Origin: Bacteroidota bacterium
Lineage (GTDB): Bacteria; Bacteroidota; Bacteroidia; Bacteroidales; ML635J-15
Reading direction: 5' to 3'
DNA: 64,000 nucleotides
NCBI GenBank assembly: GCA_029564465.1
Contig: JAKQPY010000056.1
Location: forward strand, 886-64,885
In this document: in pieces, positions 1-64,000 of the stretch
Layout: every line of letters starts with the position of its first letter
Numbering within the stretch: the stretch's first letter is position 1
Made by a program: the position numbers and the translations under genes
Notes under the pieces: model-generated
What the model saw: the letters and a program-made list of their open reading frames with translations, nothing else
What the model was told of the DNA's origin: nothing
The model's database searches: none

Positions 1-2368
1 CAGCAGTTTTGGCCATGTTGTTTCCAAGCAGACAGGCACGGGGTATTTCGATCATGGTTCCGTAGAGACATTTGATTTCTTTACCAAATTTTGCTTCCAC
101 TTCGGCCTTCACGCGGTCGAAAATCACCTTGCTCACGTTTAGCTCGTTTACATCGCAGGTAACGGGCACCATGATTTCGGGTATGGGGTTTTTACCTTCG
201 GCAACCAGTTCAGCGGCAGCTTCGAACAGAGCGCGGAACTGCATTTCGCTGATGGCAGGATAGGTGATGCCCAGACGTACACCACGGTGACCCATCATGG
301 GGTTGGTTTCGTGGAGGTTGTGCACGCGCTTGGCTACTTCTTCCTGACTCAGACCCAATGCCTTGCCAATTTCGGCTTGTTTGTCGGGGGTTTGCGGTGC
401 AAACTCATGCAGCGGCGGGTCGAGCAAACGGAAGGTCACGGGCAGGTTGTTCATCACAGCCATAGTGCCTTTCATGTCGCGTTTTACGAATGGAAACAAC
501 TCGTCGATGGCTTTCTGGCGTTCTTCTTTGGTGGAACTGAGAATCATTTTACGCAATACGAAGAGCGGCTCGTCGGCTCCTTTGCCATAAAACATGTGCT
601 CGGTACGGAACAGTCCAATCCCTTCGGCGCCAAAATCGCGGGCGGTCTGGGCATCTTCAGGGGTATCGGCATTGGTGCGTACGCCCATTTTACGGTATGA
701 ATCAACAATTTTCATGAAGTCCTGGAAGCGCGGGTTTTCGCTGGCATCCATCAGTTCGATGCTACCGGTGTACACGTGGCCTTTTGTTCCGTTCAGGGTG
801 ATGATGTCACCTTCTTTAATAACGACATTGCTGCCTTTCACAGTAGCCGTTTTTGTATTTTCGTTCACATCGAGGGTGCCGGCACCAACGATGCAGCATT
901 TTCCCCAGCCGCGTGCCACGAGTGCAGCGTGTGAGGTCATCCCGCCAAGGGCAGTGAGAATACCATCCGAAACGCGCATACCATCCACATCTTCAGGGTT
1001 GGTTTCTTTGCGCACGAGGATTACTTTTTCGCCTTTGCGTGTCCATGCTACGGCGTCTTCGGCCGAGAAAACAGCCTTACCAACGGCAGCACCGGGGCCT
1101 GCGGGCAAACCTTTTACTATCGGAGTGGCTTTCTTTTCGTGTTCGGGGTTGCAGATAGGGTGCAAGAGTTCGTCGAGCTGAGCGGGATCAACACGCATTA
1201 CAACGGTTTTGTCGTTGATAAGCCCTTCGTGAAGCATATCCATGGCCATGTTGAGGGCAGCGGTTCCGGTGCGTTTACCCACGCGGCACTGCAGCATATA
1301 CAGCTTTCCTTCCTGAATGGTGAACTCAATATCGAGCATATCGGTGAAGGTTTTTTCGAGGATATCGCGTATGTCGCAAAGCTCTTTGTAGGTGCCGGGC
1401 ATAAGTTCCTGCATCGAAGCCAGATGCTTGTTCTGCTCGTTTTTGGTGTCGTTGTTCAGGGGGCTCGGGGTACGGATTCCGGCTACTACATCTTCGCCCT
1501 GAGCGTTGATGAGCCATTCGCCGTAGAAAATGTTATCACCGGTGGCCGGGTTACGGGTGAAGGCAACTCCGGTAGCCGATGAATCGCCCATGTTGCCATA
1601 GACCATAGCCTGAACGTTTACTGCAGTACCCCAGTCGTCGGGAATACCTTCGATGCGGCGATACGAAACTGCTTTTTTCCCGTTCCAGCTTTTGAATACG
1701 GCCATAATACCGCCTTCGAGCTGTTTGCGTGCATCGTCGGGGAATTCGCTGCCGAGCACTTCCTTAACTTTGTTCTTAAATTCCTCGGCAAGATATTTTA
1801 AATCATCGGCAGTTAGGTCGGTATCCGATGCAAAGTGTTTCTGGTGTTTATATTCGTCAAGCATTTCGTCGAGCTGGCGGCGGATGCCTTTGTCGAGACC
1901 TTCGGCTTTATCCATAACCACATCGGCATACATCATAATAAGGCGACGGTAGCTATCGTAAACAAAGCGGGGGTTGTTGGTTTTTTTGATTAATCCGGGG
2001 ATGGTAGCCGAACATAATCCTACGTTGAGTACGGTGTCCATCATGCCGGGCATCGAACTGCGGGCGCCCGAACGACACGAAATCAAAAGCGGATTTTCGC
2101 TGTCGCCATATTTCATACCCATGTATTCTTCCACTTTTTTCATGCCGTTCCATACCTCGTCCATAAGACCCTGCGGAAGGCGGCAGTTGTTTTCGTAATA
2201 TTCGGTGCAGGTTTCGGTTGTGATGGTTAAACCGGCAGGTACCGGAAGACCAAGCAAACACATTTCGGCCAGATTGGCCCCTTTTCCACCAAGCAGGTTT
2301 TTCATGCTGGAGTTACCATCGGCCTGCTTGTTTCCAAAAATGTAAACACGTTTTTTTTCTGTTGTCAT
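1..2368 (-). CDS. ppdK: Pyruvate, phosphate dikinase, N-terminal ~789 aa (C-terminus lies beyond the window start)
   Basis: Missing from the ORF track because there is no in-window stop. My reverse-strand translation from the ATG at 2368-2366 reads MTTEKKRVYIFGNKQADGNSSMKNLLGGKGANLAEMCLLGLPVPAG... It contains the phospho-His swivel motif GGMTSHAALVARGWGK and the PEP-utiliser motif GIGLFRTEHMF. The frame stays open to base 1. Plus-strand ORFs 72-2261 are its shadows. Confidence 0.93.
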   Translation of the reverse strand, partial: MTTEKKRVYIFGNKQADGNSSMKNLLGGKGANLAEMCLLGLPVPAGLTITTETCTEYYENNCRLPQGLMDEVWNGMKKVEEYMGMKYGDSENPLLISCRSGARSSMPGMMDTVLNVGLCSATIPGLIKKTNNPRFVYDSYRRLIMMYADVVMDKAEGLDKGIRRQLDEMLDEYKHQKHFASDTDLTADDLKYLAEEFKNKVKEVLGSEFPDDARKQLEGGIMAVFKSWNGKKAVSYRRIEGIPDDWGTAVNVQAMVYGNMGDSSATGVAFTRNPATGDNIFYGEWLINAQGEDVVAGIRTPSPLNNDTKNEQNKHLASMQELMPGTYKELCDIRDILEKTFTDMLDIEFTIQEGKLYMLQCRVGKRTGTAALNMAMDMLHEGLINDKTVVMRVDPAQLDELLHPICNPEHEKKATPIVKGLPAGPGAAVGKAVFSAEDAVAWTRKGEKVILVRKETNPEDVDGMRVSDGILTALGGMTSHAALVARGWGKCCIVGAGTLDVNENTKTATVKGSNVVIKEGDIITLNGTKGHVYTGSIELMDASENPRFQDFMKIVDSYRKMGVRTNADTPEDAQTARDFGAEGIGLFRTEHMFYGKGADEPLFVLRKMILSSTKEERQKAIDELFPFVKRDMKGTMAVMNNLPVTFRLLDPPLHEFAPQTPDKQAEIGKALGLSQEEVAKRVHNLHETNPMMGHRGVRLGITYPAISEMQFRALFEAAAELVAEGKNPIPEIMVPVTCDVNELNVSKVIFDRVKAEVEAKFGKEIKCLYGTMIEIPRACLLGNNMAKTA

Positions 2369-2440
2369 CGCTATAAGAGTTTATTAGTAAACAGTTTCGC
2401 TGCTGCACCGAAAATATTTTGTTTTCGGCAAAGCAGTCGC

Positions 2441-2448
2441 AAAAATAA
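2441..2448 (-). promoter_or_regulatory. Bacteroidetes-type -7 promoter motif (TATTTTTG on minus strand) upstream of ppdK
   Basis: Plus-strand CAAAAATA is the reverse complement of TATTTTTG and matches the established Bacteroidetes sigma-A -7 consensus TAnnTTTG. It lies 73 nt upstream of the ppdK ATG. Confidence 0.4.
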
Positions 2449-2748
2449 TTGAAAATTAGTGTATTCGCACTATTTTTTTTAGGAAAATTGAAGAAATCAG
2501 CAGCAATAAAGTATTGATTCAGGCTTTTGGTAGGAGAGGGGATTAAAATGGCCTGGCTTATTCCGGGTTCGAAGATGGGGGGCTCGCGAAGAGATGCAGA
2601 CGCATCCCAAATCCCGCCTTCGTTGCAGCGCCGTCGCATGTGTCTCAGTATTTGCAATTCTCATCAAAATATAAATTCCTTCAAAATTTGCCATTTGCAC
2701 GAGTTAAATTGAGCTGATTCCGGAGTCTAAGACACTTAGTGTCGAAAT

Positions 2749-3192
2749 GTCAATACCGTTCGCACGAGTTTACATTGAGCTTGCGGAAATGTCAATGCCG
2801 TTCGCACCGTCGTCAATGCCGTTCGCACCATCGTCAATGCCTTTCGCACGTCTGTCAATGTCGTTCGCACCGTCGTCAATGCTGTTCGCACGCTCGTCAA
2901 TGCCGTTCGCACATCTGTCAATGTCGTTCGCACCGTCGTCAATGCTGTTCGCACGCTCGTCAATGCCGTTCGCACGTCTGTCAATGCCGTTCGCACGCTC
3001 GTCAATGTCGTTCGCACGTCTGTCAATGTCGTTCGCACCGTCGTCAATGCCGTTCGCACGCTCGTCAATGCCGTTCGCACGCTCGTCAATGCCGTTCGCA
3101 CGTCTGTCAATGCCGTTCGCACGTCTGTCAATGCCGTTTGCACGCACCTCCGAACCGTTTGCACGCACCTCCGAACCGTTCGCACGCACCTC
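2749..3192. repeat. Tandem array of a 21-bp unit (core GTCAATGYYKTTCGCAC plus a 4-nt linker), about 20 copies
   Basis: Direct reading gives 16 contiguous canonical units at exact 21-bp spacing (2791-3126). A degenerate leading unit sits at 2749-2769. The trailing variants are one 24-bp GTCAATG-type unit (3127-3150) and two 21-bp CGAACCGTTYGCACGCACCTC units (3151-3192). Units 4-6 (2854-2916) and 7-9 (2917-2979) differ by one base, which shows a 63-bp higher-order duplication. Confidence 0.95.
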
Positions 3193-3198
3193 TCGTAG

Positions 3199-3242
3199 AG
3201 ACGCGATTTATCGCGTCTGCATAATCGCGTCTGCATAATCGC
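3199..3242. repeat. Palindrome AGACGCGAT-TT-ATCGCGTCT followed by a direct 14-bp duplication (ATCGCGTCTGCATA x2 plus a partial copy)
   Basis: Read directly. The 9-bp inverted arms span 3199-3218. The 14-mer occurs at 3210-3223 and 3224-3237, followed by ATCGC at 3238-3242. This lies immediately 3' of the 21-bp array. Confidence 0.85.
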
Positions 3243-3374
3243 TTTTCATTCATTGCATCTCCTTCTACCATTTACAAACAGCATGCAGCAAGCGTCCTCA
3301 TTTGCGGTAAGGTTTTACATATAGATGCAACGCGAAAACTGTCCTTCGTCATGGTTTAGTTTGTGATTAATTTT

Positions 3375-3382
3375 TAATTTTG
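3375..3382 (+). promoter_or_regulatory. -7 promoter motif TAATTTTG upstream of gcvT
   Basis: Matches TAnnTTTG and lies 38 nt upstream of the ATG at 3420 in AT-rich sequence. Confidence 0.45.
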
Positions 3383-3419
3383 TGCTGATAAAATTCTTCA
3401 ATACTTTAAAAAACTGATA

Positions 3420-4541
3420 ATGAAACGTACTGCATTTACACATTTCCACGAAGCATTGGGCGCCAAAATGTCGCCGTTCTGTGGCTTTAACATGCCGATT
3501 GAATACACCGGCATTAACGATGAACATTTAACCTGCCGCGAAAAACTCGGTGTTTTCGATGTGTCGCACATGGGCGAATTTTGGGTTAAAGGGCCGAAAG
3601 CCGCTGCTTTTATTCAGCGTGTAACTTCCAACGATGTGTATGCACTCGTTGATGGTAAAGTGCAGTATAGTTGTTTCCCAAACGAACAGGGTGGTATTAT
3701 CGACGACCTGTTGGTGTACCGTTTTAAAGCCGACAGTTTTTTGCTCGTGGTGAATGCTGCCAATGTTGATAAAGACTGGGCATGGTGCGAAAAAATCGGC
3801 CGTCAGATGGGTCTTACCATTGGCGATGAACTCAAGAATATCAGCGAAGATATTTGTCAGTTGGCCGTTCAGGGACCCTATGCGCTGAAAGCCATGCAAA
3901 AACTCACCGGGGCTAATGTTATCGATATGGAATATTACACGGTTCAGACCTGCGAGTTTGCCGGTATCGACGAGGTGATATTTGCCACTACCGGTTATAC
4001 CGGAGCCGGCGGATGCGAAATTTATGCTTATAATAAAGACGCCGACAAACTTTGGAAAGCCGTGATGGAAGCCGGTGCTGAATTTGGTATTAAGCCCATT
4101 GGTCTTGGCGCACGCGATACACTCCGCCTCGAAATGGGTTTTGCACTCTATGGCAACGATATTAACGACAGCACTTCGCCCATTGAAGCCGGTCTGGGAT
4201 GGATTACCAAGTTTGTTGATGGCAACGATTTTACGATGCGCGCCTATCACGAAAAGCTGAAAAACGAAGGAACCAGCAAGCGCCTTTGTGGTTTCGAAAT
4301 GATCGACCGTGGAATTCCGCGTCAGCACTATAATGTGGTTGATGCTCAGGGTAACCTGATTGGCGAAGTTACTTCGGGAACCATGTCGCCGATGATGAAA
4401 ATAGGTATTGGAATGGCCTATCTGAACAAGGGGTTCTGGAAAGAAGGAACCGAGATATTTATTGATATCAGGGGTAAACACCTCAAGGCTAAGGTGGTGA
4501 AAATGCCCATGTTCAAGGGACAGATTCCTGCAGTGAAATAA
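3420..4541 (+). CDS. gcvT: Glycine cleavage system aminomethyltransferase (T protein)
   Basis: 373 aa. Contains [42 protein letters not shown] and [13 protein letters not shown], which are typical of the GcvT family. The antisense 353-aa ORF is a shadow. Confidence 0.93.
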
Positions 4542-4564
4542 TTTTAGGCACCCCCATAGTGCAG

Positions 4565-4600
4565 GGCCATTGTCAGCGTTGTGCGGCAATGGCCTTTTTT
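4565..4600 (+). terminator. Rho-independent terminator after gcvT
   Basis: Stem GGCCATTG (4565-4572) pairs with CAATGGCC (4587-4594) around a 14-nt loop, followed by TTTTTT (4595-4600). Confidence 0.75.
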
Positions 4601-4602
4601 AG

Positions 4603-4610
4603 TATTTTTG
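4603..4610 (+). promoter_or_regulatory. -7 promoter motif TATTTTTG upstream of the ttcA-like gene
   Basis: Matches TAnnTTTG and lies 14 nt upstream of the ATG at 4624. Confidence 0.4.
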
Positions 4611-4623
4611 CGAAAATCAAGGA

Positions 4624-5421
4624 ATGACAACACCGTTGAACCATAGTGCCGGAAGCCGCAAATTATATGCAAGTGTGCATTCGGCTATTACGCAATTTGG
4701 TCTTGTTGCAAGTGGCGACCATATCCTGGTGGCTGTGTCGGGTGGCACCGATTCGCTATTGATGCTTGAAGCGCTTTGGCGCTACCGGAACAACCTGCGC
4801 GACGATTTTCGCATGACTGCTGTGCACATTGTAGCCGAAGGTGTTGATTATAGTATCGACCGCAATGCCCTGACGCAGTTTTGCACCGACCGCGGGGTTG
4901 AGCTGCTGTTTCGTGGTTTCGAATTTGTGAAAACCGAAAAATCGTTGAAGTCAACGTGTTTCTACTGTTCGTGGCACAGGCGGAAACAATTGTATGCCTT
5001 AAGCCGTGAGCTGAGCTGCAACAGGCTTGCCCTGGGTCATCATGCCGACGACGCCCTCGAAACCCTGATGCTGAATATGTGTCGTCACAAGAGCATCAGT
5101 TCATTGCCGGCTTTGCTGCCGATGTTTTCCGGCCGGCTTAGTGTGATTCGTCCCTTGATTTTGTTGTATAAACAGGAGCTTACCGAAATAGCTGAAACAC
5201 TGCAGTTGCAGGCTATGGTTACTCGCTGCAGTTTTGCCGATGATACCAATCGCCATAAAGCCAAAAGCCTGATTGATGAAGCAGAGAGGTTGTTTCCGGG
5301 TGCAAGAGCCCGGATGTTTGCTTCGTTGTCGTCGGTACACGAGAAATACCTGCCATGTAAGCTGGGTGAGTCTCCGATTGTGTCGGGTCTCAACGAAATT
5401 CACCCCGGAAATGGGGATTAA
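4624..5421 (+). CDS. PP-loop ATPase, TtcA-family tRNA 2-thiocytidine biosynthesis protein
   Basis: 265 aa. Has the PP-loop SGGxDS (VAVSGGTDSLLML) and the CxxC motif CFYCSWHRRKQLY, with the length and layout of TtcA-like tRNA thiolases. Confidence 0.7.
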   Translation: MTTPLNHSAGSRKLYASVHSAITQFGLVASGDHILVAVSGGTDSLLMLEALWRYRNNLRDDFRMTAVHIVAEGVDYSIDRNALTQFCTDRGVELLFRGFEFVKTEKSLKSTCFYCSWHRRKQLYALSRELSCNRLALGHHADDALETLMLNMCRHKSISSLPALLPMFSGRLSVIRPLILLYKQELTEIAETLQLQAMVTRCSFADDTNRHKAKSLIDEAERLFPGARARMFASLSSVHEKYLPCKLGESPIVSGLNEIHPGNGD

Positions 5422-5738
5422 TCGTTGGTATAGGTCATTCTTTCTCTAAGTTTTACTTGATATTCGGCAGTTTACCGGTTGCCAAGCCGGTCGCCGAGCG
5501 GAGTCGAGATGCCCGGCTTGGTGTTCGGCCCGGCTCCGTCCTCCACCCTTCATTGAATTTGAGAAACGAAAATGAAACCACCCGTCATTGCGAATTTGAG
5601 GAACGAAAATGAAGCAATCTGTATTCGACGGGTGGTATTAAAAATGACAACATAGTTTCGGTATGTCACACCGGGCACCTCGGCTCCGCTCGGCGACCGG
5701 CTTGGCAGCTATCGTGATTGAGCCGGGGATTAATCGTT
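5413..5738. mobile_element. Putative MITE-like structured insertion (about 298 bp) flanked by a 14-bp direct duplication GGGGATTAATCGTT
   Basis: The same 14-mer occurs at 5413-5426 and 5725-5738, and each copy carries one gene's stop codon. The interior has 28-bp inverted arms (5481-5508 vs 5678-5706, one mismatch). It also has an inner 10-bp inverted repeat (5577-5586 vs 5627-5636) and a ~27-bp direct repeat (5551-5577 vs 5586-5614). No ORF is present. Confidence 0.5.
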
Positions 5739-6371
5739 TAGGTAGGGGTTGTGTGCTTTTTCGTTTCCTATGGTGCTCGACTCCATGTGTCCGGGCAATA
5801 CTTGTGTATTTTCGGGCAACACGAGCAATTTTGAAGTGATGCTTTCGATAAGGCTGTGGTAATTGCCTTTGGGTAAATCGGTGCGGCCTATGCTTCCGGC
5901 AAACAAAGCGTCGCCGGTGATTACAAATTGTCCGGCTTCAGAATACAGGGCGACACTTCCCGGAGAATGCCCTGGTACGTGTAGAACCTGCAATTCGGAG
6001 TTCCCGAACCGGAACACTTCAATGTCGTCGAGTCTGTGGTCGGGCGGTGCGGGTTGCTGCATTTCGAAACCGTACATGCGGGCATGTATCAGCGAGGTCT
6101 GAACCAGAAAATTGTCTGCCGTGTGCATCCATACAGGAATATTGTAGTGCACCGATAAAAAATTGTTACCGCAGATATGGTCAAGGTGCCCGTGTGTATT
6201 AATTATGGCCACCGGTTTTATGCCCTGTTGACCGATAAATTCAATAACCAGTTTTTCTTCCTGCCGACTGTTGCACGCAACATCAACCAAAATAGCTTCG
6301 AGCGTTTCGTCGTAAACAATATATCCGTTTACACCAAAGGGGTTCAGTGTGATAACCTGTACCTGTATCAT
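5730..6371 (-). CDS. MBL-fold metallo-hydrolase (glyoxalase II-like)
   Basis: 213 aa. Has the zinc motif HGHLDH (THGHLDHICG), followed by VPGHSPGS and GDALFAGSIGRTD. Confidence 0.85.
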   Translation of the reverse strand: MIQVQVITLNPFGVNGYIVYDETLEAILVDVACNSRQEEKLVIEFIGQQGIKPVAIINTHGHLDHICGNNFLSVHYNIPVWMHTADNFLVQTSLIHARMYGFEMQQPAPPDHRLDDIEVFRFGNSELQVLHVPGHSPGSVALYSEAGQFVITGDALFAGSIGRTDLPKGNYHSLIESITSKLLVLPENTQVLPGHMESSTIGNEKAHNPYLND

Positions 6372-7268
6372 TTATTTATGTGCTGGGTTTGCTTCAATGT
6401 CTTCTTTGCGGTGCTTCCAACGGCGGTGACTCCATAACCAGTGTTCGGGTCTGGTGATTATATCTTTTTCGAGTCGCTGCATATAGAGCGAAGTAATTTC
6501 GCCGAAAGCGGTTTCGGATGGGTTTTCGTGCAGGAGTTCCAGGTTTAGGGAATAATAACCCCGTTTGATTTTTTTTACGGCAAAATAAATCAGGGGTGCG
6601 TTCATTTTTTTTGCATAGGCTTCGGGTCCGTGCAGGCAGGCGGTTTCTTTTCCAAGAAATTGGGTCCAGATAAGCTTGTCAACATTCGAAGGGCTTTGGT
6701 CAGCAGCGAGAATTATGGCCAGGGGTTTTTCGTGATGCTGCGAAAAATATTCGCGTGTGTTGTTTACTGCAAGCATTTTCATTCCGAACCGTGCACGGAT
6801 TCGTGTACCAAAGTCTTCCATATACGGATTGCTGAGCTTCATATAGATTGACACAGCCTGATGGCTGAGTGCGGGTCCCAGTGCCAGAATGCCATATTCC
6901 CAGTTGTTGTAATGGCTTGCCAGACATATCACCGGTTTGTTTTGCTCAAAGTAGGGTAGGGTAATTTCGGGGTTTAGCACCGTATATCGTTTTTTTAGTT
7001 GCTTTTTACTCAGGCTGAACCCTTTGATGGTTTCGATACTGATATCGCAGAGATGCCGGAAAAACCTGCGCCTGATACGTCTGATTTCGGAATCTTCCTT
7101 ATCGGGAAACGACGATTTCAGGTTTTCGTAAACAACTTTCTTTCGGTAACCAATCAGAAAAAAAACGATCAGATAGCTTATGTCGGATATTACATATAAA
7201 ATAAAGAACGGAGTGATTGCAAACCAGGCTATCAGAAAACGAAATATGTAATACACAAAGCGGTTCAT
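6372..7268 (-). CDS. Lipid A biosynthesis / lysophospholipid acyltransferase (LpxL/HtrB family)
   Basis: 298 aa with an N-terminal TM segment. Contains YRKKVVYENLKSSFP, the acyltransferase motif ASHYNNWEYG (H-x-x-NWE) and the C-terminal HWLWSHRRWKH. Confidence 0.8.
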   Translation of the reverse strand: MNRFVYYIFRFLIAWFAITPFFILYVISDISYLIVFFLIGYRKKVVYENLKSSFPDKEDSEIRRIRRRFFRHLCDISIETIKGFSLSKKQLKKRYTVLNPEITLPYFEQNKPVICLASHYNNWEYGILALGPALSHQAVSIYMKLSNPYMEDFGTRIRARFGMKMLAVNNTREYFSQHHEKPLAIILAADQSPSNVDKLIWTQFLGKETACLHGPEAYAKKMNAPLIYFAVKKIKRGYYSLNLELLHENPSETAFGEITSLYMQRLEKDIITRPEHWLWSHRRWKHRKEDIEANPAHK

Positions 7269-7280
7269 GCGGCAAAGATA

Positions 7281-7985
7281 CTAATTCAGCGAATACACTT
7301 TATATGTTATCGGAATGCCCCATTTGATGCCCAGATTTACCGACCACGAATTGATTTTGAGCTTATCGCCATAGATGGTTTCTTGGGCGAAAACCTTTGT
7401 CATACCTGCGAGATAACGGTATTCGGCATATAAACAAATGTTGGGTTTTATGCGGTATTCCAGTCCACCCTGCGCAAAAACCGAAAACCCAGTTTTTTTG
7501 TATGTCCCATCGTCATATCTGTTGATGTTGTATGGATCGACAGCAATGCCATTGCGTGTTTCGGGCAGCCGGGCGTATTGACGTGCCGAAATCAGAAATG
7601 CAGCTTCGATACCAACACCGAGGTATGGGTTGAATTTTCGTCCAAGATTGAGGTTTGCCGATATGGGGATGGTAAAGTAGTTAAGTGCGGTCGTGATGGT
7701 GGTGTCAAAGGGATTTCCGAGAATATCACTGCACTGACCCTCGAACCGGTATCCGTATTGGGCAAGCCCGAAGCCGGCGCGGATACTGAACTCTCGGGTG
7801 GGCTGATATTCGACAAATAAACCGAAACCCGGGGCGATACGGTTCTGATCGATGGTGAAATTTCGCAAACTGCTGAAACTTAAACCACCCGAGAATGCTA
7901 CATATACGGTGGTGTCGGACCTGCGATCCCATGCCTGACTTATGAGGGGAGCCAGACAAAACACGATGAGGATAAGTTTTTTCAT
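7281..7985 (-). CDS. Outer-membrane beta-barrel (porin-family) protein
   Basis: 234 aa with signal peptide MKKLILIVFCLAPLISQA. The sequence is Gly/aromatic-rich with alternating strands throughout. No specific family was recognised. Confidence 0.55.
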   Translation of the reverse strand: MKKLILIVFCLAPLISQAWDRRSDTTVYVAFSGGLSFSSLRNFTIDQNRIAPGFGLFVEYQPTREFSIRAGFGLAQYGYRFEGQCSDILGNPFDTTITTALNYFTIPISANLNLGRKFNPYLGVGIEAAFLISARQYARLPETRNGIAVDPYNINRYDDGTYKKTGFSVFAQGGLEYRIKPNICLYAEYRYLAGMTKVFAQETIYGDKLKINSWSVNLGIKWGIPITYKVYSLN

Positions 7986-9361
7986 TTACTGTTGTTGTTT
8001 TCTACTTTACTGTCCACAATTCCGTCGCTGAATTCAGTTTGAATAATATCGCCGGGTAGGAGGGAAGCCGCCGACCCAACTGCTTTTCCGTTGTGACGTG
8101 TTATGCTGAACCCGCGTTTTAAAATGGTTTTGGGATTCGAGAATTCGATATTTTTTTCGTAATGATTCAATGTTTCGCTGTGTTGTTTGACGATTCGCAG
8201 CGGAGTATTCCGGAATTCCGTCTGCAACGCGCTGAGAGCGGACCGTGCTTTTAGTGTTTCAACAGTAACGAAGGTATGCATTTGCTGACCCAATGTGTCG
8301 AGCAGATGATAATGCCGGGCAATTGCAGTGCCTGCCGAGTTGATAGTGGCTGATGCCAGTTTGTCGTGAACAGCAGAAGCTCTCGACAGAATATCACGGC
8401 TTCGACTGACGAGCGTAAATGCCATGTAATTCATCAGGCTGAAATGGTCGTGAAGCCGGTTTCGCGACAATCCTGAAATCGATTGGTAGGTTTCATTGAG
8501 TTCTTCCTCGTAGTTCCGGTTGTGCTCAACAATTGAAGCGGCTACCGCCGTGGGTGTTTTAAAGCGGGAATGCGATACCATATCGGCAATGCTGTCGTCG
8601 CGCTCGTGTCCGATTCCGGTAAAAACGGGAACAGGAAACTGGGTGATGTGGAATGCAATATCGTAACTGTCGAATGCGGCAAGGTCGGTTTTAGCACCAC
8701 CACCCCTGATAAGCACGACAACGTCAGGTTGTTTTCTTGCATTATAAATATGGTTGAAGGCTTCGATTACCGATTTCTCGGTTTGATTACCCTGCATGAT
8801 GGCATTATACAAAGTCACGGTAAACCGGTAGCCAAAAATATTATCGTTCAGTTGATTGACAAAATCGCCGTAGCCTGCAGCCCCTGATGACGAAATCACG
8901 GCAATACTTTGAATAACTTCCGGCAGCATCAGGGTTTTGTTCATATCGAAAACACCTTGTTGAATCAGGTTGTCGATTATTTCCTGACGCTTTCGTTGCA
9001 AATCGCCCAATGTATAGTTGGCATCTATGTCGTGAACCAGCAGGCTGAGTCCGTACACCGCATGAAATTCAACACTGACCCGCAATAACAGTTTCATCGA
9101 GGCTGACAGGGGTTTCCCTGTTGTATGCTCAAAATAGGGTCGTATAAACCGATAGCGATTTGCCCAGATGATGGCTTTTGAAGAGGCAACAATCTGATCG
9201 GAATCAGTAGCCTTTTCGACGAGTTCGAGATAACAATGACCCTGCCTGTTTTCGGTAATATGGTTTATTTCGGCAACAACCCAGTAGTAATCAGGCAGCT
9301 GATTGCTAAGACTTTCGCCGATAAGTTGATTTAATTCGTAAAGGCTGATTTGCCCCTGCAT
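7982..9361 (-). CDS. xseA: Exodeoxyribonuclease VII large subunit
   Basis: 459 aa. Has the N-terminal OB-fold region (ISLYELNQLIGESL..YWVVAEI..GHCYLELVE) and core motifs VLIRGGGA..DLAAFD and TGIGHERD. Its ATG overlaps the upstream gene's stop (ATGA). Confidence 0.9.
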   Translation of the reverse strand: MQGQISLYELNQLIGESLSNQLPDYYWVVAEINHITENRQGHCYLELVEKATDSDQIVASSKAIIWANRYRFIRPYFEHTTGKPLSASMKLLLRVSVEFHAVYGLSLLVHDIDANYTLGDLQRKRQEIIDNLIQQGVFDMNKTLMLPEVIQSIAVISSSGAAGYGDFVNQLNDNIFGYRFTVTLYNAIMQGNQTEKSVIEAFNHIYNARKQPDVVVLIRGGGAKTDLAAFDSYDIAFHITQFPVPVFTGIGHERDDSIADMVSHSRFKTPTAVAASIVEHNRNYEEELNETYQSISGLSRNRLHDHFSLMNYMAFTLVSRSRDILSRASAVHDKLASATINSAGTAIARHYHLLDTLGQQMHTFVTVETLKARSALSALQTEFRNTPLRIVKQHSETLNHYEKNIEFSNPKTILKRGFSITRHNGKAVGSAASLLPGDIIQTEFSDGIVDSKVENNNSK

Positions 9362-11028
9362 CAGTTGCCGGTTTTTATCAGTTTCTGATTGTGATACTGA
9401 TTGCCGGCCTTCAGACTAACGATGTATGAACCTGTCGGCAGATTGGGAAGTCCCTGCACCGTAATCTGTCCCTGCGTATCGCCGCGCGTTTCAAGCGATT
9501 TGAAAAAGATTCGGCTGCCATCGATGGTGGTGATATTTAATTCGATGCTGTCGGATTCAATGCCGTTATATTGAACCGTAAGTGATTCGTTGAACGGGTT
9601 CGGGAAAACACGCATTGTTTTCATTGAATTTTCGCCCCGGTCATTTATACCGTTCAATTGCTGATGCAGACTTCCGAAATCGGGGATACCGTATCCGTAA
9701 AGCGAATCGGGGGTATTATACATGTGCGATGCTTCGCGAATGGCATCCATGAGTTCGATGTTTGTCATTTCGGGATGAGCCTGCCACAAACAGGTAACCA
9801 TGCCGCTGATGACGGGGGCCGAAAACGAAGTTCCCCACCCGGGATAAATACCGCCCAGTTGTTGACATATAGTAGCCGCACCAACCCCGCAAACATCGGG
9901 TTTGATCCGTCCGTCGTGGGTGGGTCCCACGCTGCTGAAATCGGAATGTATGCTGTCGTAGCCAACCGAACCTATGGTTAATACACCGGGAGCATCGCCG
10001 GGTGTGCCGATGTAGGGTATTTCTTCGTTACCGGAATTACCGGCCGAAACCACCACCATCATACCCCGTGATGAGGCAATATTGGCGGCTTTACTAACCC
10101 AGGCAGTGATTCCATCGAGCTGAGCTACCTGATGCGACCAGTAAGGGTTGTCGTATTCGAAATATCCCAGCGAAACGTTGATTACATCGGCTCCCATACT
10201 GTCGGCGTATTCTGCCCCACACGACCAGTTAATTTCTTCGATAATGTTCTCGTATCCGGCATCTTCGGTTACTAGCAGCAGAAAATTAGCTTTGGGAGCT
10301 GTTCCTATCAGCGTGTCAGGCACATTGCCCCCGATAATTGAGGTAACGTTGGTTCCATGTTCGCTGTATCGGTAAATATCTTCATTATGGTTAACAAAAT
10401 TCTTCATTGCAACTATCTGGTTGTTGATGCGCAGGCTATCGAATGCCCTGAGTGTATCGAAACCCATAAACCCTGCGTCGGTAACGGCAATGAGCATCCC
10501 CTGACCCTGAAAGCCGGCATTGTGCAGCATCTGGCCATTGTGCATATACACCTGAAGCGACGACCAGCCATAAGCAAGTTCGTCATCAGTGTTTTTTGCC
10601 GGAAGTTCATCGTTAAGTTTCAGGTAGGGCATTATTTCGATTGACTGCCGGCTTCTTTTCTTTCTTTTGGTCTGAACATTCACCGACTTTACGAAAGGTA
10701 ATTCTGCAATATCGCTAATAAGCGAAGTATTGGTAGTGCGAACCACCACTCCGTTGAGCCATTTCGAAATATTGATGACTTCGACACCGGTGGCTTCCAC
10801 CGCCTGAATATACGCCGGGTTTACGGGCAAGTCGCTGCTGTCGGTGCTGATGTTGTATCTCTCACGACGGTCGAGAGCCCTGTCGCTTAAATAATCGCCG
10901 GGTTGTTCGAGTGTGTAGGGCGTCCCGGTTTTATTCTTGAACTCAATCCAGTACACATCAGGGGCAACCTGGGCAAATAAACTGCTTGCGGTTATTATAA
11001 GCATCAGGGTTGTGAGTAGTGTTTTCAT
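9361..11028 (-). CDS. Secreted S8 (subtilisin-family) serine peptidase with T9SS C-terminal sorting domain
   Basis: Catalytic triad contexts are IAVTDAGF (Asp), HGTNVTSIIGG (His) and GTSFSAPVISG (Ser). The C-terminal ~80 aa (VFPNPFNESLTVQY...GSYIVSLKAG) resembles a T9SS CTD. I moved the start to Met45 (MKTLLTTLMLIITASSLFAQ, a signal peptide); the track start at 11160 would overlap the upstream gene. Confidence 0.88.
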   Translation of the reverse strand: MKTLLTTLMLIITASSLFAQVAPDVYWIEFKNKTGTPYTLEQPGDYLSDRALDRRERYNISTDSSDLPVNPAYIQAVEATGVEVINISKWLNGVVVRTTNTSLISDIAELPFVKSVNVQTKRKKRSRQSIEIMPYLKLNDELPAKNTDDELAYGWSSLQVYMHNGQMLHNAGFQGQGMLIAVTDAGFMGFDTLRAFDSLRINNQIVAMKNFVNHNEDIYRYSEHGTNVTSIIGGNVPDTLIGTAPKANFLLLVTEDAGYENIIEEINWSCGAEYADSMGADVINVSLGYFEYDNPYWSHQVAQLDGITAWVSKAANIASSRGMMVVVSAGNSGNEEIPYIGTPGDAPGVLTIGSVGYDSIHSDFSSVGPTHDGRIKPDVCGVGAATICQQLGGIYPGWGTSFSAPVISGMVTCLWQAHPEMTNIELMDAIREASHMYNTPDSLYGYGIPDFGSLHQQLNGINDRGENSMKTMRVFPNPFNESLTVQYNGIESDSIELNITTIDGSRIFFKSLETRGDTQGQITVQGLPNLPTGSYIVSLKAGNQYHNQKLIKTGN

Positions 11029-11089
11029 AATGTCAGATTTTCGTTTGCCGCTAACCCCGGATCCGGCTCCGCCGGGGCTATCAGGCTGT

Positions 11090-11803
11090 TTAATCTTCAA
11101 GATTATACGTGTAGCCGGTGAGTATCTGATAATAAATTGTTCCTGTTGTAATCCGGTCATCCACAGGAATTTGCGGAATTACTTCCTGCGAATTGATGTT
11201 GATTTGCTGCTTATAAATCAAGCCAATATGGCTGGCATATACCTCGCGACTGTAGTTCTTGTGAATGAGCGACGAATCGGCTTCGTGCATCACCGTGAGG
11301 GTTGAGTCGAAAATCATACCGTTAACCGTAAAACTGCGATTTGGATTTGCAATAAAATATGTTTTTTCAGCTGAGGTATTAAACAAATTTCCATTCCACG
11401 ATTTGCCTTCGGAAACAGGAAACCGTATTTTCACGAACCTTAGGTTTTCTTCTACCGCAAAGGCAGCCTGTTCGTATATCTGGGCAGTCCACACATCGCT
11501 GATTTCAAAATTACTGTTGCCTTCGGGGCAAATACTCCGTTCGGCAATATAGGCTGTATGCCCGGTATTGTCGGTAAAACTGCCTGTATAGGTTTCTTTT
11601 AAACGGTAGCGCAATGTGTCGTAGCGGCTCACCGGTTTATCAATTACAATTTCGACAACATCGTAATAACGGATTAGCACGGTGTCGAGCGGAAAGTACT
11701 GAATGCCGGTGTAATCGGCTTCCACAGGTTCGGGTGGTTCATTACTGCAGCCGCCGGCAATCACTGCAATCAAAATAAATCCTATAATCAGCCATTTGTT
11801 CAT
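11090..11803 (-). CDS. Hypothetical lipoprotein
   Basis: The ORF is trimmed to MNKWLIIGFILIAVIAGGCSNEPP (signal peptide plus lipobox Cys), which removes the overlap with mnmA. No recognisable family. Confidence 0.6.
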   Translation of the reverse strand: MNKWLIIGFILIAVIAGGCSNEPPEPVEADYTGIQYFPLDTVLIRYYDVVEIVIDKPVSRYDTLRYRLKETYTGSFTDNTGHTAYIAERSICPEGNSNFEISDVWTAQIYEQAAFAVEENLRFVKIRFPVSEGKSWNGNLFNTSAEKTYFIANPNRSFTVNGMIFDSTLTVMHEADSSLIHKNYSREVYASHIGLIYKQQININSQEVIPQIPVDDRITTGTIYYQILTGYTYNLED

Positions 11804-11813
11804 TAGGGCAAAG

Positions 11814-12899
11814 TTAGCTAATTTTCGAAATAACGCCACCACCAATAATATCGTCGTTTTCGTAAAACACAGCCGATTGTCCGGGCGTTACAGCACGGGC
11901 TTCGGCCTTAAACTCAACAAACCAATTATCGCCGTGTTGTAGTATAACTGCAGGTATTGCCGGGGTTTTATAGCGGATTTTTACCATTATGGTGTCGCCT
12001 GAATTGACAGGTTTGTTCAACAAAACATTGTTGAGCTGTGCTTTCGGACAATGTAAATCTTCGGTTTTTCCTAAAACCACGGTATTGGTTTCGGGTATTA
12101 TTGCCGTAACGTATGCCGGTTCACCCAATGCAATTTGCAATCCTTTACGCTGGCCTATGGTATAGAACGGATACCCCTGATGTTTGCCGAGAATTTTGCC
12201 GTTTGAATCAATAAAATTACCCGCTCCCGGTAATTGATTCACGTTCTCGCGAATGAAACGACGGTAATCGTTGTCGGGAATGAAGCACACTTCCTGACTT
12301 TCGCGCTTGTCGGCAATGTGGGTGAATCCATGACTGCGGGCAATTTCTCGTACTGCCTTTTTTGTTAAATCACCCAGAGGAAACATGGTTTTTCGAAGCA
12401 CTTCGTCGGTAAGCATCCATAAAAAATAGGATTGGTCCTTAGTCAGATCAACCCCACGACGAAGAAAATGACGCTTGCCATCAACCCCGATGCGTGCATA
12501 ATGCCCTGTGGCAATGTATTCGCAATCAGCCTGCATGGCTTCTTCGAGTAAAATACCCCATTTTATGATGTTATTGCAAAGCACACAGGGGTTGGGTGTG
12601 CGGCCTGACATGTATTCGTCAATAAAATTACGGATAATGGTATCCTTAAAAACCTGACGAACATCAATAATGCGATGCTCGAACCCAAGGGTGTCGGCAA
12701 GGCGCCTGGCTTCGAACAAGGTGTCGGCGTTGCAGCACCCGGTTTCTTTTTCCATGCAGGCTTTCGAAATGCTATCGTATGGCCTGAATGTAATGCCCGT
12801 TATCTGATAACCTTGTTCCAGCAACAAAATGGCTGCCGTAGAACTGTCGAGGCCACCGCTCATGGCCAGCATTACTTTTATATTTCGATTATTATTCAT
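11814..12899 (-). CDS. mnmA: tRNA-specific 2-thiouridylase (tRNA 2-thiouridine(34) synthase)
   Basis: 361 aa. Has the PP-loop MLAMSGGLDSS, motifs RTPNPCVLCNNIIKW and ATGHYAR, and C-terminal GQSAVFYE. Confidence 0.93.
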   Translation of the reverse strand: MNNNRNIKVMLAMSGGLDSSTAAILLLEQGYQITGITFRPYDSISKACMEKETGCCNADTLFEARRLADTLGFEHRIIDVRQVFKDTIIRNFIDEYMSGRTPNPCVLCNNIIKWGILLEEAMQADCEYIATGHYARIGVDGKRHFLRRGVDLTKDQSYFLWMLTDEVLRKTMFPLGDLTKKAVREIARSHGFTHIADKRESQEVCFIPDNDYRRFIRENVNQLPGAGNFIDSNGKILGKHQGYPFYTIGQRKGLQIALGEPAYVTAIIPETNTVVLGKTEDLHCPKAQLNNVLLNKPVNSGDTIMVKIRYKTPAIPAVILQHGDNWFVEFKAEARAVTPGQSAVFYENDDIIGGGVISKIS

Positions 12900-12944
12900 G
12901 TAAAACAGAGGAAGTGCTAGCCACCGCGTTAACCCGCTACAATA

Positions 12945-13766
12945 TTATTTGTTGTTCCTGAAGAATTCAATAGGATTGTCAAGATAGTCTTCGGGATTTT
13001 TGAATTTATCCTGATTCTGTTTTGCCCATTCAATTTTTTCCTGTAATTCTTTGCTGTTAGCATCCATGCAATCAGGGGCATCATAAATGTATTTTACTGT
13101 ATCAATGCATTTACCCCCTTCGTAAAAATACCAAAGGCCATGCCGCATGCCTTGCACATATGGCCCGGTTTCGGCAAGGTTTTTTTCCGGATCATATATT
13201 TTAAAAATGCCTTCTTTCTTATTGTCCTTATAGAGGCCTGATTCATGCACGTTTCCTCCGGCAAAATATCGTGTGTAATTTCCGGTGAGAACTCCATGAA
13301 CGTAATTGCAATCAAGCAGTTTATCACCGCTGGGATAAAACATCCTGACAAAGCCATCAATCGTATCGTTGATATAGTTAACTTCGGTACTCAGCACACC
13401 ATCTTCGAAATATATCTTCCAGTAACCAATGCGCTGGTGCAATTTATTGTACTTTCCGGTAGCGGCCGGTTTACCGCCGGGCCAATACAATTCAGCCGAA
13501 ATTACATCTTTTTTCGAATAATCGAGCACCGATTTCAAACTTCCATCGGGGTGATAATAGAAAAATGTACCTACGGGCTCGTCGTTATCGAAGTAACCTT
13601 TGTACCGGATTTGCCCGTCGTCGTAACGTTTTACCCATTTCCCCTGCTTCTTGTTGTTGATGTCGATGTAGTTTACGAGGGTGTCGTTTTCTTTGTGGCC
13701 AACCTGCGCCTGTAAGGGAAGAATAATCACCGAATAGAAAACTAAAGACAGAATTAAAAATCTCAT
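12945..13766 (-). CDS. Secreted MORN-repeat (YwqK-like) protein
   Basis: 273 aa with signal peptide MRFLILSLVFYSVIILPLQAQ. Contains repeated G.W..Y...G......Y.....G modules (GKWVKRYDDGQIRYKGYFDNDEPVGTFFYYHPDG...). Confidence 0.7.
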   Translation of the reverse strand: MRFLILSLVFYSVIILPLQAQVGHKENDTLVNYIDINNKKQGKWVKRYDDGQIRYKGYFDNDEPVGTFFYYHPDGSLKSVLDYSKKDVISAELYWPGGKPAATGKYNKLHQRIGYWKIYFEDGVLSTEVNYINDTIDGFVRMFYPSGDKLLDCNYVHGVLTGNYTRYFAGGNVHESGLYKDNKKEGIFKIYDPEKNLAETGPYVQGMRHGLWYFYEGGKCIDTVKYIYDAPDCMDANSKELQEKIEWAKQNQDKFKNPEDYLDNPIEFFRNNK

Positions 13767-13790
13767 ATTTTCGTTTTTTTCAAGTGTATC

Positions 13791-13798
13791 AAAATTAA
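13791..13798 (-). promoter_or_regulatory. -7 promoter motif (TAATTTTG on minus strand) upstream of the MORN-repeat gene
   Basis: Plus-strand CAAAATTA is the reverse complement of TAATTTTG. It lies 25 nt upstream of the ATG at 13766. Confidence 0.4.
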
Positions 13799-14035
13799 TG
13801 CCTGCGTTTATTTATTACAACTGAAACGCAGCAATTTTATATTTATTTTTTAAACAATTACCATGCAGAATGAATTCTGTAAATTATTTTATAAACATCA
13901 GATAATTAATAATATAGGATTTATTCTTATCAGTTGGTTTGTGTGTAAATGTATTTTTCAACATATTTTTATGCTTAAATACGGATTTAATTGGCCATAT
14001 TTGCAAAAAATTGAATTACTGATTTGTAACATTAT

Positions 14036-14962
14036 ATGAAGCTGTTTCTTGTAAATCTGTTTTTGATACTTTCCTCAACATTATTGTTTTCGCAGGCTGT
14101 ACCCAAAGTGATTGATACCTTGCCATATCAGAATCTTCAGATAATTATATTCGACGATTACAGCTGGAAATATGTAAATCACGAAAGTGTAGAACAGGAG
14201 ATTTTCACCCGTACTTCGGCCGAAACCATGGATTATATTCTCAGGAACAAGTTGTATGAACCTGATAGCGCTGCTATTTTTGGAACAACCTGGGATTCCA
14301 TCGAGTTATTTGGATATGGCGGTTCGAATTTCGAAAATTGTCGTGATACCCTGGCAATTCCATTGTTGGCCAAAGACACTTTTTTTATCCCGGTACAGGG
14401 CCGTATTTTCGGGGAATTTACCTGGCGGGGTGCCCGTATGCATTCCGGGGTTGATATTGATTTAAAGACGGGAGACCCCGTGGTTGCTGCATTTAGCGGA
14501 AAAGTACGTAAAGCCTACTACAACCCGGGTGGTTACGGTTATATGATTATTTTAAGGCATCGCAATGGACTCGAAACCTATTATGCCCATCTTTCGCGGA
14601 TGCTGGTAACCGAAGGACAATGGGTAGATGCAGGTGATACAATAGCCTTGGGTGGAAGCACCGGCCGTAGCACGGCTCCGCATCTGCACTGGGAAGTTCG
14701 CTATAAAGACAACGCATTCAATCCGCGAATGATTGCTGATTTCGACAACAACAAGCTGGTAACCGATACCCTAATCCTGACACCGGCTGACTTTAAGCAT
14801 GTGAAAGAACTTACCGAAGCCAAATATCATTACATTAAGCAGGGTGATACCCTATGGGCTATATCGCGAAAGTATGGCGTTTCGGTAGCCAAATTGTGCT
14901 CCCTCAACGGTATCAGCGAGAATAGTATTCTCAGGCTTGGGGCATCGCTGCGGGTTCGTTAA
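14036..14962 (+). CDS. M23 family metallopeptidase with C-terminal LysM domain
   Basis: 308 aa with a signal peptide. M23 motifs are HSGVDID and HLHWEVR. The C-terminal LysM-like segment is YIKQGDTLWAISRKYGVSVAKLCSLNGI...LRLGASLRV. Confidence 0.88.
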   Translation: MKLFLVNLFLILSSTLLFSQAVPKVIDTLPYQNLQIIIFDDYSWKYVNHESVEQEIFTRTSAETMDYILRNKLYEPDSAAIFGTTWDSIELFGYGGSNFENCRDTLAIPLLAKDTFFIPVQGRIFGEFTWRGARMHSGVDIDLKTGDPVVAAFSGKVRKAYYNPGGYGYMIILRHRNGLETYYAHLSRMLVTEGQWVDAGDTIALGGSTGRSTAPHLHWEVRYKDNAFNPRMIADFDNNKLVTDTLILTPADFKHVKELTEAKYHYIKQGDTLWAISRKYGVSVAKLCSLNGISENSILRLGASLRVR

Positions 14963-14978
14963 CGGGATTATATCCCAT

Positions 14979-17153
14979 TTATCTTAAAGTCACATCAATG
15001 GTAAATTTCGGCGTTTTCATTTCGTCGGGCAAATTCCTGAAATCGACGGTTTTAAACGAGTAGGCCTCAACGGGAACCTTATTTTCAGCAAAATAGGCTT
15101 TTATCAGGTTTTCGCGAAGTGCGAGCAATTGATTCAGCCTTGACTGAGCCTTTTCGGGAGTGTATTTTGTCATGCAGGCCTTACGAATGCTGTTATTGTC
15201 GGCATCAGCACCGAGACCGAGATAAGTCAGAAATTCCGAAGTATTGTCAATCATTTCATTCGCTTCCTGTTTAAGTGAATTAAAGTCTGCATCCGGTTTA
15301 AGGGCCCGTAAGTACATGAGTTTTGTTTCGTAAACAGCTATCAGGGCTTTTTCGGTATCAGGATCGGTGGTTTGGGTAAAAACAAACGCCAGTTCACCTT
15401 TCTTCTTGATAAATCCGGCTATTTTCTCAAGATTTTGTCGTTGTTCCGTATTCAAACTGTCTTGCAACCATTCAAAGTTTATTTGTTTGATTTTTTCGGG
15501 ATTTCCACCCACTGCATTGCCAATTGCATTAAACGGAGCCGCAGCCGTTTTGATGAGAAATTCTTCCAAGGTTTTCCAGATTATTTTTCTCACTTTAAAT
15601 TTGGGATCAGATGGGTCTCCCGAAACAGGCAGGTCGAAATCGATGACGTCGTTGCGGTCTTTTAAAACATATAAAGCCAATCCAATGGGAACTTTATACG
15701 CGGTAGTGTCTTTTGTTTTTTTACCCATATCCAGGTCCAGAATTCTGATATGGTTTTCACTTTCCATGGCTGCGGGTGTCAGGTAAATGCTACAGTCATA
15801 ATTGAATGTTCCTTTCAGGATGGGGCGCGCCAGATAATACTCGGAATAGGGTGACAGGAACACCATATCGAGGTCTCTGAGTATGGCTTCAAGATAGAAT
15901 GTTTCGAGGGTGTACATGTTAACTGTGGCTTTGCCCGACAGCTTACCCTGGTCGTTTAGGTTCATGGTGAATTCCATCGGGACACGGGTTGCCAGATCGG
16001 TATAATCGCGCATGGTAAAATTCAACTGCGAAATATCAAGCAGAAATGGCCGGTTCAGGGTATAGTCGGCATAAGCAATATTGCCGTTAACTACAGTGAG
16101 TTCCTGCACCGAATAATGCATTTCGACCGTGTCGTTGGGGTCAGGAATGGTATCTGCCCAATAGGGGGCAAGCACTATGTCGTAGTTGGCTCCTTTACTG
16201 CTCAGTGTGGTGTTTATTTTTGGATTTTCGATAAGCATCTTACTTATATCGTAATTTTCACGCCAAAGATTAATCGATTCAAGTTCCAGATGCACTTTGT
16301 CGGCACTCATAAATGGTATCATCGTCGGATCGGTAATCATGAGATTGGTAACACCGGCTTCCCCTGTAATTTCGATATTCATAAGATTGGTCAGGCTTCC
16401 GGCTATTTTAATATCCGAATACAGATTGCCCGTAATTGAACCGGCATCAACATAGTCGTTGAAATAGCTTTTAAATGGAGTTATATCGATGTTTTCGGTT
16501 TTAGCCGTTACTTCATATTTTGCTTTAGCCTGGTCGATTGTCCCGGCAAGTGACACCTTCCCGTTTTCTCCCATTTCGAATTCAATACCCAGGTCGGAAC
16601 GGCTGTTATCCCAGGCAATCTCAGGAATGTTGAGTCCGAGGTTCTTTAGCTCGGTTACCGAATTGATGGTTTTATCTTCGTAGCGTAGGTGGCCACCTGT
16701 AACTGTAAGATTTTTTACCAGATATTTAATGGTATCGCTACTTTCTTCCTCTGGTTCTTCTCCCTCGGTGAGGTGCTCAATGATATCATCAAAATTAAAT
16801 CCTTTTTCGTCGGCAACCACCGAGAGTGTCGGGTTAACCAGTTTGATTTCGGAAAAAGCATATTGGTTTTTCAACAAACGCCAGGGATCCATATCGATAA
16901 CCATTTCGTCGAAACCCAGAAATGTCTGTTTTGCATCTTTTTCGTAAAGCACAAAACCTTTGGCTGAAACACTAAACTTCAAATAATTGATATGCAACTC
17001 GGTAATGCTAATTTTACGACCAATAATCTTTTCTCCGTTGTTCTCGACATACCATTTAATAATGCTCGATAGAAAGAACATCAGAATGGCAATTATCAGA
17101 ACAAAAATAATCAGTATTTTCAGCCCGGTGCGGCGTTTTCGTTTCTTTTCCAT
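14979..17153 (-). CDS. Large membrane-anchored AsmA-like / DUF748-type protein
   Basis: 724 aa with an N-terminal TM anchor (GLKILIIFVLIIAILMFFLSSII), followed by a long beta-rich region typical of AsmA/DUF748 envelope proteins. The assignment rests on overall resemblance only. Confidence 0.55.
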   Translation of the reverse strand: MEKKRKRRTGLKILIIFVLIIAILMFFLSSIIKWYVENNGEKIIGRKISITELHINYLKFSVSAKGFVLYEKDAKQTFLGFDEMVIDMDPWRLLKNQYAFSEIKLVNPTLSVVADEKGFNFDDIIEHLTEGEEPEEESSDTIKYLVKNLTVTGGHLRYEDKTINSVTELKNLGLNIPEIAWDNSRSDLGIEFEMGENGKVSLAGTIDQAKAKYEVTAKTENIDITPFKSYFNDYVDAGSITGNLYSDIKIAGSLTNLMNIEITGEAGVTNLMITDPTMIPFMSADKVHLELESINLWRENYDISKMLIENPKINTTLSSKGANYDIVLAPYWADTIPDPNDTVEMHYSVQELTVVNGNIAYADYTLNRPFLLDISQLNFTMRDYTDLATRVPMEFTMNLNDQGKLSGKATVNMYTLETFYLEAILRDLDMVFLSPYSEYYLARPILKGTFNYDCSIYLTPAAMESENHIRILDLDMGKKTKDTTAYKVPIGLALYVLKDRNDVIDFDLPVSGDPSDPKFKVRKIIWKTLEEFLIKTAAAPFNAIGNAVGGNPEKIKQINFEWLQDSLNTEQRQNLEKIAGFIKKKGELAFVFTQTTDPDTEKALIAVYETKLMYLRALKPDADFNSLKQEANEMIDNTSEFLTYLGLGADADNNSIRKACMTKYTPEKAQSRLNQLLALRENLIKAYFAENKVPVEAYSFKTVDFRNLPDEMKTPKFTIDVTLR

Positions 17154-17173
17154 ACTCCATTATAATTATAATA

Positions 17174-17181
17174 CAAACATA
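17174..17181 (-). promoter_or_regulatory. -7 promoter motif (TATGTTTG on minus strand) upstream of the AsmA-like gene
   Basis: Plus-strand CAAACATA is the reverse complement of TATGTTTG. It lies 21 nt upstream of the ATG at 17153. Confidence 0.35.
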
Positions 17182-17207
17182 TAATTTTCGATTGGGATTT
17201 TGTAATC

Positions 17208-17243
17208 AAAAAAAAAGAGGCTGTCGAATAATGAACAGCCTCT
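17208..17243 (-). terminator. Rho-independent terminator after the MFS transporter gene
   Basis: Stem AGAGGCTGT (17216-17224) pairs with ACAGCCTCT (17235-17243). The A9 run on the plus strand gives a U-tail on the minus-strand transcript. Confidence 0.75.
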
Positions 17244-17266
17244 TTAGAATTATTTTTTATTACCGG

Positions 17267-18949
17267 TTATGACTTAATGTTTGGCAATTCCAGACCATAG
17301 CCTTTCTTTTTATCAACGGCTTTCAGCAGCAATCCGAGTAGTAATGCTGCAACACCAAGTAATGCAAGCATCAGTAGCGGATTTGTATAATCATATGATA
17401 TTGCAGCCTGTTGGGGTGTTATTGTACCATCATTAAGTTGTTTAACGACTTCAGGGTTTGATGAATTAAGGATTCTACCGATTAATAATGGGAATAACCA
17501 CAAACCGATGTTCTGTATCCAGAAAATCAGAGCATAAGCAGAACCGATTACTTTTTGGTCAACTAATTTGGGAACGCTTGGCCACAACGAAGCAGGAACC
17601 AATGAGAAAGAAGCTCCAAGAACTAAAATAGTAACGTAAGCAATCAATACACCACCAATGGCACTGCCTTTGGCTAATGGTAATACAAATGCAAATGTTA
17701 AATGGCAAACGATTAATAAAATAGACCCTATCATAAGCATTGATGCAGCTTTTCCTTTGGTGTCAACATATTTACCAAGAATAGGAGTAATACCCACAGC
17801 CAATAAAGGGAATACAGCAAAAATAGTTTCAGCCGACTGACGCATATATCCCATATAGCAGAAAGTAATCAGGGCAATTATTGAAATTCCCAGGTAAATA
17901 TATTTTTGGGTGCCTTTGCGAAAATTGCTTATAAATGCAAAAGCAGCAACAATCAACATAATTCCATATTGCACAAAAGTAACGGTATTCGAAGCCCAGA
18001 AAGTCCCAGCTTCAGGTTCAACAAATGTGAGATTGCATTGCAGCATATTCACTGCATACTTTTGGAATGGGAAAATTGCTGAATAATAAAGTACACAAAG
18101 TAAAGCGACGAGCCAAAATCCGGTGCTTGCAAATATTTTGCGGATATCGCTCACTTTGAATGGATCGTCTTTTTCTTCCGCTTCGCCGGTTTGTGCATCA
18201 AGTTTCTTATCCATGAAGAAATAAACAATGAACATTATCAGAGCAATCATTAGTAAAATTACTCCGAAAGCAACAGAATTTGCTACGTTTACATCCATCA
18301 AAAAAGTATCACTGGTAGAATCTGCTCCCCATTTTGCAATTAGTGGAGAGAATATCATACATGTTGCAACTCCTAATCGAGCCAGTGCCATTTCTGAACC
18401 CATAGCCATCGCCATTTCTCTGCCTTTAAACCATTTCACGATACCACGTGAAACTGTAATTCCAGCCATTTCAACGCCACAACCAAAAATCATAAAGCCG
18501 ACTGATGCAAGTTTTGCAGATGCAGGCATCCCTCTATAAAATGGTGTAATTCCTAATTCATCAAATCCCGGGATATAATTTAAATTTTCTGTAAACCAAG
18601 TTTCTAACCCCGAACCAATAAATGAGTTGCTTACTGAGTACCATTTAATAACAGCACCAATTAACATCACAACTCCAGACAAAATAGCGGTAAATCTTAC
18701 GCCTAATTTATCCAAAATAATTCCTGCAAAAATGAGGAAGAAAATAAAAACATTGAGAAATGTTTCACTCCCCTGCATAGTTCCGAATGCAGCCGAATCC
18801 CACCCTCGTGTCGATTGCATTAAGTCTTTAATCGGTGAAAGTATATCCATAAAGATATACGAGCAAAACATTGCGAATGCTAAGAGCACCAACGCAGTCC
18901 ATCTGGCTGCTGTGCTGTCTCTTAATGTGCTTTTTAATGCATCTGTCAT
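17267..18949 (-). CDS. MFS-type transporter (about 14 TM segments)
   Basis: 560 aa, hydrophobic throughout with roughly 12-14 predicted helices and a central charged loop (KKLDAQTGEAEEKDDPFK). Substrate unknown. Confidence 0.7.
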   Translation of the reverse strand: MTDALKSTLRDSTAARWTALVLLAFAMFCSYIFMDILSPIKDLMQSTRGWDSAAFGTMQGSETFLNVFIFFLIFAGIILDKLGVRFTAILSGVVMLIGAVIKWYSVSNSFIGSGLETWFTENLNYIPGFDELGITPFYRGMPASAKLASVGFMIFGCGVEMAGITVSRGIVKWFKGREMAMAMGSEMALARLGVATCMIFSPLIAKWGADSTSDTFLMDVNVANSVAFGVILLMIALIMFIVYFFMDKKLDAQTGEAEEKDDPFKVSDIRKIFASTGFWLVALLCVLYYSAIFPFQKYAVNMLQCNLTFVEPEAGTFWASNTVTFVQYGIMLIVAAFAFISNFRKGTQKYIYLGISIIALITFCYMGYMRQSAETIFAVFPLLAVGITPILGKYVDTKGKAASMLMIGSILLIVCHLTFAFVLPLAKGSAIGGVLIAYVTILVLGASFSLVPASLWPSVPKLVDQKVIGSAYALIFWIQNIGLWLFPLLIGRILNSSNPEVVKQLNDGTITPQQAAISYDYTNPLLMLALLGVAALLLGLLLKAVDKKKGYGLELPNIKS

Positions 18950-18985
18950 AGTGTTTCTGTGTTAAATGTTGAAAATTTTGATGAA

Positions 18986-18993
18986 CAAAAGTA
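18986..18993 (-). promoter_or_regulatory. -7 promoter motif (TACTTTTG on minus strand) upstream of the MFS gene
   Basis: Plus-strand CAAAAGTA is the reverse complement of TACTTTTG. It lies 37 nt upstream of the ATG at 18949. Confidence 0.4.
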
Positions 18994-19163
18994 ACGTTTT
19001 TCGTAAATCTCAAACATTTTTTTTAATTTTATTTGGTGTCAGTTGTACATCTATCTTTTTGTATTAATGTATGTGAAAAACAAATTGATATTTATATGCA
19101 AATAATATTGGTTCGAAACCATATTATTGATATATTTAGCCACGTAATTTAAAATTAATTGAC

Positions 19164-22100
19164 ATGAGAAAAATTTACCTTGTAAGTCTGATGATGCTTG
19201 TGACTGTGATGGCTGCCATCGGGCAGGCACTCCCTGATAACTGGACAGTGGTTACCTCGCTGATTACAGTTACCGAAGAAACAAGCACTGTAAACAATGG
19301 CAGTTCTGCCATGAAAGTGGTATTTACCGGCACAGCGAACGAAGATATTCGTTCCGAATCGTTTGCTGTAACCAGTGGAGCAAGTTTCAGCTACACCCTC
19401 GATGTGTACGACAACGATGCTGCAGGACGAGTGAGAATGGCTATCATCTGGAGCACAGGTAACGATTACCAGAACATTTATTCTGTGGATCAGGCCGGTT
19501 GGCAGACTTTAACCTATTCCGCAAATGTGCCTGCCGGAGCAACCTCGGCTTATATTCTGCTAAGGTTTTATGACGTATCTGCTTCATGGGATGGAGATGC
19601 CGAATTGTTTATTGACAATGCCGTTTTCTCCGAGAACTCAGGTGCAAACCTTATTCTCAATCCTTCTTTCGAAGATTGGTCGGTTCCTGTAATACCTGAG
19701 TACACCATTGCCGAAATTCAGGGTTCTGCTGATGCTTCCCCTTATGTTGGCGATCAGGTAATAACCGGAGGAATTGTTACCGGTGTTTCTGCTACCGGAT
19801 ATTTTATTCAGGATGGGGCAGGTGCCTGGAACGGAATTTTCGTTTTCAACAATACAAACACTCCCGTAATTGGTGACGATATTACCATTAAAGGTATCGT
19901 TGCTGAATTCAATGGAAAAACCGAGATGACGAACATTACTGAATATAATGTTAACTCTGTGGATAACGAGTTGCCCTTGCCGGTTGCCGTAACAACACTG
20001 GGGGCTGCTGCCGAAATGTACGAAGGTGTTCTGGTATCGGTAGCTGATGCAAATTGCTCCAATGCGGATGCCGGTTTTGGCGAATGGACTGTTGACGATG
20101 GTTCAGGTGCAATTAATATTAATGACCTGATGTTTGCCTATACCCCTGTTGCTGGAAACGACTACAATGTTACAGGTGTGGTTGATTTTGCCAATGCAGC
20201 ATTTAAAATTGAACCGCGCTCTGCCGACGACATAACTGATTTGGGTAACCCCATTCAAAACGCAATCAATCACGCAATTGCCAATTCATCGCTTACCTTG
20301 AATCCCAATCCGGTCGAAATTAATCACGGTGAAGCAGCTGAATTTGACGTTACCATACAATACGCCACATTCTCGCCAGACCTTCCGGCAGGATATTATG
20401 TTGATGCATTCATAACTTTTTCGGAAGCCTTACCCGAAGGAATTTCAATCAATATTGTGCATACCGGATATGGAATTGATGTTACTTATGAACCTGCTGC
20501 AGGAACTACCGTACTAACATTGTCGCAGATGTTGGGTGTAAGCCCTGCCTTGCTCTGGGGTCATTCCGGTTTAACCGATGTATGGAACTTAAGCATCAGC
20601 GGCTTGCCTATTGGCGAATATGAAGCTCAAATCGTGTCGCTGGCCGACGATGGAACCGATGGTCCGTTCAGTACTTTTGAACTGGCGTCCGATGTACTCA
20701 ATGTAAGTGTTCTTCAGACTATTGAGGAAGCCCTGGCTTTACTCCCCGCTTCTTCTTCACTTTCTATTGACCCAGAATATCAGTCACGAACCTGGGGCGA
20801 AAATGCTGACCTCGAAGTTGTAGCTGTTTTCCCAGGCGAAATTGCACCCATTCTGGCTGAATATTATACCGATGCTTATATTCAGATAAGCCCGGCACCA
20901 ACTGATGGTTTTGTTGTTTCAATTGTATACGACGATAACAATGGTGGTCATGCCGAACTTGGCTCTTTCGATGTGACTGCAGGTACCGAAAATATATACC
21001 TGAGTGAACTTGCTTCGGTCGACCGCACTTTACTCAGCGGCCATGCAGGATTGCAGATTACCTGGACTGTTACCATCGGGACGCTGGCAGTTGGCGACTA
21101 CACCATAACCATGTCGTCGGTTACCAATACCGAAGCAGGGTTTGGTACGGGTGATTTTGTGCTTGCCACCGATAATGCACAGGTTGTTATTGAAAACGAA
21201 ACCGACCCGATTACAATTATTCAACAACCGACCGACCTGGTAGTTTGTCAGGATGTTGAAGCTTACCTTTTTGTGGAAGCCGAGTCGGAAGAAATAATTT
21301 CATACGAATGGTTCCTCAACAGCGAAAGTACAGGAATTTTGAATGATACAATTTATGTTACTACTCCGGGAGAATATTATTGTGTACTGACGACTGAGTC
21401 AGCCACTCTGACAACAGAAACAGCAAGCTTTATGATTTCGGTTCCTGTAGTGAATCTGGGTCCCGATGCTCAATATTGCAATGGATATATCGCTGAACTC
21501 AACGCCGGAGAATTTGCTTCTTATGAGTGGCAGGATTTAAGCACGAATGCTACATTTACTGTAACAGAATCCGGAGAATATTTTGTTGTGGTTAGCGATG
21601 AATATGGCTGTACCGCTTCCGATACAATTAATATACTGTTTATTCTGGATTGGAGCTTCAGTTTGGGCGAAGATGTGTACCTCTGTCCCGAAGCAGTTAT
21701 TACCCTTGAATCACCTGTAGTGGGAGCTTACGAATGGAATACCGAAGAAACCACGGCCTCTATCGAAGTGGAAACTGCCGGTGAATATATTCTGACTGTG
21801 GTTCAGGGTAACTGCACCGAAAGCGATACTATTGTTGTAATAGCTGCCGAAAACCCCGAAGCGTTTGATTTTGGTGATGAATTGTTTGCTTGTCAGGGTT
21901 CGGAACTCAGTATTGAGTCTCCCGTAGCAGCCGAGGCGTATTTGTGGAGCACAGGAGCTGTTACTGATGAAATTGTGGTAACTGAATCAGGAACATATAC
22001 CCTGACTATTTTCAATGAAGCCGGTTGTTCTGCCAGCGATGATGTGGTTGTAAATTTTGTTGACTTCATTATTATTAGTCTTGGCGACGATATTATGGCA

Positions 22101-22967
22101 TGTCCCGGTGACAGTGTCGTTCTTGATCCGGCAGCCGGTGCTTCTTGGATATGGTCTGATGCTTCTGAACTCAGTACTCTTACGGTTGGCGATGCCGGAG
22201 TTTATTCGGTTACAGTTACCGATTCTTACGGATGCACCGGTTCCGACGAAATTGAAGTGGCTTACAGGATTGCTCCTGCCGTGAATCTGGGCGAAGACAT
22301 CGTTTTCTGTTCGGGTAACATGCTTGAACTTCAGGCTCCCGTTGCAACGGAATACGTATGGAGCACGGGTGATACCTTGCAGGGAATCGAAGTGAGAGTA
22401 TCGGGCGATTATTCGGTTACCATTACAGATGAATTCGGGTGTCACAATTCCGACACGATGAATCTTACGGTATTACCTTCTCCTCTGGTTGATTTGGGTC
22501 CTGATAATACAATTACCGAAGACCAGACCATTATCTTAGGTGCATACCCCGGTTATACAACTTATCAGTGGTTCGACAATTCAACCAGTGATTATATCGT
22601 TCTCAACGGTCTCAGCCTGGGTGTTGGCGAACATATTATCTGGGTTAGGGTAACTGCTTCAAACGATTGCGAAACCTACGACGAATTTACGCTTACCGTA
22701 ACCGAAGGAATAGGTGTTGATCCTGTGATCGCAGAATCAGTGAATGTTTTCCCAAATCCAGTAAACAATATATTGAATGTTGATTTCGGTTTGCTTAACG
22801 GAAATAAAAATGTGAGTCTGTTTGATGCCACCGGACGTTGTATCCTTAGTATTAATACAACCGACAATCAGACATCATTAGATTGTAGTGGTTTGGCTGA
22901 TGGTATGTATACCGTAAGCATAAGCTCCGAAAATGAATTTGTTCGCAAAACCGTTGTAAAACAATAA
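19164..22967 (+). CDS. 1267-aa multidomain secreted protein with T9SS C-terminal sorting domain (adhesin-like)
   Basis: Reading from the N-terminus: a signal peptide, a jelly-roll/CBM-like domain and an OB-fold-like segment (YTIAEIQGSADASPYVGDQVITGGIVTG...GYFIQDG). Next come two ~135-aa internal repeats and an Ig-like domain. Then there are six ~68-aa Cys-pair repeats (LG.D...C.G....L......Y.W......I.V...G.Y.V.V.D..GC..SD). The C-terminal CTD is VFPNPVNNILNVDF...GMYTVSIS. Confidence 0.85.
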   Translation: MRKIYLVSLMMLVTVMAAIGQALPDNWTVVTSLITVTEETSTVNNGSSAMKVVFTGTANEDIRSESFAVTSGASFSYTLDVYDNDAAGRVRMAIIWSTGNDYQNIYSVDQAGWQTLTYSANVPAGATSAYILLRFYDVSASWDGDAELFIDNAVFSENSGANLILNPSFEDWSVPVIPEYTIAEIQGSADASPYVGDQVITGGIVTGVSATGYFIQDGAGAWNGIFVFNNTNTPVIGDDITIKGIVAEFNGKTEMTNITEYNVNSVDNELPLPVAVTTLGAAAEMYEGVLVSVADANCSNADAGFGEWTVDDGSGAININDLMFAYTPVAGNDYNVTGVVDFANAAFKIEPRSADDITDLGNPIQNAINHAIANSSLTLNPNPVEINHGEAAEFDVTIQYATFSPDLPAGYYVDAFITFSEALPEGISINIVHTGYGIDVTYEPAAGTTVLTLSQMLGVSPALLWGHSGLTDVWNLSISGLPIGEYEAQIVSLADDGTDGPFSTFELASDVLNVSVLQTIEEALALLPASSSLSIDPEYQSRTWGENADLEVVAVFPGEIAPILAEYYTDAYIQISPAPTDGFVVSIVYDDNNGGHAELGSFDVTAGTENIYLSELASVDRTLLSGHAGLQITWTVTIGTLAVGDYTITMSSVTNTEAGFGTGDFVLATDNAQVVIENETDPITIIQQPTDLVVCQDVEAYLFVEAESEEIISYEWFLNSESTGILNDTIYVTTPGEYYCVLTTESATLTTETASFMISVPVVNLGPDAQYCNGYIAELNAGEFASYEWQDLSTNATFTVTESGEYFVVVSDEYGCTASDTINILFILDWSFSLGEDVYLCPEAVITLESPVVGAYEWNTEETTASIEVETAGEYILTVVQGNCTESDTIVVIAAENPEAFDFGDELFACQGSELSIESPVAAEAYLWSTGAVTDEIVVTESGTYTLTIFNEAGCSASDDVVVNFVDFIIISLGDDIMACPGDSVVLDPAAGASWIWSDASELSTLTVGDAGVYSVTVTDSYGCTGSDEIEVAYRIAPAVNLGEDIVFCSGNMLELQAPVATEYVWSTGDTLQGIEVRVSGDYSVTITDEFGCHNSDTMNLTVLPSPLVDLGPDNTITEDQTIILGAYPGYTTYQWFDNSTSDYIVLNGLSLGVGEHIIWVRVTASNDCETYDEFTLTVTEGIGVDPVIAESVNVFPNPVNNILNVDFGLLNGNKNVSLFDATGRCILSINTTDNQTSLDCSGLADGMYTVSISSENEFVRKTVVKQ

Positions 22968-22989
22968 ATTCTGTAAATTGCATGTTATA

Positions 22990-23021
22990 CAGGCAACGGA
23001 CTTCCGTTGCCTGTGTTTTTT
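22990..23021 (+). terminator. Rho-independent terminator after the 1267-aa gene
   Basis: Perfect stem CAGGCAACGGA (22990-23000) pairs with TCCGTTGCCTG (23003-23013), followed by TGTTTTTTG. Confidence 0.8.
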
Positions 23022-23109
23022 GTGTAAACCTCTAATTGTTAATAAATAGTGAGATGTTTAATTTGAAATGAAAATTCATAGTAATAATTTTGAAAAAATA
23101 ATTTTGACA

Positions 23110-23238
23110 ATGAAAAAAAGTATCTTGATTGTTGCCGCTGTTTTATTTCTTTCCGCAGTACTTTATTCCTGCAAAGGAACACAGGATTGTCCTGCCTATA
23201 GTAAAGCAGAAAGACCCCAGGTGGAAAGCAGGGCATGA
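23110..23238 (+). CDS. Small (42-aa) putative lipoprotein, below the ORF-track cutoff
   Basis: My translation is MKKSILIVAAVLFLSAVLYSCKGTQDCPAYSKAERPQVESRA. It has a signal peptide with lipobox-like LYSC. The opposite-strand 69-aa track ORF looks spurious. Confidence 0.45.
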   Translation: MKKSILIVAAVLFLSAVLYSCKGTQDCPAYSKAERPQVESRA

Positions 23239-23281
23239 TTTGCCTCAAAATAAATTCGCTCGGGTAACGTTATAATTTTAT

Positions 23282-23289
23282 TATATTTG
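23282..23289 (+). promoter_or_regulatory. -7 promoter motif TATATTTG
   Basis: Matches TAnnTTTG and lies 23 nt upstream of the ATG at 23312. Confidence 0.4.
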
Positions 23290-23311
23290 TTACGTCAGAA
23301 GCATTTTGTGT

Positions 23312-24106
23312 ATGAATATTTCGTTGAGGTTCATTCTTTTGTTATTGTTGCTGTTTGTCCTGAGTGGATTTGTTTATGCTCAGGGTGAAATTGAATTTGA
23401 ACGCGAACCTGATAATTATAACGAAAATTCGTTTGGCGCAAAATTGAATTCCAATGGCTGGGGCCTCGATTATCGCTTTTCGCAGCGAATAACCTATCGC
23501 TCACGCTATTTTTACGAGGCAGGCTTTGATTATGTGAAAGATGCCAAAGAAATAAAAGTAATTAACCCATATTTTAATCAGCAACGAAAATTCGTTTTTG
23601 GAAAAATTCACTCTTTTCAGACAATAAAAGCGGGTATGGGCTACAACCGTTTATTGGTTGAAAAACGCGACAGGGGAAGCATTGCAATTAATGCTAATTT
23701 CAGTGCGGGCGGAATTTTAGGGATAGCAAAACCCATATACTATGAGTTGGTTGACAGCACCAAGGTGGTGGGCGATATTCAGTATTATTACACGAATATT
23801 CACCGGCTCGATATTCATAAATATAACCCAACCGACGTGGTAGGCAAGGCCTCCTTTTTCGATGGTTTAAGCGAAACGAAATTTATTCCGGGTATTTTCG
23901 TGAAAGCTGCCTTGAATTTTGATTTCAGCCGTAATGTGATGAAGAGTAACCTTATTGAAACCGGCATTAATTGCGATTTTTACTTTAATGAAGTTGAAAT
24001 TATGGCGGAAAACCCGAAAAGCTTGTTTTTATCAATTTATGTATCATATAGGTTTGGGTCCAAGTACAACGCCAATCTTAGCCGTGAGGCACGAAAAGAA
24101 AACTAA
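23312..24106 (+). CDS. Hypothetical secreted / outer-membrane protein
   Basis: The track start at 23306 is TTG, and I prefer the ATG at 23312 (MNISLRFILLLLLLFVLSGFVYAQ, a signal peptide). The sequence is beta-rich with no family recognised. Confidence 0.6.
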   Translation: MNISLRFILLLLLLFVLSGFVYAQGEIEFEREPDNYNENSFGAKLNSNGWGLDYRFSQRITYRSRYFYEAGFDYVKDAKEIKVINPYFNQQRKFVFGKIHSFQTIKAGMGYNRLLVEKRDRGSIAINANFSAGGILGIAKPIYYELVDSTKVVGDIQYYYTNIHRLDIHKYNPTDVVGKASFFDGLSETKFIPGIFVKAALNFDFSRNVMKSNLIETGINCDFYFNEVEIMAENPKSLFLSIYVSYRFGSKYNANLSREARKEN

Positions 24107-24211
24107 TGTTTTTTCTAATGTTAATTTTTTGTTTTAAGAAAAATCATTTATATTTAGAGGTTTAAAAGAAGTTCGGTTGAATTGAAATATTATTTATGTA
24201 AATAGTTTATT

Positions 24212-27157
24212 ATGAGAAAGTTAACTTTACTTGTATTGTTAGTGTCCGCCATGGGTGCGGCAGTTTTAACAGCTGTTATTTCGCAAAGAAATGCCAAATC
24301 AGTGTATGTTCCGCAGTCTGATGATACTGTTTTGGCGAATAATGGTTTTTCGGGAGCCGCAAAATGGATTTTCGAAAGGCAGGCAAACCTCGAAACAGGA
24401 ATGATTAATCCTTTAGCCATTGAGAATGCAGCAAGGCAGGTTGGCAGGATGAAGTCTTCGAAGAATTCTTTAAACCTGAACTGGGAATTTGCAGGCCCTT
24501 CGAATATTGGAGGCAGGTGCAGGGCTATTCAAATTGATAAAACCAACCCCGATATTCTATATGTGGGCGGTGTTTCGGGTGGACTGTGGAAGTCAACAAC
24601 CGGAGGAACAAGTTGGGTTCAGGTTAAATATGCCGGTGATGCTGAAACCGGAACTATTCCCAATCTGAATATCAGCAGTATTTGCCAAACCAGCAACGGT
24701 GATATTTATTTCGGAACAGGCGAATTATTCGCAAATCCTTATGGTAGCGGTAATACCGGTTTTCAGGGAGCCGGTATCTGGAAATCAACCGATGGTGTGA
24801 CTTTTTCACGACTCGCATCAACCTGGTCGGATGCCACCAGCAAAAACACTTTTGTGTTTGTAAACCGTCTCGTGGCTCATCCTACACAGGCCAATACCTT
24901 ATATGCAGCAACCAAGCGTGGTTTAATGGTTACTACCGATGGAGGTGAAACCTGGACCAATCCAATACACAACGTGGCTGATTTCCCCATTACCGAAACC
25001 TGCGGAACCGTGGCAATAAGCAGCGATGGAACCCATATCATTGTTGACCTTGGTGCACAGGTATATGTTTCGCACAACAGCGGTACCACCGAATCGTGGG
25101 TAAAAGTTACCGGCAGCAACGAAGGTAATCTTCCTACTACTTCTATCAGAACTGAACTGGCGATTGCTCCTTCCGATAAAAATATTATGTACGCCCAAAC
25201 AACCAAAAGCGACAGGAGCCTCTTAAATATTTATCGTTCGACCGACGGAGGTCTTACATGGTCTATTATCGGTCCTGGTGGTAGTGCAACATTTAATCCA
25301 TTGGGTGAGCAAGGCGACTACGACAATGTTATCGCAGTGTATCCCGATGATGCCAATTCAATTATTGTAGGCGGACAATATAGTTTATGGAAATGGGGAC
25401 TTACAACGGGTTGGGATATGCTCACCATGTGGTCGGTAGATCAGAATAGCCCAATGTATGTACATGCCGACCAGCACGAAATTAAATTCCATCCTACAAA
25501 CCCCGATATTGTTTACTGCGGAAGTGATGGTGGAATACATCGTTCGATTAATGGTGGTACCTATTGGACAACGCTGAATAAAAATTTCGGAGTTACCCAG
25601 TTCTATGCAATTGGACACAACGGAACGAATAAATTGATTGGTGGCACACAAGACAACGGTACTTTATATATTGACCCCGATCGTACGGTTACCACGGGGC
25701 TCGAAAATGAAGCTGTTTCTGTTTCGGGTGGTGATGGAGGTTACAGCGAAATTTCACAGATAGAACCCTCCATTATGTTCAGTACAATATATTATGGATC
25801 TTTGTATCGTTCCGAAGATACTGGAGAAACCATGGCTTCGTTTTACAATACCCGCTTGGAAAATAGTGCAAAACCCGGTGATGAAACCCAGGGACATCCT
25901 TTTGTAACTCCCATTGCCTTATGGGAAAGTTTCAACGATGTTAATTCTATCGAAACGGTTAGTTTGATTGCTAACCGCGACTATGAAGCCGGTGAAACTG
26001 TATTTATCGAAAGCCATATTAAAGATAATTATGTGCGGGTTACCCTTGATGCCCCTGTTGCCCAGTACGATACCATTGTGGCCACCGATCATTACCAGTC
26101 GAGGATGGCTGTTGGCTTCAAAGGCGGAGTGTGGATGACTACCCAGGCTTTAAATTTCAGGGTTACTCCCAACTGGCAGCCTGTGGCCAATTTGCGCAAA
26201 GAAGCCAACGATTACGAAGTTGTTCAATGCATTGAATTCAGCGCCGATGGTGCGTTCATGTATTTTGCAACCAACCGTTACACCAGTGGCGGTTCAAGTT
26301 CTATCCTTTACAGATTAGGCGACTTTAACGAGCATCGTCTCGATAGTGCCCGCGACGCTGATTTCAGTACGTACGAACTTGAATTGGTGCCGATTGCTGT
26401 GTTCGGTAGCCGCACAATTACCGGTATTGGAGTTGATCCAGAATCATCAGGTAATGTAGTTGTTACTTTAGGTAACTACGAAAACAACGATTATATTTAT
26501 TATTCTACCAGTGCCAATGTAGCTCCGGCTGTAACTTCAGGTCCGGGTAGCTTTGTTGCAAAACAAGGAAATCTGCCGGCTATGCCTTGCTATGATGCAT
26601 TAATTCTTTGGAACGATTCACGTAAAGTGCTTGTCGGAACTGAATTTGGTGTATTTGGCACAGCTGATATTACTGCGGCCAATCCGGTTTGGACCGATGA
26701 GAACGGGAACGGACTTGATTATGTTCCGGTATATCACCTACGTCAGCAAATAATTCCGAACGGATGGATGCCCGATATGCAATTCGACAACGGAATCAGA
26801 AATCATGGCTACATTTGGGCTGGCACGCATGGTCGGGGTATCTTTAAAACAAAGACCTATGCAGGCCCGGTTTCGGTCGAAGAAATTAGCACCAATGTAC
26901 CGAAATCAACAATTAACCTTTTCCCGAATCCTGTAAGCGAAAATGCAACAATAAGCTTTACCCTCAACGAGAACACCGATGTTTGTGCTCAGGTGTTCGA
27001 TGTTCAGGGTAAACTGGTTAAAACGTTCAACTGGAAATCGCTTTCTAAAGGAAATCAGCAGAAATCAATTAATTGCAGCGATTTAAAAGATGGTGTGTAC
27101 GTGATTTCGCTTCAGGGTGGATCTGCAAAATCGAGTACCCGTTTTATTAAACGATAA
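24212..27157 (+). CDS. BNR/Asp-box (sortilin/Vps10- or GH74-like) beta-propeller protein with T9SS C-terminal sorting domain
   Basis: 981 aa with a signal peptide. Contains repeated Asp-box-like S.D.G.TW motifs (WKSTTGGTSW, WKSTDGVTF, TTDGGETW, SHNSGTTESW, RSTDGGLTW, RSINGGTYW). The CTD is LFPNPVSENATISF...GVYVISLQGG. Confidence 0.8.
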   Translation: MRKLTLLVLLVSAMGAAVLTAVISQRNAKSVYVPQSDDTVLANNGFSGAAKWIFERQANLETGMINPLAIENAARQVGRMKSSKNSLNLNWEFAGPSNIGGRCRAIQIDKTNPDILYVGGVSGGLWKSTTGGTSWVQVKYAGDAETGTIPNLNISSICQTSNGDIYFGTGELFANPYGSGNTGFQGAGIWKSTDGVTFSRLASTWSDATSKNTFVFVNRLVAHPTQANTLYAATKRGLMVTTDGGETWTNPIHNVADFPITETCGTVAISSDGTHIIVDLGAQVYVSHNSGTTESWVKVTGSNEGNLPTTSIRTELAIAPSDKNIMYAQTTKSDRSLLNIYRSTDGGLTWSIIGPGGSATFNPLGEQGDYDNVIAVYPDDANSIIVGGQYSLWKWGLTTGWDMLTMWSVDQNSPMYVHADQHEIKFHPTNPDIVYCGSDGGIHRSINGGTYWTTLNKNFGVTQFYAIGHNGTNKLIGGTQDNGTLYIDPDRTVTTGLENEAVSVSGGDGGYSEISQIEPSIMFSTIYYGSLYRSEDTGETMASFYNTRLENSAKPGDETQGHPFVTPIALWESFNDVNSIETVSLIANRDYEAGETVFIESHIKDNYVRVTLDAPVAQYDTIVATDHYQSRMAVGFKGGVWMTTQALNFRVTPNWQPVANLRKEANDYEVVQCIEFSADGAFMYFATNRYTSGGSSSILYRLGDFNEHRLDSARDADFSTYELELVPIAVFGSRTITGIGVDPESSGNVVVTLGNYENNDYIYYSTSANVAPAVTSGPGSFVAKQGNLPAMPCYDALILWNDSRKVLVGTEFGVFGTADITAANPVWTDENGNGLDYVPVYHLRQQIIPNGWMPDMQFDNGIRNHGYIWAGTHGRGIFKTKTYAGPVSVEEISTNVPKSTINLFPNPVSENATISFTLNENTDVCAQVFDVQGKLVKTFNWKSLSKGNQQKSINCSDLKDGVYVISLQGGSAKSSTRFIKR

Positions 27158-27174
27158 GGTTTATTCTCTAACCG

Positions 27175-27208
27175 AAAAGGCTTTCGTTGTCGGAAGCCTT
27201 TTTTGTTT
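27175..27208 (+). terminator. Rho-independent terminator after the BNR-repeat gene
   Basis: Stem AAAAGGCTT (27175-27183) pairs with AAGCCTTTT (27194-27202) around a 10-nt loop, with a T-rich tail. Confidence 0.75.
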
Positions 27209-27271
27209 GATTTTATCCCGCCATGTATGCGCTAATCCCCAATTATTGTTTGTGAGTTAGCGTTAATTATA

Positions 27272-27279
27272 TATTTTTG
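27272..27279 (+). promoter_or_regulatory. -7 promoter motif TATTTTTG
   Basis: Matches TAnnTTTG and lies 23 nt upstream of the ATG at 27302. Confidence 0.45.
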
Positions 27280-27301
27280 CAACCTGATTTCTGATGCGAT
27301 T

Positions 27302-28243
27302 ATGGCCTATAAATGGATAGCAAAAGCTGTGGTTCAGAAGGTAATCAGTTTTATGCCTTATCGCGAAAAACTGAATTATCTTTTCCAGCGATATGTTACA
27401 CATGGCGTTGAATTAAACGATATTTATTTTGGCTATAAAATTCAAGCAGCCTCCGACCACGTAAAATATATGCGTAAATATGCACCCGAAGGTATATTGT
27501 GCAATCAGGCTGTGCTTGAGCTGGGCACAGGATGGTATCCTGTTATCCCTATCTCAATGTATCTAAGCGGGGCATTATCGGTTACCTCAATCGATATCAG
27601 GCAGTGGATGAATAAAAAGTCGATTTTAACCTGTATCGACAAATTTATTGAATGGCGCGATTCGGGCAAACTCGATAATTATCTGAAAGTAATTAACGAT
27701 GAGCGATGGAATACCCTAATTGAAATATCTGATCGTCGCGAAGAGCTTACCGAAGAACAAATCTTAGATGTACTTAGGTTCAGGACAATGGTTACCGATG
27801 CGAGGAACACCGGTTTGCCGGCACGCAGTTTCGACTTAATTTGCTCAAACAATACGTTTGAACACATTTATCCCGCAGTTCTAGAAAACATTCTGATAGA
27901 GTTTAAACGCTTACTGAAACCCGGTGGAATAATGAGCCACCACATTGATATGTCCGATCATTTTGCCCATTTCGACACATCGATTACCATTTATAATTTT
28001 CTGAAATTTTCATCGCGGCGATGGAAAACTATTGATAACCGGATACAACCGCAAAACCGCCTGCGTTTTGTCGATTTTAAAGAAATGTATAAAAACCTCG
28101 GGATTCCGGTTACCGAAGAAGTTATTTGGGAGGGCAGCCGCGAACAGCTTAGCTTGTTGAAACTTGCCCCGGAATTTAATCGATACACCCGAGATGAGTT
28201 GGCGGTTTCGCATGCCTATTTGGTGAGTAAATTTCCTGATTAA
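27302..28243 (+). CDS. Class I SAM-dependent methyltransferase
   Basis: 313 aa. Motif I-like VLELGTGWYP and post-motif LKPGGIM are present. Substrate unknown. Confidence 0.7.
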   Translation: MAYKWIAKAVVQKVISFMPYREKLNYLFQRYVTHGVELNDIYFGYKIQAASDHVKYMRKYAPEGILCNQAVLELGTGWYPVIPISMYLSGALSVTSIDIRQWMNKKSILTCIDKFIEWRDSGKLDNYLKVINDERWNTLIEISDRREELTEEQILDVLRFRTMVTDARNTGLPARSFDLICSNNTFEHIYPAVLENILIEFKRLLKPGGIMSHHIDMSDHFAHFDTSITIYNFLKFSSRRWKTIDNRIQPQNRLRFVDFKEMYKNLGIPVTEEVIWEGSREQLSLLKLAPEFNRYTRDELAVSHAYLVSKFPD

Positions 28244-28263
28244 ACAATATAATATTTCATACT

Positions 28264-28632
28264 ATGAAAGGCATTCTGACCATTGTGTTGCTGATATGCT
28301 CCAATGTCTTTATGACACTGGCTTGGTACGGCCATTTAAAATTTGCCGAAATGAAGTGGTTCAGTAAATTGGGTATCGTGTCAATTGTATTGATTAGTTG
28401 GGGCATTGCACTTTTTGAATATTGTTTTCAGGTTCCGGCCAACCGGATTGGTTATGCAGGCAATGGCGGACCTTTCAATATGTTTCAGTTAAAAGTGATA
28501 CAGGAAGTAATTACCCTTCTGGTTTTTACTTTTTTTACCCTTTTGGTTTTTAAAACAGAAACACTGCGAACCAACCACATCATTGGCTTTGTATTTCTAA
28601 TTCTTGCTGTTTATTTTATTTTTAAAAAATAA
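28264..28632 (+). CDS. Small DMT-superfamily membrane protein (DUF486-like)
   Basis: 122 aa with four TM segments. The N-terminus ILTIVLLICSNVFMTLAWYGHLKF is typical of this family. Confidence 0.7.
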   Translation: MKGILTIVLLICSNVFMTLAWYGHLKFAEMKWFSKLGIVSIVLISWGIALFEYCFQVPANRIGYAGNGGPFNMFQLKVIQEVITLLVFTFFTLLVFKTETLRTNHIIGFVFLILAVYFIFKK

Positions 28633-29064
28633 TCAGGCAATAATTTCTCCGTTAATTATTATTTCAAAGCTCAGTTCCATCGCCTTGCGATACACAGCAC
28701 TTACTCCGCAATATTGCTCTTCCGATAATTGTACTGCTCGTTTGACCTTATCGGGTGGTATATTGTTACCGGTTAGCAAATAAATCACTTTCATGGCTGT
28801 ATAATGCTTCGGGTGGTCTTCGGTGAGCACCGATTCAATTTTCACCTGAAAACTGTCGGGGTAAATTCTCATTTTGCGCAAAATAGAGATTACATCCATG
28901 CCCGTACAACCTGCCAAAGCAACCATCATAAGTGGCTTGGGACGGGGTCCCAGATTCTGCCCACCGAATTCTTCCGATGCGTCAATGTTTATTATGTGTC
29001 CGTTTACATGGGACGAGAACGACATGTTTTCGTTCCATTCCAGTACAATAGAGTCCGTAGCCAT
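28633..29064 (-). CDS. OsmC/Ohr family peroxiredoxin-like protein
   Basis: 143 aa. Contains GPRPKPLMMVALAGCTGMDV and EEQYCGVS, the two conserved Cys contexts of the OsmC family. Confidence 0.8.
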   Translation of the reverse strand: MATDSIVLEWNENMSFSSHVNGHIINIDASEEFGGQNLGPRPKPLMMVALAGCTGMDVISILRKMRIYPDSFQVKIESVLTEDHPKHYTAMKVIYLLTGNNIPPDKVKRAVQLSEEQYCGVSAVYRKAMELSFEIIINGEIIA

Positions 29065-29071
29065 ATAAATT

Positions 29072-29887
29072 TTAGTTTTGGTTTTTAATATGAACGTTCA
29101 TTTGGGGATAGGGAATACTAATGCCTTCTTTAAAGAAATTTTTATAAACCTGCTCATTCATTTCATGATAAACGCCCCAGTAATCTTCGGTTTTCACCCA
29201 TACCCGTACCACAATTTCTACTGCACTTTCTTTTAAAGCATTTACAGCAATAAAATGTTCCGGTTCATCCAGTATTCTGCTATCTTTTGCAATCAACCCG
29301 AGCAATACCGCCTTGGCTTTGTCGTATTCGTTGCCATATCCTATCCCAAATGTCCAGTCAACGCGTCGCAGTGGTTCAGTGGTAAAATTGGTCATCGAAC
29401 TGGTGGCCAATCCACCGTTGGGAATGATGATTGTTTTATTGTCGAAGGTGGTAATGATGGTACTAAATATCTGAATTTCTTTCACTATGCCCAAATATCC
29501 CTGTGCCTCGAGTACATCCCCCACTTTAAAAGGCTTCAGCAGTATAATAATTACCCCGCCGGCAAAATTCTGTAGGCTGCCCTGTAAAGCCATACCTATG
29601 GCAAGTCCCGCAGCACCAAGTATGGCAATAAACGAAGTAACCTCGATGCCCACCATGCCCAGAACACTCACAAACAACAGGGTTTTCAAGGCAATATTGG
29701 AGAGGCTGATAAAAAACGTTCTCAATTCCTTATTCGTATTGCGCTTATTCATTACCTTGCGCATCGATCGTGTTACCAGTTTTATAATCCACAGTCCCAA
29801 AACTAGTACAAGAATTGCCCCGAGAACTTTGGGCCCAAAACTGAGGGCGAGATCAATCAGTTTGTCAAAAATTGGTTTTGCATCCAT
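29072..29887 (-). CDS. Small-conductance mechanosensitive channel (MscS family)
   Basis: 271 aa with three N-terminal TM helices, followed by FKVGDVLEAQGYLGIVKEIQIFSTIITTFDNKTIIIPNG, the MscS beta-domain signature. Confidence 0.85.
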   Translation of the reverse strand: MDAKPIFDKLIDLALSFGPKVLGAILVLVLGLWIIKLVTRSMRKVMNKRNTNKELRTFFISLSNIALKTLLFVSVLGMVGIEVTSFIAILGAAGLAIGMALQGSLQNFAGGVIIILLKPFKVGDVLEAQGYLGIVKEIQIFSTIITTFDNKTIIIPNGGLATSSMTNFTTEPLRRVDWTFGIGYGNEYDKAKAVLLGLIAKDSRILDEPEHFIAVNALKESAVEIVVRVWVKTEDYWGVYHEMNEQVYKNFFKEGISIPYPQMNVHIKNQN

Positions 29888-29930
29888 AATTAATAAATTT
29901 TAGAAATAAATTTTTTATATCGTTATTTGG

Positions 29931-31913
29931 TTATCGCAATTTCCAATCATACGCCGAGTTTTCTTTGCGGGCTGTCGGTTTTTGCCGGCCTCCGGTAATG
30001 GTTTCTACTTCCTTAATAGAATAATCTTTTATCTCTGAAACAGTAATATGTCCATCATGGTTCAAATCGGCCTGTTTATTTTGCACCCCATTGATAATTG
30101 TAAAGGTAAATATACCGTTTTTCCATTCGTTCGATTCTATGGCAAAGCCTGTGCCCGCAGCAGCTGCCAATACCATGGTTCCCGTTCCTTTATCGAGTCC
30201 AGCGAACATTTCTTTCATAATGTCGAACGAATTGTATATGCCGGCTCCCGATTTCGAAGGGTTATATTCAATACTGCGGTAGGTGTATTCTTTAACCATG
30301 TTGTTCTGTGCAAGTTGGTTATCAACACTGTCAGTAGCCAAATCAGTAATTTGGATGTCATCGCTAACAGCTTCTTTGTCAACTTCCCCGCTATGGCAGG
30401 CATCTACCAGCAGTAACTTGTGCCTGGCTGGAATACTGTCGAGAAAGGTTTCAATTTCATCGAAAGCTATGCCTTTCAAATCAGGCTTTTCGAAGTCGAT
30501 ATCGCTGGTAGCATAATAAAAATTCTGATCTTCGTTCAGCAAGCCGTGACCCGAAAAGAAAACAATGACCCTGTCGTTGGGTTTTGTGGAAAGAATTTTT
30601 GATTTTAAATTAAAGAAATTTTCACGTGTAGCAGCGCTGTCGAACAATGTATCAATTTCGATGTGCCCAAAGTTTTTGATTATAGATTTGTTTTTTAAAA
30701 ACATACGGGTTAGGTCACGCCCGTCTTTTACGGCGTACTTCAGGTTGATGGCTGGGTCGTGATAATCAGAAACACTAACAACAATAAAATACAGGTTGGG
30801 TTTTTCGGTTTTAACCGGAATATAATCAATTACCAGATTTTCTTTTCTCGACTCGGCTGCATTGCTGTTTATGCATGAAACCTGAATGCTGTTTTTTCCG
30901 AGTATCAGGCTGACCGGTACTGTGAGTTCTATGTTGCCGGTTTGATTACTTCGGTAACTGAGACCATTTCTGCCATATATCGGTACATCGTTTGCCCAGA
31001 TTTGTATTCTGTCGATGTTATATCGGTTGTCCCATGCTTTTATTTTCAGTACAATGCTGTCGTCGGTGGTGCTTAGGGGACATTCCGAAAGATTTGTGAT
31101 TTCAATTTCGGGCGTATGCCATTCCGGCGAAAACATGCTTTCGGAGAAACCTATTTTCTGCAAGCGTTTTTCGTATGCCTTACGATACAAATCGATGGTT
31201 TTTTGGTCAACAAACCCAAGTCTTTCGAGAACGATGTCTGGGCGATTAAACTGTATGTCGAACTGATCGGCTGAATATAAATCATATCCCAGCTTAAAGC
31301 CAATAGCATTCATGTTGTTCTTCGATGTGAGATAATAATTGTCGTCGGTAATAGCTATTTTATCGTTTTTACCAATGGGAATAATGCTGATTATCAGTTC
31401 ACCCGTTGTTGTGTTCCAAAGTTTTACTGACGCATCATCACCGGTTGATGCCACTATGTTCCTGTAAGGATGAAAAGCAATGCAGTTAATCGCGGCAGTA
31501 TGTCCAGTGCATACAGCTTTTTGAACTATTTTATCTTCTGATATCTCGAATAATACAAGATCGTTTTGACTGGAGGCAATGGCCAGCTGATTGCTTTTAT
31601 TATTGAATGTGGCTTGTGTTGCTTCGATTCTATAGGTAAATAGAGATGTGTTTTTATAGAAATCGTACAAATAAATTATGCCAGAACTTAATATAACTCC
31701 GACTGAATCGTTGCACATCACCGCTTTATTGGCTTTGAAAGGTAGTGATATGCTGCTTTGATAAATTTTCTTATTGTTGCTAACCAGCCAATAGCAAATG
31801 CTGTCGGTACCATCAAAACTGACAAAAACCGTATCGGAAATAAACAATACGTCAGTTACCTGATTTGCGTGATGAATCAAAGTTTTTTTCCATGGTTTCG
31901 CAATATTGTTCAC
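29931..31913 (-). CDS. WD40 blades + beta-sandwich + caspase-like (peptidase C14) domain protein; probable 3' part of a frameshift-split gene
   Basis: 660 aa from a GTG start. WD40 blade: GHTAAINCIAFHPYRNIVASTGDDASVKLWN. C14 core: NLYFIVVSVSDY, the His context VIVFFSGHG and the Cys context KLLLVDACHSGE. The C-terminus has EF-hand-like DLNHDGHITVSEIKDY...GGRQKP. The frame is open and WD40-like (GCNSKGSLFAAGYENGIITV) upstream to 32030 with no start codon. Confidence 0.85.
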   Translation of the reverse strand: MNNIAKPWKKTLIHHANQVTDVLFISDTVFVSFDGTDSICYWLVSNNKKIYQSSISLPFKANKAVMCNDSVGVILSSGIIYLYDFYKNTSLFTYRIEATQATFNNKSNQLAIASSQNDLVLFEISEDKIVQKAVCTGHTAAINCIAFHPYRNIVASTGDDASVKLWNTTTGELIISIIPIGKNDKIAITDDNYYLTSKNNMNAIGFKLGYDLYSADQFDIQFNRPDIVLERLGFVDQKTIDLYRKAYEKRLQKIGFSESMFSPEWHTPEIEITNLSECPLSTTDDSIVLKIKAWDNRYNIDRIQIWANDVPIYGRNGLSYRSNQTGNIELTVPVSLILGKNSIQVSCINSNAAESRKENLVIDYIPVKTEKPNLYFIVVSVSDYHDPAINLKYAVKDGRDLTRMFLKNKSIIKNFGHIEIDTLFDSAATRENFFNLKSKILSTKPNDRVIVFFSGHGLLNEDQNFYYATSDIDFEKPDLKGIAFDEIETFLDSIPARHKLLLVDACHSGEVDKEAVSDDIQITDLATDSVDNQLAQNNMVKEYTYRSIEYNPSKSGAGIYNSFDIMKEMFAGLDKGTGTMVLAAAAGTGFAIESNEWKNGIFTFTIINGVQNKQADLNHDGHITVSEIKDYSIKEVETITGGRQKPTARKENSAYDWKLR

Positions 31914-31929
31914 TGTAATGATACCGTTT

Positions 31930-33045
31930 TCATAACCGGCTGCAAAAAGGCTCCCCTTCGAATTGCAACCTGTGCAGCTTATCGGGTTGGGGGGGGGACA
32001 ACGGAAATAACCCCAGAACTTTTTCGTACATTAAGTTTCTGAATTTTCGATATACAGAATTGGTCTCGGTTATTTTTAGGTATTGTTCGCTCTTCGACTT
32101 GATGATGCGGTTGTCTTCGCCGGCTGAAAAATAGCTGAGCGTATCGGGTAGCGAAGAAACCGAAACAATACCATGTTTATGGACACGGGTAGTTGTCGAT
32201 TGTAGGTCAGCACTGTACAGGTCGATGGTTTTAATGTCGCCCAGTTCGTTTCCTAACATCAAATAGCGTCCCGATGCATCAAAATTAATGGAACGGTTTC
32301 GAAACGACTTGGCAGCAAGCCGTTTTTCTTCGAAAAGCTTATGAGTGTTCCAAATAATTATGGATCGGTCAGAACTCGCTGATGCAAAATTTGTTTCATC
32401 AGGGTTAAAAACTATGTCGTTCACATCTGAATTGTGCCGGTTCAGATAGCTGAGTTTCTTACCCGAATTGCTGCGTATTTTTTTTCCGTTATCGGCACTA
32501 TATAAATATATTTTACCATCGCTATTGGCCCCCAGCAGTAAATTGTTTTTTTCGGAAATACCCGTAGCATTAAAAACATCGGTGAAGTATTCACACGACC
32601 GTTTGTATTTTGTTTTGTTGGTTCCAGTCTCCCTGTTGATGAGTTTATTCCCTTCGGCAGTAACTACTAAATAATTTGCTACATGGCATTGATTCCTAAT
32701 TCTGGTTTTCTGAAGAACTATGGTGCTGTCTTTTGTTTTTAGGGTTCCAATATCCCAAACTTTTACCAATCCCTGATTGCCAATTATCAATCGTCGGTTG
32801 TTGTCGGTAAAGTACATCGATTTTACTTCTTGGTCAAATAACAGCGAACACATTTGTTTCCCAAGCAACACATTCCATACAATTATTTTTTTGTCGCTGC
32901 CATAGCTGGCCAGTAATTTACCATCGGTTGAATAGCACAGCAATTCAATGCTACCTGTATGACCGCTTTGCACAATCAAATCTACTGGTTGAGCCAGCAG
33001 CAGAACCGGCATAATGAAGAGAAGTATTATCAGAGGCAGCTTCAT
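31930..33045 (-). CDS. Signal-peptide WD40 beta-propeller protein; probable 5' part of the split WD40-caspase gene
   Basis: 371 aa with signal peptide MKLPLIILLFIMPVLLLAQ. Has multiple WD40 blades (GHTGSIELLCYSTDGKLLASYGSDKKIIVWN; HNSDVNDIVFNPDETNFASASSDRSIIIWN). The last 19 aa after the C9 tract (QPDKLHRLQFEGEPFCSRL) look out of frame. Confidence 0.8.
   Translation of the reverse strand: MKLPLIILLFIMPVLLLAQPVDLIVQSGHTGSIELLCYSTDGKLLASYGSDKKIIVWNVLLGKQMCSLLFDQEVKSMYFTDNNRRLIIGNQGLVKVWDIGTLKTKDSTIVLQKTRIRNQCHVANYLVVTAEGNKLINRETGTNKTKYKRSCEYFTDVFNATGISEKNNLLLGANSDGKIYLYSADNGKKIRSNSGKKLSYLNRHNSDVNDIVFNPDETNFASASSDRSIIIWNTHKLFEEKRLAAKSFRNRSINFDASGRYLMLGNELGDIKTIDLYSADLQSTTTRVHKHGIVSVSSLPDTLSYFSAGEDNRIIKSKSEQYLKITETNSVYRKFRNLMYEKVLGLFPLSPPQPDKLHRLQFEGEPFCSRL
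31989..31997. repeat. G9 (coding-strand C9) homopolymer at the junction of the two WD40/caspase ORFs
   Basis: I counted nine consecutive G at 31989-31997. Removing one base (C8), or adding two (C11), joins the reading frame of ORF 31930-33045 to that of ORF 29931-32030. Confidence 0.95.
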
Positions 33046-33047
33046 AA

Positions 33048-34100
33048 CTATAGGCTAAGTCGGTAGTAAAATTTCAGGGGATTATTTATCACAATGTTCC
33101 CCGATGCATCGGTGTATCGCACATAAAAATCGGGGCGAAGGTAAAAACCGTTGTAAAAATTCAGATTACGTTTTACTTTCAGATGGATGCGGTACAAATG
33201 CACGTTTTTCTGTAATATTCGGTCGAGCGATGCTATTATCAACGGGCCTTTATTTTCCATTTCGGTGTAGAAAAACGAACTGGTTTCCATGAGAAAGCCT
33301 CCGGTTCTTGAACAAATATCAGCAAACAGGGGTGCATGGTATCCAATCGATATAATGTTAATGCTGATGTTCCGGTTGAGTGCACTGTCAATTAGCTTAT
33401 TCGCATTTAACCCATAAGAATCATCAATGTTGTATGTGTAAACGGTAACGAAACGTTGTTCATTTACAGCAAAAGTATCTATGTATCGCATCATGCTCAT
33501 GCAAGCATCATAGATGTTGGAACTTCCGGATAGCTCTTCGGTATTTATTTCGGATTCCATAATTAGCTTTTCATGATATGTGCCTCCGAAAGGATTTCCA
33601 GTGCTGTCGGTAAAAATTTTATAATTGTTAATTGTGCTGCTGTTACGCGCAAAATAAGCAATCGACACCTGATTAAGATTGTTCCTACTGCTTTCAGTAA
33701 AGAAACGGTTCACAGCCCGGACTCTGAAATTAAAAGCATCGAGGTATAGGGGCGATTCGCTTTGGTTAATCAGCAAAATGTTAGAGTAGGGTAGAGAATT
33801 GTCAACAAATAGGCGCTCAATACTATCGATTTCGAAAAAAACACTACTTGTGCTTTCGATGTGAAATGCTGAATCGGGAATTAAAGTAAAATCCTTACAA
33901 TCTTCAGTAATAGCAGCCACATCTATTTCGAGCATCATCTCGTTGTTGGTTTTCCATTCAAGCTGTGTGCCCATAACAAATGCTGTCGGCAAACCCGGTG
34001 TTTTTCTTGGTTCAGGGGCACCGCGATCACAGGAACCGAAATAAATGGCTATGGAAGTGCATCCAATCAGTATTATAATATTTCTGAAAACGGTTCTCAT
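33048..34100 (-). CDS. Lipoprotein with vWA-like domain (degenerate MIDAS)
   Basis: 350 aa with lipobox AIYFGSC. The central region has a vWA-like strand/helix pattern: ILLINQSES in place of DxSxS, then SNIYDACMSMMRYI, FVTVYTYNID and ISINIISIGYH...ADICSRTGGF. The call rests on pattern resemblance only. Confidence 0.5.
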   Translation of the reverse strand: MRTVFRNIIILIGCTSIAIYFGSCDRGAPEPRKTPGLPTAFVMGTQLEWKTNNEMMLEIDVAAITEDCKDFTLIPDSAFHIESTSSVFFEIDSIERLFVDNSLPYSNILLINQSESPLYLDAFNFRVRAVNRFFTESSRNNLNQVSIAYFARNSSTINNYKIFTDSTGNPFGGTYHEKLIMESEINTEELSGSSNIYDACMSMMRYIDTFAVNEQRFVTVYTYNIDDSYGLNANKLIDSALNRNISINIISIGYHAPLFADICSRTGGFLMETSSFFYTEMENKGPLIIASLDRILQKNVHLYRIHLKVKRNLNFYNGFYLRPDFYVRYTDASGNIVINNPLKFYYRLSL

Positions 34101-34816
34101 TAATAATATATAAAGCTGTGTTTCTTCATTTTCTGAAACGACAAGGTTTCGTTGTAATGAAACGAAATGCTGTAAGTTGAAACATCCAGACGGTTTGCTT
34201 CACTGTCGATTCTTTTTTCGAAACGTACCGAAATCATGGTTTTGTTGATATTCCAACCGATTCCCCCGATTATTCTCCAATATGCCTTATTGTTGTATAC
34301 AATTCCATATAACTCGTGTATGTCGCTGTATCGATACCCCCAACCTGCATCGTTCCACACCGAGCCATCTTCGATATTCGTGTTTGCAAACACATAACAT
34401 CCTCCGGCATAAAGCGATATGAAATTTGTACCGCTGGTAATCTTCATTCCTAGGAAAACAGGCGTTTCCAGTGCTGTTTCATATACAGTCAGAGTTTGTT
34501 TGCTCCCAAGAAAACTAAGAGTTAGGTTACTTGCCCGCATCGAAGGACTTAGCTCGGTACCCATAAAAAATCTGGCATATTCCAGTTGAAAATATAAACC
34601 CAACTGACCGCCAAAAATCGGGCGGTGCGATTTACTCCCTTTCTCGGTGACCGTTCCGAAAACATTGTATGAGTAGATTGGGAAAATATAATCATCCTGA
34701 AATTTGGTTTCTCCCCAAAAAGTGAATCCTATATGTTGCCCCATACTGAAACGCTGTGCCTGTAATCCCAGGCAAAAAGAGGAGAGAAATAATATTGTTA
34801 GCGCAAATCTCACCAT
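34100..34816 (-). CDS. Small signal-peptide protein, outer-membrane beta-barrel candidate
   Basis: 238 aa with signal peptide MVRFALTILFLSSFCLGLQAQ. Shows alternating hydrophobic/aromatic strands and an aromatic C-terminus (...HSFIYY). Overlaps the downstream gene by 1 nt. Confidence 0.5.
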   Translation of the reverse strand: MVRFALTILFLSSFCLGLQAQRFSMGQHIGFTFWGETKFQDDYIFPIYSYNVFGTVTEKGSKSHRPIFGGQLGLYFQLEYARFFMGTELSPSMRASNLTLSFLGSKQTLTVYETALETPVFLGMKITSGTNFISLYAGGCYVFANTNIEDGSVWNDAGWGYRYSDIHELYGIVYNNKAYWRIIGGIGWNINKTMISVRFEKRIDSEANRLDVSTYSISFHYNETLSFQKMKKHSFIYY

Positions 34817-35484
34817 TTTCGGGGCCTGAATGAATAATTAATTTGGAAAAAAAGGAGCGCGTCATCAAAATCCTGAAAATTGTCTCGATTTCTGACAGGC
34901 CAGAATTCATAGGCTTCCTGCATGGTTCCTTGTAAACCAATATTAAAAGCCAGTTTATCGATACGCACCTGAATCAGATGAAACCGCATATACAGCCTGT
35001 AATAATCCGACTGTAAATCATCTTCAAACATCAGTTCAATTTTATTTATGAAGTTGACATAACCCCACCAAAGTCCGCTTTTATGTCCGACAAACACCTT
35101 TGCTTTATGACACCGGTTGGGAACGAATTCGTAGCCTATACCGTAGTAAACTCCATAACCGAAGTTATTCACCGATTTAAAGAAATCGGAATGTGATTGC
35201 TGCGTGCACATGAATCGGCTGATATCGATACCAAAACCATAGTTATAGCGGCCTCCGCCGAGATTCCCCGATGTTTCGGAACCTTCTTCCGGTTTCGAAT
35301 CGAGGCTTACTATAGCATTCAGGTCTATTTCGAATACAGCTTTCCTGTTGTAGTCAATCATGCGATTATCGTATCGAAAAAACTCTTTCCCATCCAGTAG
35401 AATCGATTGTTGCGCAATGGAATTGCTAATACCGACAACCAGTATCAATGTTACAAGAAATGTTATGTAAGAGTATTTTTTCAT
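34810..35484 (-). CDS. Small signal-peptide protein, outer-membrane beta-barrel candidate (first gene of the operon)
   Basis: Trimmed to Met33 (MKKYSYITFLVTLILVVGISNSIAQ), giving 224 aa. Gly/Tyr-rich strands (GGGRYNYGFGIDIS, FGYGVYYGIGYEF) and C-terminus ...NYSFRPRKW. Overlaps the next gene by 7 nt. Confidence 0.5.
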   Translation of the reverse strand: MKKYSYITFLVTLILVVGISNSIAQQSILLDGKEFFRYDNRMIDYNRKAVFEIDLNAIVSLDSKPEEGSETSGNLGGGRYNYGFGIDISRFMCTQQSHSDFFKSVNNFGYGVYYGIGYEFVPNRCHKAKVFVGHKSGLWWGYVNFINKIELMFEDDLQSDYYRLYMRFHLIQVRIDKLAFNIGLQGTMQEAYEFWPVRNRDNFQDFDDALLFFQINYSFRPRKW

Positions 35485-35702
35485 GCACTTTCCACAGGTA
35501 AAAATAATAATTAATCCGATTGCCCATTCATCCCATACTCCGAATCGATATTGTTTCGTTATGTCCGGCAAATTGTGCACAAAACCAGGTCATACAACCG
35601 ACTTACGAATTTCTATTCATTTTATAATTTTTATCAACAGAGGGTTATCACTTATCGATATTTTTATTATTTTTACCTGAAATTAATTAAAAACACACAA
35701 TT

Positions 35703-37430
35703 ATGAGAAAAAATTTACTTCTGGTGGCACTATTGTTTGCAGCCGCTCTGGCTGGTGCACAAACCACCATTTTCAGCGAAAACTTCGACGGTCTTACCGC
35801 CGGACAAACAGTGAATTCCCAGCAACCTCTGTTTTATCCCTGGACAGGTCAGGTTGCTGAAAATGGCTACGTGAGTGATGTTCAATCGCATTCAGCGAGC
35901 AATTCAATGAAAATCATCAACAATAATGATATGGTTTTCAATTTTGGCGATAAAACCAGCGGTGAATTTGATGTAAACTTCTGGGTTTATGTCGTTGCGG
36001 GTCAGGGAGGTTATTTCAATGTGGAACATGACTTCGGTACTTCCTGGGCATTTGCATTCTATTTCAGGACTGATGGTACCTGCGACCTGATTCAGGGTGG
36101 TGTAACAACCAATTTTGCTTATGCTGCCGATACCTGGATGCAGGTAGAACTGAATATTAATCTCGAAACCGATCAGGCAACAGCCTGGGTTGATGGCACC
36201 GAAATTCTGACCTGGACATTCTCGAACGAAGAAGATGCTGCCGGTGGACAAAACAAACTGGATGTTATCAATTTTTACGGACTTCATCAGACAAGCACCG
36301 GTGTAAACAATTCGGAATATTATGTTGATGATTTCGAATATATCGAAATTCAGAGTGGCATTGCTCCGGCAACTATCGATGTTGAAACAGCCACCATTAC
36401 TACCGATGGCACAACCACTGAATTGCTCAACATTGCCAATGTGGGCGAACTCGAAATGAATTACAAGGCATATCCTGTGTTTCAGGATCCTGCACTCACT
36501 TCAAACCTGATTGACGGACAGATGAATTATGACCTTGATATTGTAACTGCCATTGGCTGGCAGGAAAGCTTCGAAGTGGATGTTGCAGTACGTATGGGAA
36601 CCGACATTACATCACAGCATATTGGACAGGTGATTCACTATATTACTTTCTTTATTAACGACCTTCCTGCTACCGAAAACATCACGGTGTATGTCTGGTC
36701 GAAAGGCGAATATACCCAACCCGGAACTTCAACCGTGTTGTTCGAACAGGTAATGACCCCAACAGCCCAATCGTGGAATGCCGTTACACTTGATAACCCC
36801 ATTGTTATTACCGGCGACGAACTGTGGATTGGATATCGTTTTACCGGACCTGCCGGTGGTTTTACTTTGGGTGTTGATGACCAACCTGTTGTTCCGGGAA
36901 CCTGCTACCTGCGTACCGGTCCTGTTTGGACTGAATTTACCGGTGTTGAAGGAACCGGAAACTTCTGCATCCGTGCCGAAGTTGAAGGTGCCGGATGGCC
37001 CGTATGGCTTAATGTTGCTCCTGGTAGTGGTACTTTGGCCGCCGGTGCAAATACCGACCTGAACCTCAGTTTTAACACTGCCGGTCTGGTGAACGGAACT
37101 TACTATGCTGATGTGGTAATCGGAGCCAACGATCCCGATCAGCAATGGACAGAAGTTCCTGTTGAACTCACATATTTTGTTGGTATCGACAATCAGACAT
37201 CGGTTGGAGTAATGACTTACCCGAACCCGACACGCGATTTTGTAAACATTGTAACCGACAATCAGATTGAATCGGTAAACGTGTTTAATACAGCCGGTCA
37301 ATGTGTGATTTCTCTTAACGTGAATGCTGCCAGCACCTCTATCGACATAAGCAGCCTTTCAACAGGAAACTATATCATCGAAGTGAGTGTTGCAGGTGCA
37401 ACTACCCGCAGCCAGCTTGTAGTTGAGTAG
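35703..37430 (+). CDS. Secreted LamG/jelly-roll-like protein with T9SS C-terminal sorting domain
   Basis: 575 aa with signal peptide MRKNLLLVALLFAAALAGAQ. The N-terminal domain is concanavalin-like (FSENFDG...YYVDDFEY). The CTD is TYPNPTRDFVNIV...GNYIIEVSVAG. Confidence 0.75.
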   Translation: MRKNLLLVALLFAAALAGAQTTIFSENFDGLTAGQTVNSQQPLFYPWTGQVAENGYVSDVQSHSASNSMKIINNNDMVFNFGDKTSGEFDVNFWVYVVAGQGGYFNVEHDFGTSWAFAFYFRTDGTCDLIQGGVTTNFAYAADTWMQVELNINLETDQATAWVDGTEILTWTFSNEEDAAGGQNKLDVINFYGLHQTSTGVNNSEYYVDDFEYIEIQSGIAPATIDVETATITTDGTTTELLNIANVGELEMNYKAYPVFQDPALTSNLIDGQMNYDLDIVTAIGWQESFEVDVAVRMGTDITSQHIGQVIHYITFFINDLPATENITVYVWSKGEYTQPGTSTVLFEQVMTPTAQSWNAVTLDNPIVITGDELWIGYRFTGPAGGFTLGVDDQPVVPGTCYLRTGPVWTEFTGVEGTGNFCIRAEVEGAGWPVWLNVAPGSGTLAAGANTDLNLSFNTAGLVNGTYYADVVIGANDPDQQWTEVPVELTYFVGIDNQTSVGVMTYPNPTRDFVNIVTDNQIESVNVFNTAGQCVISLNVNAASTSIDISSLSTGNYIIEVSVAGATTRSQLVVE

Positions 37431-37440
37431 GACTTAAAAC

Positions 37441-37480
37441 AAATAAGAAAAGCCGTTTTTACGGCTTTTCTTATTTATAT
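37441..37480 (+). terminator. Rho-independent terminator
   Basis: Perfect 16-bp stem AAATAAGAAAAGCCGT (37441-37456) pairs with ACGGCTTTTCTTATTT (37461-37476) around loop TTTT. Confidence 0.8.
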
Positions 37481-37491
37481 GGCATTGAAAA

Positions 37492-38151
37492 ATGAAAATA
37501 CCCACATTTGTTACACTTGCCTTGCTGTTTATTGGTGAATTGGCTTCAGGACAAAAACTGCTCCCTGGCAAACTTACCTATTGTTCTGGAGAGACGAAAG
37601 ATGCATTTATCGAAATACCCTATATATGCAACGCAAAGAAAATCAGATTTAAAGAGACTGAAAATTCTGATTTGTTAGTGGTTTCTTCATCGGAGCTTCA
37701 ATCAATTTCAGTTCTTTCGACCACTGGAGAGCAATATGTTTTTGAATATGTGCTAATTCGTAACTTATTAACGAAGAAGGCGAAAAAAAGGTTTTGGTCA
37801 TTCGTTTTAGTGTCCGGTATTAATACACTTTATATTGTTCCATGGTTTTACGATATTAATAAGCAAGGTGAAATTGTATTTATTGTCCAGACTATGAATG
37901 GAATTGAAGATTTTGGCTTTTATTTAAAGAAACAAAACTCTGATGTTGCAGAATATTTTTGTCATGGACCCATCCCTGGAAATACGGACCTTCACCGTAT
38001 TCATGATGGTGTGTTTGTTAAAGAGTGTAATAGAATGCTGGCAGATTGTCCTGAACTGGTTTCCAGAATAAAGAACTATGAATTGCGATACGAAAAAATG
38101 TTGGAAGTTATTAGACAATATAATTTATGTACGTCGTTGCCGAATCAGTAA
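37492..38151 (+). CDS. Hypothetical secreted protein
   Basis: 219 aa with signal peptide MKIPTFVTLALLFIGELASGQ. No recognisable motif. Confidence 0.55.
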   Translation: MKIPTFVTLALLFIGELASGQKLLPGKLTYCSGETKDAFIEIPYICNAKKIRFKETENSDLLVVSSSELQSISVLSTTGEQYVFEYVLIRNLLTKKAKKRFWSFVLVSGINTLYIVPWFYDINKQGEIVFIVQTMNGIEDFGFYLKKQNSDVAEYFCHGPIPGNTDLHRIHDGVFVKECNRMLADCPELVSRIKNYELRYEKMLEVIRQYNLCTSLPNQ

Positions 38152-38430
38152 CCACTTACCAATAATATGATTCTTTGAATAATATTTAATGAAAAATATG
38201 ACTTTTTTCATTGCAATTGCAGAGTCAACGAATTGATAAAGTGTAGTTTTGATTATCCATTCCATTTATAGCAAAGTAGCCCCCACTGCGAAAATTGTTT
38301 CTTTTTGATTTGACATTAATGGATTACCTTGATTTACAGATAAGTTATTTACAATACCGTCAGTTGAAATTACACCCTAGAACTACTGCATATTTTTATT
38401 AATTTTACACCCAATTTTAAAACCGAAATT

Positions 38431-39174
38431 ATGGAATTGCTAAAAGATAAAGTAGTAGTAGTAACCGGAGCAGCACGGGGAATCGGACGTGCCATTGCAT
38501 TGGGTGTGGCCCGTCAGGGTGCGCAGGTAGCATTTACCGATCTGAAAGCCGACGATAATTTTAATAGCCTGCTTGCCGAACTTAAGGCCATGGGAATCAA
38601 AGCAGCCGGATACGAATCGAATGCAGCAGTTCTCGCTGATGCCGAAAAACTGGTAACCGATGTTACCAATGATTTTGGACGGATTGACGTACTGGTAAAC
38701 AATGCCGGTATTACCCGCGATACCTTGCTCATGCGGATGACCGAGGAACAGTGGGATATGGTCATAAATGTGAATCTGAAGTCGGTTTTCAATCTCACTA
38801 AGGCTGTGCAGCGCCCTATGCTGAAACAGCGCAGTGGCTCAATTGTCAATGTGAGTTCGGTTGTTGGTGTTAACGGGAATGCCGGACAGGCAAACTATGC
38901 TGCTTCTAAAGCCGGCATTATAGGTTTCACCAAATCAGTAGCCAAGGAACTCGGTCCGCGTAATATTCGTTGCAATGCGATTGCCCCTGGTTTCATCGAA
39001 ACCGAAATGACTGCAGTGTTGCCCGAAGAGGTAAGGGCAGCCTGGAATGAAAAAATCCCGCTCCGCAGGGCAGGTAAACCCGAAGATGTTGCCGATGTCG
39101 TTGTGTTTCTCGGATCGGATTTGTCTTCGTATGTTACAGGTCAGACCATCAGCATTTGCGGCGGTATGATTTAA
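38431..39174 (+). CDS. fabG: 3-oxoacyl-[acyl-carrier-protein] reductase
   Basis: 247 aa SDR. Has VVTGAARGIGRAIA (TGxxxGIG), NNAG, the catalytic S...YAASKAG (YxxxK) context and PGFIETEM. Confidence 0.9.
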   Translation: MELLKDKVVVVTGAARGIGRAIALGVARQGAQVAFTDLKADDNFNSLLAELKAMGIKAAGYESNAAVLADAEKLVTDVTNDFGRIDVLVNNAGITRDTLLMRMTEEQWDMVINVNLKSVFNLTKAVQRPMLKQRSGSIVNVSSVVGVNGNAGQANYAASKAGIIGFTKSVAKELGPRNIRCNAIAPGFIETEMTAVLPEEVRAAWNEKIPLRRAGKPEDVADVVVFLGSDLSSYVTGQTISICGGMI

Positions 39175-39185
39175 ACTTTTATTAA

Positions 39186-41261
39186 ATGATTGCAAACATT
39201 TCGTGGTGGTGGTGGCTGTTGTTCCTGATTGCGTCGGTGGGAATGGCCTTCCTGCTGTACTACCGCGAGAAGTCGTTGCGCGAATGGAAACCCTGGCAGA
39301 AAATCCTGATGTTTTCGCTGAGGTTCCTGTTCATTTTTATCATTTTTACCTTACTGTTTGCGCCACTCATCAAAACAAACAAACGTATTTCGGATAAGCC
39401 CGTTGTTGTAATTGCCCAGGATAATTCATCGTCGGTGTGTATTAACTCCGATTCGTTGTATTACCGGAACGTATACTCTTCTGATTTACAGAAACTTGTC
39501 AACCGTTTGTCGGAAAACTATCACGTAGTACGCTATACTTTTGGCGATGCTGTCCGCAGCGATTCTCTGATTGATTTCAGCGATGCATCTACCCGTATGG
39601 CAGATATATTTCCCGTAATAACAGCTGCGTACGCAGGTATGAATCTCGGAGCCATTATTGTAGCCGGTGATGGCATTTATAATCAGGGCGAAAATCCGGT
39701 ATATTCTCAAAAACCACCTGTGGCAATATATACTGTTGCGCTGGGCGATACACTGCCGTCGAAAGATGTTTATATCCGTGAGGTGCAACACAACAAGGCA
39801 GCATTTTACAAGAATCGCTTTCCGGTGAGAATTATGCTTTCGGCCGATAAGTGTAAAGGCGAAAATCTGCATATCGAAATATCGGGCTCTGCCGGTAAAC
39901 TCTTCGAAAAAGATGTGCTGTCGGATTCCGATGATTTTATGTATACGGTTGATGCCGAGCTAGAGGCTTCGCCCAAAGGATTACAGGAATATAAGGTAAG
40001 CGTATCACAACTGAAAGGCGAAATCAGCACAGGAAACAATACACGCATTTTTGTTGTTGATGTGGTCGATAACCGGAAAAATATTCTTTTTCTTGCTAAC
40101 GGTTCGCATCCCGATTTGGGGGCCATGGTTTTCGCACTGAAGAATAATCCTGACTACAGCATTACAACAGCATCGATTGCTGAGTTTTCCGGAAAAATTG
40201 ATGATTATCAGTTTGTGGTGTTGCACCAATTGCCTTCGCTTGACAATGCGGCCTCTCAGGTTATGAAACAGTTGTCGGTACGTAGAATTCCCGCGCTTTA
40301 TATTTTGGGCGCACGCAGCTCGGTTGATGCATTCAATCAGTTGCAGACAGGGCTTAAAATAGTGTCGGCAAAAACATCTTCCGATGAGGCTTCACCGGTT
40401 GCTGTTTCAGGTTTTTCGGCTTTTACCGTTGATCAGGATTTACTCGAAAATATGTCTTCGTTACCACCACTGGTGACTCCTTTTGGAGATTATAAAATTA
40501 CTTCGAATGCAAAAGTGTTGATGAACCAACGTATTAGTACCGTGAATACCGATAAACCCCTGATGATGTTTATTGATGAAGCAGGTATTCGCAGCGGAAT
40601 TATTACCGGAGAAGGTATTTGGCGATGGCGCTTGCATTTGTACCGGCTTACCGGTTCGCACGAAGTGTTTGATGGGCTCATAAACCGGATAATTCAATAT
40701 CTCGTAAATACCCGGCTGAAACAGAGCCTGATGGTTGATTCGAAACGTATTTTTACTACGGGTGAAGCGGTAATTCTCGAAGCCGAATTTTATAACGAAG
40801 CTTTCGAATTACGCAATTCCTCTGAATTGAAAGTAAGCGTTCGCGATAGCTCGGCCCGCGAAATAAAACTCAGCTTCGAAAGGACCGGGGACTATTATTC
40901 GTTAAATATGGGTTCGATGGCCCCTGGTCGGTACAGCTATTCGGCAGCACTGGAATTCGACCGGAAAACCTATTCCGCGTCGGGAGAGTTTGTTGTGATT
41001 GATGTCAGCACCGAAAGTCTGGTAACACGCGCCAATCACGATGTAATGTACCGTCTGGCCAACGAGAATGGAGGTGAAATGTTTTATCCTTCACAGATGA
41101 ATGCTTTGGCAGAGGCTATCGAAAACAACGAAAATATTGTCCCCCGGGTTTACATTCATTCGAAACTGACCAATCTGATTGACCTGAAATGGTTGTTTTT
41201 TGTTATCCTTCTGTTTGCCTCAACCGAATGGTTCTTCCGTAAGTATTGGGGAAGCTACTAA
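39186..41261 (+). CDS. Membrane protein with N-terminal double-TM (BatA_N-like) segment and vWA-like domain
   Basis: 691 aa. Has two N-terminal TM helices (WWWWLLFLIASVGMAFLLYY; FLFIFIIFTLLFAPLI). A MIDAS-like VVVIAQDNSSSV follows, and there is a C-terminal TM helix. Confidence 0.6.
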   Translation: MIANISWWWWLLFLIASVGMAFLLYYREKSLREWKPWQKILMFSLRFLFIFIIFTLLFAPLIKTNKRISDKPVVVIAQDNSSSVCINSDSLYYRNVYSSDLQKLVNRLSENYHVVRYTFGDAVRSDSLIDFSDASTRMADIFPVITAAYAGMNLGAIIVAGDGIYNQGENPVYSQKPPVAIYTVALGDTLPSKDVYIREVQHNKAAFYKNRFPVRIMLSADKCKGENLHIEISGSAGKLFEKDVLSDSDDFMYTVDAELEASPKGLQEYKVSVSQLKGEISTGNNTRIFVVDVVDNRKNILFLANGSHPDLGAMVFALKNNPDYSITTASIAEFSGKIDDYQFVVLHQLPSLDNAASQVMKQLSVRRIPALYILGARSSVDAFNQLQTGLKIVSAKTSSDEASPVAVSGFSAFTVDQDLLENMSSLPPLVTPFGDYKITSNAKVLMNQRISTVNTDKPLMMFIDEAGIRSGIITGEGIWRWRLHLYRLTGSHEVFDGLINRIIQYLVNTRLKQSLMVDSKRIFTTGEAVILEAEFYNEAFELRNSSELKVSVRDSSAREIKLSFERTGDYYSLNMGSMAPGRYSYSAALEFDRKTYSASGEFVVIDVSTESLVTRANHDVMYRLANENGGEMFYPSQMNALAEAIENNENIVPRVYIHSKLTNLIDLKWLFFVILLFASTEWFFRKYWGSY

Positions 41262-41368
41262 GTCAAAGGTCTAAATAACTGTAATTTAATTATATAGCGA
41301 ATAAATGCTTTGTCTCGTATTTAATGTAAATTATTTGAATATAATTTATATTTATAAAGTAATTCAGT

Positions 41369-41376
41369 TACATTTG
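41369..41376 (+). promoter_or_regulatory. -7 promoter motif TACATTTG upstream of the polyamine cluster
   Basis: Matches TAnnTTTG and lies 33 nt upstream of the ATG at 41409. Confidence 0.45.
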
Positions 41377-41408
41377 CAAAATAATAAACAAGTAAAGCGA
41401 TTAGATAA

Positions 41409-42809
41409 ATGAAACTCAGGTATGTTGATTTAATTGAGCAGTCGTTCGAATTCCCTCAGGAGGAATTCTATGTTGAAGATGGCGAGTTATATTTTCATGA
41501 TATAGCTCTGATGGATATTGTGAAGCAATATGGCACGCCTCTCAAGTTTACCTACCTGCCCAGAATCAGCGAAAATATTAACCGTGCCCGGGTGTGGTTC
41601 AATGTGGCTATTGCTAAGGCAAACTATACGGGCAAGTACATTCAGTGTTATTGCACCAAGAGTAATCACTTCTCGTTTGTGCTCGAAGAAGTCCTTAAAA
41701 ATAAAGTACACCTTGAGACCAGTTCTGCATTTGATGTTGATATTATAAAGTCGCTTGAGCTGGAGAATATCATTGATAAGTCGCTTCATGTTGTGTGCAA
41801 TGGGTATAAAATGCCGGCTTATATCGAAAAGATAGCTGAATTAATTAACAGTGGTTATGCCAATGTTATTCCTGTTTTGGATAATACAACTGAACTGGAT
41901 AGCATACTTGAACAAACAGATAGGCATATTAATATTGGTATCAGAATTGCATCGGAAGAGGAACCAAAGTTTGAGTTCTACACCAGTCGCCTCGGTTTAG
42001 GTTATAAAAATATTATGGATTACTATGAAACCAATATCCAAAACAACCCCCAGGTAAGTCTGAAGATGCTACATTTTTTTATCAATACCGGTATAAAAGA
42101 CACTGCCTATTATTGGAACGAACTTCACAAATGCCTTCAGGTATATTGTCAGCTTAAAAAGATTTGCCCGAGCCTGAATGCATTGAATATAGGCGGAGGA
42201 TTTCCGGTTAAGAACAACCTGACCTTCGAATATGAATACGAATATATGGCTGAAGAGATTGTAAACCAGATAAAGATAGCCTGCGAAGAAAACGAAGTTG
42301 AGGAACCGGATATTTACACTGAATTCGGCACATTTACCGTGGGTGAAAGTGGCGGTGCTCTCTATTCGGTGGTTAACCAGAAGCAACAGAACGACAGGGA
42401 AAAATGGAACATGATCGACAGTTCATTTATCACCACCTTGCCCGATACGTGGGCAACGAGTAAACGATTTTTAATGTTACCGGTAAACCATTGGGAGAAA
42501 CCTTACGAAAGGGTTTTTCTGGGTGGCCTTACCTGCGACAGCGACGATTACTATAATTCGGAACAACACGTAAATGCTATTTATCTACCGGAATTCGATC
42601 CTGAGGATGTTCTCTACCTGGGTTTCTTTAATATCGGAGCTTATCAGGAAACCATTGGTGGTTTTGGTGGTTTGCAGCACTGCCTGATTCCTTGTCCTAA
42701 GCATATTATTATCAATAAAGATGAGGACGGCAAAATTACCACCCGCATGTTTTCGAAGGAGCAAAGCTACAAGTCGATGCTCAGGATATTGGGCTACAAT
42801 TATTCATAA
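41409..42809 (+). CDS. Fold-type III PLP-dependent decarboxylase, arginine decarboxylase-like
   Basis: 466 aa. Has the PLP-Lys context CYCTKSNHF, the Gly-rich loop LNIGGGFPV and the substrate-Cys context LGGLTCDSDD. It sits directly upstream of agmatinase. Confidence 0.75.
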   Translation: MKLRYVDLIEQSFEFPQEEFYVEDGELYFHDIALMDIVKQYGTPLKFTYLPRISENINRARVWFNVAIAKANYTGKYIQCYCTKSNHFSFVLEEVLKNKVHLETSSAFDVDIIKSLELENIIDKSLHVVCNGYKMPAYIEKIAELINSGYANVIPVLDNTTELDSILEQTDRHINIGIRIASEEEPKFEFYTSRLGLGYKNIMDYYETNIQNNPQVSLKMLHFFINTGIKDTAYYWNELHKCLQVYCQLKKICPSLNALNIGGGFPVKNNLTFEYEYEYMAEEIVNQIKIACEENEVEEPDIYTEFGTFTVGESGGALYSVVNQKQQNDREKWNMIDSSFITTLPDTWATSKRFLMLPVNHWEKPYERVFLGGLTCDSDDYYNSEQHVNAIYLPEFDPEDVLYLGFFNIGAYQETIGGFGGLQHCLIPCPKHIIINKDEDGKITTRMFSKEQSYKSMLRILGYNYS

Positions 42810-42861
42810 TAATTATTGATAAGCCGGTTTTATTTCCTGATATTTGCAAAAATTTTTTGAT

Positions 42862-43710
42862 ATGCTAGCAACCTATGCCGGAATTCCTGTAGAATACTCT
42901 CGTCCTGAATTTGCCAGAATTGTATTGTTACCGGTGGCTTACGATGGTACTTCCACCTGGGTTAAGGGTTCCGACCGGGGACCGGATGCATTTTTGCATG
43001 CTTCCGAAAATATGGAATTGTACGATATCGAGACCGGAACTGAAGTTTACAGGCAAGGCGTGAATCTGTTGCCTGTTATGCGCGATTTTGGATCTCCCGA
43101 ATCAATGACTGAGGCAGTATTTGCAAAGGCCCTCGATATTATGAAATCAGGGCGTTTGTTCAGCATGGTGGGTGGCGAACATTCGGTGAGCATTGGTGCC
43201 TTGCGGGCTGCCCGACAGGTTTTTGGCGATATTACCGTATTGCAGTTTGATGCACATACCGATTTGAGACCCGAATACGATGGCTCAGCCTGCAATCACG
43301 CCTGTGCTGTGCACGAAGCATCGAAACACAGCAATCTCGTGCAGGTGGGAATCCGAAGCATGGATGTAAGCGAACTGGAGTTTATGAACCGCGAAAATGT
43401 ATTTTTTGCCCACGAGATTCAGGGGAACCAGCAATGGATGGAGGATGTGTGCAGCAAAATTACTTCCAGGGTATATATTACCATCGACCTCGATGTTTTC
43501 GACCCTTCGCAGTTGCCTTCCACCGGTACTCCTGAGCCAGGGGGACTGTGGTTCTATCAGGTAACGGAATTGTTGCGTAAAGTTATTGCCACATCACAAG
43601 TGATTGGATTCGATATAGTTGAGTTATGCCCTAATCCAACCGAAAAATCCAGCGATTTTCTCGCTGCCAAACTGTACTATAAAATTCTGAGTTATATTTT
43701 TAAATCCTGA
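42862..43710 (+). CDS. speB: Agmatinase (ureohydrolase family)
   Basis: Mn-binding motifs are GGEHSVS, QFDAHTDLR and ITIDLDVFDPS. The track start at 42844 is a TTG inside a promoter-like GATATTTG, so I prefer the ATG at 42862. Confidence 0.85.
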   Translation: MLATYAGIPVEYSRPEFARIVLLPVAYDGTSTWVKGSDRGPDAFLHASENMELYDIETGTEVYRQGVNLLPVMRDFGSPESMTEAVFAKALDIMKSGRLFSMVGGEHSVSIGALRAARQVFGDITVLQFDAHTDLRPEYDGSACNHACAVHEASKHSNLVQVGIRSMDVSELEFMNRENVFFAHEIQGNQQWMEDVCSKITSRVYITIDLDVFDPSQLPSTGTPEPGGLWFYQVTELLRKVIATSQVIGFDIVELCPNPTEKSSDFLAAKLYYKILSYIFKS

Positions 43711-43714
43711 TAAC

Positions 43715-44686
43715 ATGAATTCAAAACCGATTACCCGTTTTATCGAGGAACACTACCGGCATTTTAATGCCGCGGTAATTATCGATGCTGCCGTTGCATA
43801 CGAAAAGCTTATCGAAAACAAGGGAAATATGATGGTGACCCTGGCAGGAGCTATGAGCACTGCCGAGTTGGGAAGGTCGCTTGCCGAAATGATTCGTCAG
43901 AACAAAGTGCAGATTATTTCGTGCACCGGCGCCAATTTAGAAGAAGATGTTTTTAATCTGGTGGCACACACCCATTATGTAAGGGTACCTCACTACCGTG
44001 ATTTGTCACCCCAGGATGAACAGGATCTGTATGATAAGGGAATGAACCGTGTTACCGATACGTGTATCCCCGAAGATGTTGCTTTCCGTAAGATTGAGAA
44101 AAAAATGCTGAAAATATGGAAAAAAGCTAAGGCTGAAGGTAAACGTTATTTTCCTCACGAGTTCATGTATCAGCTGCTTCTTTCGGGCGAACTGGATAAC
44201 GATTATGAAATCGATCCAAAAAATTCGTGGCTTCTGGCCGCTGCACATCGTAACATGCCAATGATTGTTCCGGGCTGGGAAGACAGCACTATGGGCAATA
44301 TGTTTGCTGCTGCTGTCATTCGTGGTGATATCGACGTCAGTATTCTGAAAACAGGTATTGAATATATGGTTTATCTGGCACAGTGGTACCGCGAAAACGG
44401 ACAAGCCGGAGTGGGTTTCTTCCAGATTGGAGGTGGCATTGCCGGTGATTTTCCGATTTGTGTGGTGCCCATGATGATTCAGGACCTCGAATGGGAAGAA
44501 ACGCCGTTCTGGGCATATTTTTGTCAAATCAGCGATTCAACAACGAGTTATGGCTCGTATTCAGGTGCAGTGCCAAATGAAAAAATTACATGGGGAAAGC
44601 TTTCGCCCGAAACGCCCCGGTTTATTATTGAATCGGATGCTACCATTGTAGCACCCTTGGTGTTTGCTCATGTGCTTGGCTGGTAA
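43715..44686 (+). CDS. Deoxyhypusine synthase-like protein (bacterial DHS/homospermidine synthase-like)
   Basis: 323 aa. Contains LAGAMSTAELG, ISCTGANLEEDV and FFQIGGGIAGDF, which are typical of the DHS family. Clustered with the decarboxylase and agmatinase. Confidence 0.8.
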   Translation: MNSKPITRFIEEHYRHFNAAVIIDAAVAYEKLIENKGNMMVTLAGAMSTAELGRSLAEMIRQNKVQIISCTGANLEEDVFNLVAHTHYVRVPHYRDLSPQDEQDLYDKGMNRVTDTCIPEDVAFRKIEKKMLKIWKKAKAEGKRYFPHEFMYQLLLSGELDNDYEIDPKNSWLLAAAHRNMPMIVPGWEDSTMGNMFAAAVIRGDIDVSILKTGIEYMVYLAQWYRENGQAGVGFFQIGGGIAGDFPICVVPMMIQDLEWEETPFWAYFCQISDSTTSYGSYSGAVPNEKITWGKLSPETPRFIIESDATIVAPLVFAHVLGW

Positions 44687-44703
44687 GACGAGCCTGATTT
44701 AAT

Positions 44704-44740
44704 AAAAAAAAAGCGGCAGATTTTCTGTCGCTTTTTCTTT
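44704..44740. terminator. Bidirectional rho-independent terminator between convergent genes
   Basis: Stem AGCGGCAG pairs with CTGTCGCT (one G-U pair) around loop ATTTT. It is flanked by A9 upstream and a T-run downstream. Confidence 0.7.
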
Positions 44741-44750
44741 ACCAAGTAAT

Positions 44751-45254
44751 TTACTCTTTAATAAAGGTGTAAGTCTCTTCGTCTTTATTGTAAAAGAAAC
44801 TCAGGTCCTTATGAGTTTTGAAAAAATTATACAGATCTGTTGAATTGTCATATACTTCATCAATATTATCGGTTACCTCAAATAGTTTAAACTCGCCGGG
44901 AGTCGAAAAGTCCATTTTATAGAAATAATACGTCCCATCTTGCAACATGTTAGCGAAGCGTGTGTTGCCAATGGTTGTAAAATGGGCAGTGTAGGTTCCC
45001 GAACTGGTGTAGATACTGTCGGTAGAATTGTACTCATATTGCTCAACGAGAAATTTTTTTCCATCCATTTTCGTGAAAATATAGTACTTTGGGAAGTCGC
45101 TGTATTCATCAACTTTAAGCCATTTTCCATAAATTACCGGATCAACGTTTTCGGTAGCGCCTGTCAAAGGCACTGTGGATGAGTAGGGGCAGGCAGTAAA
45201 GATAAACGCCATGGCTGCAAACAGTGCAACGATAATTAGTGAATGTTTTTTCAT
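44751..45254 (-). CDS. Hypothetical lipoprotein
   Basis: 167 aa. MKKHSLIIVALFAAMAFIFTAC gives a signal peptide and lipobox. No family recognised. Confidence 0.6.
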   Translation of the reverse strand: MKKHSLIIVALFAAMAFIFTACPYSSTVPLTGATENVDPVIYGKWLKVDEYSDFPKYYIFTKMDGKKFLVEQYEYNSTDSIYTSSGTYTAHFTTIGNTRFANMLQDGTYYFYKMDFSTPGEFKLFEVTDNIDEVYDNSTDLYNFFKTHKDLSFFYNKDEETYTFIKE

Positions 45255-45485
45255 ATTTGCGATATTATTTAATAAAGTGTTTTGTATTTACATAAAATAT
45301 GCCGTTTTTCGACTAAGCAAAAGTAATGAAAATAATATTGAAACCAATTGAAACATGGCAACAAAATGAAAGGTCTGTCTGGCTGTTTGAGCTTATTTTC
45401 ACTTTTATTTTAAAAAAAACTAAAATGTTTTGTTTATTACGAAAAATTAACGACTTTTGCAGTCCGAATTTAAACAGTGAAAGAT

Positions 45486-45728
45486 ATGGCACGTATATGT
45501 CAGATAACAGGAAAAACGTCGATAAAGGGGCATAATGTTTCTCATGCCAACAACCGCACCAACCGCAGGTTCGAAATCAACCTGCTCGAAAAGAAGTTTT
45601 ATCTTCAGGAAGAAGACCGCTGGGTTACGCTGAAGGTTACTCCGGCCGGTATGCGGACCATCAATAAAAAAGGACTGAAATCAGCTCTTGACGAAGCAGT
45701 GAAAAACGGATACATTGATAAATATTAA
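45486..45728 (+). CDS. rpmB: 50S ribosomal protein L28
   Basis: [33 protein letters not shown]... is the canonical L28 N-terminus. The track start at 45477 is a GTG three codons upstream. Confidence 0.92.
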
Positions 45729-45742
45729 TAGACGACAGTATC

Positions 45743-45931
45743 ATGGCAAAGAAAAGTAAAGGAAACCGTGTACAGGTGATTTTAGAATGCACCGAGCACA
45801 AAGACTCAGGACTTCCCGGAACCTCGAGGTACATCACCACCAAAAACAGGAAAAATACCCCCGAGCGTATGGAGATGAAAAAATACAATCCCATCCTGAA
45901 AAGAAAAACCGTTCATAAAGAAATAAAATAA
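45743..45931 (+). CDS. rpmG: 50S ribosomal protein L33
   Basis: 62 aa: [20 protein letters not shown]...[22 protein letters not shown]. This is the L33 signature. Confidence 0.92.
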
Positions 45932-45943
45932 ACATAACGAACC

Positions 45944-46099
45944 ATGGCAAAGAAAGTAGTTGCAACACTGAAGACCGGAGAAGGAAAAGAATACATCAAA
46001 TGTATCAAAATGGTACGTTCTCCTAAAACGGGTGCCTATATTTTTAAAGAAGCTATCATGCACCCCGATAATTCAAAAGATTTTTTTAACGCAAAGTAA
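45944..46099 (+). CDS. Small conserved protein (DUF4295-like), 51 aa, below the ORF-track cutoff
   Basis: My translation is MAKKVVATLKTGEGKEYIKCIKMVRSPKTGAYIFKEAIMHPDNSKDFFNAK. Its position directly after rpmG and before ftsY is typical of Bacteroidetes. Confidence 0.7.
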   Translation: MAKKVVATLKTGEGKEYIKCIKMVRSPKTGAYIFKEAIMHPDNSKDFFNAK

Positions 46100-46121
46100 T
46101 TCGTTAACTTTCATAGCTTTA

Positions 46122-46155
46122 ACGTCCGGGATTTATTTCGGACGTTTTTGTTTTT
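46122..46155 (+). terminator. Rho-independent terminator after the rpmB-rpmG-DUF4295 unit
   Basis: Stem ACGTCCG (46122-46128) pairs with CGGACGT (46139-46145), followed by TTTTGTTTTT. Confidence 0.7.
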
Positions 46156-46194
46156 ATTGATTTTATATCCGTTTTCATTTGGTAATTCTTTCGT

Positions 46195-46202
46195 TATATT
46201 TG
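46195..46202 (+). promoter_or_regulatory. -7 promoter motif TATATTTG upstream of ftsY
   Basis: Matches TAnnTTTG and lies 26 nt upstream of the ATG at 46228. Confidence 0.45.
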
Positions 46203-46227
46203 CAGCATTCAATTGAAATTTAGTGTA

Positions 46228-47181
46228 ATGGCATTATTCGGATTGTTCAATAAAGATAAAAAAGACAAACTCGACCAGGGCTTGTCGAAAACCCGACAGG
46301 GTGTTTTCGATAAACTCAACCGCGCAGTTTTTGGTAAAACCCGTGTCGACGATCAGGTACTCGACGATCTGGAAGAAATACTCATTTCTTCGGATGTGGG
46401 CGTTGATACTACGTTGCGGATTATTGAACGAATCGAAGATCGGGTAAAGCGTGATAAATATCTGGGAACTGGCGAATTAAACCGTGTTCTTCGCGAAGAA
46501 ATTGCTGCATTGCTCGAGGAAAATACAATTCAGGGCGCAATCGATTGGGATATCCCTACCGATAGTAAACCCTGGGTTATTATGGTAGTAGGCGTTAATG
46601 GTGTTGGCAAAACCACAACCATCGGAAAACTGGCCCACCGGTTCAGTTCAGCCGGAAAGAAAGTATATATTGGTGCTGCCGATACCTTCAGGGCTGCAGC
46701 CATTGAGCAACTCGAAATCTGGGCAGGCAGGGTAGGAGTACCCATGATTAAACAGCAAATGGGTGCTGACCCGGCATCGGTGGCATACGATACATTGGTT
46801 TCGGCTCAGAAAAACCAGGCTGATGTAGTAATCATCGATACTGCCGGTAGGTTGCAGACAAAACTGAACCTGATGAACGAACTTTCGAAAATTAAAAATG
46901 TAATGCAAAAGGTGGTTCCCGGTGCTCCCCACGAAATATTGCTGGTAATTGATGCTTCTACCGGACAGAACGCTTTTGAACAGGCAAAGCAGTTTACACT
47001 TGCCACCGATGTTAACGCCCTTGCGGTAACCAAGCTCGACGGTACTGCCAAGGGAGGCGTGGTAATAGGCGTTTCCGATCAGTTTAAGATTCCGGTTAAA
47101 TATATTGGTATCGGCGAAGGAATCGACGACCTTCAGTTGTTCGATAAAAAAGAATTTGTCGATAGTCTGTTCAAGGAATAA
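46228..47181 (+). CDS. ftsY: Signal recognition particle receptor FtsY
   Basis: SRP-GTPase motifs are VVGVNGVGKTTTIGKLA (G1), DTAGRL (G3) and TKLDGTAKGG (G4). I chose the ATG at 46228 over the TTG at 46213. Confidence 0.92.
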   Translation: MALFGLFNKDKKDKLDQGLSKTRQGVFDKLNRAVFGKTRVDDQVLDDLEEILISSDVGVDTTLRIIERIEDRVKRDKYLGTGELNRVLREEIAALLEENTIQGAIDWDIPTDSKPWVIMVVGVNGVGKTTTIGKLAHRFSSAGKKVYIGAADTFRAAAIEQLEIWAGRVGVPMIKQQMGADPASVAYDTLVSAQKNQADVVIIDTAGRLQTKLNLMNELSKIKNVMQKVVPGAPHEILLVIDASTGQNAFEQAKQFTLATDVNALAVTKLDGTAKGGVVIGVSDQFKIPVKYIGIGEGIDDLQLFDKKEFVDSLFKE

Positions 47182-47273
47182 TCATTTGATAGCTCCTTCC
47201 ATTTTTTGGTTTTTTTAAGATTTGAGCTTTGAATTTTAAGGTTTTGTTATAACCGACTGGTTTTATCCATCAT

Positions 47274-47281
47274 TATCTTTG
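47274..47281 (+). promoter_or_regulatory. -7 promoter motif TATCTTTG
   Basis: Matches TAnnTTTG and lies 38 nt upstream of the ATG at 47319. Confidence 0.4.
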
Positions 47282-47318
47282 ACGGAAATGTCATCGTATT
47301 AACCAACACTTACTGCTC

Positions 47319-48584
47319 ATGAAAACCAAACTTTTACTCGCGATTATTTCTCTTGTGTGTTTTTCGGGTATCAACGCCCAGAATATGAAATATGCCGAAT
47401 CGGTAATAACAGAACTTTCCTCAGAAAAATACGATGGAAGGGGCTATTACAAGAAGGGTGATGTAAAAGCTGCGGCGTATATCCGAAATGAGTTTAAACG
47501 TATGGGCCTGAAATCCTGGGGCTCCTTTTATCAAGCTTTTTCGTTTTCGGTAAATACATTTCCCGGCGATATGAAGGTGGAGGTCGATGGTAAAGAACTG
47601 CGTGCAGGCTACGATTTTGTGGTTCGCGAGTTCTGTGAAGGTTTTTCGGGAACTTACAATATATTTAGAATTGATACTACCGGTTCAGCCTCCGATGCAA
47701 TCTCCGAGATGATGAAACTCGATACGGCAAAATTGTTTGTTGCCGTAGAATACTACTTTTTAGTGAGGCATCCTGAGTTTAGCCGTGAAATTCAAAAAAC
47801 AGGTATCAGCAAATTCATGTTTATATTCGATGAGCCCCTGAAATGGTATGTAGCCGGTTCCGGTAAAATATATCCCACTAAACAAATCTGGATTACCGAC
47901 AGGGCTTTGGGAAAGACGCCGAAGCAATTTACTGCCGAAATCGAGAACCGGTTTATTAAAAAATACAAAACAAACAATGTGTTGGCTTATATCGAAGGAA
48001 GTCAGTGTCCCGATTCATTTTACGTATTTACGGCACATCTTGACCATTTGGGCAGGCATGGCAAAGACGTGTTTTATCCGGGTGCTAACGACAATGCCAG
48101 TGGAGTGGCCATGCTGCTTAACCTTGCCGAGTATTACTCTCAACCGGGCAATCAACCCCGCTATTCAATTGCCTTTATGGCTTTTGCCGGTGAAGAAACC
48201 GGATTAAACGGCTCATATCATTATGTAAAAAACCCAAAATTTCCGCTCTCAAATATTTTATACCTTATTAATTATGATATGATTGCCGACAATTGCCACA
48301 AAGTATACACCGAAATGAGCCCGGAAGCAGCTTCAGGCTATGCTCATATTTGTGAACTTAACAAAGATGCCCGCTGGATTCCCGATTTTGAAGTGAACGA
48401 ACTCAGTGGTAACAGCGACCATTTCCCATTTGCAGAACAGCATGTCCCGGCGGTTTTCTTTCTTGATCATGGTGATGCTTTCAGGATATACCATACACCT
48501 ATGGATACGCTCAATGATAAAAGTTTTACCAATTTTCCGGGATATTTCAATATGGCGGTTAAGTTCGTGAATTCATACAGGTAG
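47319..48584 (+). CDS. M28 family metallo-aminopeptidase
   Basis: 421 aa with a signal peptide. Zn-ligand contexts are TAHLDHLG, PGANDNASG and AGEETGLNGS. Confidence 0.82.
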   Translation: MKTKLLLAIISLVCFSGINAQNMKYAESVITELSSEKYDGRGYYKKGDVKAAAYIRNEFKRMGLKSWGSFYQAFSFSVNTFPGDMKVEVDGKELRAGYDFVVREFCEGFSGTYNIFRIDTTGSASDAISEMMKLDTAKLFVAVEYYFLVRHPEFSREIQKTGISKFMFIFDEPLKWYVAGSGKIYPTKQIWITDRALGKTPKQFTAEIENRFIKKYKTNNVLAYIEGSQCPDSFYVFTAHLDHLGRHGKDVFYPGANDNASGVAMLLNLAEYYSQPGNQPRYSIAFMAFAGEETGLNGSYHYVKNPKFPLSNILYLINYDMIADNCHKVYTEMSPEAASGYAHICELNKDARWIPDFEVNELSGNSDHFPFAEQHVPAVFFLDHGDAFRIYHTPMDTLNDKSFTNFPGYFNMAVKFVNSYR

Positions 48585-48769
48585 AAATTCTGAACCTATA
48601 TTTTATTGATTGCTGATAAATTGTTTTATCATCCCAAATTATGCGAAATTGAAACCGTTATTGTTGTGAACTTTTGAAATATTATTATAAAACGATAAAT
48701 TTTCAATTCGATGTCGTAAATATAATGTATTTTATATGATGTATATTTTGAATTGTTGATTGCATTTTT

Positions 48770-48777
48770 TACATTTG
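48770..48777 (+). promoter_or_regulatory. -7 promoter motif TACATTTG
   Basis: Matches TAnnTTTG in the 279-bp AT-rich spacer, 87 nt upstream of the ATG at 48864. Confidence 0.3.
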
Positions 48778-48863
48778 CTATGCATTTACTTTATGTTTAA
48801 ATGACAAAGTAAAAGCCGCGGTTACCGAAAAGCGTATGAGTAGGAAATGTAAAACCAATAACC

Positions 48864-49907
48864 ATGAAAAAGTTGCTTGTTTTCTTATCGTTACTGTGCT
48901 TTATCAATGTATCCTTGTTTTCGCAGAACTGCTTTTTGCTCGAAAAGGGTTATATCAATAAATCGGTATCTGATAATTACTATTCTGATGTAACTTCTAC
49001 CAAGGGCTGGAGTAAAATGAAGCCTGAAAAGAAGACTGAACTTATCAACCAATTTAACACCAATGTATTAAACGGAACCAAAGCGCCATCGTCTTCCTAT
49101 CTGTTCGAGATTTATGTTAAGGATGTTGAAAGGGGTGAAATTGAAAAACTAACCTACGGTTTAACAATCAATGGAGTTGAATACACTTTCCCTTGCTTGT
49201 GCAAAGATAACGTTCATTATTATTACAGGACTGTCGGACCGGTTTATTACGTGAGTAACGGTGACACCATTGGGGCAGGATTTAATGGCACACAGGCTAT
49301 TCCCAACAACCTTAAGGTGGGTGATATTTTGCCCAGTTACGAAGATATCTCCAATCTAATTATTAGCACTACATCGTACGAAGACAAGCAACGGATACTC
49401 GCCGGATATCGTAAAGTGGAAACCATCGAGAAAAATACCACACATTTAAACCAGCAAAACCTGAGGTGGGAAACCGGCGATTGGAAGGTGACGAAATATG
49501 AGGAGGTTTGGAAAGATATCGATGTAAAGGTATTGGAATCGACAGCTTTGAACAGCCACACGATCCATTATGTAAACGCAATAGTTGACCGCACCGAAGA
49601 GGTTGTACTGGATGATAAAACCTATACCGCCTATGTAATCGAAAGCGAAATGTGGATTCAATCGGGTTTTGAAAGCACATTTGCCGCTGATAATGCAAAA
49701 TGGCAAAAACGCCGTGAGAATTTCCAGAACCGGCTAGATAAACAAGTACAAAAGAACCTGATTAAATCGAAGTTTCTCAACGAAGAAGGATATTACGTTA
49801 CCTATCTGACCGAATGGTTTATTCCCTATATTGGCGTTGTGAAAACAATTAATTACGATTCTGACGGATGTATCAGTACCATTGGAAGATGGGGCGGACT
49901 TAAATAG
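48864..49907 (+). CDS. Hypothetical secreted protein
   Basis: 347 aa with signal peptide MKKLLVFLSLLCFINVSLFSQ. No recognisable motif. Its 3' end overlaps or abuts the WYL regulator ORF. Confidence 0.6.
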   Translation: MKKLLVFLSLLCFINVSLFSQNCFLLEKGYINKSVSDNYYSDVTSTKGWSKMKPEKKTELINQFNTNVLNGTKAPSSSYLFEIYVKDVERGEIEKLTYGLTINGVEYTFPCLCKDNVHYYYRTVGPVYYVSNGDTIGAGFNGTQAIPNNLKVGDILPSYEDISNLIISTTSYEDKQRILAGYRKVETIEKNTTHLNQQNLRWETGDWKVTKYEEVWKDIDVKVLESTALNSHTIHYVNAIVDRTEEVVLDDKTYTAYVIESEMWIQSGFESTFAADNAKWQKRRENFQNRLDKQVQKNLIKSKFLNEEGYYVTYLTEWFIPYIGVVKTINYDSDGCISTIGRWGGLK

Positions 49908-50826
49908 TGATTCAGTATTGATAGAACAAGCAAAATTTGAAAGTATCCTGCGCCTGCTTATACAGCTCAGCGGGCCATATGGGCGCACTATCGATGGGTT
50001 GGCAGGCGAAATGGGCAAGTCTGCGCGTACAATTCGCCGTTATATTCAAACCCTGCGCGATTGTGGTTTTGTTGTTGAGTCGAATGAATCGTATTTTCGG
50101 ATAGTGGAATTCGAAAAAGGCAGGAAACTTTCTGACCTGCTGCACTTTTCTGCTGAGGAGTCTGAATTACTTTCAAGGGCTATTCATTCCATCGATTTTG
50201 ATGGTGCACTTAAAGAGAGCCTTACGAAGAAGCTGTTTTCGCTTTACAATAACAAGCTTGTGCCCTACGCCATTGTTACACCCGAAAAGTCTGAGAATAT
50301 CGTTGCATTGTGCGAAGCCATCCGGCAGAAAAAACAGGTGCGACTGATAGATTACAGTTCTGCCCACAGCAGTTCAACAACTACCCGTCTGGTTGAACCT
50401 TTCGATTTTACGGTGAATTATGTCCAGCTTTGGGCATACGAACCCGAGTCGGCAAGCAATAAATATTTTAAAATTGCCCGTATCCGTTCGGTGGAAATCC
50501 TCGATCGGGGATGGCAGTTCGAAGCCAAACACCAAACGGCATTTACCGATATATTCAGGATGAGTGGTCCAGAACAAATTCCGGTGAAACTAAAACTCAG
50601 TATGCGGGCGGCTACTTTATTGCAGGAAGAATACCCCCTTTCGGGGCAGTTTTTAACACAAAACGCTCATGCCGAATGGATACTCGAGACTACCGTGTGC
50701 AGTTTCGAAGGCGTAGGCCGGTTTGTTATGGGTCTGCTCAACGAAGTCGAAGTTTTACAACCCGGAAGTCTTGAGGGTTTTATCGAAACGAAGCTTAGCA
50801 GTTTTCGAAAAAATCATTTGTCGTAG
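49882..50826 (+). CDS. HTH-WYL domain transcriptional regulator
   Basis: Has an N-terminal winged HTH (TIDGLAGEMGKSARTIRRYIQTLRDCGFVV). The central WYL domain reads QVRLIDYSS...RLVEPFDF.VNYVQLWAYEPES..NKYFKIARIRSVEIL. A C-terminal extension follows. The track start at 49882 is TTG, and an in-frame TTG at 49918 lies just after the upstream stop. There is no ATG before the HTH. Confidence 0.8.
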   Translation: MEDGADLNSDSVLIEQAKFESILRLLIQLSGPYGRTIDGLAGEMGKSARTIRRYIQTLRDCGFVVESNESYFRIVEFEKGRKLSDLLHFSAEESELLSRAIHSIDFDGALKESLTKKLFSLYNNKLVPYAIVTPEKSENIVALCEAIRQKKQVRLIDYSSAHSSSTTTRLVEPFDFTVNYVQLWAYEPESASNKYFKIARIRSVEILDRGWQFEAKHQTAFTDIFRMSGPEQIPVKLKLSMRAATLLQEEYPLSGQFLTQNAHAEWILETTVCSFEGVGRFVMGLLNEVEVLQPGSLEGFIETKLSSFRKNHLS

Positions 50827-50992
50827 GTAATAATAAATTCCGGGTAATTCCAAATGCATTTTTCCACTTGTTAACGTCAGGTAGGTTTAATGCTGAAGGT
50901 AGAAATTGCATTTTTTCGAAAATATTTTTTCGATTGTCATTAGTTGTCACAAGCCTATGGTTTATTTGTGTCATAATTAACTGATAAGCGAT

Positions 50993-51316
50993 ATGGAACG
51001 ACGTCATTTTATTCATTGCCGGATTGCCGGATTTACTTTCTACGAGGCACCGGTGGTTTTTTCGGAACTTTCGGTAGGCACCGAGCTTCAACTTGTTGCA
51101 GAACCCGATAACCATTACGATGCGCATGCTGTGGCTGTGTTTTTCAACCAGCACAAACTGGGGTTTTTACCCCGCAACGAGAACAATGCGGTGAGTAAAC
51201 TCCTCGAAATGGGCTACGCTGATATTTTCGAAACGAGAATTCAGCGCATCAGTCCTGCATCTGAACCCGAAAATCAGGTTCAGATTATTGTTTACCTGAA
51301 GCCCGCAGTAGCATAG
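50993..51316 (+). CDS. Standalone HIRAN-domain protein
   Basis: 107 aa. CRIAGFTFYEAPVVFSELSVGTELQLVAEPDNHYDAHAVAVFFNQHKLGFLPRNENNAVSKLL matches the HIRAN pattern (G..yY......l..G..l.L..ep.N.yD..Av.v.....klGflpr). Confidence 0.78.
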   Translation: MERRHFIHCRIAGFTFYEAPVVFSELSVGTELQLVAEPDNHYDAHAVAVFFNQHKLGFLPRNENNAVSKLLEMGYADIFETRIQRISPASEPENQVQIIVYLKPAVA

Positions 51317-51338
51317 CATGGTTTGTTGTTGTGTGTCA

Positions 51339-51385
51339 GGTACAGGCCGGCATCTGCATTGCAAGCTGCCGCCTGTACTTTTGTT
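51339..51385 (+). terminator. Rho-independent terminator after the HIRAN gene
   Basis: Long stem GTACAGGCCGGCA pairs with TGCCGCCTGTAC (one bulged G), followed by TTTTGTT. Confidence 0.7.
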
Positions 51386-51447
51386 ATAATTCATGTAACG
51401 ATTTTGCTGCAATGAATCTTAGTATGCATTTACTTCGATTGATTTTT

Positions 51448-51455
51448 TATCTTTG
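51448..51455 (+). promoter_or_regulatory. -7 promoter motif TATCTTTG upstream of lepA
   Basis: Matches TAnnTTTG and lies 18 nt upstream of the ATG at 51473. Confidence 0.4.
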
Positions 51456-51472
51456 CGCCGAAATGTATTTTT

Positions 51473-53260
51473 ATGAAGAACATCAGGAATTTTTGCATCA
51501 TTGCGCACATCGATCATGGAAAGAGTACTCTTGCCGACAGATTGTTGCTGATTACCAATACCATATCGGAGCGTGATTTTCAGAATCAGGTTCTCGATGA
51601 CATGGATTTGGAACGGGAGCGTGGCATCACTATTAAAAGCCATGCCATTCAGATGGAATACGAATCAGGCGGCATAAACTATTTGCTGAATCTGATTGAT
51701 ACACCGGGGCATGTCGATTTTTCGTACGAGGTAAGCCGTTCGATTGCAGCTTGCGAGGGTGCCCTGCTGATTGTTGATGCTACCCAGGGTATTCAGGCAC
51801 AGACGATATCGGTGTTGTATCAGGCTATTGATCATAATCTGGAAATTATCCCGGTGATGAATAAAATGGACCTTGATGCCGCGATGCCCGATGAGGTCGA
51901 AGATCAGATTATCGAATTAATAGGATGCAAAAGAGAAGACATCATCAGGTCGAGTGGGAAAACCGGATATGGCACCGAAGAAATTCTGGAAGCCATCATT
52001 CACCGGATACCCCCTCCGAAAGGTGATCCTGAAAAACCATTGGAAGCACTTATTTTCGATTCGGTATTTAATCCTTTCAGAGGAATTATCGCTTATTTCC
52101 GCATATTCAACGGTACCATTAATCAAAAAGACCATGTGAAGTTTTTTAATACCGAGCATGACTATGACGCTGACGAAATTGGTGTGTTGAAAATGGGCTT
52201 AGAGCCACGCAGAACACTTTCGGCTGGAGATGTAGGATATATTATTTCGGGGATAAAAACTGCCAGCGAAGTGAAGGTAGGTGATACAATAACCCATTTC
52301 GAAAGGCCATGTGTTGCGGCTATTGAGGGTTTTGCCGAAGTAAAGCCCATGCTGTTTGCAGGAATCTATCCGGTAGATGCCGACGACTACGAAGAGTTGC
52401 GTGCCTCTATCGAGAAACTGCAGCTTAACGATGCCTCACTGACTTTTGTTCCTGAGTCATCAGCAGCTCTTGGTTTTGGTTTTCGCTGTGGTTTTTTGGG
52501 ACTGCTACACATGGAAATTATTCAGGAGCGTCTCGACCGTGAATTCGATATGGATGTGATAACAACAGTTCCCAACGTGCAATATCTGGCCTATACCACC
52601 AAAGGAGAGCTTGTCGAAGTGCACAACCCTTCGGGAATGCCGGAGCCCAATTATCTCGACTATGTGGAAGAGCCAATGATTAAAGGCCACATTATCTCGC
52701 AGGCTGAATATGTTGGCCCCATTATTAAATTGTGTATCGATAAACGCGGTACCTTATTGAATCAGGTTTATCTTACCAACAACAGGGTAGAACTTTCTTT
52801 CGATCTACCCCTGGGCGAAATTGTTTTCGATTTTTATGACAAACTGAAGAGCATCAGCAAAGGATATGCATCCTTCGATTACTACATGAACGGTTATAAA
52901 GTTTCGAAGCTGGCGCGGCTCGATATACTTCTGAATGGTGAGATGGTAGATGCCCTTTCTACCCTGACCCATGTTGACAACGCCTATCCATTTGGCCGCA
53001 AGATGTGTGAAAAACTGCGTGAGCTTATTCCACGGCAACAATTCGATATTGCAGTACAAGCTGCTATCGGGGCAAAGATTATTGCCCGTGAAACAGTAAA
53101 AGCGGTTCGTAAAGATGTAACTGCCAAATGCTATGGCGGCGATATTACACGAAAACGTAAATTGCTCGAAAAACAGAAAAAAGGTAAAAAACGCATGCGG
53201 CAGATTGGAAACGTAGAAGTACCCCAGTCGGCGTTTCTTGCTGTTTTACGTATCGATTAA
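51473..53260 (+). CDS. lepA: Translation elongation factor 4 (LepA)
   Basis: 595 aa. Has [21 protein letters not shown] (G1), canonical DTPGHVDF (G3) and NKMD (G4), plus the LepA-specific C-terminal domain. Confidence 0.95.
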
Positions 53261-54309
53261 ACCGTAATGGCTTTCATTGTGAAAGCAACCGTTGTTCCAA
53301 TCCCCGGAGTGCTCCTGATATTGACTTTTTGGTTATGGGCTTCGATGATATGCTTAACAATGGCAAGGCCGAGTCCGCTGCCACCTGTGTTTGAGGAGTG
53401 ACTTTTATCGACACGGTAGAACCGCTCGAAAACGCGCGGAAGATCTTCTGCAGGAATACCAATACCATTGTCGGTAACTTCGAACAAAATGTGCTTGTCC
53501 ATGTCGAACATTTCAATTTTTACAAATCCGCCCGGGTTCGAATAGTTGATGGCATTGAGGATCAGATTGGCAAAAACCTGACTTAAAAAATGCTTATCGG
53601 CTTCGATGAGCCGGTTTTTATCGTAATGTCGTTTTACCTGCATCGAGATGTTTTTTTCATCAGCACGGTCTTCGAGTGATTCCATTACCTCCGTTATCAA
53701 TCTCTCAGGATCAACCGGTTTCAAATCGAATTTCAAAGTGCTCGATTCGAGTTTCGAAATAGCTTCTAAATCATTAACAATCGAAATCATTTTGTTAATG
53801 TTTTTGTCGATTTTCGAAAGGTATTTTTTGTTGATCGATTCGTCTTCCAGACCGCCTTCGAGAAGCGTTGATGTATATCCTTGAATATTGAAAATCGGCG
53901 TTTTCAGCTCGTGCGAAATATTTCCGATAAATTCCTTGCGATAGCGCGCCATTTGCCTTAGTTGCTCAATCACCTTACTTTGCTCGTCAGCCCATTCGGT
54001 AACATCATTATCGACCTGTTCTATCATATCGACACGCATGTTAAACTTGGTGCTGAAGTTTTTACCTGCTTCTTTTTTTGTGTGTATCGACTTGTAAATG
54101 AGCTTGATGCGGTCGTAAATGAATTTAAAAAAAATAAATCTCAGGGCAAAGTACGATATTGTCAGGGTGATAACGAAAACTCCCGTGGCATGAAGCCACT
54201 GAATGTTGTGGTAATAATAGAGATTGGTAATCGAACTAAAACCCGTAAGCAGAAAGCTCAACACTACCGAGAACAGCAAAGCCAGATTGTTTGAAGAGTA
54301 TGCTTTCAT
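53257..54309 (-). CDS. Sensor histidine kinase (two N-terminal TM segments, HisKA + HATPase_c)
   Basis: 350 aa. H-box [13 protein letters not shown]-box [10 protein letters not shown] and G-boxes DNGIGIP / [10 protein letters not shown] are present. Its stop codon overlaps the lepA stop. Confidence 0.88.
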
Positions 54310-54397
54310 CTGAGTTTATTTTTATTGGTCCGATGGAATCTTACATAAATGAATTCTTTCATGTTCGGTAATGTCTTAATCCGGTTCATTCAATTGA

Positions 54398-55102
54398 TTA
54401 AAATTCGAACTTATAACCGATTCCTTTCATCGTCTTGATAAAATCATCCCCGATTTTTTCGCGTAATTTACGAACGTGTACATCGATGGTTCTGTCGCCA
54501 ACAACCACTTTGTTACCCCAGATTGCGTAGTATATTTCGTCGCGGGTAAACACCTTGCCGGGTTTTGAGATGAGCAGCTTCAACAGTTTAAACTCTTTCT
54601 TGGGGAGCAGAATTTCAATTCCGTCTTTTTCGATGCGGTGCATTTCGATATCGATGCTCAGGTTGTTGAAAACAAATTTACTGTTTTTATTTTCTTCCGG
54701 CTTTTTCAAGTCGTTCAATAATCGGTTGTGGTGTCGCAGCAGGGATTCGATTTTTTTTACTATAATTTTTGGTTTCACCGGTTTGGTAATGTAATCGTCA
54801 GCACCAGCATCAAACCCAGCAATTTGTGAATAATCTTCAGACCGGGCTGTAAGGAAAACAATGATTACCCGGTTCATTTCGGGCAGTTCACGAAGTTGCT
54901 GGCACACTTCGATACCATCGGCTCCGGGCATCATTATGTCAAGCAGAATCAGGTCAGGATTGGTTTGCCCGGCTTTTTGAATTGCTTCGATTCCATTCGC
55001 TGCGCAATGGACTTCATAGCATTCGCGACCCAGATTATACGATAGAAATTCCCTGATATCGGAATCATCGTCAACAATCAGGATTTTATTACGGTTTTCC
55101 AT
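54398..55102 (-). CDS. OmpR-family response regulator
   Basis: 234 aa. The receiver domain has ILIVDDD and LILLDIMMPGADG. A C-terminal winged-helix domain follows (VFTRDEIY...VDVHVRKLREKI...IKTMKGIGYKF). Confidence 0.9.
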   Translation of the reverse strand: MENRNKILIVDDDSDIREFLSYNLGRECYEVHCAANGIEAIQKAGQTNPDLILLDIMMPGADGIEVCQQLRELPEMNRVIIVFLTARSEDYSQIAGFDAGADDYITKPVKPKIIVKKIESLLRHHNRLLNDLKKPEENKNSKFVFNNLSIDIEMHRIEKDGIEILLPKKEFKLLKLLISKPGKVFTRDEIYYAIWGNKVVVGDRTIDVHVRKLREKIGDDFIKTMKGIGYKFEF

Positions 55103-55112
55103 GAACGGGGTT

Positions 55113-57038
55113 TTATTCTATGGTAATTTCGAAAATTTCTCCAAAGATATCATTTTTTGGGAATGGTATATTTTCTTGCAGGTAAGGACTACCGGGCCAC
55201 CATTGTGTGTTATGGAATTCCTGGGTAACAATCAGCAGCATTTGGTTATTGGGAATCATACTTATGCTTTCGTCAACATATCCAACCACAAAAAGCTTGT
55301 TTTTTTCGGGTCCGATCCGCCAAATAATTTTATCGGGTTGCCAGTCAATTTGAAAATAGTAATAATCTCCACCAAAGACCTCATCATCAGCAATAAAATA
55401 TTTTTCGGTTACAGCACGGTAAACGTCTTCCCAGCGGTGCCACCAGAACGTTTTACCCTGGTAAGAAATTTCGTTGCACCCACTGGCAAATTTGTCGGGC
55501 GATTGGCAGGCCATGTCCCAATTGGTGCAACACACTGCGATTTCGTGGTCACGTTGTTTTACATCTTCAGGAAAGTCAATATTCCAATCGGCAGGTCTTT
55601 TCTGATTGGCATTGTGCTCGGCATATACCGGCGGAAACTCGTTGGCAGGGCAATACGGTACTGTTTTTAGTATCTCGAAATCGATTTCGGAATAGCCAAC
55701 GCGTTCAACCCGTTTGTCGTTACGTCCGCCCCAGTAGGTGGCCATATAGCCTTTTTTCTTGCAGGGACGGCGCAAATTCCAGCCTTTTTCCTGACCTGTG
55801 CCACCTTGGTAAATCATCCATATGGCATTCGTAAGTCCATTCCATACGTTATCTTCATTCAATAACTCGGTGAGTTTTGCCTTAACGGTTATTTTTCCAT
55901 AGGTAAAGCCATGTCTTGTGATGATGCCTACATTTTCTTTTCGCCATTCTCCATAGGTAGTAGCCGGGTTTTTAATAATTATTTTTTTGTTTACCGAATC
56001 GGATACTATGCTGCGACATGGGTATTTGGCAGTTTGAGGCGTAGTGCCAATCAGTTCTTCTTTCTTACAGAAAGCGCGGTTCCAATTATATTCCTCTTTG
56101 CTGTAGCCTTCGCCAACAACGTCGACAATCACAGGAATATTATTGAACTTCGATGATGGATCAACATAATGTACAAACTGGGTAACCGTGGCTTCTTCAA
56201 AAATTTTAGCATCATTTCCGCAACGGCAATCAAAATATTTCTTGAAATCTGGGTTGTCTCTAAAATTATATTCCTCCACAAATACACCTTTGCCAAGATC
56301 AGGAGTGGCTTTTAGATTAATAATGTCGTCGTATTTTGCCACGAAAGTATTCGTTAGTTCTTTGCCTTCACCAAACAAAAAATAATAGTAGGGGCTAATA
56401 AATCCAAGTGAACTTTGTTTTCCGATGAACTGTATATAATCCGGAATTCTTTTTAGGTCTTCATCAGTAACAACAATTAATAAACTACTATATGAGCCCA
56501 CCCGTGGATTTCGTTTCCATCTATCGTTTTTTCCTTCGAAAAAATACATTTCTTCGTTACGCGGATTACCCACAATCCGAAAACCATCATGAATTGTTTT
56601 TTCTTCACCGCTGCCTATTTCTCCAATGGGTTTGAACCCTGTCAGCGAGTCTTCCCATGAACCATAAAAGTTTTCGTGGGCATAAGGGTGTATTTTGTTT
56701 GAATTGCTACCAAGTTCAGGGTTTTTGTAGGTTTCGTTTTGGTAATATACCTTGTAATAGTAACGCTGTGCCTTGTCCGAAGTATTTTTAACCGTGAACT
56801 CGAAATTGAATAGGCCATTATCTGTCTGACGTGCACTTGGGGCTGTAAAACCATGGATGGCACCTTCGTAATCAAGCCATAACACTTTATTTTCGGTAGT
56901 TTCGGGTAAATAGTTTGTGAGCCATGACACATCATTGACTTCCCATTCGAGTTTGGCTTTTTTATCCGATGGTTTGCATGCCGCTATCGCAACGATGACC
57001 AGTATTAAAAGGCTGAAAAGCAGTTTATTTAAATTCAT
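55113..57038 (-). CDS. Lipoprotein with C-terminal GH16-like glycoside hydrolase domain
   Basis: Trimmed to Met40 (MNLNKLLFSLLILVIVAIAAC, a lipobox), which avoids overlap with the upstream gene. The GH16 catalytic motif ExDxxE appears as GYSEIDFEIL. The N-terminal ~380 aa match no recognised family. Confidence 0.65.
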   Translation of the reverse strand: MNLNKLLFSLLILVIVAIAACKPSDKKAKLEWEVNDVSWLTNYLPETTENKVLWLDYEGAIHGFTAPSARQTDNGLFNFEFTVKNTSDKAQRYYYKVYYQNETYKNPELGSNSNKIHPYAHENFYGSWEDSLTGFKPIGEIGSGEEKTIHDGFRIVGNPRNEEMYFFEGKNDRWKRNPRVGSYSSLLIVVTDEDLKRIPDYIQFIGKQSSLGFISPYYYFLFGEGKELTNTFVAKYDDIINLKATPDLGKGVFVEEYNFRDNPDFKKYFDCRCGNDAKIFEEATVTQFVHYVDPSSKFNNIPVIVDVVGEGYSKEEYNWNRAFCKKEELIGTTPQTAKYPCRSIVSDSVNKKIIIKNPATTYGEWRKENVGIITRHGFTYGKITVKAKLTELLNEDNVWNGLTNAIWMIYQGGTGQEKGWNLRRPCKKKGYMATYWGGRNDKRVERVGYSEIDFEILKTVPYCPANEFPPVYAEHNANQKRPADWNIDFPEDVKQRDHEIAVCCTNWDMACQSPDKFASGCNEISYQGKTFWWHRWEDVYRAVTEKYFIADDEVFGGDYYYFQIDWQPDKIIWRIGPEKNKLFVVGYVDESISMIPNNQMLLIVTQEFHNTQWWPGSPYLQENIPFPKNDIFGEIFEITIE

Positions 57039-59241
57039 AGACTTCAACTTTTGGAGTAAAAAATGAATGGTTTTTTCTAAGGCTTCCCGACGAAATGGCA
57101 GAATACTTTTCGCTAAACGAAAAAACCATGACTTCGCTATGAGGGTCACCTGCAAAATTTCCGCATGCTATGGCTGTAGCCGGATAGTATTTGGGGTTAT
57201 TATAGTCGGTAAAACCCGAAAAATCAACATTTCTAATTATTTCGTAATGATCTTTATTCAATTCTATCAGTTTCAGATCGAACCTCCAGGCTCGGTCGAG
57301 CATAAGTAGATTGGCAGGTGTTCCGCTTTTGAAATTACCAATGAAATACTCTGACGTATTGCTTAATCCGTCGTAACCTGCTTTGCCATTCCGACCGGTA
57401 ACCAGTGATGCGATTTTAAAATGTGGCCATTTCCCTTCTGCATGGTAAATGCTATAGCTACAGCTATTTTCGGCTCCTCCCAGCAAAACGATTTCGGGGC
57501 CGGGTTTATCGTTGATCAGGTCGCCCGAAAACACCCTGGTAATATTACCGAAATCTCCGGCCATGGGCTCAAAAACTGTGCTGCCCGACGTGGTATAGAG
57601 TATGCCTGCTTTTCCGCTGTTGCTGATTATCATACATGCTTGTTTCCCGTCGGTACCCAGAACTTTACATCCCAATCTGACATCTTCGAAACCACCAATT
57701 TTACTGTAGTCAATTCCATAGTTTTTTTGTGCTTTCAGCGATTTTACGTTCCCGGTCATTGAATAGCAAATCAGCTTTTTGTTGTTGTTATCGAATGCAA
57801 GTATTTCATCGGTTCCATCAGTGTTAATATCACAAGGAATCAGGAATGAATTTGTACTGAGTTCAGTCCCTAAACCTATGGGAGCAGCGTGTAAGCTGCC
57901 ATTTTCGATGTAGTAACAACTGAGTTCGGCGGGTTGATTACCAGCAACAACCTGATCGTATGTATTGCTTAATATACGGGCAGTCATGCAATATTGAATC
58001 TGGGTTATTTGATTACCCAGCCAAAGATGGTTTGCCGATGCTTTATGCAGGATAATGTTTTGGTATGGCGGTTGGTTTATTTTAGGCGCAAAGTTGGGCT
58101 CTTTTGTAAGGTCGCAAAGTACTTCGTTCCCCATTTTTATGTCCTTATTGCTCTTTAGCACAAAATATATATCATCGGTATACACGGTGTTATCGTTTCG
58201 GTTCCAACCATAAATCTCCATGGTGTTACCCGGTTTGCAAGCCTCTGTGGGTATAGGCATATAGCCCTGCATTTTAGTCCATGACTTTACAGGATTCGTC
58301 TGGTTGATATGGTGTCCGTACCAGTGAACCGTATTGCCTTTGTTATCTTTAATGCTGAACACCAAAACGAAGTTGACCAGCTCTTTTTCGTTCATAAAAT
58401 AAAACCGGTAGTTCAATTGGTCGGCATTGTTCAGATCGAAATCCGACATCGGGCATGAATAAAGATAGGAGTAGGAATCGTTACCTGAAGCAACCGATGA
58501 TTGTGTACCCTGATAGGCCTGCAGGTTTGAAATACCCTTACCCTGCAGGTTCTCGAAATCAATATTTTTTGACCGGGAAAATCCACCGGTGTTAATGTTT
58601 CCGCTAAAATCCAATTCTATATCGTCGAGATAAATGGGGCTTGCGTCAATATTATTTATAGCATATATTTTAAGCTTGTTGTTTTTCTGCATTAAAGAAT
58701 CGGGAATATGAAACTTTTTACCCGTCTTCGACCAGGAATCAGATTCCGCCTGTGTGCTTGTCAAATGATGACTATCCCAGAATAGTTGTGTTTTAAAGTC
58801 TTTGTCGAACACCGAAACCACCATCATTAAATCAATGTTCTTAGTCATCGGATAATACCAATAGTTCAGGTTCAGGTCTGCGAGGCTTTCGGTATTGAGT
58901 TTGTCCATATCGAGTATGATTGCAGCCGAGTAACTTTTTTTTGACAACAAAACACATGACTTATTGCCTGAAAGCGAAACATCGGTGCTTACAGTATGAA
59001 GGGTCGCCGGGTCAAGATATTGGCGGGTTTCAAAATCAATAATAATTTTATTGCCTGAATTATCGGTACTATCGGATAATGTTTTAGGTCCGACCGGGTT
59101 AACCATATTGACTCTCGAGACCACAAATACAAGTGCCGAGAAACTGCAAATCAGAATAAAAACTATGATTAACCGGTTTTTTTTAGGTTGAACTATCTTC
59201 CTCATCTGTGTCGTTATCCCCATCGTCGGTATTCGTTTCAT
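57025..59241 (-). CDS. Membrane-anchored protein with CBM-like repeats and FG-GAP/VCBS-like C-terminal region
   Basis: 738 aa with a TM anchor (LIIVFILICSFSALVFVV). Has repeated ~110-aa beta-sandwich-like modules ending ...DDIELDF and ...DDIYFVLK. FG-GAP-like motifs are CDINTDGTDEILAF, GDLINDKPGPEIVLLG and GNFAGDPHSEVMVF. The start is uncertain (Met1, Met7 or Met13), and all three overlap the GT2 gene's 3' end. Confidence 0.6.
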   Translation of the reverse strand: MKRIPTMGITTQMRKIVQPKKNRLIIVFILICSFSALVFVVSRVNMVNPVGPKTLSDSTDNSGNKIIIDFETRQYLDPATLHTVSTDVSLSGNKSCVLLSKKSYSAAIILDMDKLNTESLADLNLNYWYYPMTKNIDLMMVVSVFDKDFKTQLFWDSHHLTSTQAESDSWSKTGKKFHIPDSLMQKNNKLKIYAINNIDASPIYLDDIELDFSGNINTGGFSRSKNIDFENLQGKGISNLQAYQGTQSSVASGNDSYSYLYSCPMSDFDLNNADQLNYRFYFMNEKELVNFVLVFSIKDNKGNTVHWYGHHINQTNPVKSWTKMQGYMPIPTEACKPGNTMEIYGWNRNDNTVYTDDIYFVLKSNKDIKMGNEVLCDLTKEPNFAPKINQPPYQNIILHKASANHLWLGNQITQIQYCMTARILSNTYDQVVAGNQPAELSCYYIENGSLHAAPIGLGTELSTNSFLIPCDINTDGTDEILAFDNNNKKLICYSMTGNVKSLKAQKNYGIDYSKIGGFEDVRLGCKVLGTDGKQACMIISNSGKAGILYTTSGSTVFEPMAGDFGNITRVFSGDLINDKPGPEIVLLGGAENSCSYSIYHAEGKWPHFKIASLVTGRNGKAGYDGLSNTSEYFIGNFKSGTPANLLMLDRAWRFDLKLIELNKDHYEIIRNVDFSGFTDYNNPKYYPATAIACGNFAGDPHSEVMVFSFSEKYSAISSGSLRKNHSFFTPKVEVYEFK

Positions 59242-60175
59242 TAATGATATACAAAGGCCTGTTTCTCACGTTGTTGCCAATTCGGCTAATATACTCACCA
59301 ATAATTCCCATGCTTACCAGTTGAATGCCCCCGATAAACAAAATACTGAGAATGAGAGATGTCCAACCCTGAACATATTCCCGGGCAACCAATCGCTGAT
59401 ACAAGGCCCAGATAATCAGTATGAACGAAACTATGCTGAAAATAAACCCAAGGTAGGTGGCAAACTTTAAAGGGAAATCAGAAAACGATGTAATGCCATC
59501 AATAGCAAAGCGCCACATTTTTTTTAGTGAGTAACCTGATTTACCTTCGCTTCGCTTATCCCTGATAAAATCAACCGAAGTTTGCTTCATGCCAATCCAT
59601 GCAATCTGACCACGCAGGAATTTTTGTTGCTCCGGCATTTTCATAAGAATATTGGCAACTTTTCGGTTTATAATTCTGAAGTCACCGGTATCAACCGGGA
59701 TTTTGCTGCGAGTAATCAACGACAAGGTGCGATAAAACAAGCGGGCCGTTGTTTTTTTGAACACACTGTCGCCGCGTCGTGTTAACCTTCGGGCATATAC
59801 AACGTCGAAGCCTTCGTCCATTTTTTTGCTAAGGTCAGCAATCAGGGCAGGGGGATCCTGAAAATCAGCATCCATAATTACAATTCGTTCGCCTTTTGTT
59901 GCTTCAATACCGGCCGTAATAGCAATCTGATGTCCGAAGTTTCTGCTGAGATCGATATATTTAATTCTTTTATCGTTTGCGGATAATTGCTTGATTATTT
60001 GCAACGAATTATCGATACTGCCATCATTCACAAATACTAATTCAAGCCGCGAAAATTGCAGGTTTTCGAGCACAGAAATAATTTCACGACTCAGCGCTTC
60101 AATGTTGTTCTGTTCGTTATATACCGGCAATACTACCGAAATTTGAATGTTTTGTGTCAATGCTTTCTTCTTCAT
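59183..60175 (-). CDS. Family 2 glycosyltransferase, polyprenyl-phosphate glycosyltransferase type (GtrB/ArnC-like)
   Basis: 330 aa. Contains VVLPVYNEQNNI, VNDGSIDNS and IMDADFQDPP (the DxD region). Two C-terminal TM helices and an acidic tail (TDDGDNDTDEEDSS) follow. Confidence 0.82.
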   Translation of the reverse strand: MKKKALTQNIQISVVLPVYNEQNNIEALSREIISVLENLQFSRLELVFVNDGSIDNSLQIIKQLSANDKRIKYIDLSRNFGHQIAITAGIEATKGERIVIMDADFQDPPALIADLSKKMDEGFDVVYARRLTRRGDSVFKKTTARLFYRTLSLITRSKIPVDTGDFRIINRKVANILMKMPEQQKFLRGQIAWIGMKQTSVDFIRDKRSEGKSGYSLKKMWRFAIDGITSFSDFPLKFATYLGFIFSIVSFILIIWALYQRLVAREYVQGWTSLILSILFIGGIQLVSMGIIGEYISRIGNNVRNRPLYIINETNTDDGDNDTDEEDSST

Positions 60176-60188
60176 CTCACAAAGATAT

Positions 60189-61733
60189 TTATTTCTCGTT
60201 ATTGTCGGCTTCGGTGTGGCTATTTTCTTCGTTTACAGGTCGTAGTAGTTCTCCTAGTTTCGAAAATGAAAAAATGCGAATTACAAAGGCCAGGATAAGC
60301 GCAATACACAGGGTAACTGTTGATGCAACCAGCCAGTTTTGGATAAGACTTTTGCTGAGCCATGCAATTCCAAGGGCTGCCGGGAAGAAAAGTAATATGC
60401 GAATTACGAGCAGGTAATTAATGCGGAGCTGCAGAATTTTAACGGCGATGAATGCCTGGGCTGCCATGGTAAACAGTTGGGTTACCATGCTGGTTATTGC
60501 AGCGCCTTCGATTCCAAACCGCGGAATCATCATAAAGTTAACAGCAATGTTGAAAGCCATTCCCGATGCTGCCATTATGTTGAGTTGCTTTAAACTCCCG
60601 TTGGCTGTAAGCAATGATCCGAAAATGTAGGTTCCGCAGATACCAACAAAACCCGTCATTAAAAAGCCCAGAATATTTGCAGACTCGCGGGTGTGGGCCA
60701 CATACATCAGGTTCATCAGTTCCTGATTGTATATAATGCACACTGCGGCAAGCAGAATAGCCGGAACAATCAATAATAAAGATGATATTTTGACAATCTC
60801 GTCAACGGGTTCTTTTTTACCCAACATGCGCGCAAAAAGTGGCATCAGTAAAGCAGAAAACAGAAATGCAATCATCGAAAATGCATCGAGAAGCCTGAAC
60901 GCCTGTGCGTATATACCTGCCTGAGCCTGTCCATCGGGAAGCAGCCGCTCAATCATAATGGAATCAACCCTGTTGTAAAAGGCCATTAGCAATATCAGCA
61001 GGGCATAAGGCCAGCTTTGCTTCAGAAATACCGCATAAAACCGGAAGTTGAAACTAAGCCTGAAATATTGTGTGTGCCGAAGAACCAATACAAAAGCAAC
61101 CAGGGCTGTTATCAGGTAACTGGCCGTTTGGGCATATACAAACCATTCAATCCGCATGGGTGTTGATGTCACGTTGCCCCAAATGAGCAGACTGCATACA
61201 ACAATCATTATAAAACGATCGAGGACTGAAAGTGCGCTATCGGTTTTAAACAATTGCAACCCACTGATATTCGATCGGAGATAGAGCACCATCGAGGAGA
61301 GAAACTGATTGAGGATTAATACTGCCAATACCGACATCTGACGTAAATCGTAGCCGATAGCCAGTGCAATGCCAATCGAAACAACCGCGTAAAGAATTGC
61401 CAGCATGAACTTAAGCGAAACTATATTCGAGAAATATTTACTCAGCATGTGCCCGTGCTGCGCAATATTGCGGTTGTTGAAATTGGTGGTGCCCATGTCG
61501 AGCAAAATCTGAAGAATCAGCGAGAAATTAAACAGGGTAAAGTAAAACCCGTACTCGCCGGCTCCCACAATGTTCTGAACACTCCGCTCGATTCCAAAAA
61601 TCCAGAAAGGTTTTACCAACAGGTTCAACAGCAGCAGGAACGCCAGATTTATGACAAAATTCTTCTTCAAAAATTCAACATGTTTCTCCGACAAATATAC
61701 ATATTTTGAAAGTCCTGACACGCTCTTTTTCAT
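60189..61733 (-). CDS. Polysaccharide/oligosaccharide flippase (MOP superfamily, Wzx-like)
   Basis: 514 aa with roughly 12-14 TM helices. The length and hydrophobicity pattern fit Wzx-type flippases, and it lies directly upstream of a GT2 gene. Confidence 0.7.
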   Translation of the reverse strand: MKKSVSGLSKYVYLSEKHVEFLKKNFVINLAFLLLLNLLVKPFWIFGIERSVQNIVGAGEYGFYFTLFNFSLILQILLDMGTTNFNNRNIAQHGHMLSKYFSNIVSLKFMLAILYAVVSIGIALAIGYDLRQMSVLAVLILNQFLSSMVLYLRSNISGLQLFKTDSALSVLDRFIMIVVCSLLIWGNVTSTPMRIEWFVYAQTASYLITALVAFVLVLRHTQYFRLSFNFRFYAVFLKQSWPYALLILLMAFYNRVDSIMIERLLPDGQAQAGIYAQAFRLLDAFSMIAFLFSALLMPLFARMLGKKEPVDEIVKISSLLLIVPAILLAAVCIIYNQELMNLMYVAHTRESANILGFLMTGFVGICGTYIFGSLLTANGSLKQLNIMAASGMAFNIAVNFMMIPRFGIEGAAITSMVTQLFTMAAQAFIAVKILQLRINYLLVIRILLFFPAALGIAWLSKSLIQNWLVASTVTLCIALILAFVIRIFSFSKLGELLRPVNEENSHTEADNNEK

Positions 61734-61791
61734 TCATCAGGCTTTTATTTCAAGTTTCTGATTCAGGCATTTGTGCAAACAAAAATTTTCT

Positions 61792-61799
61792 TATTTTTG
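61792..61799 (+). promoter_or_regulatory. -7 promoter motif TATTTTTG upstream of the EF-G paralog
   Basis: Matches TAnnTTTG and lies 74 nt upstream of the ATG at 61873. Confidence 0.35.
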
Positions 61800-61872
61800 T
61801 ACGCCTTTTACGGGAGCATAAGCCCGTGATAATGTGTGAATAATTATTAATAAAAACCAGATAGACTCTGAC

Positions 61873-64000
61873 ATGAAAACTTATCAGACCAAACAGATCA
61901 GAAATGTTGCCCTGCTCGGAAACGGTGGCGCGGGTAAGACCATTCTTGCCGAAAGTATGTTGTATTTAGGAGGTGTAATTAACCGTAAAGGTGATATCGA
62001 CAGCAAAAACACGGTATCAGATTATCGTATTCTTGAACAGAATAACGGAAACTCGATTTTTTCGACCGTTATGTACACCGAATACAAAGATACCAAAATC
62101 AACATTATCGATAATCCCGGCCTGGATGATTTTGTAGGACAGGTAGTTTCGTCGCTGAACCCTGCCGATTTGGGTCTCCTGGTTGTTAATGCCCAGAATG
62201 GTGTTGAAGTAGGTACCGAAATTCATAACCGCTACCTCGAGAAGGCACATAAACCTGTGATTATTGTAATGAACCATCTCGACCACGATAAAACCAATTT
62301 CGAAAAAAGCTTCGATATGCTTAAGGAATCGATGGGTGGTAATGTGGTGCTGGCTCAATTCCCGGTTAATCAGGGTGTAAGCTTCGATAGTATTATCGAT
62401 GTTATTACCATGAAAATGTACACCTACAAAGATGGTAAGACCATTGTCGGAGAAATTCCTGCTTCGCAAATGGGTCATGTTGAAGATATTAAAACCCAGC
62501 TAATCGAGAAAGCCGCTGAAGCGGATGAGTCGTTGATGGAAAAGTTTTTTGAAAACGATACACTTTCGGAAGCCGAAATGATGCAGGGAATAGCTGCTGG
62601 TTTGCCTCACCGTGGAATTTTTCCGGTATTTTGCGTAAATGCACGCACCGATCTCGGTGTTGAACGTTTGATGGACTTTATTGCCAATGTAGCACCCAGT
62701 CCTGACAAAGCAGAACCCACCCTCAACAGCGAAGGCGACCCCGTGGTTTGCGACCCCGCAGCAAAACCCTCGGTTTTTGTTTTCAAAACTTCTATCGAAG
62801 ACCATATCGGCGAAATCAACTATTTCAAAGTAATGTCTGGGGTAGTAACCGAAAGTATCGACCTCTACAACTCCACCAAAGGTGTTAAAGAACGCTTGTC
62901 GCAGTTGTTTGTTTGTGCCGGTAAAAACCGTACAAAAATTGAGAAACTCAACGCCGGCGATATTGGAGCCACCGTTAAACTGAAAGGTACAAAAACCTGC
63001 CATACACTGGTTGCCCCCGGACTCGACTGGACTATTCCCAGCATCGAATGGCCCGCACCCAAATTCCGTACTGCTATTAAAACCGTTAACGAAGGTGAGG
63101 AAGAAAAGCTGGGTGAGGCACTCAACCGCATGCGCGACGAAGACCAGACCATTGTTTTTGAACACAGCAAGGAACTGCGTCAGCTGATTCTTTCCGGTCA
63201 GGGCGAGTACCATCTGAATATTCTGAAATGGCATCTCGACAATCAGTTTAAAATTGAAACCAACTTTATTAAACCACGTATTCCTTATCGTGAAACCATC
63301 ACGAAAAAAGCTCAGGCCGATTACCGTCATAAAAAGCAATCGGGTGGTGCAGGTCAGTTTGGTGAGGTTCACATGATTGTGGAACCCTATACCGAAGGAA
63401 TGCCAGAACCCGATATGTACAAAATCAACAATAAGGAGTATAAGATTTCGGTTCGTGGTAAAGACGAAATTGAACTCGATTGGGGCGGCAAACTTCAATA
63501 CTACAACTGTATTGTGGGAGGTTCCATCGATGCACGTTTTCTTCCCGCAATCCTGAAAGGTATTATGGAGAAAATCGAAGTAGGTCCGCTTACCGGTAGT
63601 TATGCCCGCGATATCCGCGTATGTGTGTACGATGGTAAAATGCACCCGGTTGATTCAAACGAAATCTCCTTCCGTCTTGCCGGTCGTAATGCCTTTAGTC
63701 AGGCATTTAAAGATGCTGGACCGAAAATTATGGAACCCATTTACGATGTGGAAGTATTGGTTCCCGGCGATCGTATGGGTGATGTGATGAGTGACCTGCA
63801 GGGCCGCCGTGCTATTATTCAGGGTATGAGCAGCGAAAAAGGCTTTGAGAAAATCATGGTGAAAGTGCCACTGGCCGAAATGGGTAACTATAGCACTGCA
63901 CTGCGGTCGCTTACCGGAGGTCGCGCCATGTACAGCATGAAATTTGCCGATTACCAACAAGTTCCCCCCGATGTGCAGGAACAATTACTCAAAGATTACG
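61873..64000 (+). CDS. Elongation factor G paralog with degenerate GTPase motifs (3'-truncated by window end)
   Basis: Missing from the ORF track because there is no in-window stop. My translation is MKTYQTKQIRNVALLGNGGAGKTILAES...INIIDNPGLDDF...VIIVMNHLDHD..., with EF-G domains II-V following (GDIGATVKL; HKKQSGGAGQFGEV; YDGKMHPVDSNE; MEPIYDVEVLVP). The antisense 381-aa ORF is a shadow. Confidence 0.88.
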   Translation, partial: MKTYQTKQIRNVALLGNGGAGKTILAESMLYLGGVINRKGDIDSKNTVSDYRILEQNNGNSIFSTVMYTEYKDTKINIIDNPGLDDFVGQVVSSLNPADLGLLVVNAQNGVEVGTEIHNRYLEKAHKPVIIVMNHLDHDKTNFEKSFDMLKESMGGNVVLAQFPVNQGVSFDSIIDVITMKMYTYKDGKTIVGEIPASQMGHVEDIKTQLIEKAAEADESLMEKFFENDTLSEAEMMQGIAAGLPHRGIFPVFCVNARTDLGVERLMDFIANVAPSPDKAEPTLNSEGDPVVCDPAAKPSVFVFKTSIEDHIGEINYFKVMSGVVTESIDLYNSTKGVKERLSQLFVCAGKNRTKIEKLNAGDIGATVKLKGTKTCHTLVAPGLDWTIPSIEWPAPKFRTAIKTVNEGEEEKLGEALNRMRDEDQTIVFEHSKELRQLILSGQGEYHLNILKWHLDNQFKIETNFIKPRIPYRETITKKAQADYRHKKQSGGAGQFGEVHMIVEPYTEGMPEPDMYKINNKEYKISVRGKDEIELDWGGKLQYYNCIVGGSIDARFLPAILKGIMEKIEVGPLTGSYARDIRVCVYDGKMHPVDSNEISFRLAGRNAFSQAFKDAGPKIMEPIYDVEVLVPGDRMGDVMSDLQGRRAIIQGMSSEKGFEKIMVKVPLAEMGNYSTALRSLTGGRAMYSMKFADYQQVPPDVQEQLLKDY

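Follow-up and report, generated by a model that had tools for sequence, protein, structure and literature searches.

A conserved, uncharacterised Bacteroidota operon with four gene products lies on the minus strand of the 64,000-nt (64-kb) stretch of Bacteroidota DNA that we have analysed (hereafter, the window). These products are a WD40-caspase, a predicted outer-membrane β-barrel (p2), a predicted vWA lipoprotein (p3) and a small, predicted exported protein (p1). We consider it probable (about 0.7) that the operon encodes a protease module whose place of action is the cell envelope and not the cytoplasm. The original prediction, that the caspase would act outside the cytoplasm with outer-membrane partners, finds support in the signal peptides, the p2 barrel and the synteny described below.

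The locus had been described as five packed, head-to-tail ORFs, and the recomputed coordinates bear this out together with the junctions, which are in order overlaps of 7 nt and 1 nt followed by gaps of 2 nt and 16 nt (Table 1); the G9 tract was re-found at its original position, as were the motifs, that of the lipobox included. The operon has a GC content of 0.401 and is surrounded by housekeeping genes of equal GC. Each of its genes is under purifying selection, with dN/dS values of 0.10–0.14.

Table 1. Positions of the features discussed, counted from the first letter of the window.
Feature	Position	Strand	Remarks
WD40-caspase gene	29931..33045	-	single gene, broken here into ORF4 + ORF5
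Peptidase_C14 (caspase) domain	29973..30785	-	PF00656
EF-hand-like loop	30033-30068	-	in ORF5; DLNHDGHITVSE
Caspase Cys motif	30384-30416	-	in ORF5; LLLVDACHSGE
Caspase His motif	30543-30560	-	in ORF5; FFSGHG
Homopolymer tract	31989..31997	-	G9 on + strand, C9 on coding strand; frameshift source
ORF5	31913-29931	-	660 aa, GTG start
ORF4	33045-31930	-	371 aa
ORF3 = p3	34100-33048	-	350-aa predicted lipoprotein; predicted vWA ~residues 105-296 inside beta-sandwich (strands 39-100, 299-343)
p3 MIDAS-like motifs	33753-33776 (NQSES), 33504-33530, 33417-33437	-
p3 lipobox YFGSC	34029-34043	-	YFGS/C
ORF2 = p2	34816-34100	-	238 aa; signal peptide ...LQA/QRF, C-terminus ...SFIYY
ORF1 = p1	35484-34810	-	224 aa counted from ATG; predicted exported, signal peptide ...SIA/QQS; in a minority of operons
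Upstream spacer	35485..35702	.	218 bp, GC 0.312; common to the divergent T9SS-cargo gene
Inverted-repeat arms in spacer	35495-35510 / 35664-35679
Divergent neighbour gene	35703-37430

ORF4 and ORF5 are one gene. Deleting a single base from the homopolymer tract fuses them into a 1037-aa ORF with zero internal stops, and the repaired product is colinear with full-length, single-ORF homologues of about 1010–1070 aa (one of these, P0001, also 1037 aa long, is 90% identical over 100% of the length). From the N-terminus it comprises a signal peptide (LLLA/QPV), WD40 blades over about 535 aa, an NRPD segment that is helical, a region predicted to form a beta-sandwich, and lastly Peptidase_C14. Pfam places WD40/beta-propeller matches in ORF4 and at the N-terminal end of ORF5, in agreement with the propeller first read on the one and the additional blades on the other. 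The caspase domain matches PF00656 over ORF5 residues 377-647 at 35.0 bits (cut-off 21.4), and its motifs are widely kept among 87 caspase family ORFs ([SA]GHG in 80, D[ATS]C.SG in 82). The originally claimed C14 domain with an intact His/Cys dyad is thus upheld, as is the C-terminal EF-hand-like loop; invariant in alignment A1 are the catalytic H274 and C324, together with D434, N436, D438 and E445. With its dyad intact and its EF-hand-type loop conserved, the domain is predicted to be catalytically competent. Measured against L001, a 90% relative, the N part of the gene has a dN/dS of 0.125 and the C part one of 0.10; in the family generally, which has undergone lineage-specific tandem expansion and whose members NCBI names 'caspase family protein', the WD40 half evolves faster than the catalytic half.

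The tract that interrupts this gene is the sole G/C run of at least 7 within the window, and shuffling leads one to expect 0.09 runs of at least 9. When six other, near-identical assemblies of the organism were compared, two proved to share the C9 allele of the window (L085 and L089) and four to have C8 (L086, L087, L088 and L090), which restores the frame; in L001 the tract is interrupted (TTGCCCCCC). The four C8 alleles and the full-length homologues confirm the suggestion that ORF4 and ORF5 are joined across the G9 tract. Because the extra base cuts the catalytic half off from the signal peptide and the first blades, the assembled copy in the window is off. A homopolymer within an ORF that differs in length between assemblies and switches the frame is one mark of a phase-variable contingency locus of the slipped-strand type, and the in-frame alleles elsewhere suggest an on/off polymorphism. 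Alternatively, the frameshift could be a sequencing or assembly error, the organism's gene being intact and without phase variation. Homopolymers are indeed prone to error, both gene halves are under purifying selection with the tract as the only lesion, and most of the other assemblies read through. On the other side stand the rarity of such runs and the recurrence of C9, beyond the window, in two assemblies of separate records (JGI 3300010346 and ENA ERZ773360, which may or may not be independent samples). An error is a serious possibility, if in our view a somewhat improbable one.

The components had also been predicted to carry export signals, and here the agreement lies in conserved signal peptides ending before Gln and in the lipobox Cys of p3. 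Signal peptides were called here by eye and with a simple pattern; an end before Gln is what the Q-rule describes for Bacteroidetes (PMC5837995). At the N-terminus of the WD40-caspase a hydrophobic region is followed by Gln in 15/15 close homologues and in 67/87 family ORFs, and in p2 Q21 is invariant (42/42 relatives). The intact WD40-caspase is accordingly a predicted Sec/signal-peptidase-I substrate. The T9SS C-terminal domain (PF18962, Pfam) was found on none of the five products. Export by itself is not new, since a 2012 survey already noted exported prokaryotic caspase homologues (N-terminal helices, possible signal peptides) and operons that pair caspases with OmpA-domain proteins (OmpA in 14 operons), as well as multi-caspase operons in Bacteroidetes (PMC3501461).

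The p3 product is a predicted lipoprotein with, as its AF2 model indicates (pLDDT 93.6, pTM 0.89), a vWA domain set within a beta-sandwich. All of the top Foldseek matches in the PDB are vWA domains (best 1.3e-8, probability 1.00), with TFIIH subunits, the vWA protein 4fx5, integrin beta headpieces and vWF A3 among the matches listed, and a PDB profile search likewise matched vWA chains. The window p3 itself matches no Pfam family at E<=0.1; PF00092 is matched by 5/19 relatives (best 3e-6), and longer relatives exceed the Pfam VWA cut-off and carry extracytoplasmic-type domains (Big_2, CARDB, PKD, FG-GAP, PPC). The vWA-like core proposed at the outset is thereby borne out, through the model and the relatives. 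Across the family, which numbers 195 representative clusters, the MIDAS columns are D in 70/75, S in 66/75, S in 39/75, S/T in 66/75 and D in 66/75. The window protein reads NQSES...S...D, and with Asn in the first MIDAS position (found in just two sequences of the set) it may bind metal more weakly. The lipobox Cys, kept in 74/75 relatives, substantiates the lipoprotein assignment. It is followed by a CKKE-like sequence, with at least two acidic residues at +2 to +6 in 23/74 relatives, and p3 may face either the periplasm or the cell surface.

With moderate confidence, we take p2 to be an integral outer-membrane beta-barrel, a prediction from modelling that accords with the barrel originally foreseen. 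Its AF2 model is all-beta (pLDDT 77.8, pTM 0.71), and the top 28 Foldseek matches in the PDB (E<=1e-3) are all outer-membrane barrels, with a target-normalised TM of up to 0.58 and OmpA, OmpX, OmpW and Ail as the best folds. The model thus resembles the small barrels (PF13568 OMP_b-brl_2, PF13505 OMP_b-brl), whose signal peptide and aromatic C-terminus p2 also shares; many of its relatives end in ...YYEE, without an aromatic final residue. It differs from them in that the window p2 lacks a Pfam or NCBIfam family match (Porin_5 at E=0.082 is all that appears) and in that its family shows a specific linkage to caspase genes. The Pfam links are remote ones: family members match PF13568/PF13505 (PF13568 in 13/42 relatives), two caspase-adjacent relatives reach 27.0 bits (L076; cut-off 27) and 22.5 bits (L009), and hhalign joins the window clade to other p2 clades at 91-98.7%. 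The remaining product, p1, is an accessory member. Neither it nor 10 members of its family match anything in Pfam, NCBIfam, PADLOC or the PDB, and no relatives are detectable beyond the operon; hhalign finds it unrelated to p2 (7% probability) or p3. As the barrel candidate that the original prediction made of it, p1 has just its period-2 amphipathic segments, about 8 in number, to offer; its dN/dS against L001 is 0.14.

That the genes co-occur across the Bacteroidota emerges from a survey of 60 species-level caspase genes with sufficient upstream sequence. The commonest partner is p2, present upstream in 27/60, with p3 and p1 in subsets: p2+p3 in 13/60 and p1+p2+p3 in 6/60. The nesting is strict, p3 occurring only with p2 and p1 only with both; all seven additional p1 loci (7/7) have p2 downstream. 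In many species of the Bacteroidales, Cytophagales, Chitinophagales and unclassified Bacteroidia the order (p1)-p2-(p3)-caspase is found again with proteins that are only 20-40% identical, the same order surrounds two distant p3 relatives, and four loci (L047, L068, L079, L081) encode a PepSY_like protein after p2 and ahead of the caspase gene. Caspase homologues without these neighbours do exist: p1, p2 and p3 are all absent within 3.2 kb upstream of 31/60 related caspase genes, and some related genes stand in tandem arrays without partners, so the partners are not obligatory for the caspase family. One might take the neighbours' absence from about half of the genes to mean that chance has put the five ORFs side by side and that they have no function in common, but a recurrent order at such low identity in several orders, the nested occurrence and the overlapping start and stop codons of neighbouring ORFs make this hardly credible.

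The original prediction could match this composition to no named system. PADLOC-DB 2.0, which covers known anti-phage defence systems, has no system model for the operon and none that hits p1, p2 or p3; for an intact caspase homologue it gives a repeat cross-match and the generic caspase model, and nothing more. The annotation of the partner genes is "hypothetical protein", and we found no paper that describes the operon. Among prokaryotic caspase homologues, WD40 is the most frequent fusion partner, and the operon shares with the WD40-fused C14 caspases (metacaspase-like proteins or orthocaspases) both this fusion and the His/Cys dyad. The P1 specificity of meta- and orthocaspases is for Arg/Lys. 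Here, however, the WD40 region is N-terminal, behind a signal peptide, and neither NACHT nor any other NTPase is present; the caspase domain is preceded by a conserved NRPD segment and a predicted beta-sandwich; and genes for a dedicated outer-membrane barrel and a vWA lipoprotein travel with the caspase gene, a linkage that we found in no paper. The vWA-MoxR and vWA ternary systems are multi-component conflict systems (Kaur et al. 2020, PMC7159879) that likewise place a vWA/MIDAS protein beside an effector whose recognition module is built of repeats. They are NTP-dependent and cytoplasmic or associated with the inner membrane (the text of PMC7159879 contains neither the words 'signal peptide' nor 'outer membrane'), whereas here there is no NTPase and all of the products are predicted to be exported. 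Finally, the p3 model has in common with integrin beta headpieces and the Gram-positive pilus-tip adhesins SpaC/PitA, all of them among its Foldseek matches, a vWA domain inside a beta-sandwich and MIDAS-type motifs; identity is just 7-15%, however, and the long alignments have high rmsd. Moreover, p3 is a 350-aa Gram-negative lipoprotein, and its copy in the window has NxSxS in place of DxSxS.

How might an envelope protease module of this kind operate? We infer from synteny, and from synteny only, that p1, p2, p3 and the caspase would assemble, either spanning the outer membrane or at its inner face. In such an assembly p2 would be the membrane anchor, and the metal-ion site of p3 could engage an acidic residue in the protease or in a substrate, making p3 an adaptor or regulator. 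The slot between p2 and the caspase, filled by p3 here and by a PepSY-like protein in some relatives, would be a regulatory one; PepSY domains are associated with inhibitors. The fast-diverging WD40 blades may choose the partner or substrate, and the caspase domain would make limited cuts in envelope or surface proteins, probably in a Ca2+-dependent manner.

Another reading of the module, which we put forward as speculative and rather unlikely, is an extracytoplasmic counterpart of apoptosome/NLR-type immunity, in which the diversifying WD40 blades would sense periplasmic invaders, the Ca2+-dependent caspase would be activated by proximity and expression would be switched by the tract. If so, the foreign proteins sensed might come from phages (ejection proteins) or from competitors (injected effectors), the caspase would cut either envelope targets or the invader, and the barrel and vWA lipoprotein would anchor and restrain the complex.

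The T9SS attachment complex (PorU/PorZ/PorV/PorQ) is an envelope assembly of Bacteroidota in which a cysteine peptidase of clan CD is combined with beta-propellers and outer-membrane barrels. By analogy, our module could be a machine for surface-protein maturation or sorting, its peptidase a processing enzyme or transpeptidase. The parts are alike (a caspase-fold peptidase, propeller blades and barrel(s), in a phylum that bears T9SS), the product of the adjoining divergent gene has PF18962 Por_Secre_tail (T9SS cargo) and p3 relatives have surface-type domains. However, the likeness is one of domain types only, the propellers here are fused to the peptidase and not a separate protein, the caspase and p3 lack the T9SS C-terminal domain and the only match to PorV is the signal peptide (E=0.053); we think this unlikely. 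Bacteroidota also pair outer-membrane barrels with lipoproteins for nutrient uptake, and a locus set among housekeeping genes, with the GC of its surroundings, might encode an envelope protease with a nutritional or housekeeping role, one that breaks down misfolded or imported proteins and has p2 for its uptake channel. But p2 is small, in the OmpA/OmpX/OmpW size class, and not a TonB-dependent transporter; limited cuts are usual for caspase-fold enzymes; and tandem expansion with a fast-evolving recognition half fits specific recognition better than bulk degradation, so that we hold this to be quite unlikely. Still harder to accept is a WD40-caspase that serves as a cytoplasmic conflict or cell-death effector, the upstream envelope genes being unrelated to it, despite the fact that most of the prokaryotic WD40/TPR-caspases under discussion are cytoplasmic (PMC7159879; PMC3501461) and that ORF5 as assembled has no signal peptide. 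The product of the intact gene does begin with a conserved signal peptide, next to which comes Gln; neither an NTPase nor an EACC1 partner is seen, PADLOC yields its generic model only and the strictly nested synteny with exported partners extends across species. The caspase domain also has a sub-threshold match to NCBIfam caspase_w_EACC1 (NF047832), but at 73.3 bits it stays far below the cut-off of 140, and it extends over no more than positions 4-144 of the model's 211, its first two thirds.

The AT-rich spacer noted originally upstream of p1 is indeed poorer in GC than the operon (Table 1) and is bounded by a perfect 16-nt inverted repeat, the longest in 500 shuffles being 13 nt. In L001 the arms of the repeat are kept and the sequence between them has diverged; the orientation is the same in 9/9 other assemblies.

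The five minus-strand ORFs of the original prediction were recovered at the same coordinates by an ORF scan, and their junctions, recomputed from these coordinates, are as first described: in order, overlaps of 7 nt and 1 nt and then gaps of 2 nt and 16 nt, with a 218-bp spacer upstream. The window sequence likewise contains the lipobox, both catalytic motifs (His and Cys) and the EF-hand-like loop. The GC content of the spacer is 0.312, versus 0.401 for the operon, and the plus strand opposite the operon carries only short, overlapping ORFs. No Rfam family or tRNA was found in the operon region, and promoter and terminator scans of it gave signals at the level of shuffled sequence, the sigma-70 consensus being a poor model for Bacteroidota.

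Features of the operon region and of selected homologous loci (window positions unless a locus is named)
Feature	Position	Strand	Basis or remark
p1 ORF	35484-34810	-	ORF scan
p2 ORF	34816-34100	-	ORF scan
p3 ORF	34100-33048	-	ORF scan
ORF4	33045-31930	-	ORF scan
ORF5	31913-29931	-	ORF scan
G9 run	31989-31997	+	G on + strand; sole G/C run of at least 7 in the window
Perfect 16-nt inverted repeat	35495-35510 / 35664-35679		CAGGTAAAAATAATAA / TTATTATTTTTACCTG; brackets 153 nt of promoter spacer
Divergent neighbour, 575 aa	35703-37430	+	T9SS Por_Secre_tail domain (precomputed Pfam)
981-aa protein	24212-27157	+	T9SS-type C-terminal domain, by eye
PepSY_like genes	L047:3166-4893, L068:1562-3520, L079:2816-4846, L081:2066-4291		PF11396, E down to 1.6e-32
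Small lipoprotein and barrel-like genes	L034:1861-3034, L054:1787-2907, L069:1839-2951		slot 5' of p2
PD40 + OmpA protein	L002:4095-5636		immediately 5' of p1 (L002/L003)
Second Peptidase_C14 + TPR protein	L099:9497-10975		immediately 3' of the WD40 gene

The WD40-caspase gene is interrupted in the window at a homopolymeric tract (C9 on the coding strand); window shuffles lead one to expect only 0.09 runs of at least 9. The coding strand of ORF4 reads ...LFPLSPPQPDKL... and meets a stop 22 codons past the tract, and the ORF5 frame 5' of its GTG reads ...PPNPISCTGCNSKGSLFAAGYENGIITV, resembling a WD40 blade. Deletion of one C from the tract gives a 1037-aa ORF with zero internal stops, the product of which matches the 1037-aa homologue P0001 from end to end at 90% identity, is 64% identical to a 1046-aa homologue and is colinear, at 31-40% identity, with homologues of ~1010-1070 aa. 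The suggestion that ORF4 and ORF5 join across the G9 run is borne out by this stop-free reading and by the full-length homologues, and on sequence grounds the two ORFs are one gene. Assemblies of nearly the same organism differ here in the length of the tract only: C8, which keeps the frame open, in four (L086, L087, L088 and L090) and C9, as in the window, in two (L085 and L089). In the 90% relative, L001, the tract is interrupted (TTGCCCCCC). Since dN/dS against L001 is 0.125 5' of the tract and 0.10 3' of it, neither half of the gene has decayed, and the frameshift in the window is therefore a recent lesion, a polymorphism or an artefact.

Pfam WD40/beta-propeller families match ORF4 and residues 1-180 of ORF5, and Peptidase_C14 matches residues 377-647 of ORF5 above the Pfam threshold, in agreement with the domains originally assigned. 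Nine aligned C-terminal halves show no variation in the catalytic His and Cys, in the D, N, D and E of the loop DxNxDGxIxxxE or in the NRPD motif of the middle region; among 87 full-length family ORFs, [SA]GHG is kept in 80 and D[ATS]C.SG in 82. Of the two halves, the WD40 half has diverged more quickly, its identity to the homologue P0002 being 54% versus 75-78% for the catalytic half, and to distant homologues ~27% versus ~48%. The NCBIfam EACC1-associated caspase family gives a partial match well under its cut-off, PADLOC recognizes the caspase protein with its generic caspase model only, and the PADLOC defence-system models found nothing specific among the operon products; a profile of the sandwich plus caspase had zero matches to PDB sequences. 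The protein ends in Trp in 49 of the 87 WD40-caspases (loci L002-L084), inside a conserved D[FW][RK][IV]W, whereas the window clade, unlike this majority, ends in DWKLR. On an exported soluble caspase, a terminal aromatic residue conserved in this way might act as a docking signal.

The usual view of bacterial caspase homologues makes them, for the most part, death or defence effectors of the cytoplasm; in contrast to this, the present family sets its WD40-caspase behind a conserved signal peptide. The intact N-terminus is MKLPLIILLFIMPVLLLA followed directly by QPV, and a hydrophobic N-terminus followed by Gln recurs in all 15 of 15 close caspase homologues and, by a simple pattern, in 67 of 87 family ORFs. 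Cleavage is predicted between ...SIA and QQS in p1 and between ...LQA and QRF in p2, where the Gln is invariant in 42/42 relatives; in p3 the lipobox is YFGS followed by C, and the Cys is kept in 74 of 75 relatives. Signal-peptidase-I substrates of Bacteroidetes have a Gln after the cleavage site (the Q-rule; PMC5837995), and the predicted N-termini of the caspase, p1 and p2 follow this pattern. These conserved features show export signals on all the operon products, the intact caspase included, as had been claimed, and mark them as predicted exported proteins. Acidic residues after the lipid Cys, checked as a surface-export signal, are only moderately enriched among p3 relatives. Two neighbouring proteins, one encoded divergently from the operon, have T9SS-type C-termini (see the table), which means that the organism possesses a type IX secretion system; the T9SS C-terminal domain is absent from all five operon products.

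For the window p2, Pfam and NCBIfam gave no significant family match. Among its 42 relatives, 13 match PF13568, 10 match PF13505 and 9 match the NCBIfam TDE1717 barrel family, part of these barrel matches being divergently oriented paralogues; caspase-adjacent members also match in Pfam (L076 at 27.0 bits, which equals the cut-off, and L009 at 22.5). In profile-profile comparison the window p2 clade and the remaining caspase-adjacent clades are related with probabilities of 91-98.7%; the p2 profile found nothing useful among PDB sequences. The AlphaFold2 model (26 sequences; pLDDT 77.8, pTM 0.71) is all-beta with long hairpins, and its best PDB matches are outer-membrane barrels: OmpA, Ail, OmpX, OmpW, NspA, OmpT/Pla and autotransporter barrels. 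By this model p2 is an outer-membrane barrel with an estimated 8 to 10 strands, judging from the strand list, within the 8-12 first proposed. In seven Bacteroidales loci with p2 directly 5' of a ~1010-aa caspase (L036, L040, L041, L043, L045, L048 and L058), a second barrel gene of ~210 aa lies near p2, 5' of it and on the opposite (minus) strand; recruited by the p2 profile, it resembles the ordinary OMP_b-brl_2 type by sequence.

A full HMMER search found p3 homologues in 195 representative clusters, and the AlphaFold2 model built with 75 cluster sequences in the alignment (pLDDT 93.6, pTM 0.89) has only vWA domains as its top PDB matches, including TFIIH subunits, a bacterial vWA protein, integrin beta headpieces, vWF A3 and pilus-tip adhesins. 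Strands 39-100 and 299-343 of the model flank the vWA core, and we read the predicted fold as a beta-sandwich with an inserted vWA domain. The family profile also reaches vWA chains in the PDB, and among 19 p3 relatives from syntenic loci, PF00092 matches five and VWA_2 or VWA_3 matches some others. MIDAS positions are conserved across the family, with N at the first in the window p3. Longer relatives score above the Pfam VWA threshold and also contain Big_2, CARDB, PKD, FG-GAP or PPC, domains typical of extracytoplasmic proteins. The proposed vWA-like lipoprotein is upheld in fold and lipobox but not by family assignment of the window protein itself, which has no match in Pfam or NCBIfam; p3 is, on its model, a vWA lipoprotein.

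By hhalign, p1, p2 and p3 are mutually unrelated, and p1 with 10 relatives had no match in family libraries or in a PDB profile search. Similarly to p2, p1 has approximately eight period-2 hydrophobicity segments, a pattern that fits a small barrel and makes it a candidate for one. A metagenome scan for p1 found 6 loci, all of one clade; ORFs in the p1 position of other clades are unrelated and were ruled out as homologues. In the clade of L034, L054 and L069, the slot 5' of p2 is occupied by a ~155-165-aa lipoprotein with an SCKKE-type lipobox and then by a ~215-aa barrel-like protein that hhalign shows to be no relative of p1; the small exported proteins in the upstream slots therefore differ from clade to clade.

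The contigs of five homologues at 31-40% identity have the same gene order 5' of the caspase, with one or two small ORFs and one ORF of 325-384 aa. By pairwise BLAST, these are related to p1-p3 in three of the loci (L002, L005 and L006); in L004 BLAST showed no such relation, and p2 was recovered there only by a later profile search. The family is widespread: a profile of the caspase C-terminal half found at least 585 loci at one genome per species, nearly all of them, among the matches listed, in Bacteroidota, with a few in Ignavibacteria and one in Isosphaeraceae. Iterated p1, p2 and p3 profiles were run over the 77 best of these, and linkage was counted for the 60 best-matching caspase genes whose upstream sequence spans 3 kb or more. 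Nearly half of the latter are tied to the dedicated barrel, some also to the vWA lipoprotein: p2 lies upstream of 27/60, p2 and p3 of 13/60, and all three of 6/60. The linkage is nested (no p3 without p2, no p1 without both p2 and p3), further p1 loci have p2 downstream in 7/7 and p3 too where the contig reaches, and two distant p3 relatives keep the same gene order. The genes travel together across species, but 31/60 caspase genes lack all three families upstream and 2/60 have only another caspase gene there. Four loci (L012, L013, L027 and L015) have tandem arrays of three or four same-strand WD40-caspase paralogues without p1, p2 or p3 genes; contig CAZVKJ010000011.1 is the source of three of these loci. 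L015 represents caspase-family genes of a cultured strain, Labilibacter marinus Y11, upstream of which the p2 and p3 profiles found no match. Some operons, those of L002/L003 and L099, have additional envelope or protease genes at their flanks (see the table).

We consider it probable, at roughly 0.7, that p1-p3 and the caspase form an envelope complex in which p2 would provide the outer-membrane anchor, the metal site of p3 would serve as adaptor or regulator, the WD40 blades would pick a partner or substrate, and the caspase would make limited, probably Ca2+-dependent cuts. In four loci a PepSY_like protein (576-742 aa) takes the place that p3 has here, after p2 and before the caspase gene. 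This exchange of slot contents points to regulation; PepSY domains have been linked to the inhibition of peptidases. The data are consistent with a role in maturing surface proteins, in sensing or defence at the level of the envelope, or in nutrition, and favour none of the three strongly. If there is one such complex, it would add to the envelope of Bacteroidota a type of regulated proteolysis not described before, and three families that now count as hypothetical proteins, the NCBI name of both p1 and p2 relatives, would gain names. A 2012 survey (PMC3501461) had already noted fusions of WD40 with caspase domains, prokaryotic caspase homologues with possible signal peptides, operons that contain OmpA, and multi-caspase operons in Bacteroidetes. 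The vWA conflict systems of Kaur et al. (PMC7159879) differ in being NTP-dependent and are not described as exported. In a full-text literature search, no account came up of an operon joining an exported WD40-caspase to an outer-membrane barrel and a vWA lipoprotein.

The spacer between the operon and its divergent neighbour contains a perfect inverted repeat of 16 nt, compared with a longest of 13 nt in 500 shuffles. Its arms could delimit a promoter that inverts, or could be two sites for a regulator; in all nine other assemblies searched for inversion, the orientation is that of the window. Both arms are conserved in L001 and L087, the middle being only 80% and 73% identical, respectively. 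When L087:2632-2779 is compared with window 35511-35663, the p1-proximal ~100 nt between the arms are unrelated sequence, although p3 of L087 is 100% identical to that of the window, and the promoter-bearing segment is therefore far more variable than the genes.

Follow-up and report, generated by a model that had tools for sequence, protein, structure and literature searches.

Gene organization at the locus

In the 64,000-nt stretch of DNA analysed here (the window), one gene on the minus strand appears as two ORFs of 371 and 660 aa, which result from nine consecutive G at 31989-31997, that is C9 on the coding strand. Gene callers annotated a first product of 360/371 aa and a second of 660 aa. 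The minus strand across the tract is ...CCG TTG TCC CCC CCC CAA CCC GAT AAG..., a slippage-prone mononucleotide run inside an ORF whose frame is switched by the gain or loss of a single base: C8 and C11 keep it open, giving 1037 and 1038 aa, respectively, and C9 and C10 interrupt it.

The 371-aa ORF (33045..31930) reads across the tract and meets a stop 19 codons further, with the tail QPDKLHRLQFEGEPFCSRL. In the caspase frame no ATG, GTG or TTG was found between TAA 32033-32031 and GTG 31913, which corresponds to residue 378 of the intact protein, opens the 660-aa ORF and is the only start candidate of this 3' frame. A product from this GTG would be without the signal peptide and the first strands of the second propeller. 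At the junction the fused protein (intact or recoded) reads ...VLGLFPLSPPNPISCTGCNSK, and the truncated one ...LSPPQPDKLHR. All of this agrees with the original prediction, which had the 371-aa ORF crossing C9 and ending at 31930 after 19 odd codons, the caspase frame lacking a start before GTG 31913, and the two frames fused by C8 or C11, for which the lengths were recomputed. It had also taken the stretch before the GTG for a WD40 blade; ..ISCTGCNSKGSLFAAGYENGIITV.. does form the first strands of propeller 2, but the tract itself lies in the inter-propeller linker and not in a blade.

Table 1. Features of the WD40-caspase locus (positions in the window; residues of the 1037-aa protein)
Feature	Position	Strand	Basis or remark
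Whole gene	29931..33045	-	Exported tandem-WD40/beta-sandwich/caspase (Peptidase C14) protein, predicted; 1037 aa at C8
Sec signal peptide, residues 1-18	32992..33045	-	Alignment A1; helix 2-17 in model
Beta-propeller 1, residues 22-327	32065..32982	-	Pfam WD40 and propeller families; AlphaFold2 strands; tandem-propeller Foldseek matches
Inter-propeller helix and low-confidence linker, residues 330-354	31983..32058	-	Holds the tract; pLDDT <50 at residues 335-350
C9 homopolymer (G9 on plus strand)	31989..31997	-	C8 allele: Ser350-Pro351-Pro352 (TCC CCC CCC); ninth C is the frameshifting insertion
Beta-propeller 2, residues 355-573	31326..31982	-	Pfam; AlphaFold2 strands; Foldseek
Helical module (residues 575-631) and beta-sandwich (residues 646-741)	30822..31322	-	AlphaFold2 model
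Caspase-like Peptidase C14 domain, residues 751-1037	29934..30794	-	PF00656; invariant His/Cys; model
5' fragment in window	31930..33045	-	371 aa: signal peptide, complete propeller 1, helix, 19 out-of-frame residues
19 out-of-frame codons and stop	31930..31988	-	From +1 insertion; no counterpart in any orthologue
3' frame	29931..32030	-	699 codons open from TAA 32033-32031
Three tightly packed upstream genes (350, 238, 256 aa)	33048..35580	-	Intact here; conserved upstream of orthologues

Domain architecture of the intact protein

The structural assignments are based on the AlphaFold2 model of a 90%-identical orthologue. Gln19, right after the predicted signal peptide, is invariant in a 12-sequence alignment. 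PF00400 was above its cut-off in both halves of the WD40 region, and Foldseek with the full-length model had Aip1 (1nr0), Utp21 (4nsx) and Apaf-1 (3sfz) among its matches, with E down to 1e-28. The WD40 region is therefore modelled as a tandem double beta-propeller. The full-length search was swamped by propellers and returned nothing specific on the caspase part.

PF00656 matched the caspase domain with 34.9 bits, above its cut-off of 21.4 (E 1.7e-8). The codons of the catalytic dyad are CAC 30548-30546 for His833 and TGC 30398-30396 for Cys883; the motifs SGH(833)G and DAC(883)HSGE are present in the window and invariant both in 12 and in 19 homologues. A disordered insert (885-936) stands directly after Cys883. 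By its sequence and His-Cys dyad the 1037-aa protein is assigned to Peptidase C14, and proteolysis is predicted. NF047832 of NCBIfam (caspase, EACC1-associated type) scored 73.1 bits, under its cut-off of 140, and is a related subfamily of which the window caspase is not a member. The order of signal peptide, WD40, beta-sandwich and caspase proposed earlier was thus borne out by the model and refined.

Orthologues, paralogues and gene neighbourhood

The orthologue with 90% identity (P0001) is a single protein of 1037 aa and the one with 64% identity (P0002) is a single protein of 1046 aa; about 12 further relatives, with 31-40% identity, are also single proteins (1012-1068 aa). Homologues, orthologues and paralogues together, were present in 15 of the 41 genomes searched and had open frames of 1010-1283 aa. 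There were two exceptions: the split gene of the window itself, and a G002 paralogue in which a TAG stands in frame (833 aa). Across the junction, LFPLSPPNPISCTG of the fused protein aligns with LFPLLPPNPICCTG of P0001, and L349 and P352 are almost invariant in the junction alignment. Exact look-up of the fused 1037-aa protein gave no whole record; an 844-aa partial protein from another MAG (P0125) is on record and is identical over its 844 aa, junction included. We looked for an independent caspase start in the orthologues and none has one. The alignment to orthologues, which had been proposed as a check, so upheld the claim of one gene split at a homopolymer.

There are three intact paralogues in the same genome. 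The three genes upstream of it recur in the gene tables of L002, L003, L023 and L024, and the 350-aa protein is 92% identical. Pfam and NCBIfam scans of the three upstream genes revealed no family. As these genes are intact here and conserved upstream of orthologues, they are probably operon partners of the WD40-caspase gene.

Distribution of the C8 and C9 alleles

Contigs assembled from 20 public metagenome runs (Logan), in which the majority allele is retained, were compared at the tract. C8, the intact gene, was found in 16 of 20 runs (X2-5, X7-11, X13-15, X17-20) and C9 in two (X1, X16), so the tract length is polymorphic between natural populations; in the remaining two (X6, X12) the contigs break at the tract. 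Breaks or branches at this place in X6, X8, X12 and X15 could reflect mixed lengths. The word depth of the C9 runs was shallow (3.2 and 3.8). C9 was present in three assemblies overall, the window, JGI 3300010346 and GCA_035417665.1 (a TPA MAG), and C8 with the identical protein was present in GCA_035369565.1. A variable-gap pattern for the tract matched nothing among JGI metagenome contigs, from which close records of the window's genome were probably withheld. X1, X16, the JGI contig and the TPA MAG are possibly not all independent sources of C9. The samples with C9 are dated 2016 and 2017, and the allele shows no further decay in them.

Over 20 kb, X16 had no difference from the window and X1 had five, while the C8 strains had 26 to about 150 differing sites, and all six more divergent strains compared over this length were C8. 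X1 and X16 differ from each other at SNPs. Recurrent C9 was sought on other strain backgrounds, and C9 was seen only in the lineage of the window, X16 and X1. The tract is the only indel in 20 kb between the window and X5 or X11, and therefore there is no general homopolymer error. Because the C9 runs are near-clonal with the window and the tract is this sole indel, C9 is a genuine inherited allele of one strain lineage in an uncultured Bacteroidales from sludge. Within the gene, one synonymous SNP was the only other difference between the C8 strain X3 and the window, so there is no secondary decay.

In X4, X7 and X11 a joint of 28633 to 39372 looked like a 10.7-kb deletion. It is spurious, because the match on either side is limited to about 18 nt of A/T-rich, low-complexity sequence. 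Four RNA runs gave only 190-230-nt pieces in other parts of the gene and no RNA over the tract.

Age of the tract and G/C runs in the genome

The C8/C9 tract is young, being C6 in the 90% orthologue (L002) and with no run in the 64% one (L003). It is the only G/C run of at least 7 in the window. The 3.48-Mb MAG (289 contigs) contains 13 G/C runs of at least 8 against about 55 expected from a first-order Markov model, about four-fold rarer, which means that such runs are avoided and not enriched. Neither orthologue conservation nor genome enrichment indicated that selection keeps the tract. No other of the 13 runs clearly interrupts a long ORF, whereas here 1040 codons are open at n-1 and 699 at n; the other G/C8 runs, such as those at C59:13235, C172:18929 and C185:38232, are in frame, within ORFs of 297-796 aa. 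A genome-wide repertoire of G/C-tract switches was rejected, since the census of all 13 runs showed no second long ORF broken in this way and since long runs are depleted. The mismatch repair genes mutS (mutS1) and mutL are intact in the genome.

Origin and consequence of the C9 allele

The locus probably shows a loss-of-function frameshift that arose very recently in a single-copy gene, at an incidental run prone to slippage. Recent pseudogenisation, one option of the original prediction, fits best, with C9 in one near-clonal lineage and 0-1 other changes in the gene relative to a C8 strain; the best reading of the run is an incidental mutational hot spot and not an evolved switch. The ancestral C6 (Pro-Pro) would have become C8 in this species through two substitutions, TTG to TCC, in the inter-propeller linker, and the ninth C may have been added in one strain lineage by replication slippage. 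The resulting stop 19 codons on would leave an exportable propeller-1 fragment and a downstream frame. As this frame would have no signal peptide, an incomplete propeller 2 and GTG as the only start, the caspase is most probably not made in useful form in the C9 lineage, with a predicted loss of function. Most strains of the species retain C8 and the intact gene, and as the run is C8/C9, reversion should be possible in principle. Traces of full-length protein might still be made if tRNA-Pro slips by +1 on CCC-C or if RNA polymerase slips.

A true contingency locus, with frequent reversible change between C8 (ON, exported WD40-caspase) and C9 (OFF) and so mixed expression of a cell-envelope protease, seems to us rather unlikely. 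The run length is within the slippage-prone range, both lengths occur in natural populations, the product is predicted from its signal peptide to be exported, and an OFF allele without secondary mutations, seen in samples of 2016 and 2017, is also expected of a reversible switch; the contig breaks and branches at the tract in four runs are suggestive. However, C9 stays within one near-clonal lineage and never occurs on other backgrounds, the run is not conserved even at 90% protein identity, G/C runs of this length are avoided, mutS1 and mutL are intact, and the run lies at codon 350 of 1037, away from the 5' end.

We give very little weight to the idea that the true state is C8 and that C9 arose in sequencing or assembly, from a homopolymer at low coverage. 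Homopolymers are error-prone, the depth in the C9 runs is low and the MAG is in 289 contigs, but Logan assembled C9 separately from X1 and X16, which have different SNP haplotypes and hold no C8 contig, and 16 runs of comparable depth give C8. C9 also stands in the JGI assembly and the TPA MAG, 20 kb hold no further indel relative to X5 or X11, and the other G/C8 runs of the MAG are in frame. These results contradict the sequencing or assembly error that was originally offered as one option.

It is hardly probable, too, that C9 is rescued because tRNA-Pro slips by +1 on CCC-C in the ribosome, or RNA polymerase slips on the run, often enough to supply sufficient full-length protein. A +1 shift on UCC CCC CCC C|AA would yield exactly the C8 protein, and C9 persists without decay, but we saw no stimulatory element, the shift site is not conserved in orthologues and no RNA contig covers the tract. 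Unprogrammed slippage usually reaches about 1% or less, which also counts against rescue. Indel correction at homopolymers is documented in other systems (PMC5009743; tssM of Citrobacter rodentium, PMC4256274), though the transcriptional cases are mostly on A/T runs. A conserved programmed ribosomal frameshift was rejected, as the orthologues aligned across the junction are all in one frame with no shift.

A pair of natural genes, one for a WD40 protein and one for a WD40-caspase with a start of its own, would agree with the two products of the gene callers but can practically be dismissed, since the orthologues are all fused, the arrangement is absent from all relatives, neither the 19-codon tail nor the GTG start is conserved, and the second product would start within a propeller blade.

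Comparison with known systems

The G/C-tract contingency loci of Campylobacter jejuni, Neisseria, Haemophilus and Helicobacter give translational phase variation by slipped-strand mispairing. Their tracts are conserved, occur many times in a genome, usually lie close to the 5' end and vary in length within single cultures. The locus studied here is similar in having a G/C run of 8-9 in an ORF for a predicted exported protein, where one base toggles the frame and both lengths occur in nature. Unlike them, the run is species-young, such runs are depleted genome-wide, it stands a third of the way along the gene, and only one lineage has the OFF length.

In the Mycobacterium tuberculosis complex, homopolymer-tract indel "phase variants" were demonstrated to recur across the phylogeny (bioRxiv 10.1101/2022.06.10.495637; PMC10334774). 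There too, the frameshift is at a short incidental homopolymer in an organism not known for phase variation and was found by comparison of many genomes, whereas a single origin is visible here. In tssM of Citrobacter rodentium, a frameshift at poly-A was shown experimentally to be rescued by transcriptional slippage (PMC4256274), and such "savior" indel correction has been reviewed (PMC5009743). Both are genes of large envelope-associated proteins interrupted at a homopolymer that slippage could read through, but the run is poly-C here and rescue would be only a possibility.

A survey of prokaryotic metacaspases and orthocaspases found WD40 as the commonest partner domain, in 10.9% of sequences (Asplund-Samuelsson et al. 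2012, PMC3501461). In the same survey N-terminal helices, perhaps signal peptides, were common, and the widespread architecture named was metacaspase-NACHT-WD40 (PMC3501461). The protein described here likewise joins a predicted Peptidase C14 domain with a His-Cys dyad to WD40 repeats. Unlike metacaspase-NACHT-WD40, it has two N-terminal propellers behind the signal peptide, then the helical module, the beta-sandwich and a C-terminal caspase, with no NACHT/NTPase; its gene also probably shares a conserved operon with those of three proteins lacking a known family.

Implications

The two annotated ORFs in this species-representative MAG are best taken as one disrupted gene, whose intact form has 1037 aa as in sister strains. 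In analyses of the bacterial caspase family, neither a "stand-alone" WD40-caspase of 660 aa nor a WD40 protein of 371 aa should be entered from it.

There is a small chance that a mismatch-repair-proficient environmental Bacteroidales turns an exported caspase-like protease reversibly ON and OFF by way of a newly evolved C8/C9 run. If so, sludge populations could spread their risk, for instance against phages or predators, by keeping both cells with and cells without a cell-envelope WD40-caspase complex, and the locus would rank with the first SSR phase-variable loci to be described straight from metagenomes of an uncultured free-living bacterium. Should single reads show mixed lengths within one haplotype, the locus would lend itself to the study of phase variation outside host-associated pathogens.

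As a recent frameshift, the locus presents a clean natural slippage allele caught soon after its origin, with no secondary decay and with both alleles circulating in wastewater communities. It indicates that cells can do without the exported WD40-caspase under some conditions at least.

Reading frames and gene structure

The coding minus strand at the tract reads ...CCG TTG TCC CCC CCC CAA CCC GAT AAG...; its nine C occupy 31997-31989. Recomputation of the frames showed that the original prediction had described the C9 tract, the two ORFs and their fusion at C8 or C11 accurately: when the tract length was edited in silico, C8 gave one frame of 1037 aa and C11 one of 1038 aa, while C9 and C10 did not give one frame. 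WD40/propeller Pfam matches were found in both halves, and the 3' half matched Peptidase_C14 (PF00656) with 34.9 bits against a cut-off of 21.4. By its sequence, the protein is a member of Peptidase C14.

Homologue search with the fused reading (the 1037-aa C8 protein) returned single proteins only: P0001 (90% identity, 1037 aa, 100% coverage), P0002 (64%, 1046 aa) and about a dozen others with 31-40% identity and 1012-1068 aa, several of them named "caspase family protein" and coming from Bacteroidia or Bacteroidota MAGs. Homologues were present in 15 of 41 genomes searched and were open frames of 1010-1283 aa, except the split gene itself and one paralogue in genome G002, which has an in-frame TAG and 833 aa. 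Contigs C46 and C270 of the window's own genome carry three intact paralogues between them. The fused junction LFPLSPPNPISCTG aligns with LFPLLPPNPICCTG of P0001 and MYPLQPPFTVSALG of P0002; L349 and P352 are nearly invariant across it, and nothing in the aligned homologues corresponds to the 19 residues that end the 371-aa ORF. Across the junction, an 844-aa partial protein from another NCBI MAG, GCA_035369565.1, shows no difference from the fused reading. The split locus is therefore a single gene, as had been proposed.

WD40-caspase paralogues are several per genome in this genus (up to six matches). The G002 paralogue (G002:C99:20804-22354), one of three in tandem in this same-genus genome, may be a pseudogene because of its TAG. 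A 34%-identical homologue in the long-read assembly Fred_18-Q3-R57-64_BAT3C.256 (locus L012) matches over 4001-6918, and the longest ORF in 3983-6918 is just 801 aa (3983-6388). It possibly is interrupted too, with long-read homopolymer error as candidate cause.

Features of the split WD40-caspase gene and its surroundings (residues of the intact protein)
Feature	Window position	Strand	Residues	Remark
Upstream genes (350, 238, 256 aa)	33048-35580	-		three, tightly packed
371-aa ORF	33045..31930	-		crosses tract, stop 19 codons beyond
660-aa ORF	start GTG 31913	-		frame open back to TAA 32033-32031; no ATG, GTG or TTG between this TAA and the GTG
Signal-peptide helix			2-17	AlphaFold2 model of P0001
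Propeller 1			22-327	same model
Helix, then low-confidence linker			330-340, to 354	same model
Propeller 2			355-573	same model
Helical module			575-631	same model
Beta-sandwich			646-741	same model
Alpha/beta caspase-like domain			751-1037	same model
Disordered insert, ~50 residues	30239-30394	-	885-936	same model; pLDDT below 50; directly after catalytic Cys883

C8 and C9 alleles in public metagenomes

Logan contigs, which represent the majority allele of each run, were compared over 31700-32300 for 20 public DNA runs (X1-X20). Eighteen are metagenomes of sludge, wastewater, digesters, biofilm or aquatic origin; X3 and X4 have coded organism labels. C8, with one G fewer at 31989 and an intact gene, was present in 16 of them (X2-X5, X7-X11, X13-X15, X17-X20), C9 in two (X1 and X16, word depths 3.2 and 3.8), and in X6 and X12 the contigs ended at the tract. 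Over 20 kb (22001-42000), X16 had no difference from the window and X1 had five, among them 28542/28543, at which it is like the C8 strains. The C8 runs had 26 (X5), ~41 (X7), ~67 (X3), ~89 (X4), >100 (X11) and ~146 (X2) differences. X1 and X16 differ from each other at SNPs, though some C9 data sets may share a sample. Both alleles are real. We take C9 to be a true allele that is passed on within one near-clonal lineage and restricted to it.

Origin of the run

At the tract, TTG TTG CCC CCC AAC (C6) stands in the 90% orthologue, whose alignment with the window needs exactly one gap, and TTA CAG CCG CCT, without a run, in the 64% orthologue; thus the conserved feature is Pro-Pro and not the homopolymer. 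A TTG to TCC change (Leu to Ser) in this species extended C6 to C8, and the run is recent. X3, which has C8, departs from the window inside the gene at just two places, the tract and a synonymous SNP (31041, Ile). It means that the frameshift is very recent, without secondary decay, which agrees with the alternative of a recent pseudogenisation, with loss of function as its likely effect.

Reversible phase variation, which the original prediction also offered, keeps a residual chance. Contigs break or branch at the tract in X6, X8, X12 and X15, which would fit length mixtures but also low depth. On the other side, G/C runs are avoided in this genome, with 13 of at least 8 and four of at least 9 where a first-order Markov model expects ~55 and ~13; mutS1 and mutL are both intact (916 and 502 bits); the tract lies at codon 350 of 1037; and no divergent strain among the runs compared carried C9. 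No other run in the 13-run census splits a long ORF, and no ORF of at least 100 aa covers the other three G/C9 runs (G000:C74:26270-26278, G000:C93:16756-16764, G000:C124:7603-7611), which are probably intergenic, one between convergent genes. By tract conservation, tract enrichment and recurrence, the locus does not qualify as a contingency locus.

Assembly or sequencing error is contradicted by C9 in X1, X16, a 42-kb JGI contig (3300010346) and MAG GCA_035417665.1, and a general homopolymer error is excluded because the tract is the only indel in 20 kb against X5 or X11 and the other G/C8 runs of the MAG are in frame within ORFs of 297-796 aa.

The feature has an ordinary explanation, a strain-specific frameshift, probably by slippage. 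In how it works, the C9 event resembles homopolymer frameshifts at classical contingency loci and the homopolymer indel variants of M. tuberculosis (10.1101/2022.06.10.495637).

X2, X3 and X4 carry ~25 SNPs packed into 265 bp at 29573-29837 (mscS-like gene, minus strand), while their adjacent WD40-caspase gene hardly differs from that of the window. Such a mosaic is suggestive of homologous recombination among strains. A 10.7-kb deletion joining 28615-28633 to 39372-39389 in X4, X7 and X11 contigs, with 13 other letters between, was judged spurious; the matches are ~18 nt each side, low-complexity and A/T-rich.

Protein architecture

An AlphaFold2 model (mean pLDDT 79, pTM 0.75) was made of P0001, which matches the fused reading in length and shows no indels in the alignment with it. 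Foldseek matched it to the tandem double propellers Aip1 (1nr0), Utp21 (4nsx) and Apaf-1 (3sfz). All 19 homologues compared have His833 (SGHG) and Cys883 (DACHSGE). The insert after Cys883 is poorly conserved and varies in length among homologues. In caspases the inter-subunit linker sits at the corresponding place, and the insert may be a loop for autoprocessing or regulation, comparable to the p20/p10 linker.

Gln19, directly after the predicted signal peptide (…LLLA/QP…; 32992-33045, minus strand), is invariant in a 12-sequence alignment. It fits the Bacteroidetes "Q-rule", an N-terminal pyroglutamate on exported proteins that are signal-peptidase-I substrates. A T9SS C-terminal domain was not detected. 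The 360-aa product of the public record (P0126) begins at Met12 and thus cuts into the signal peptide.

The gene closes a compact array of four minus-strand genes. Pfam and NCBIfam scans assigned the proteins of the other three, which lie upstream, to no family. In the orthologous loci L002 (of P0001), L003 (of P0002), L023 and L024, genes of corresponding size are called immediately upstream; homology was checked for the 350-aa protein only, which is 92% identical in L002. Because the three genes accompany the WD40-caspase in these loci, we regard the array as an uncharacterised conserved four-gene envelope module. Transcription of the gene in wastewater communities is suggested by short identical RNA-run contigs, none of which crosses the tract. 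Prokaryotic metacaspases have WD40 as their most frequent partner domain (PMC3501461); the arrangement seen here, an exported protein with two propellers followed by beta-sandwich and caspase, encoded in a conserved operon, is uncharacterised.

Consequence of the C9 allele

In the model, the tract codons Ser350, Pro351 and Pro352 fall in the inter-propeller linker, and therefore the C9 allele should give a whole propeller 1 that can be exported. A product started at GTG 31913 (residue 378) would have neither the export signal nor the first strands of propeller 2, which bears out the earlier claim that the caspase part has no signal peptide in the C9 state. Low-level rescue could come from tRNA-Pro slipping by +1 on CCC-C, with exactly ...SPPNP... 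as the product, or from RNA-polymerase slippage (general background in PMC5009743, PMC4256274), and reversion from C9 to C8 may occur. We infer that replication slippage added the extra C and that C9 would deprive the exported caspase of its function. If so, the C9 lineage can do without this gene, perhaps because of the three paralogues in the genome.
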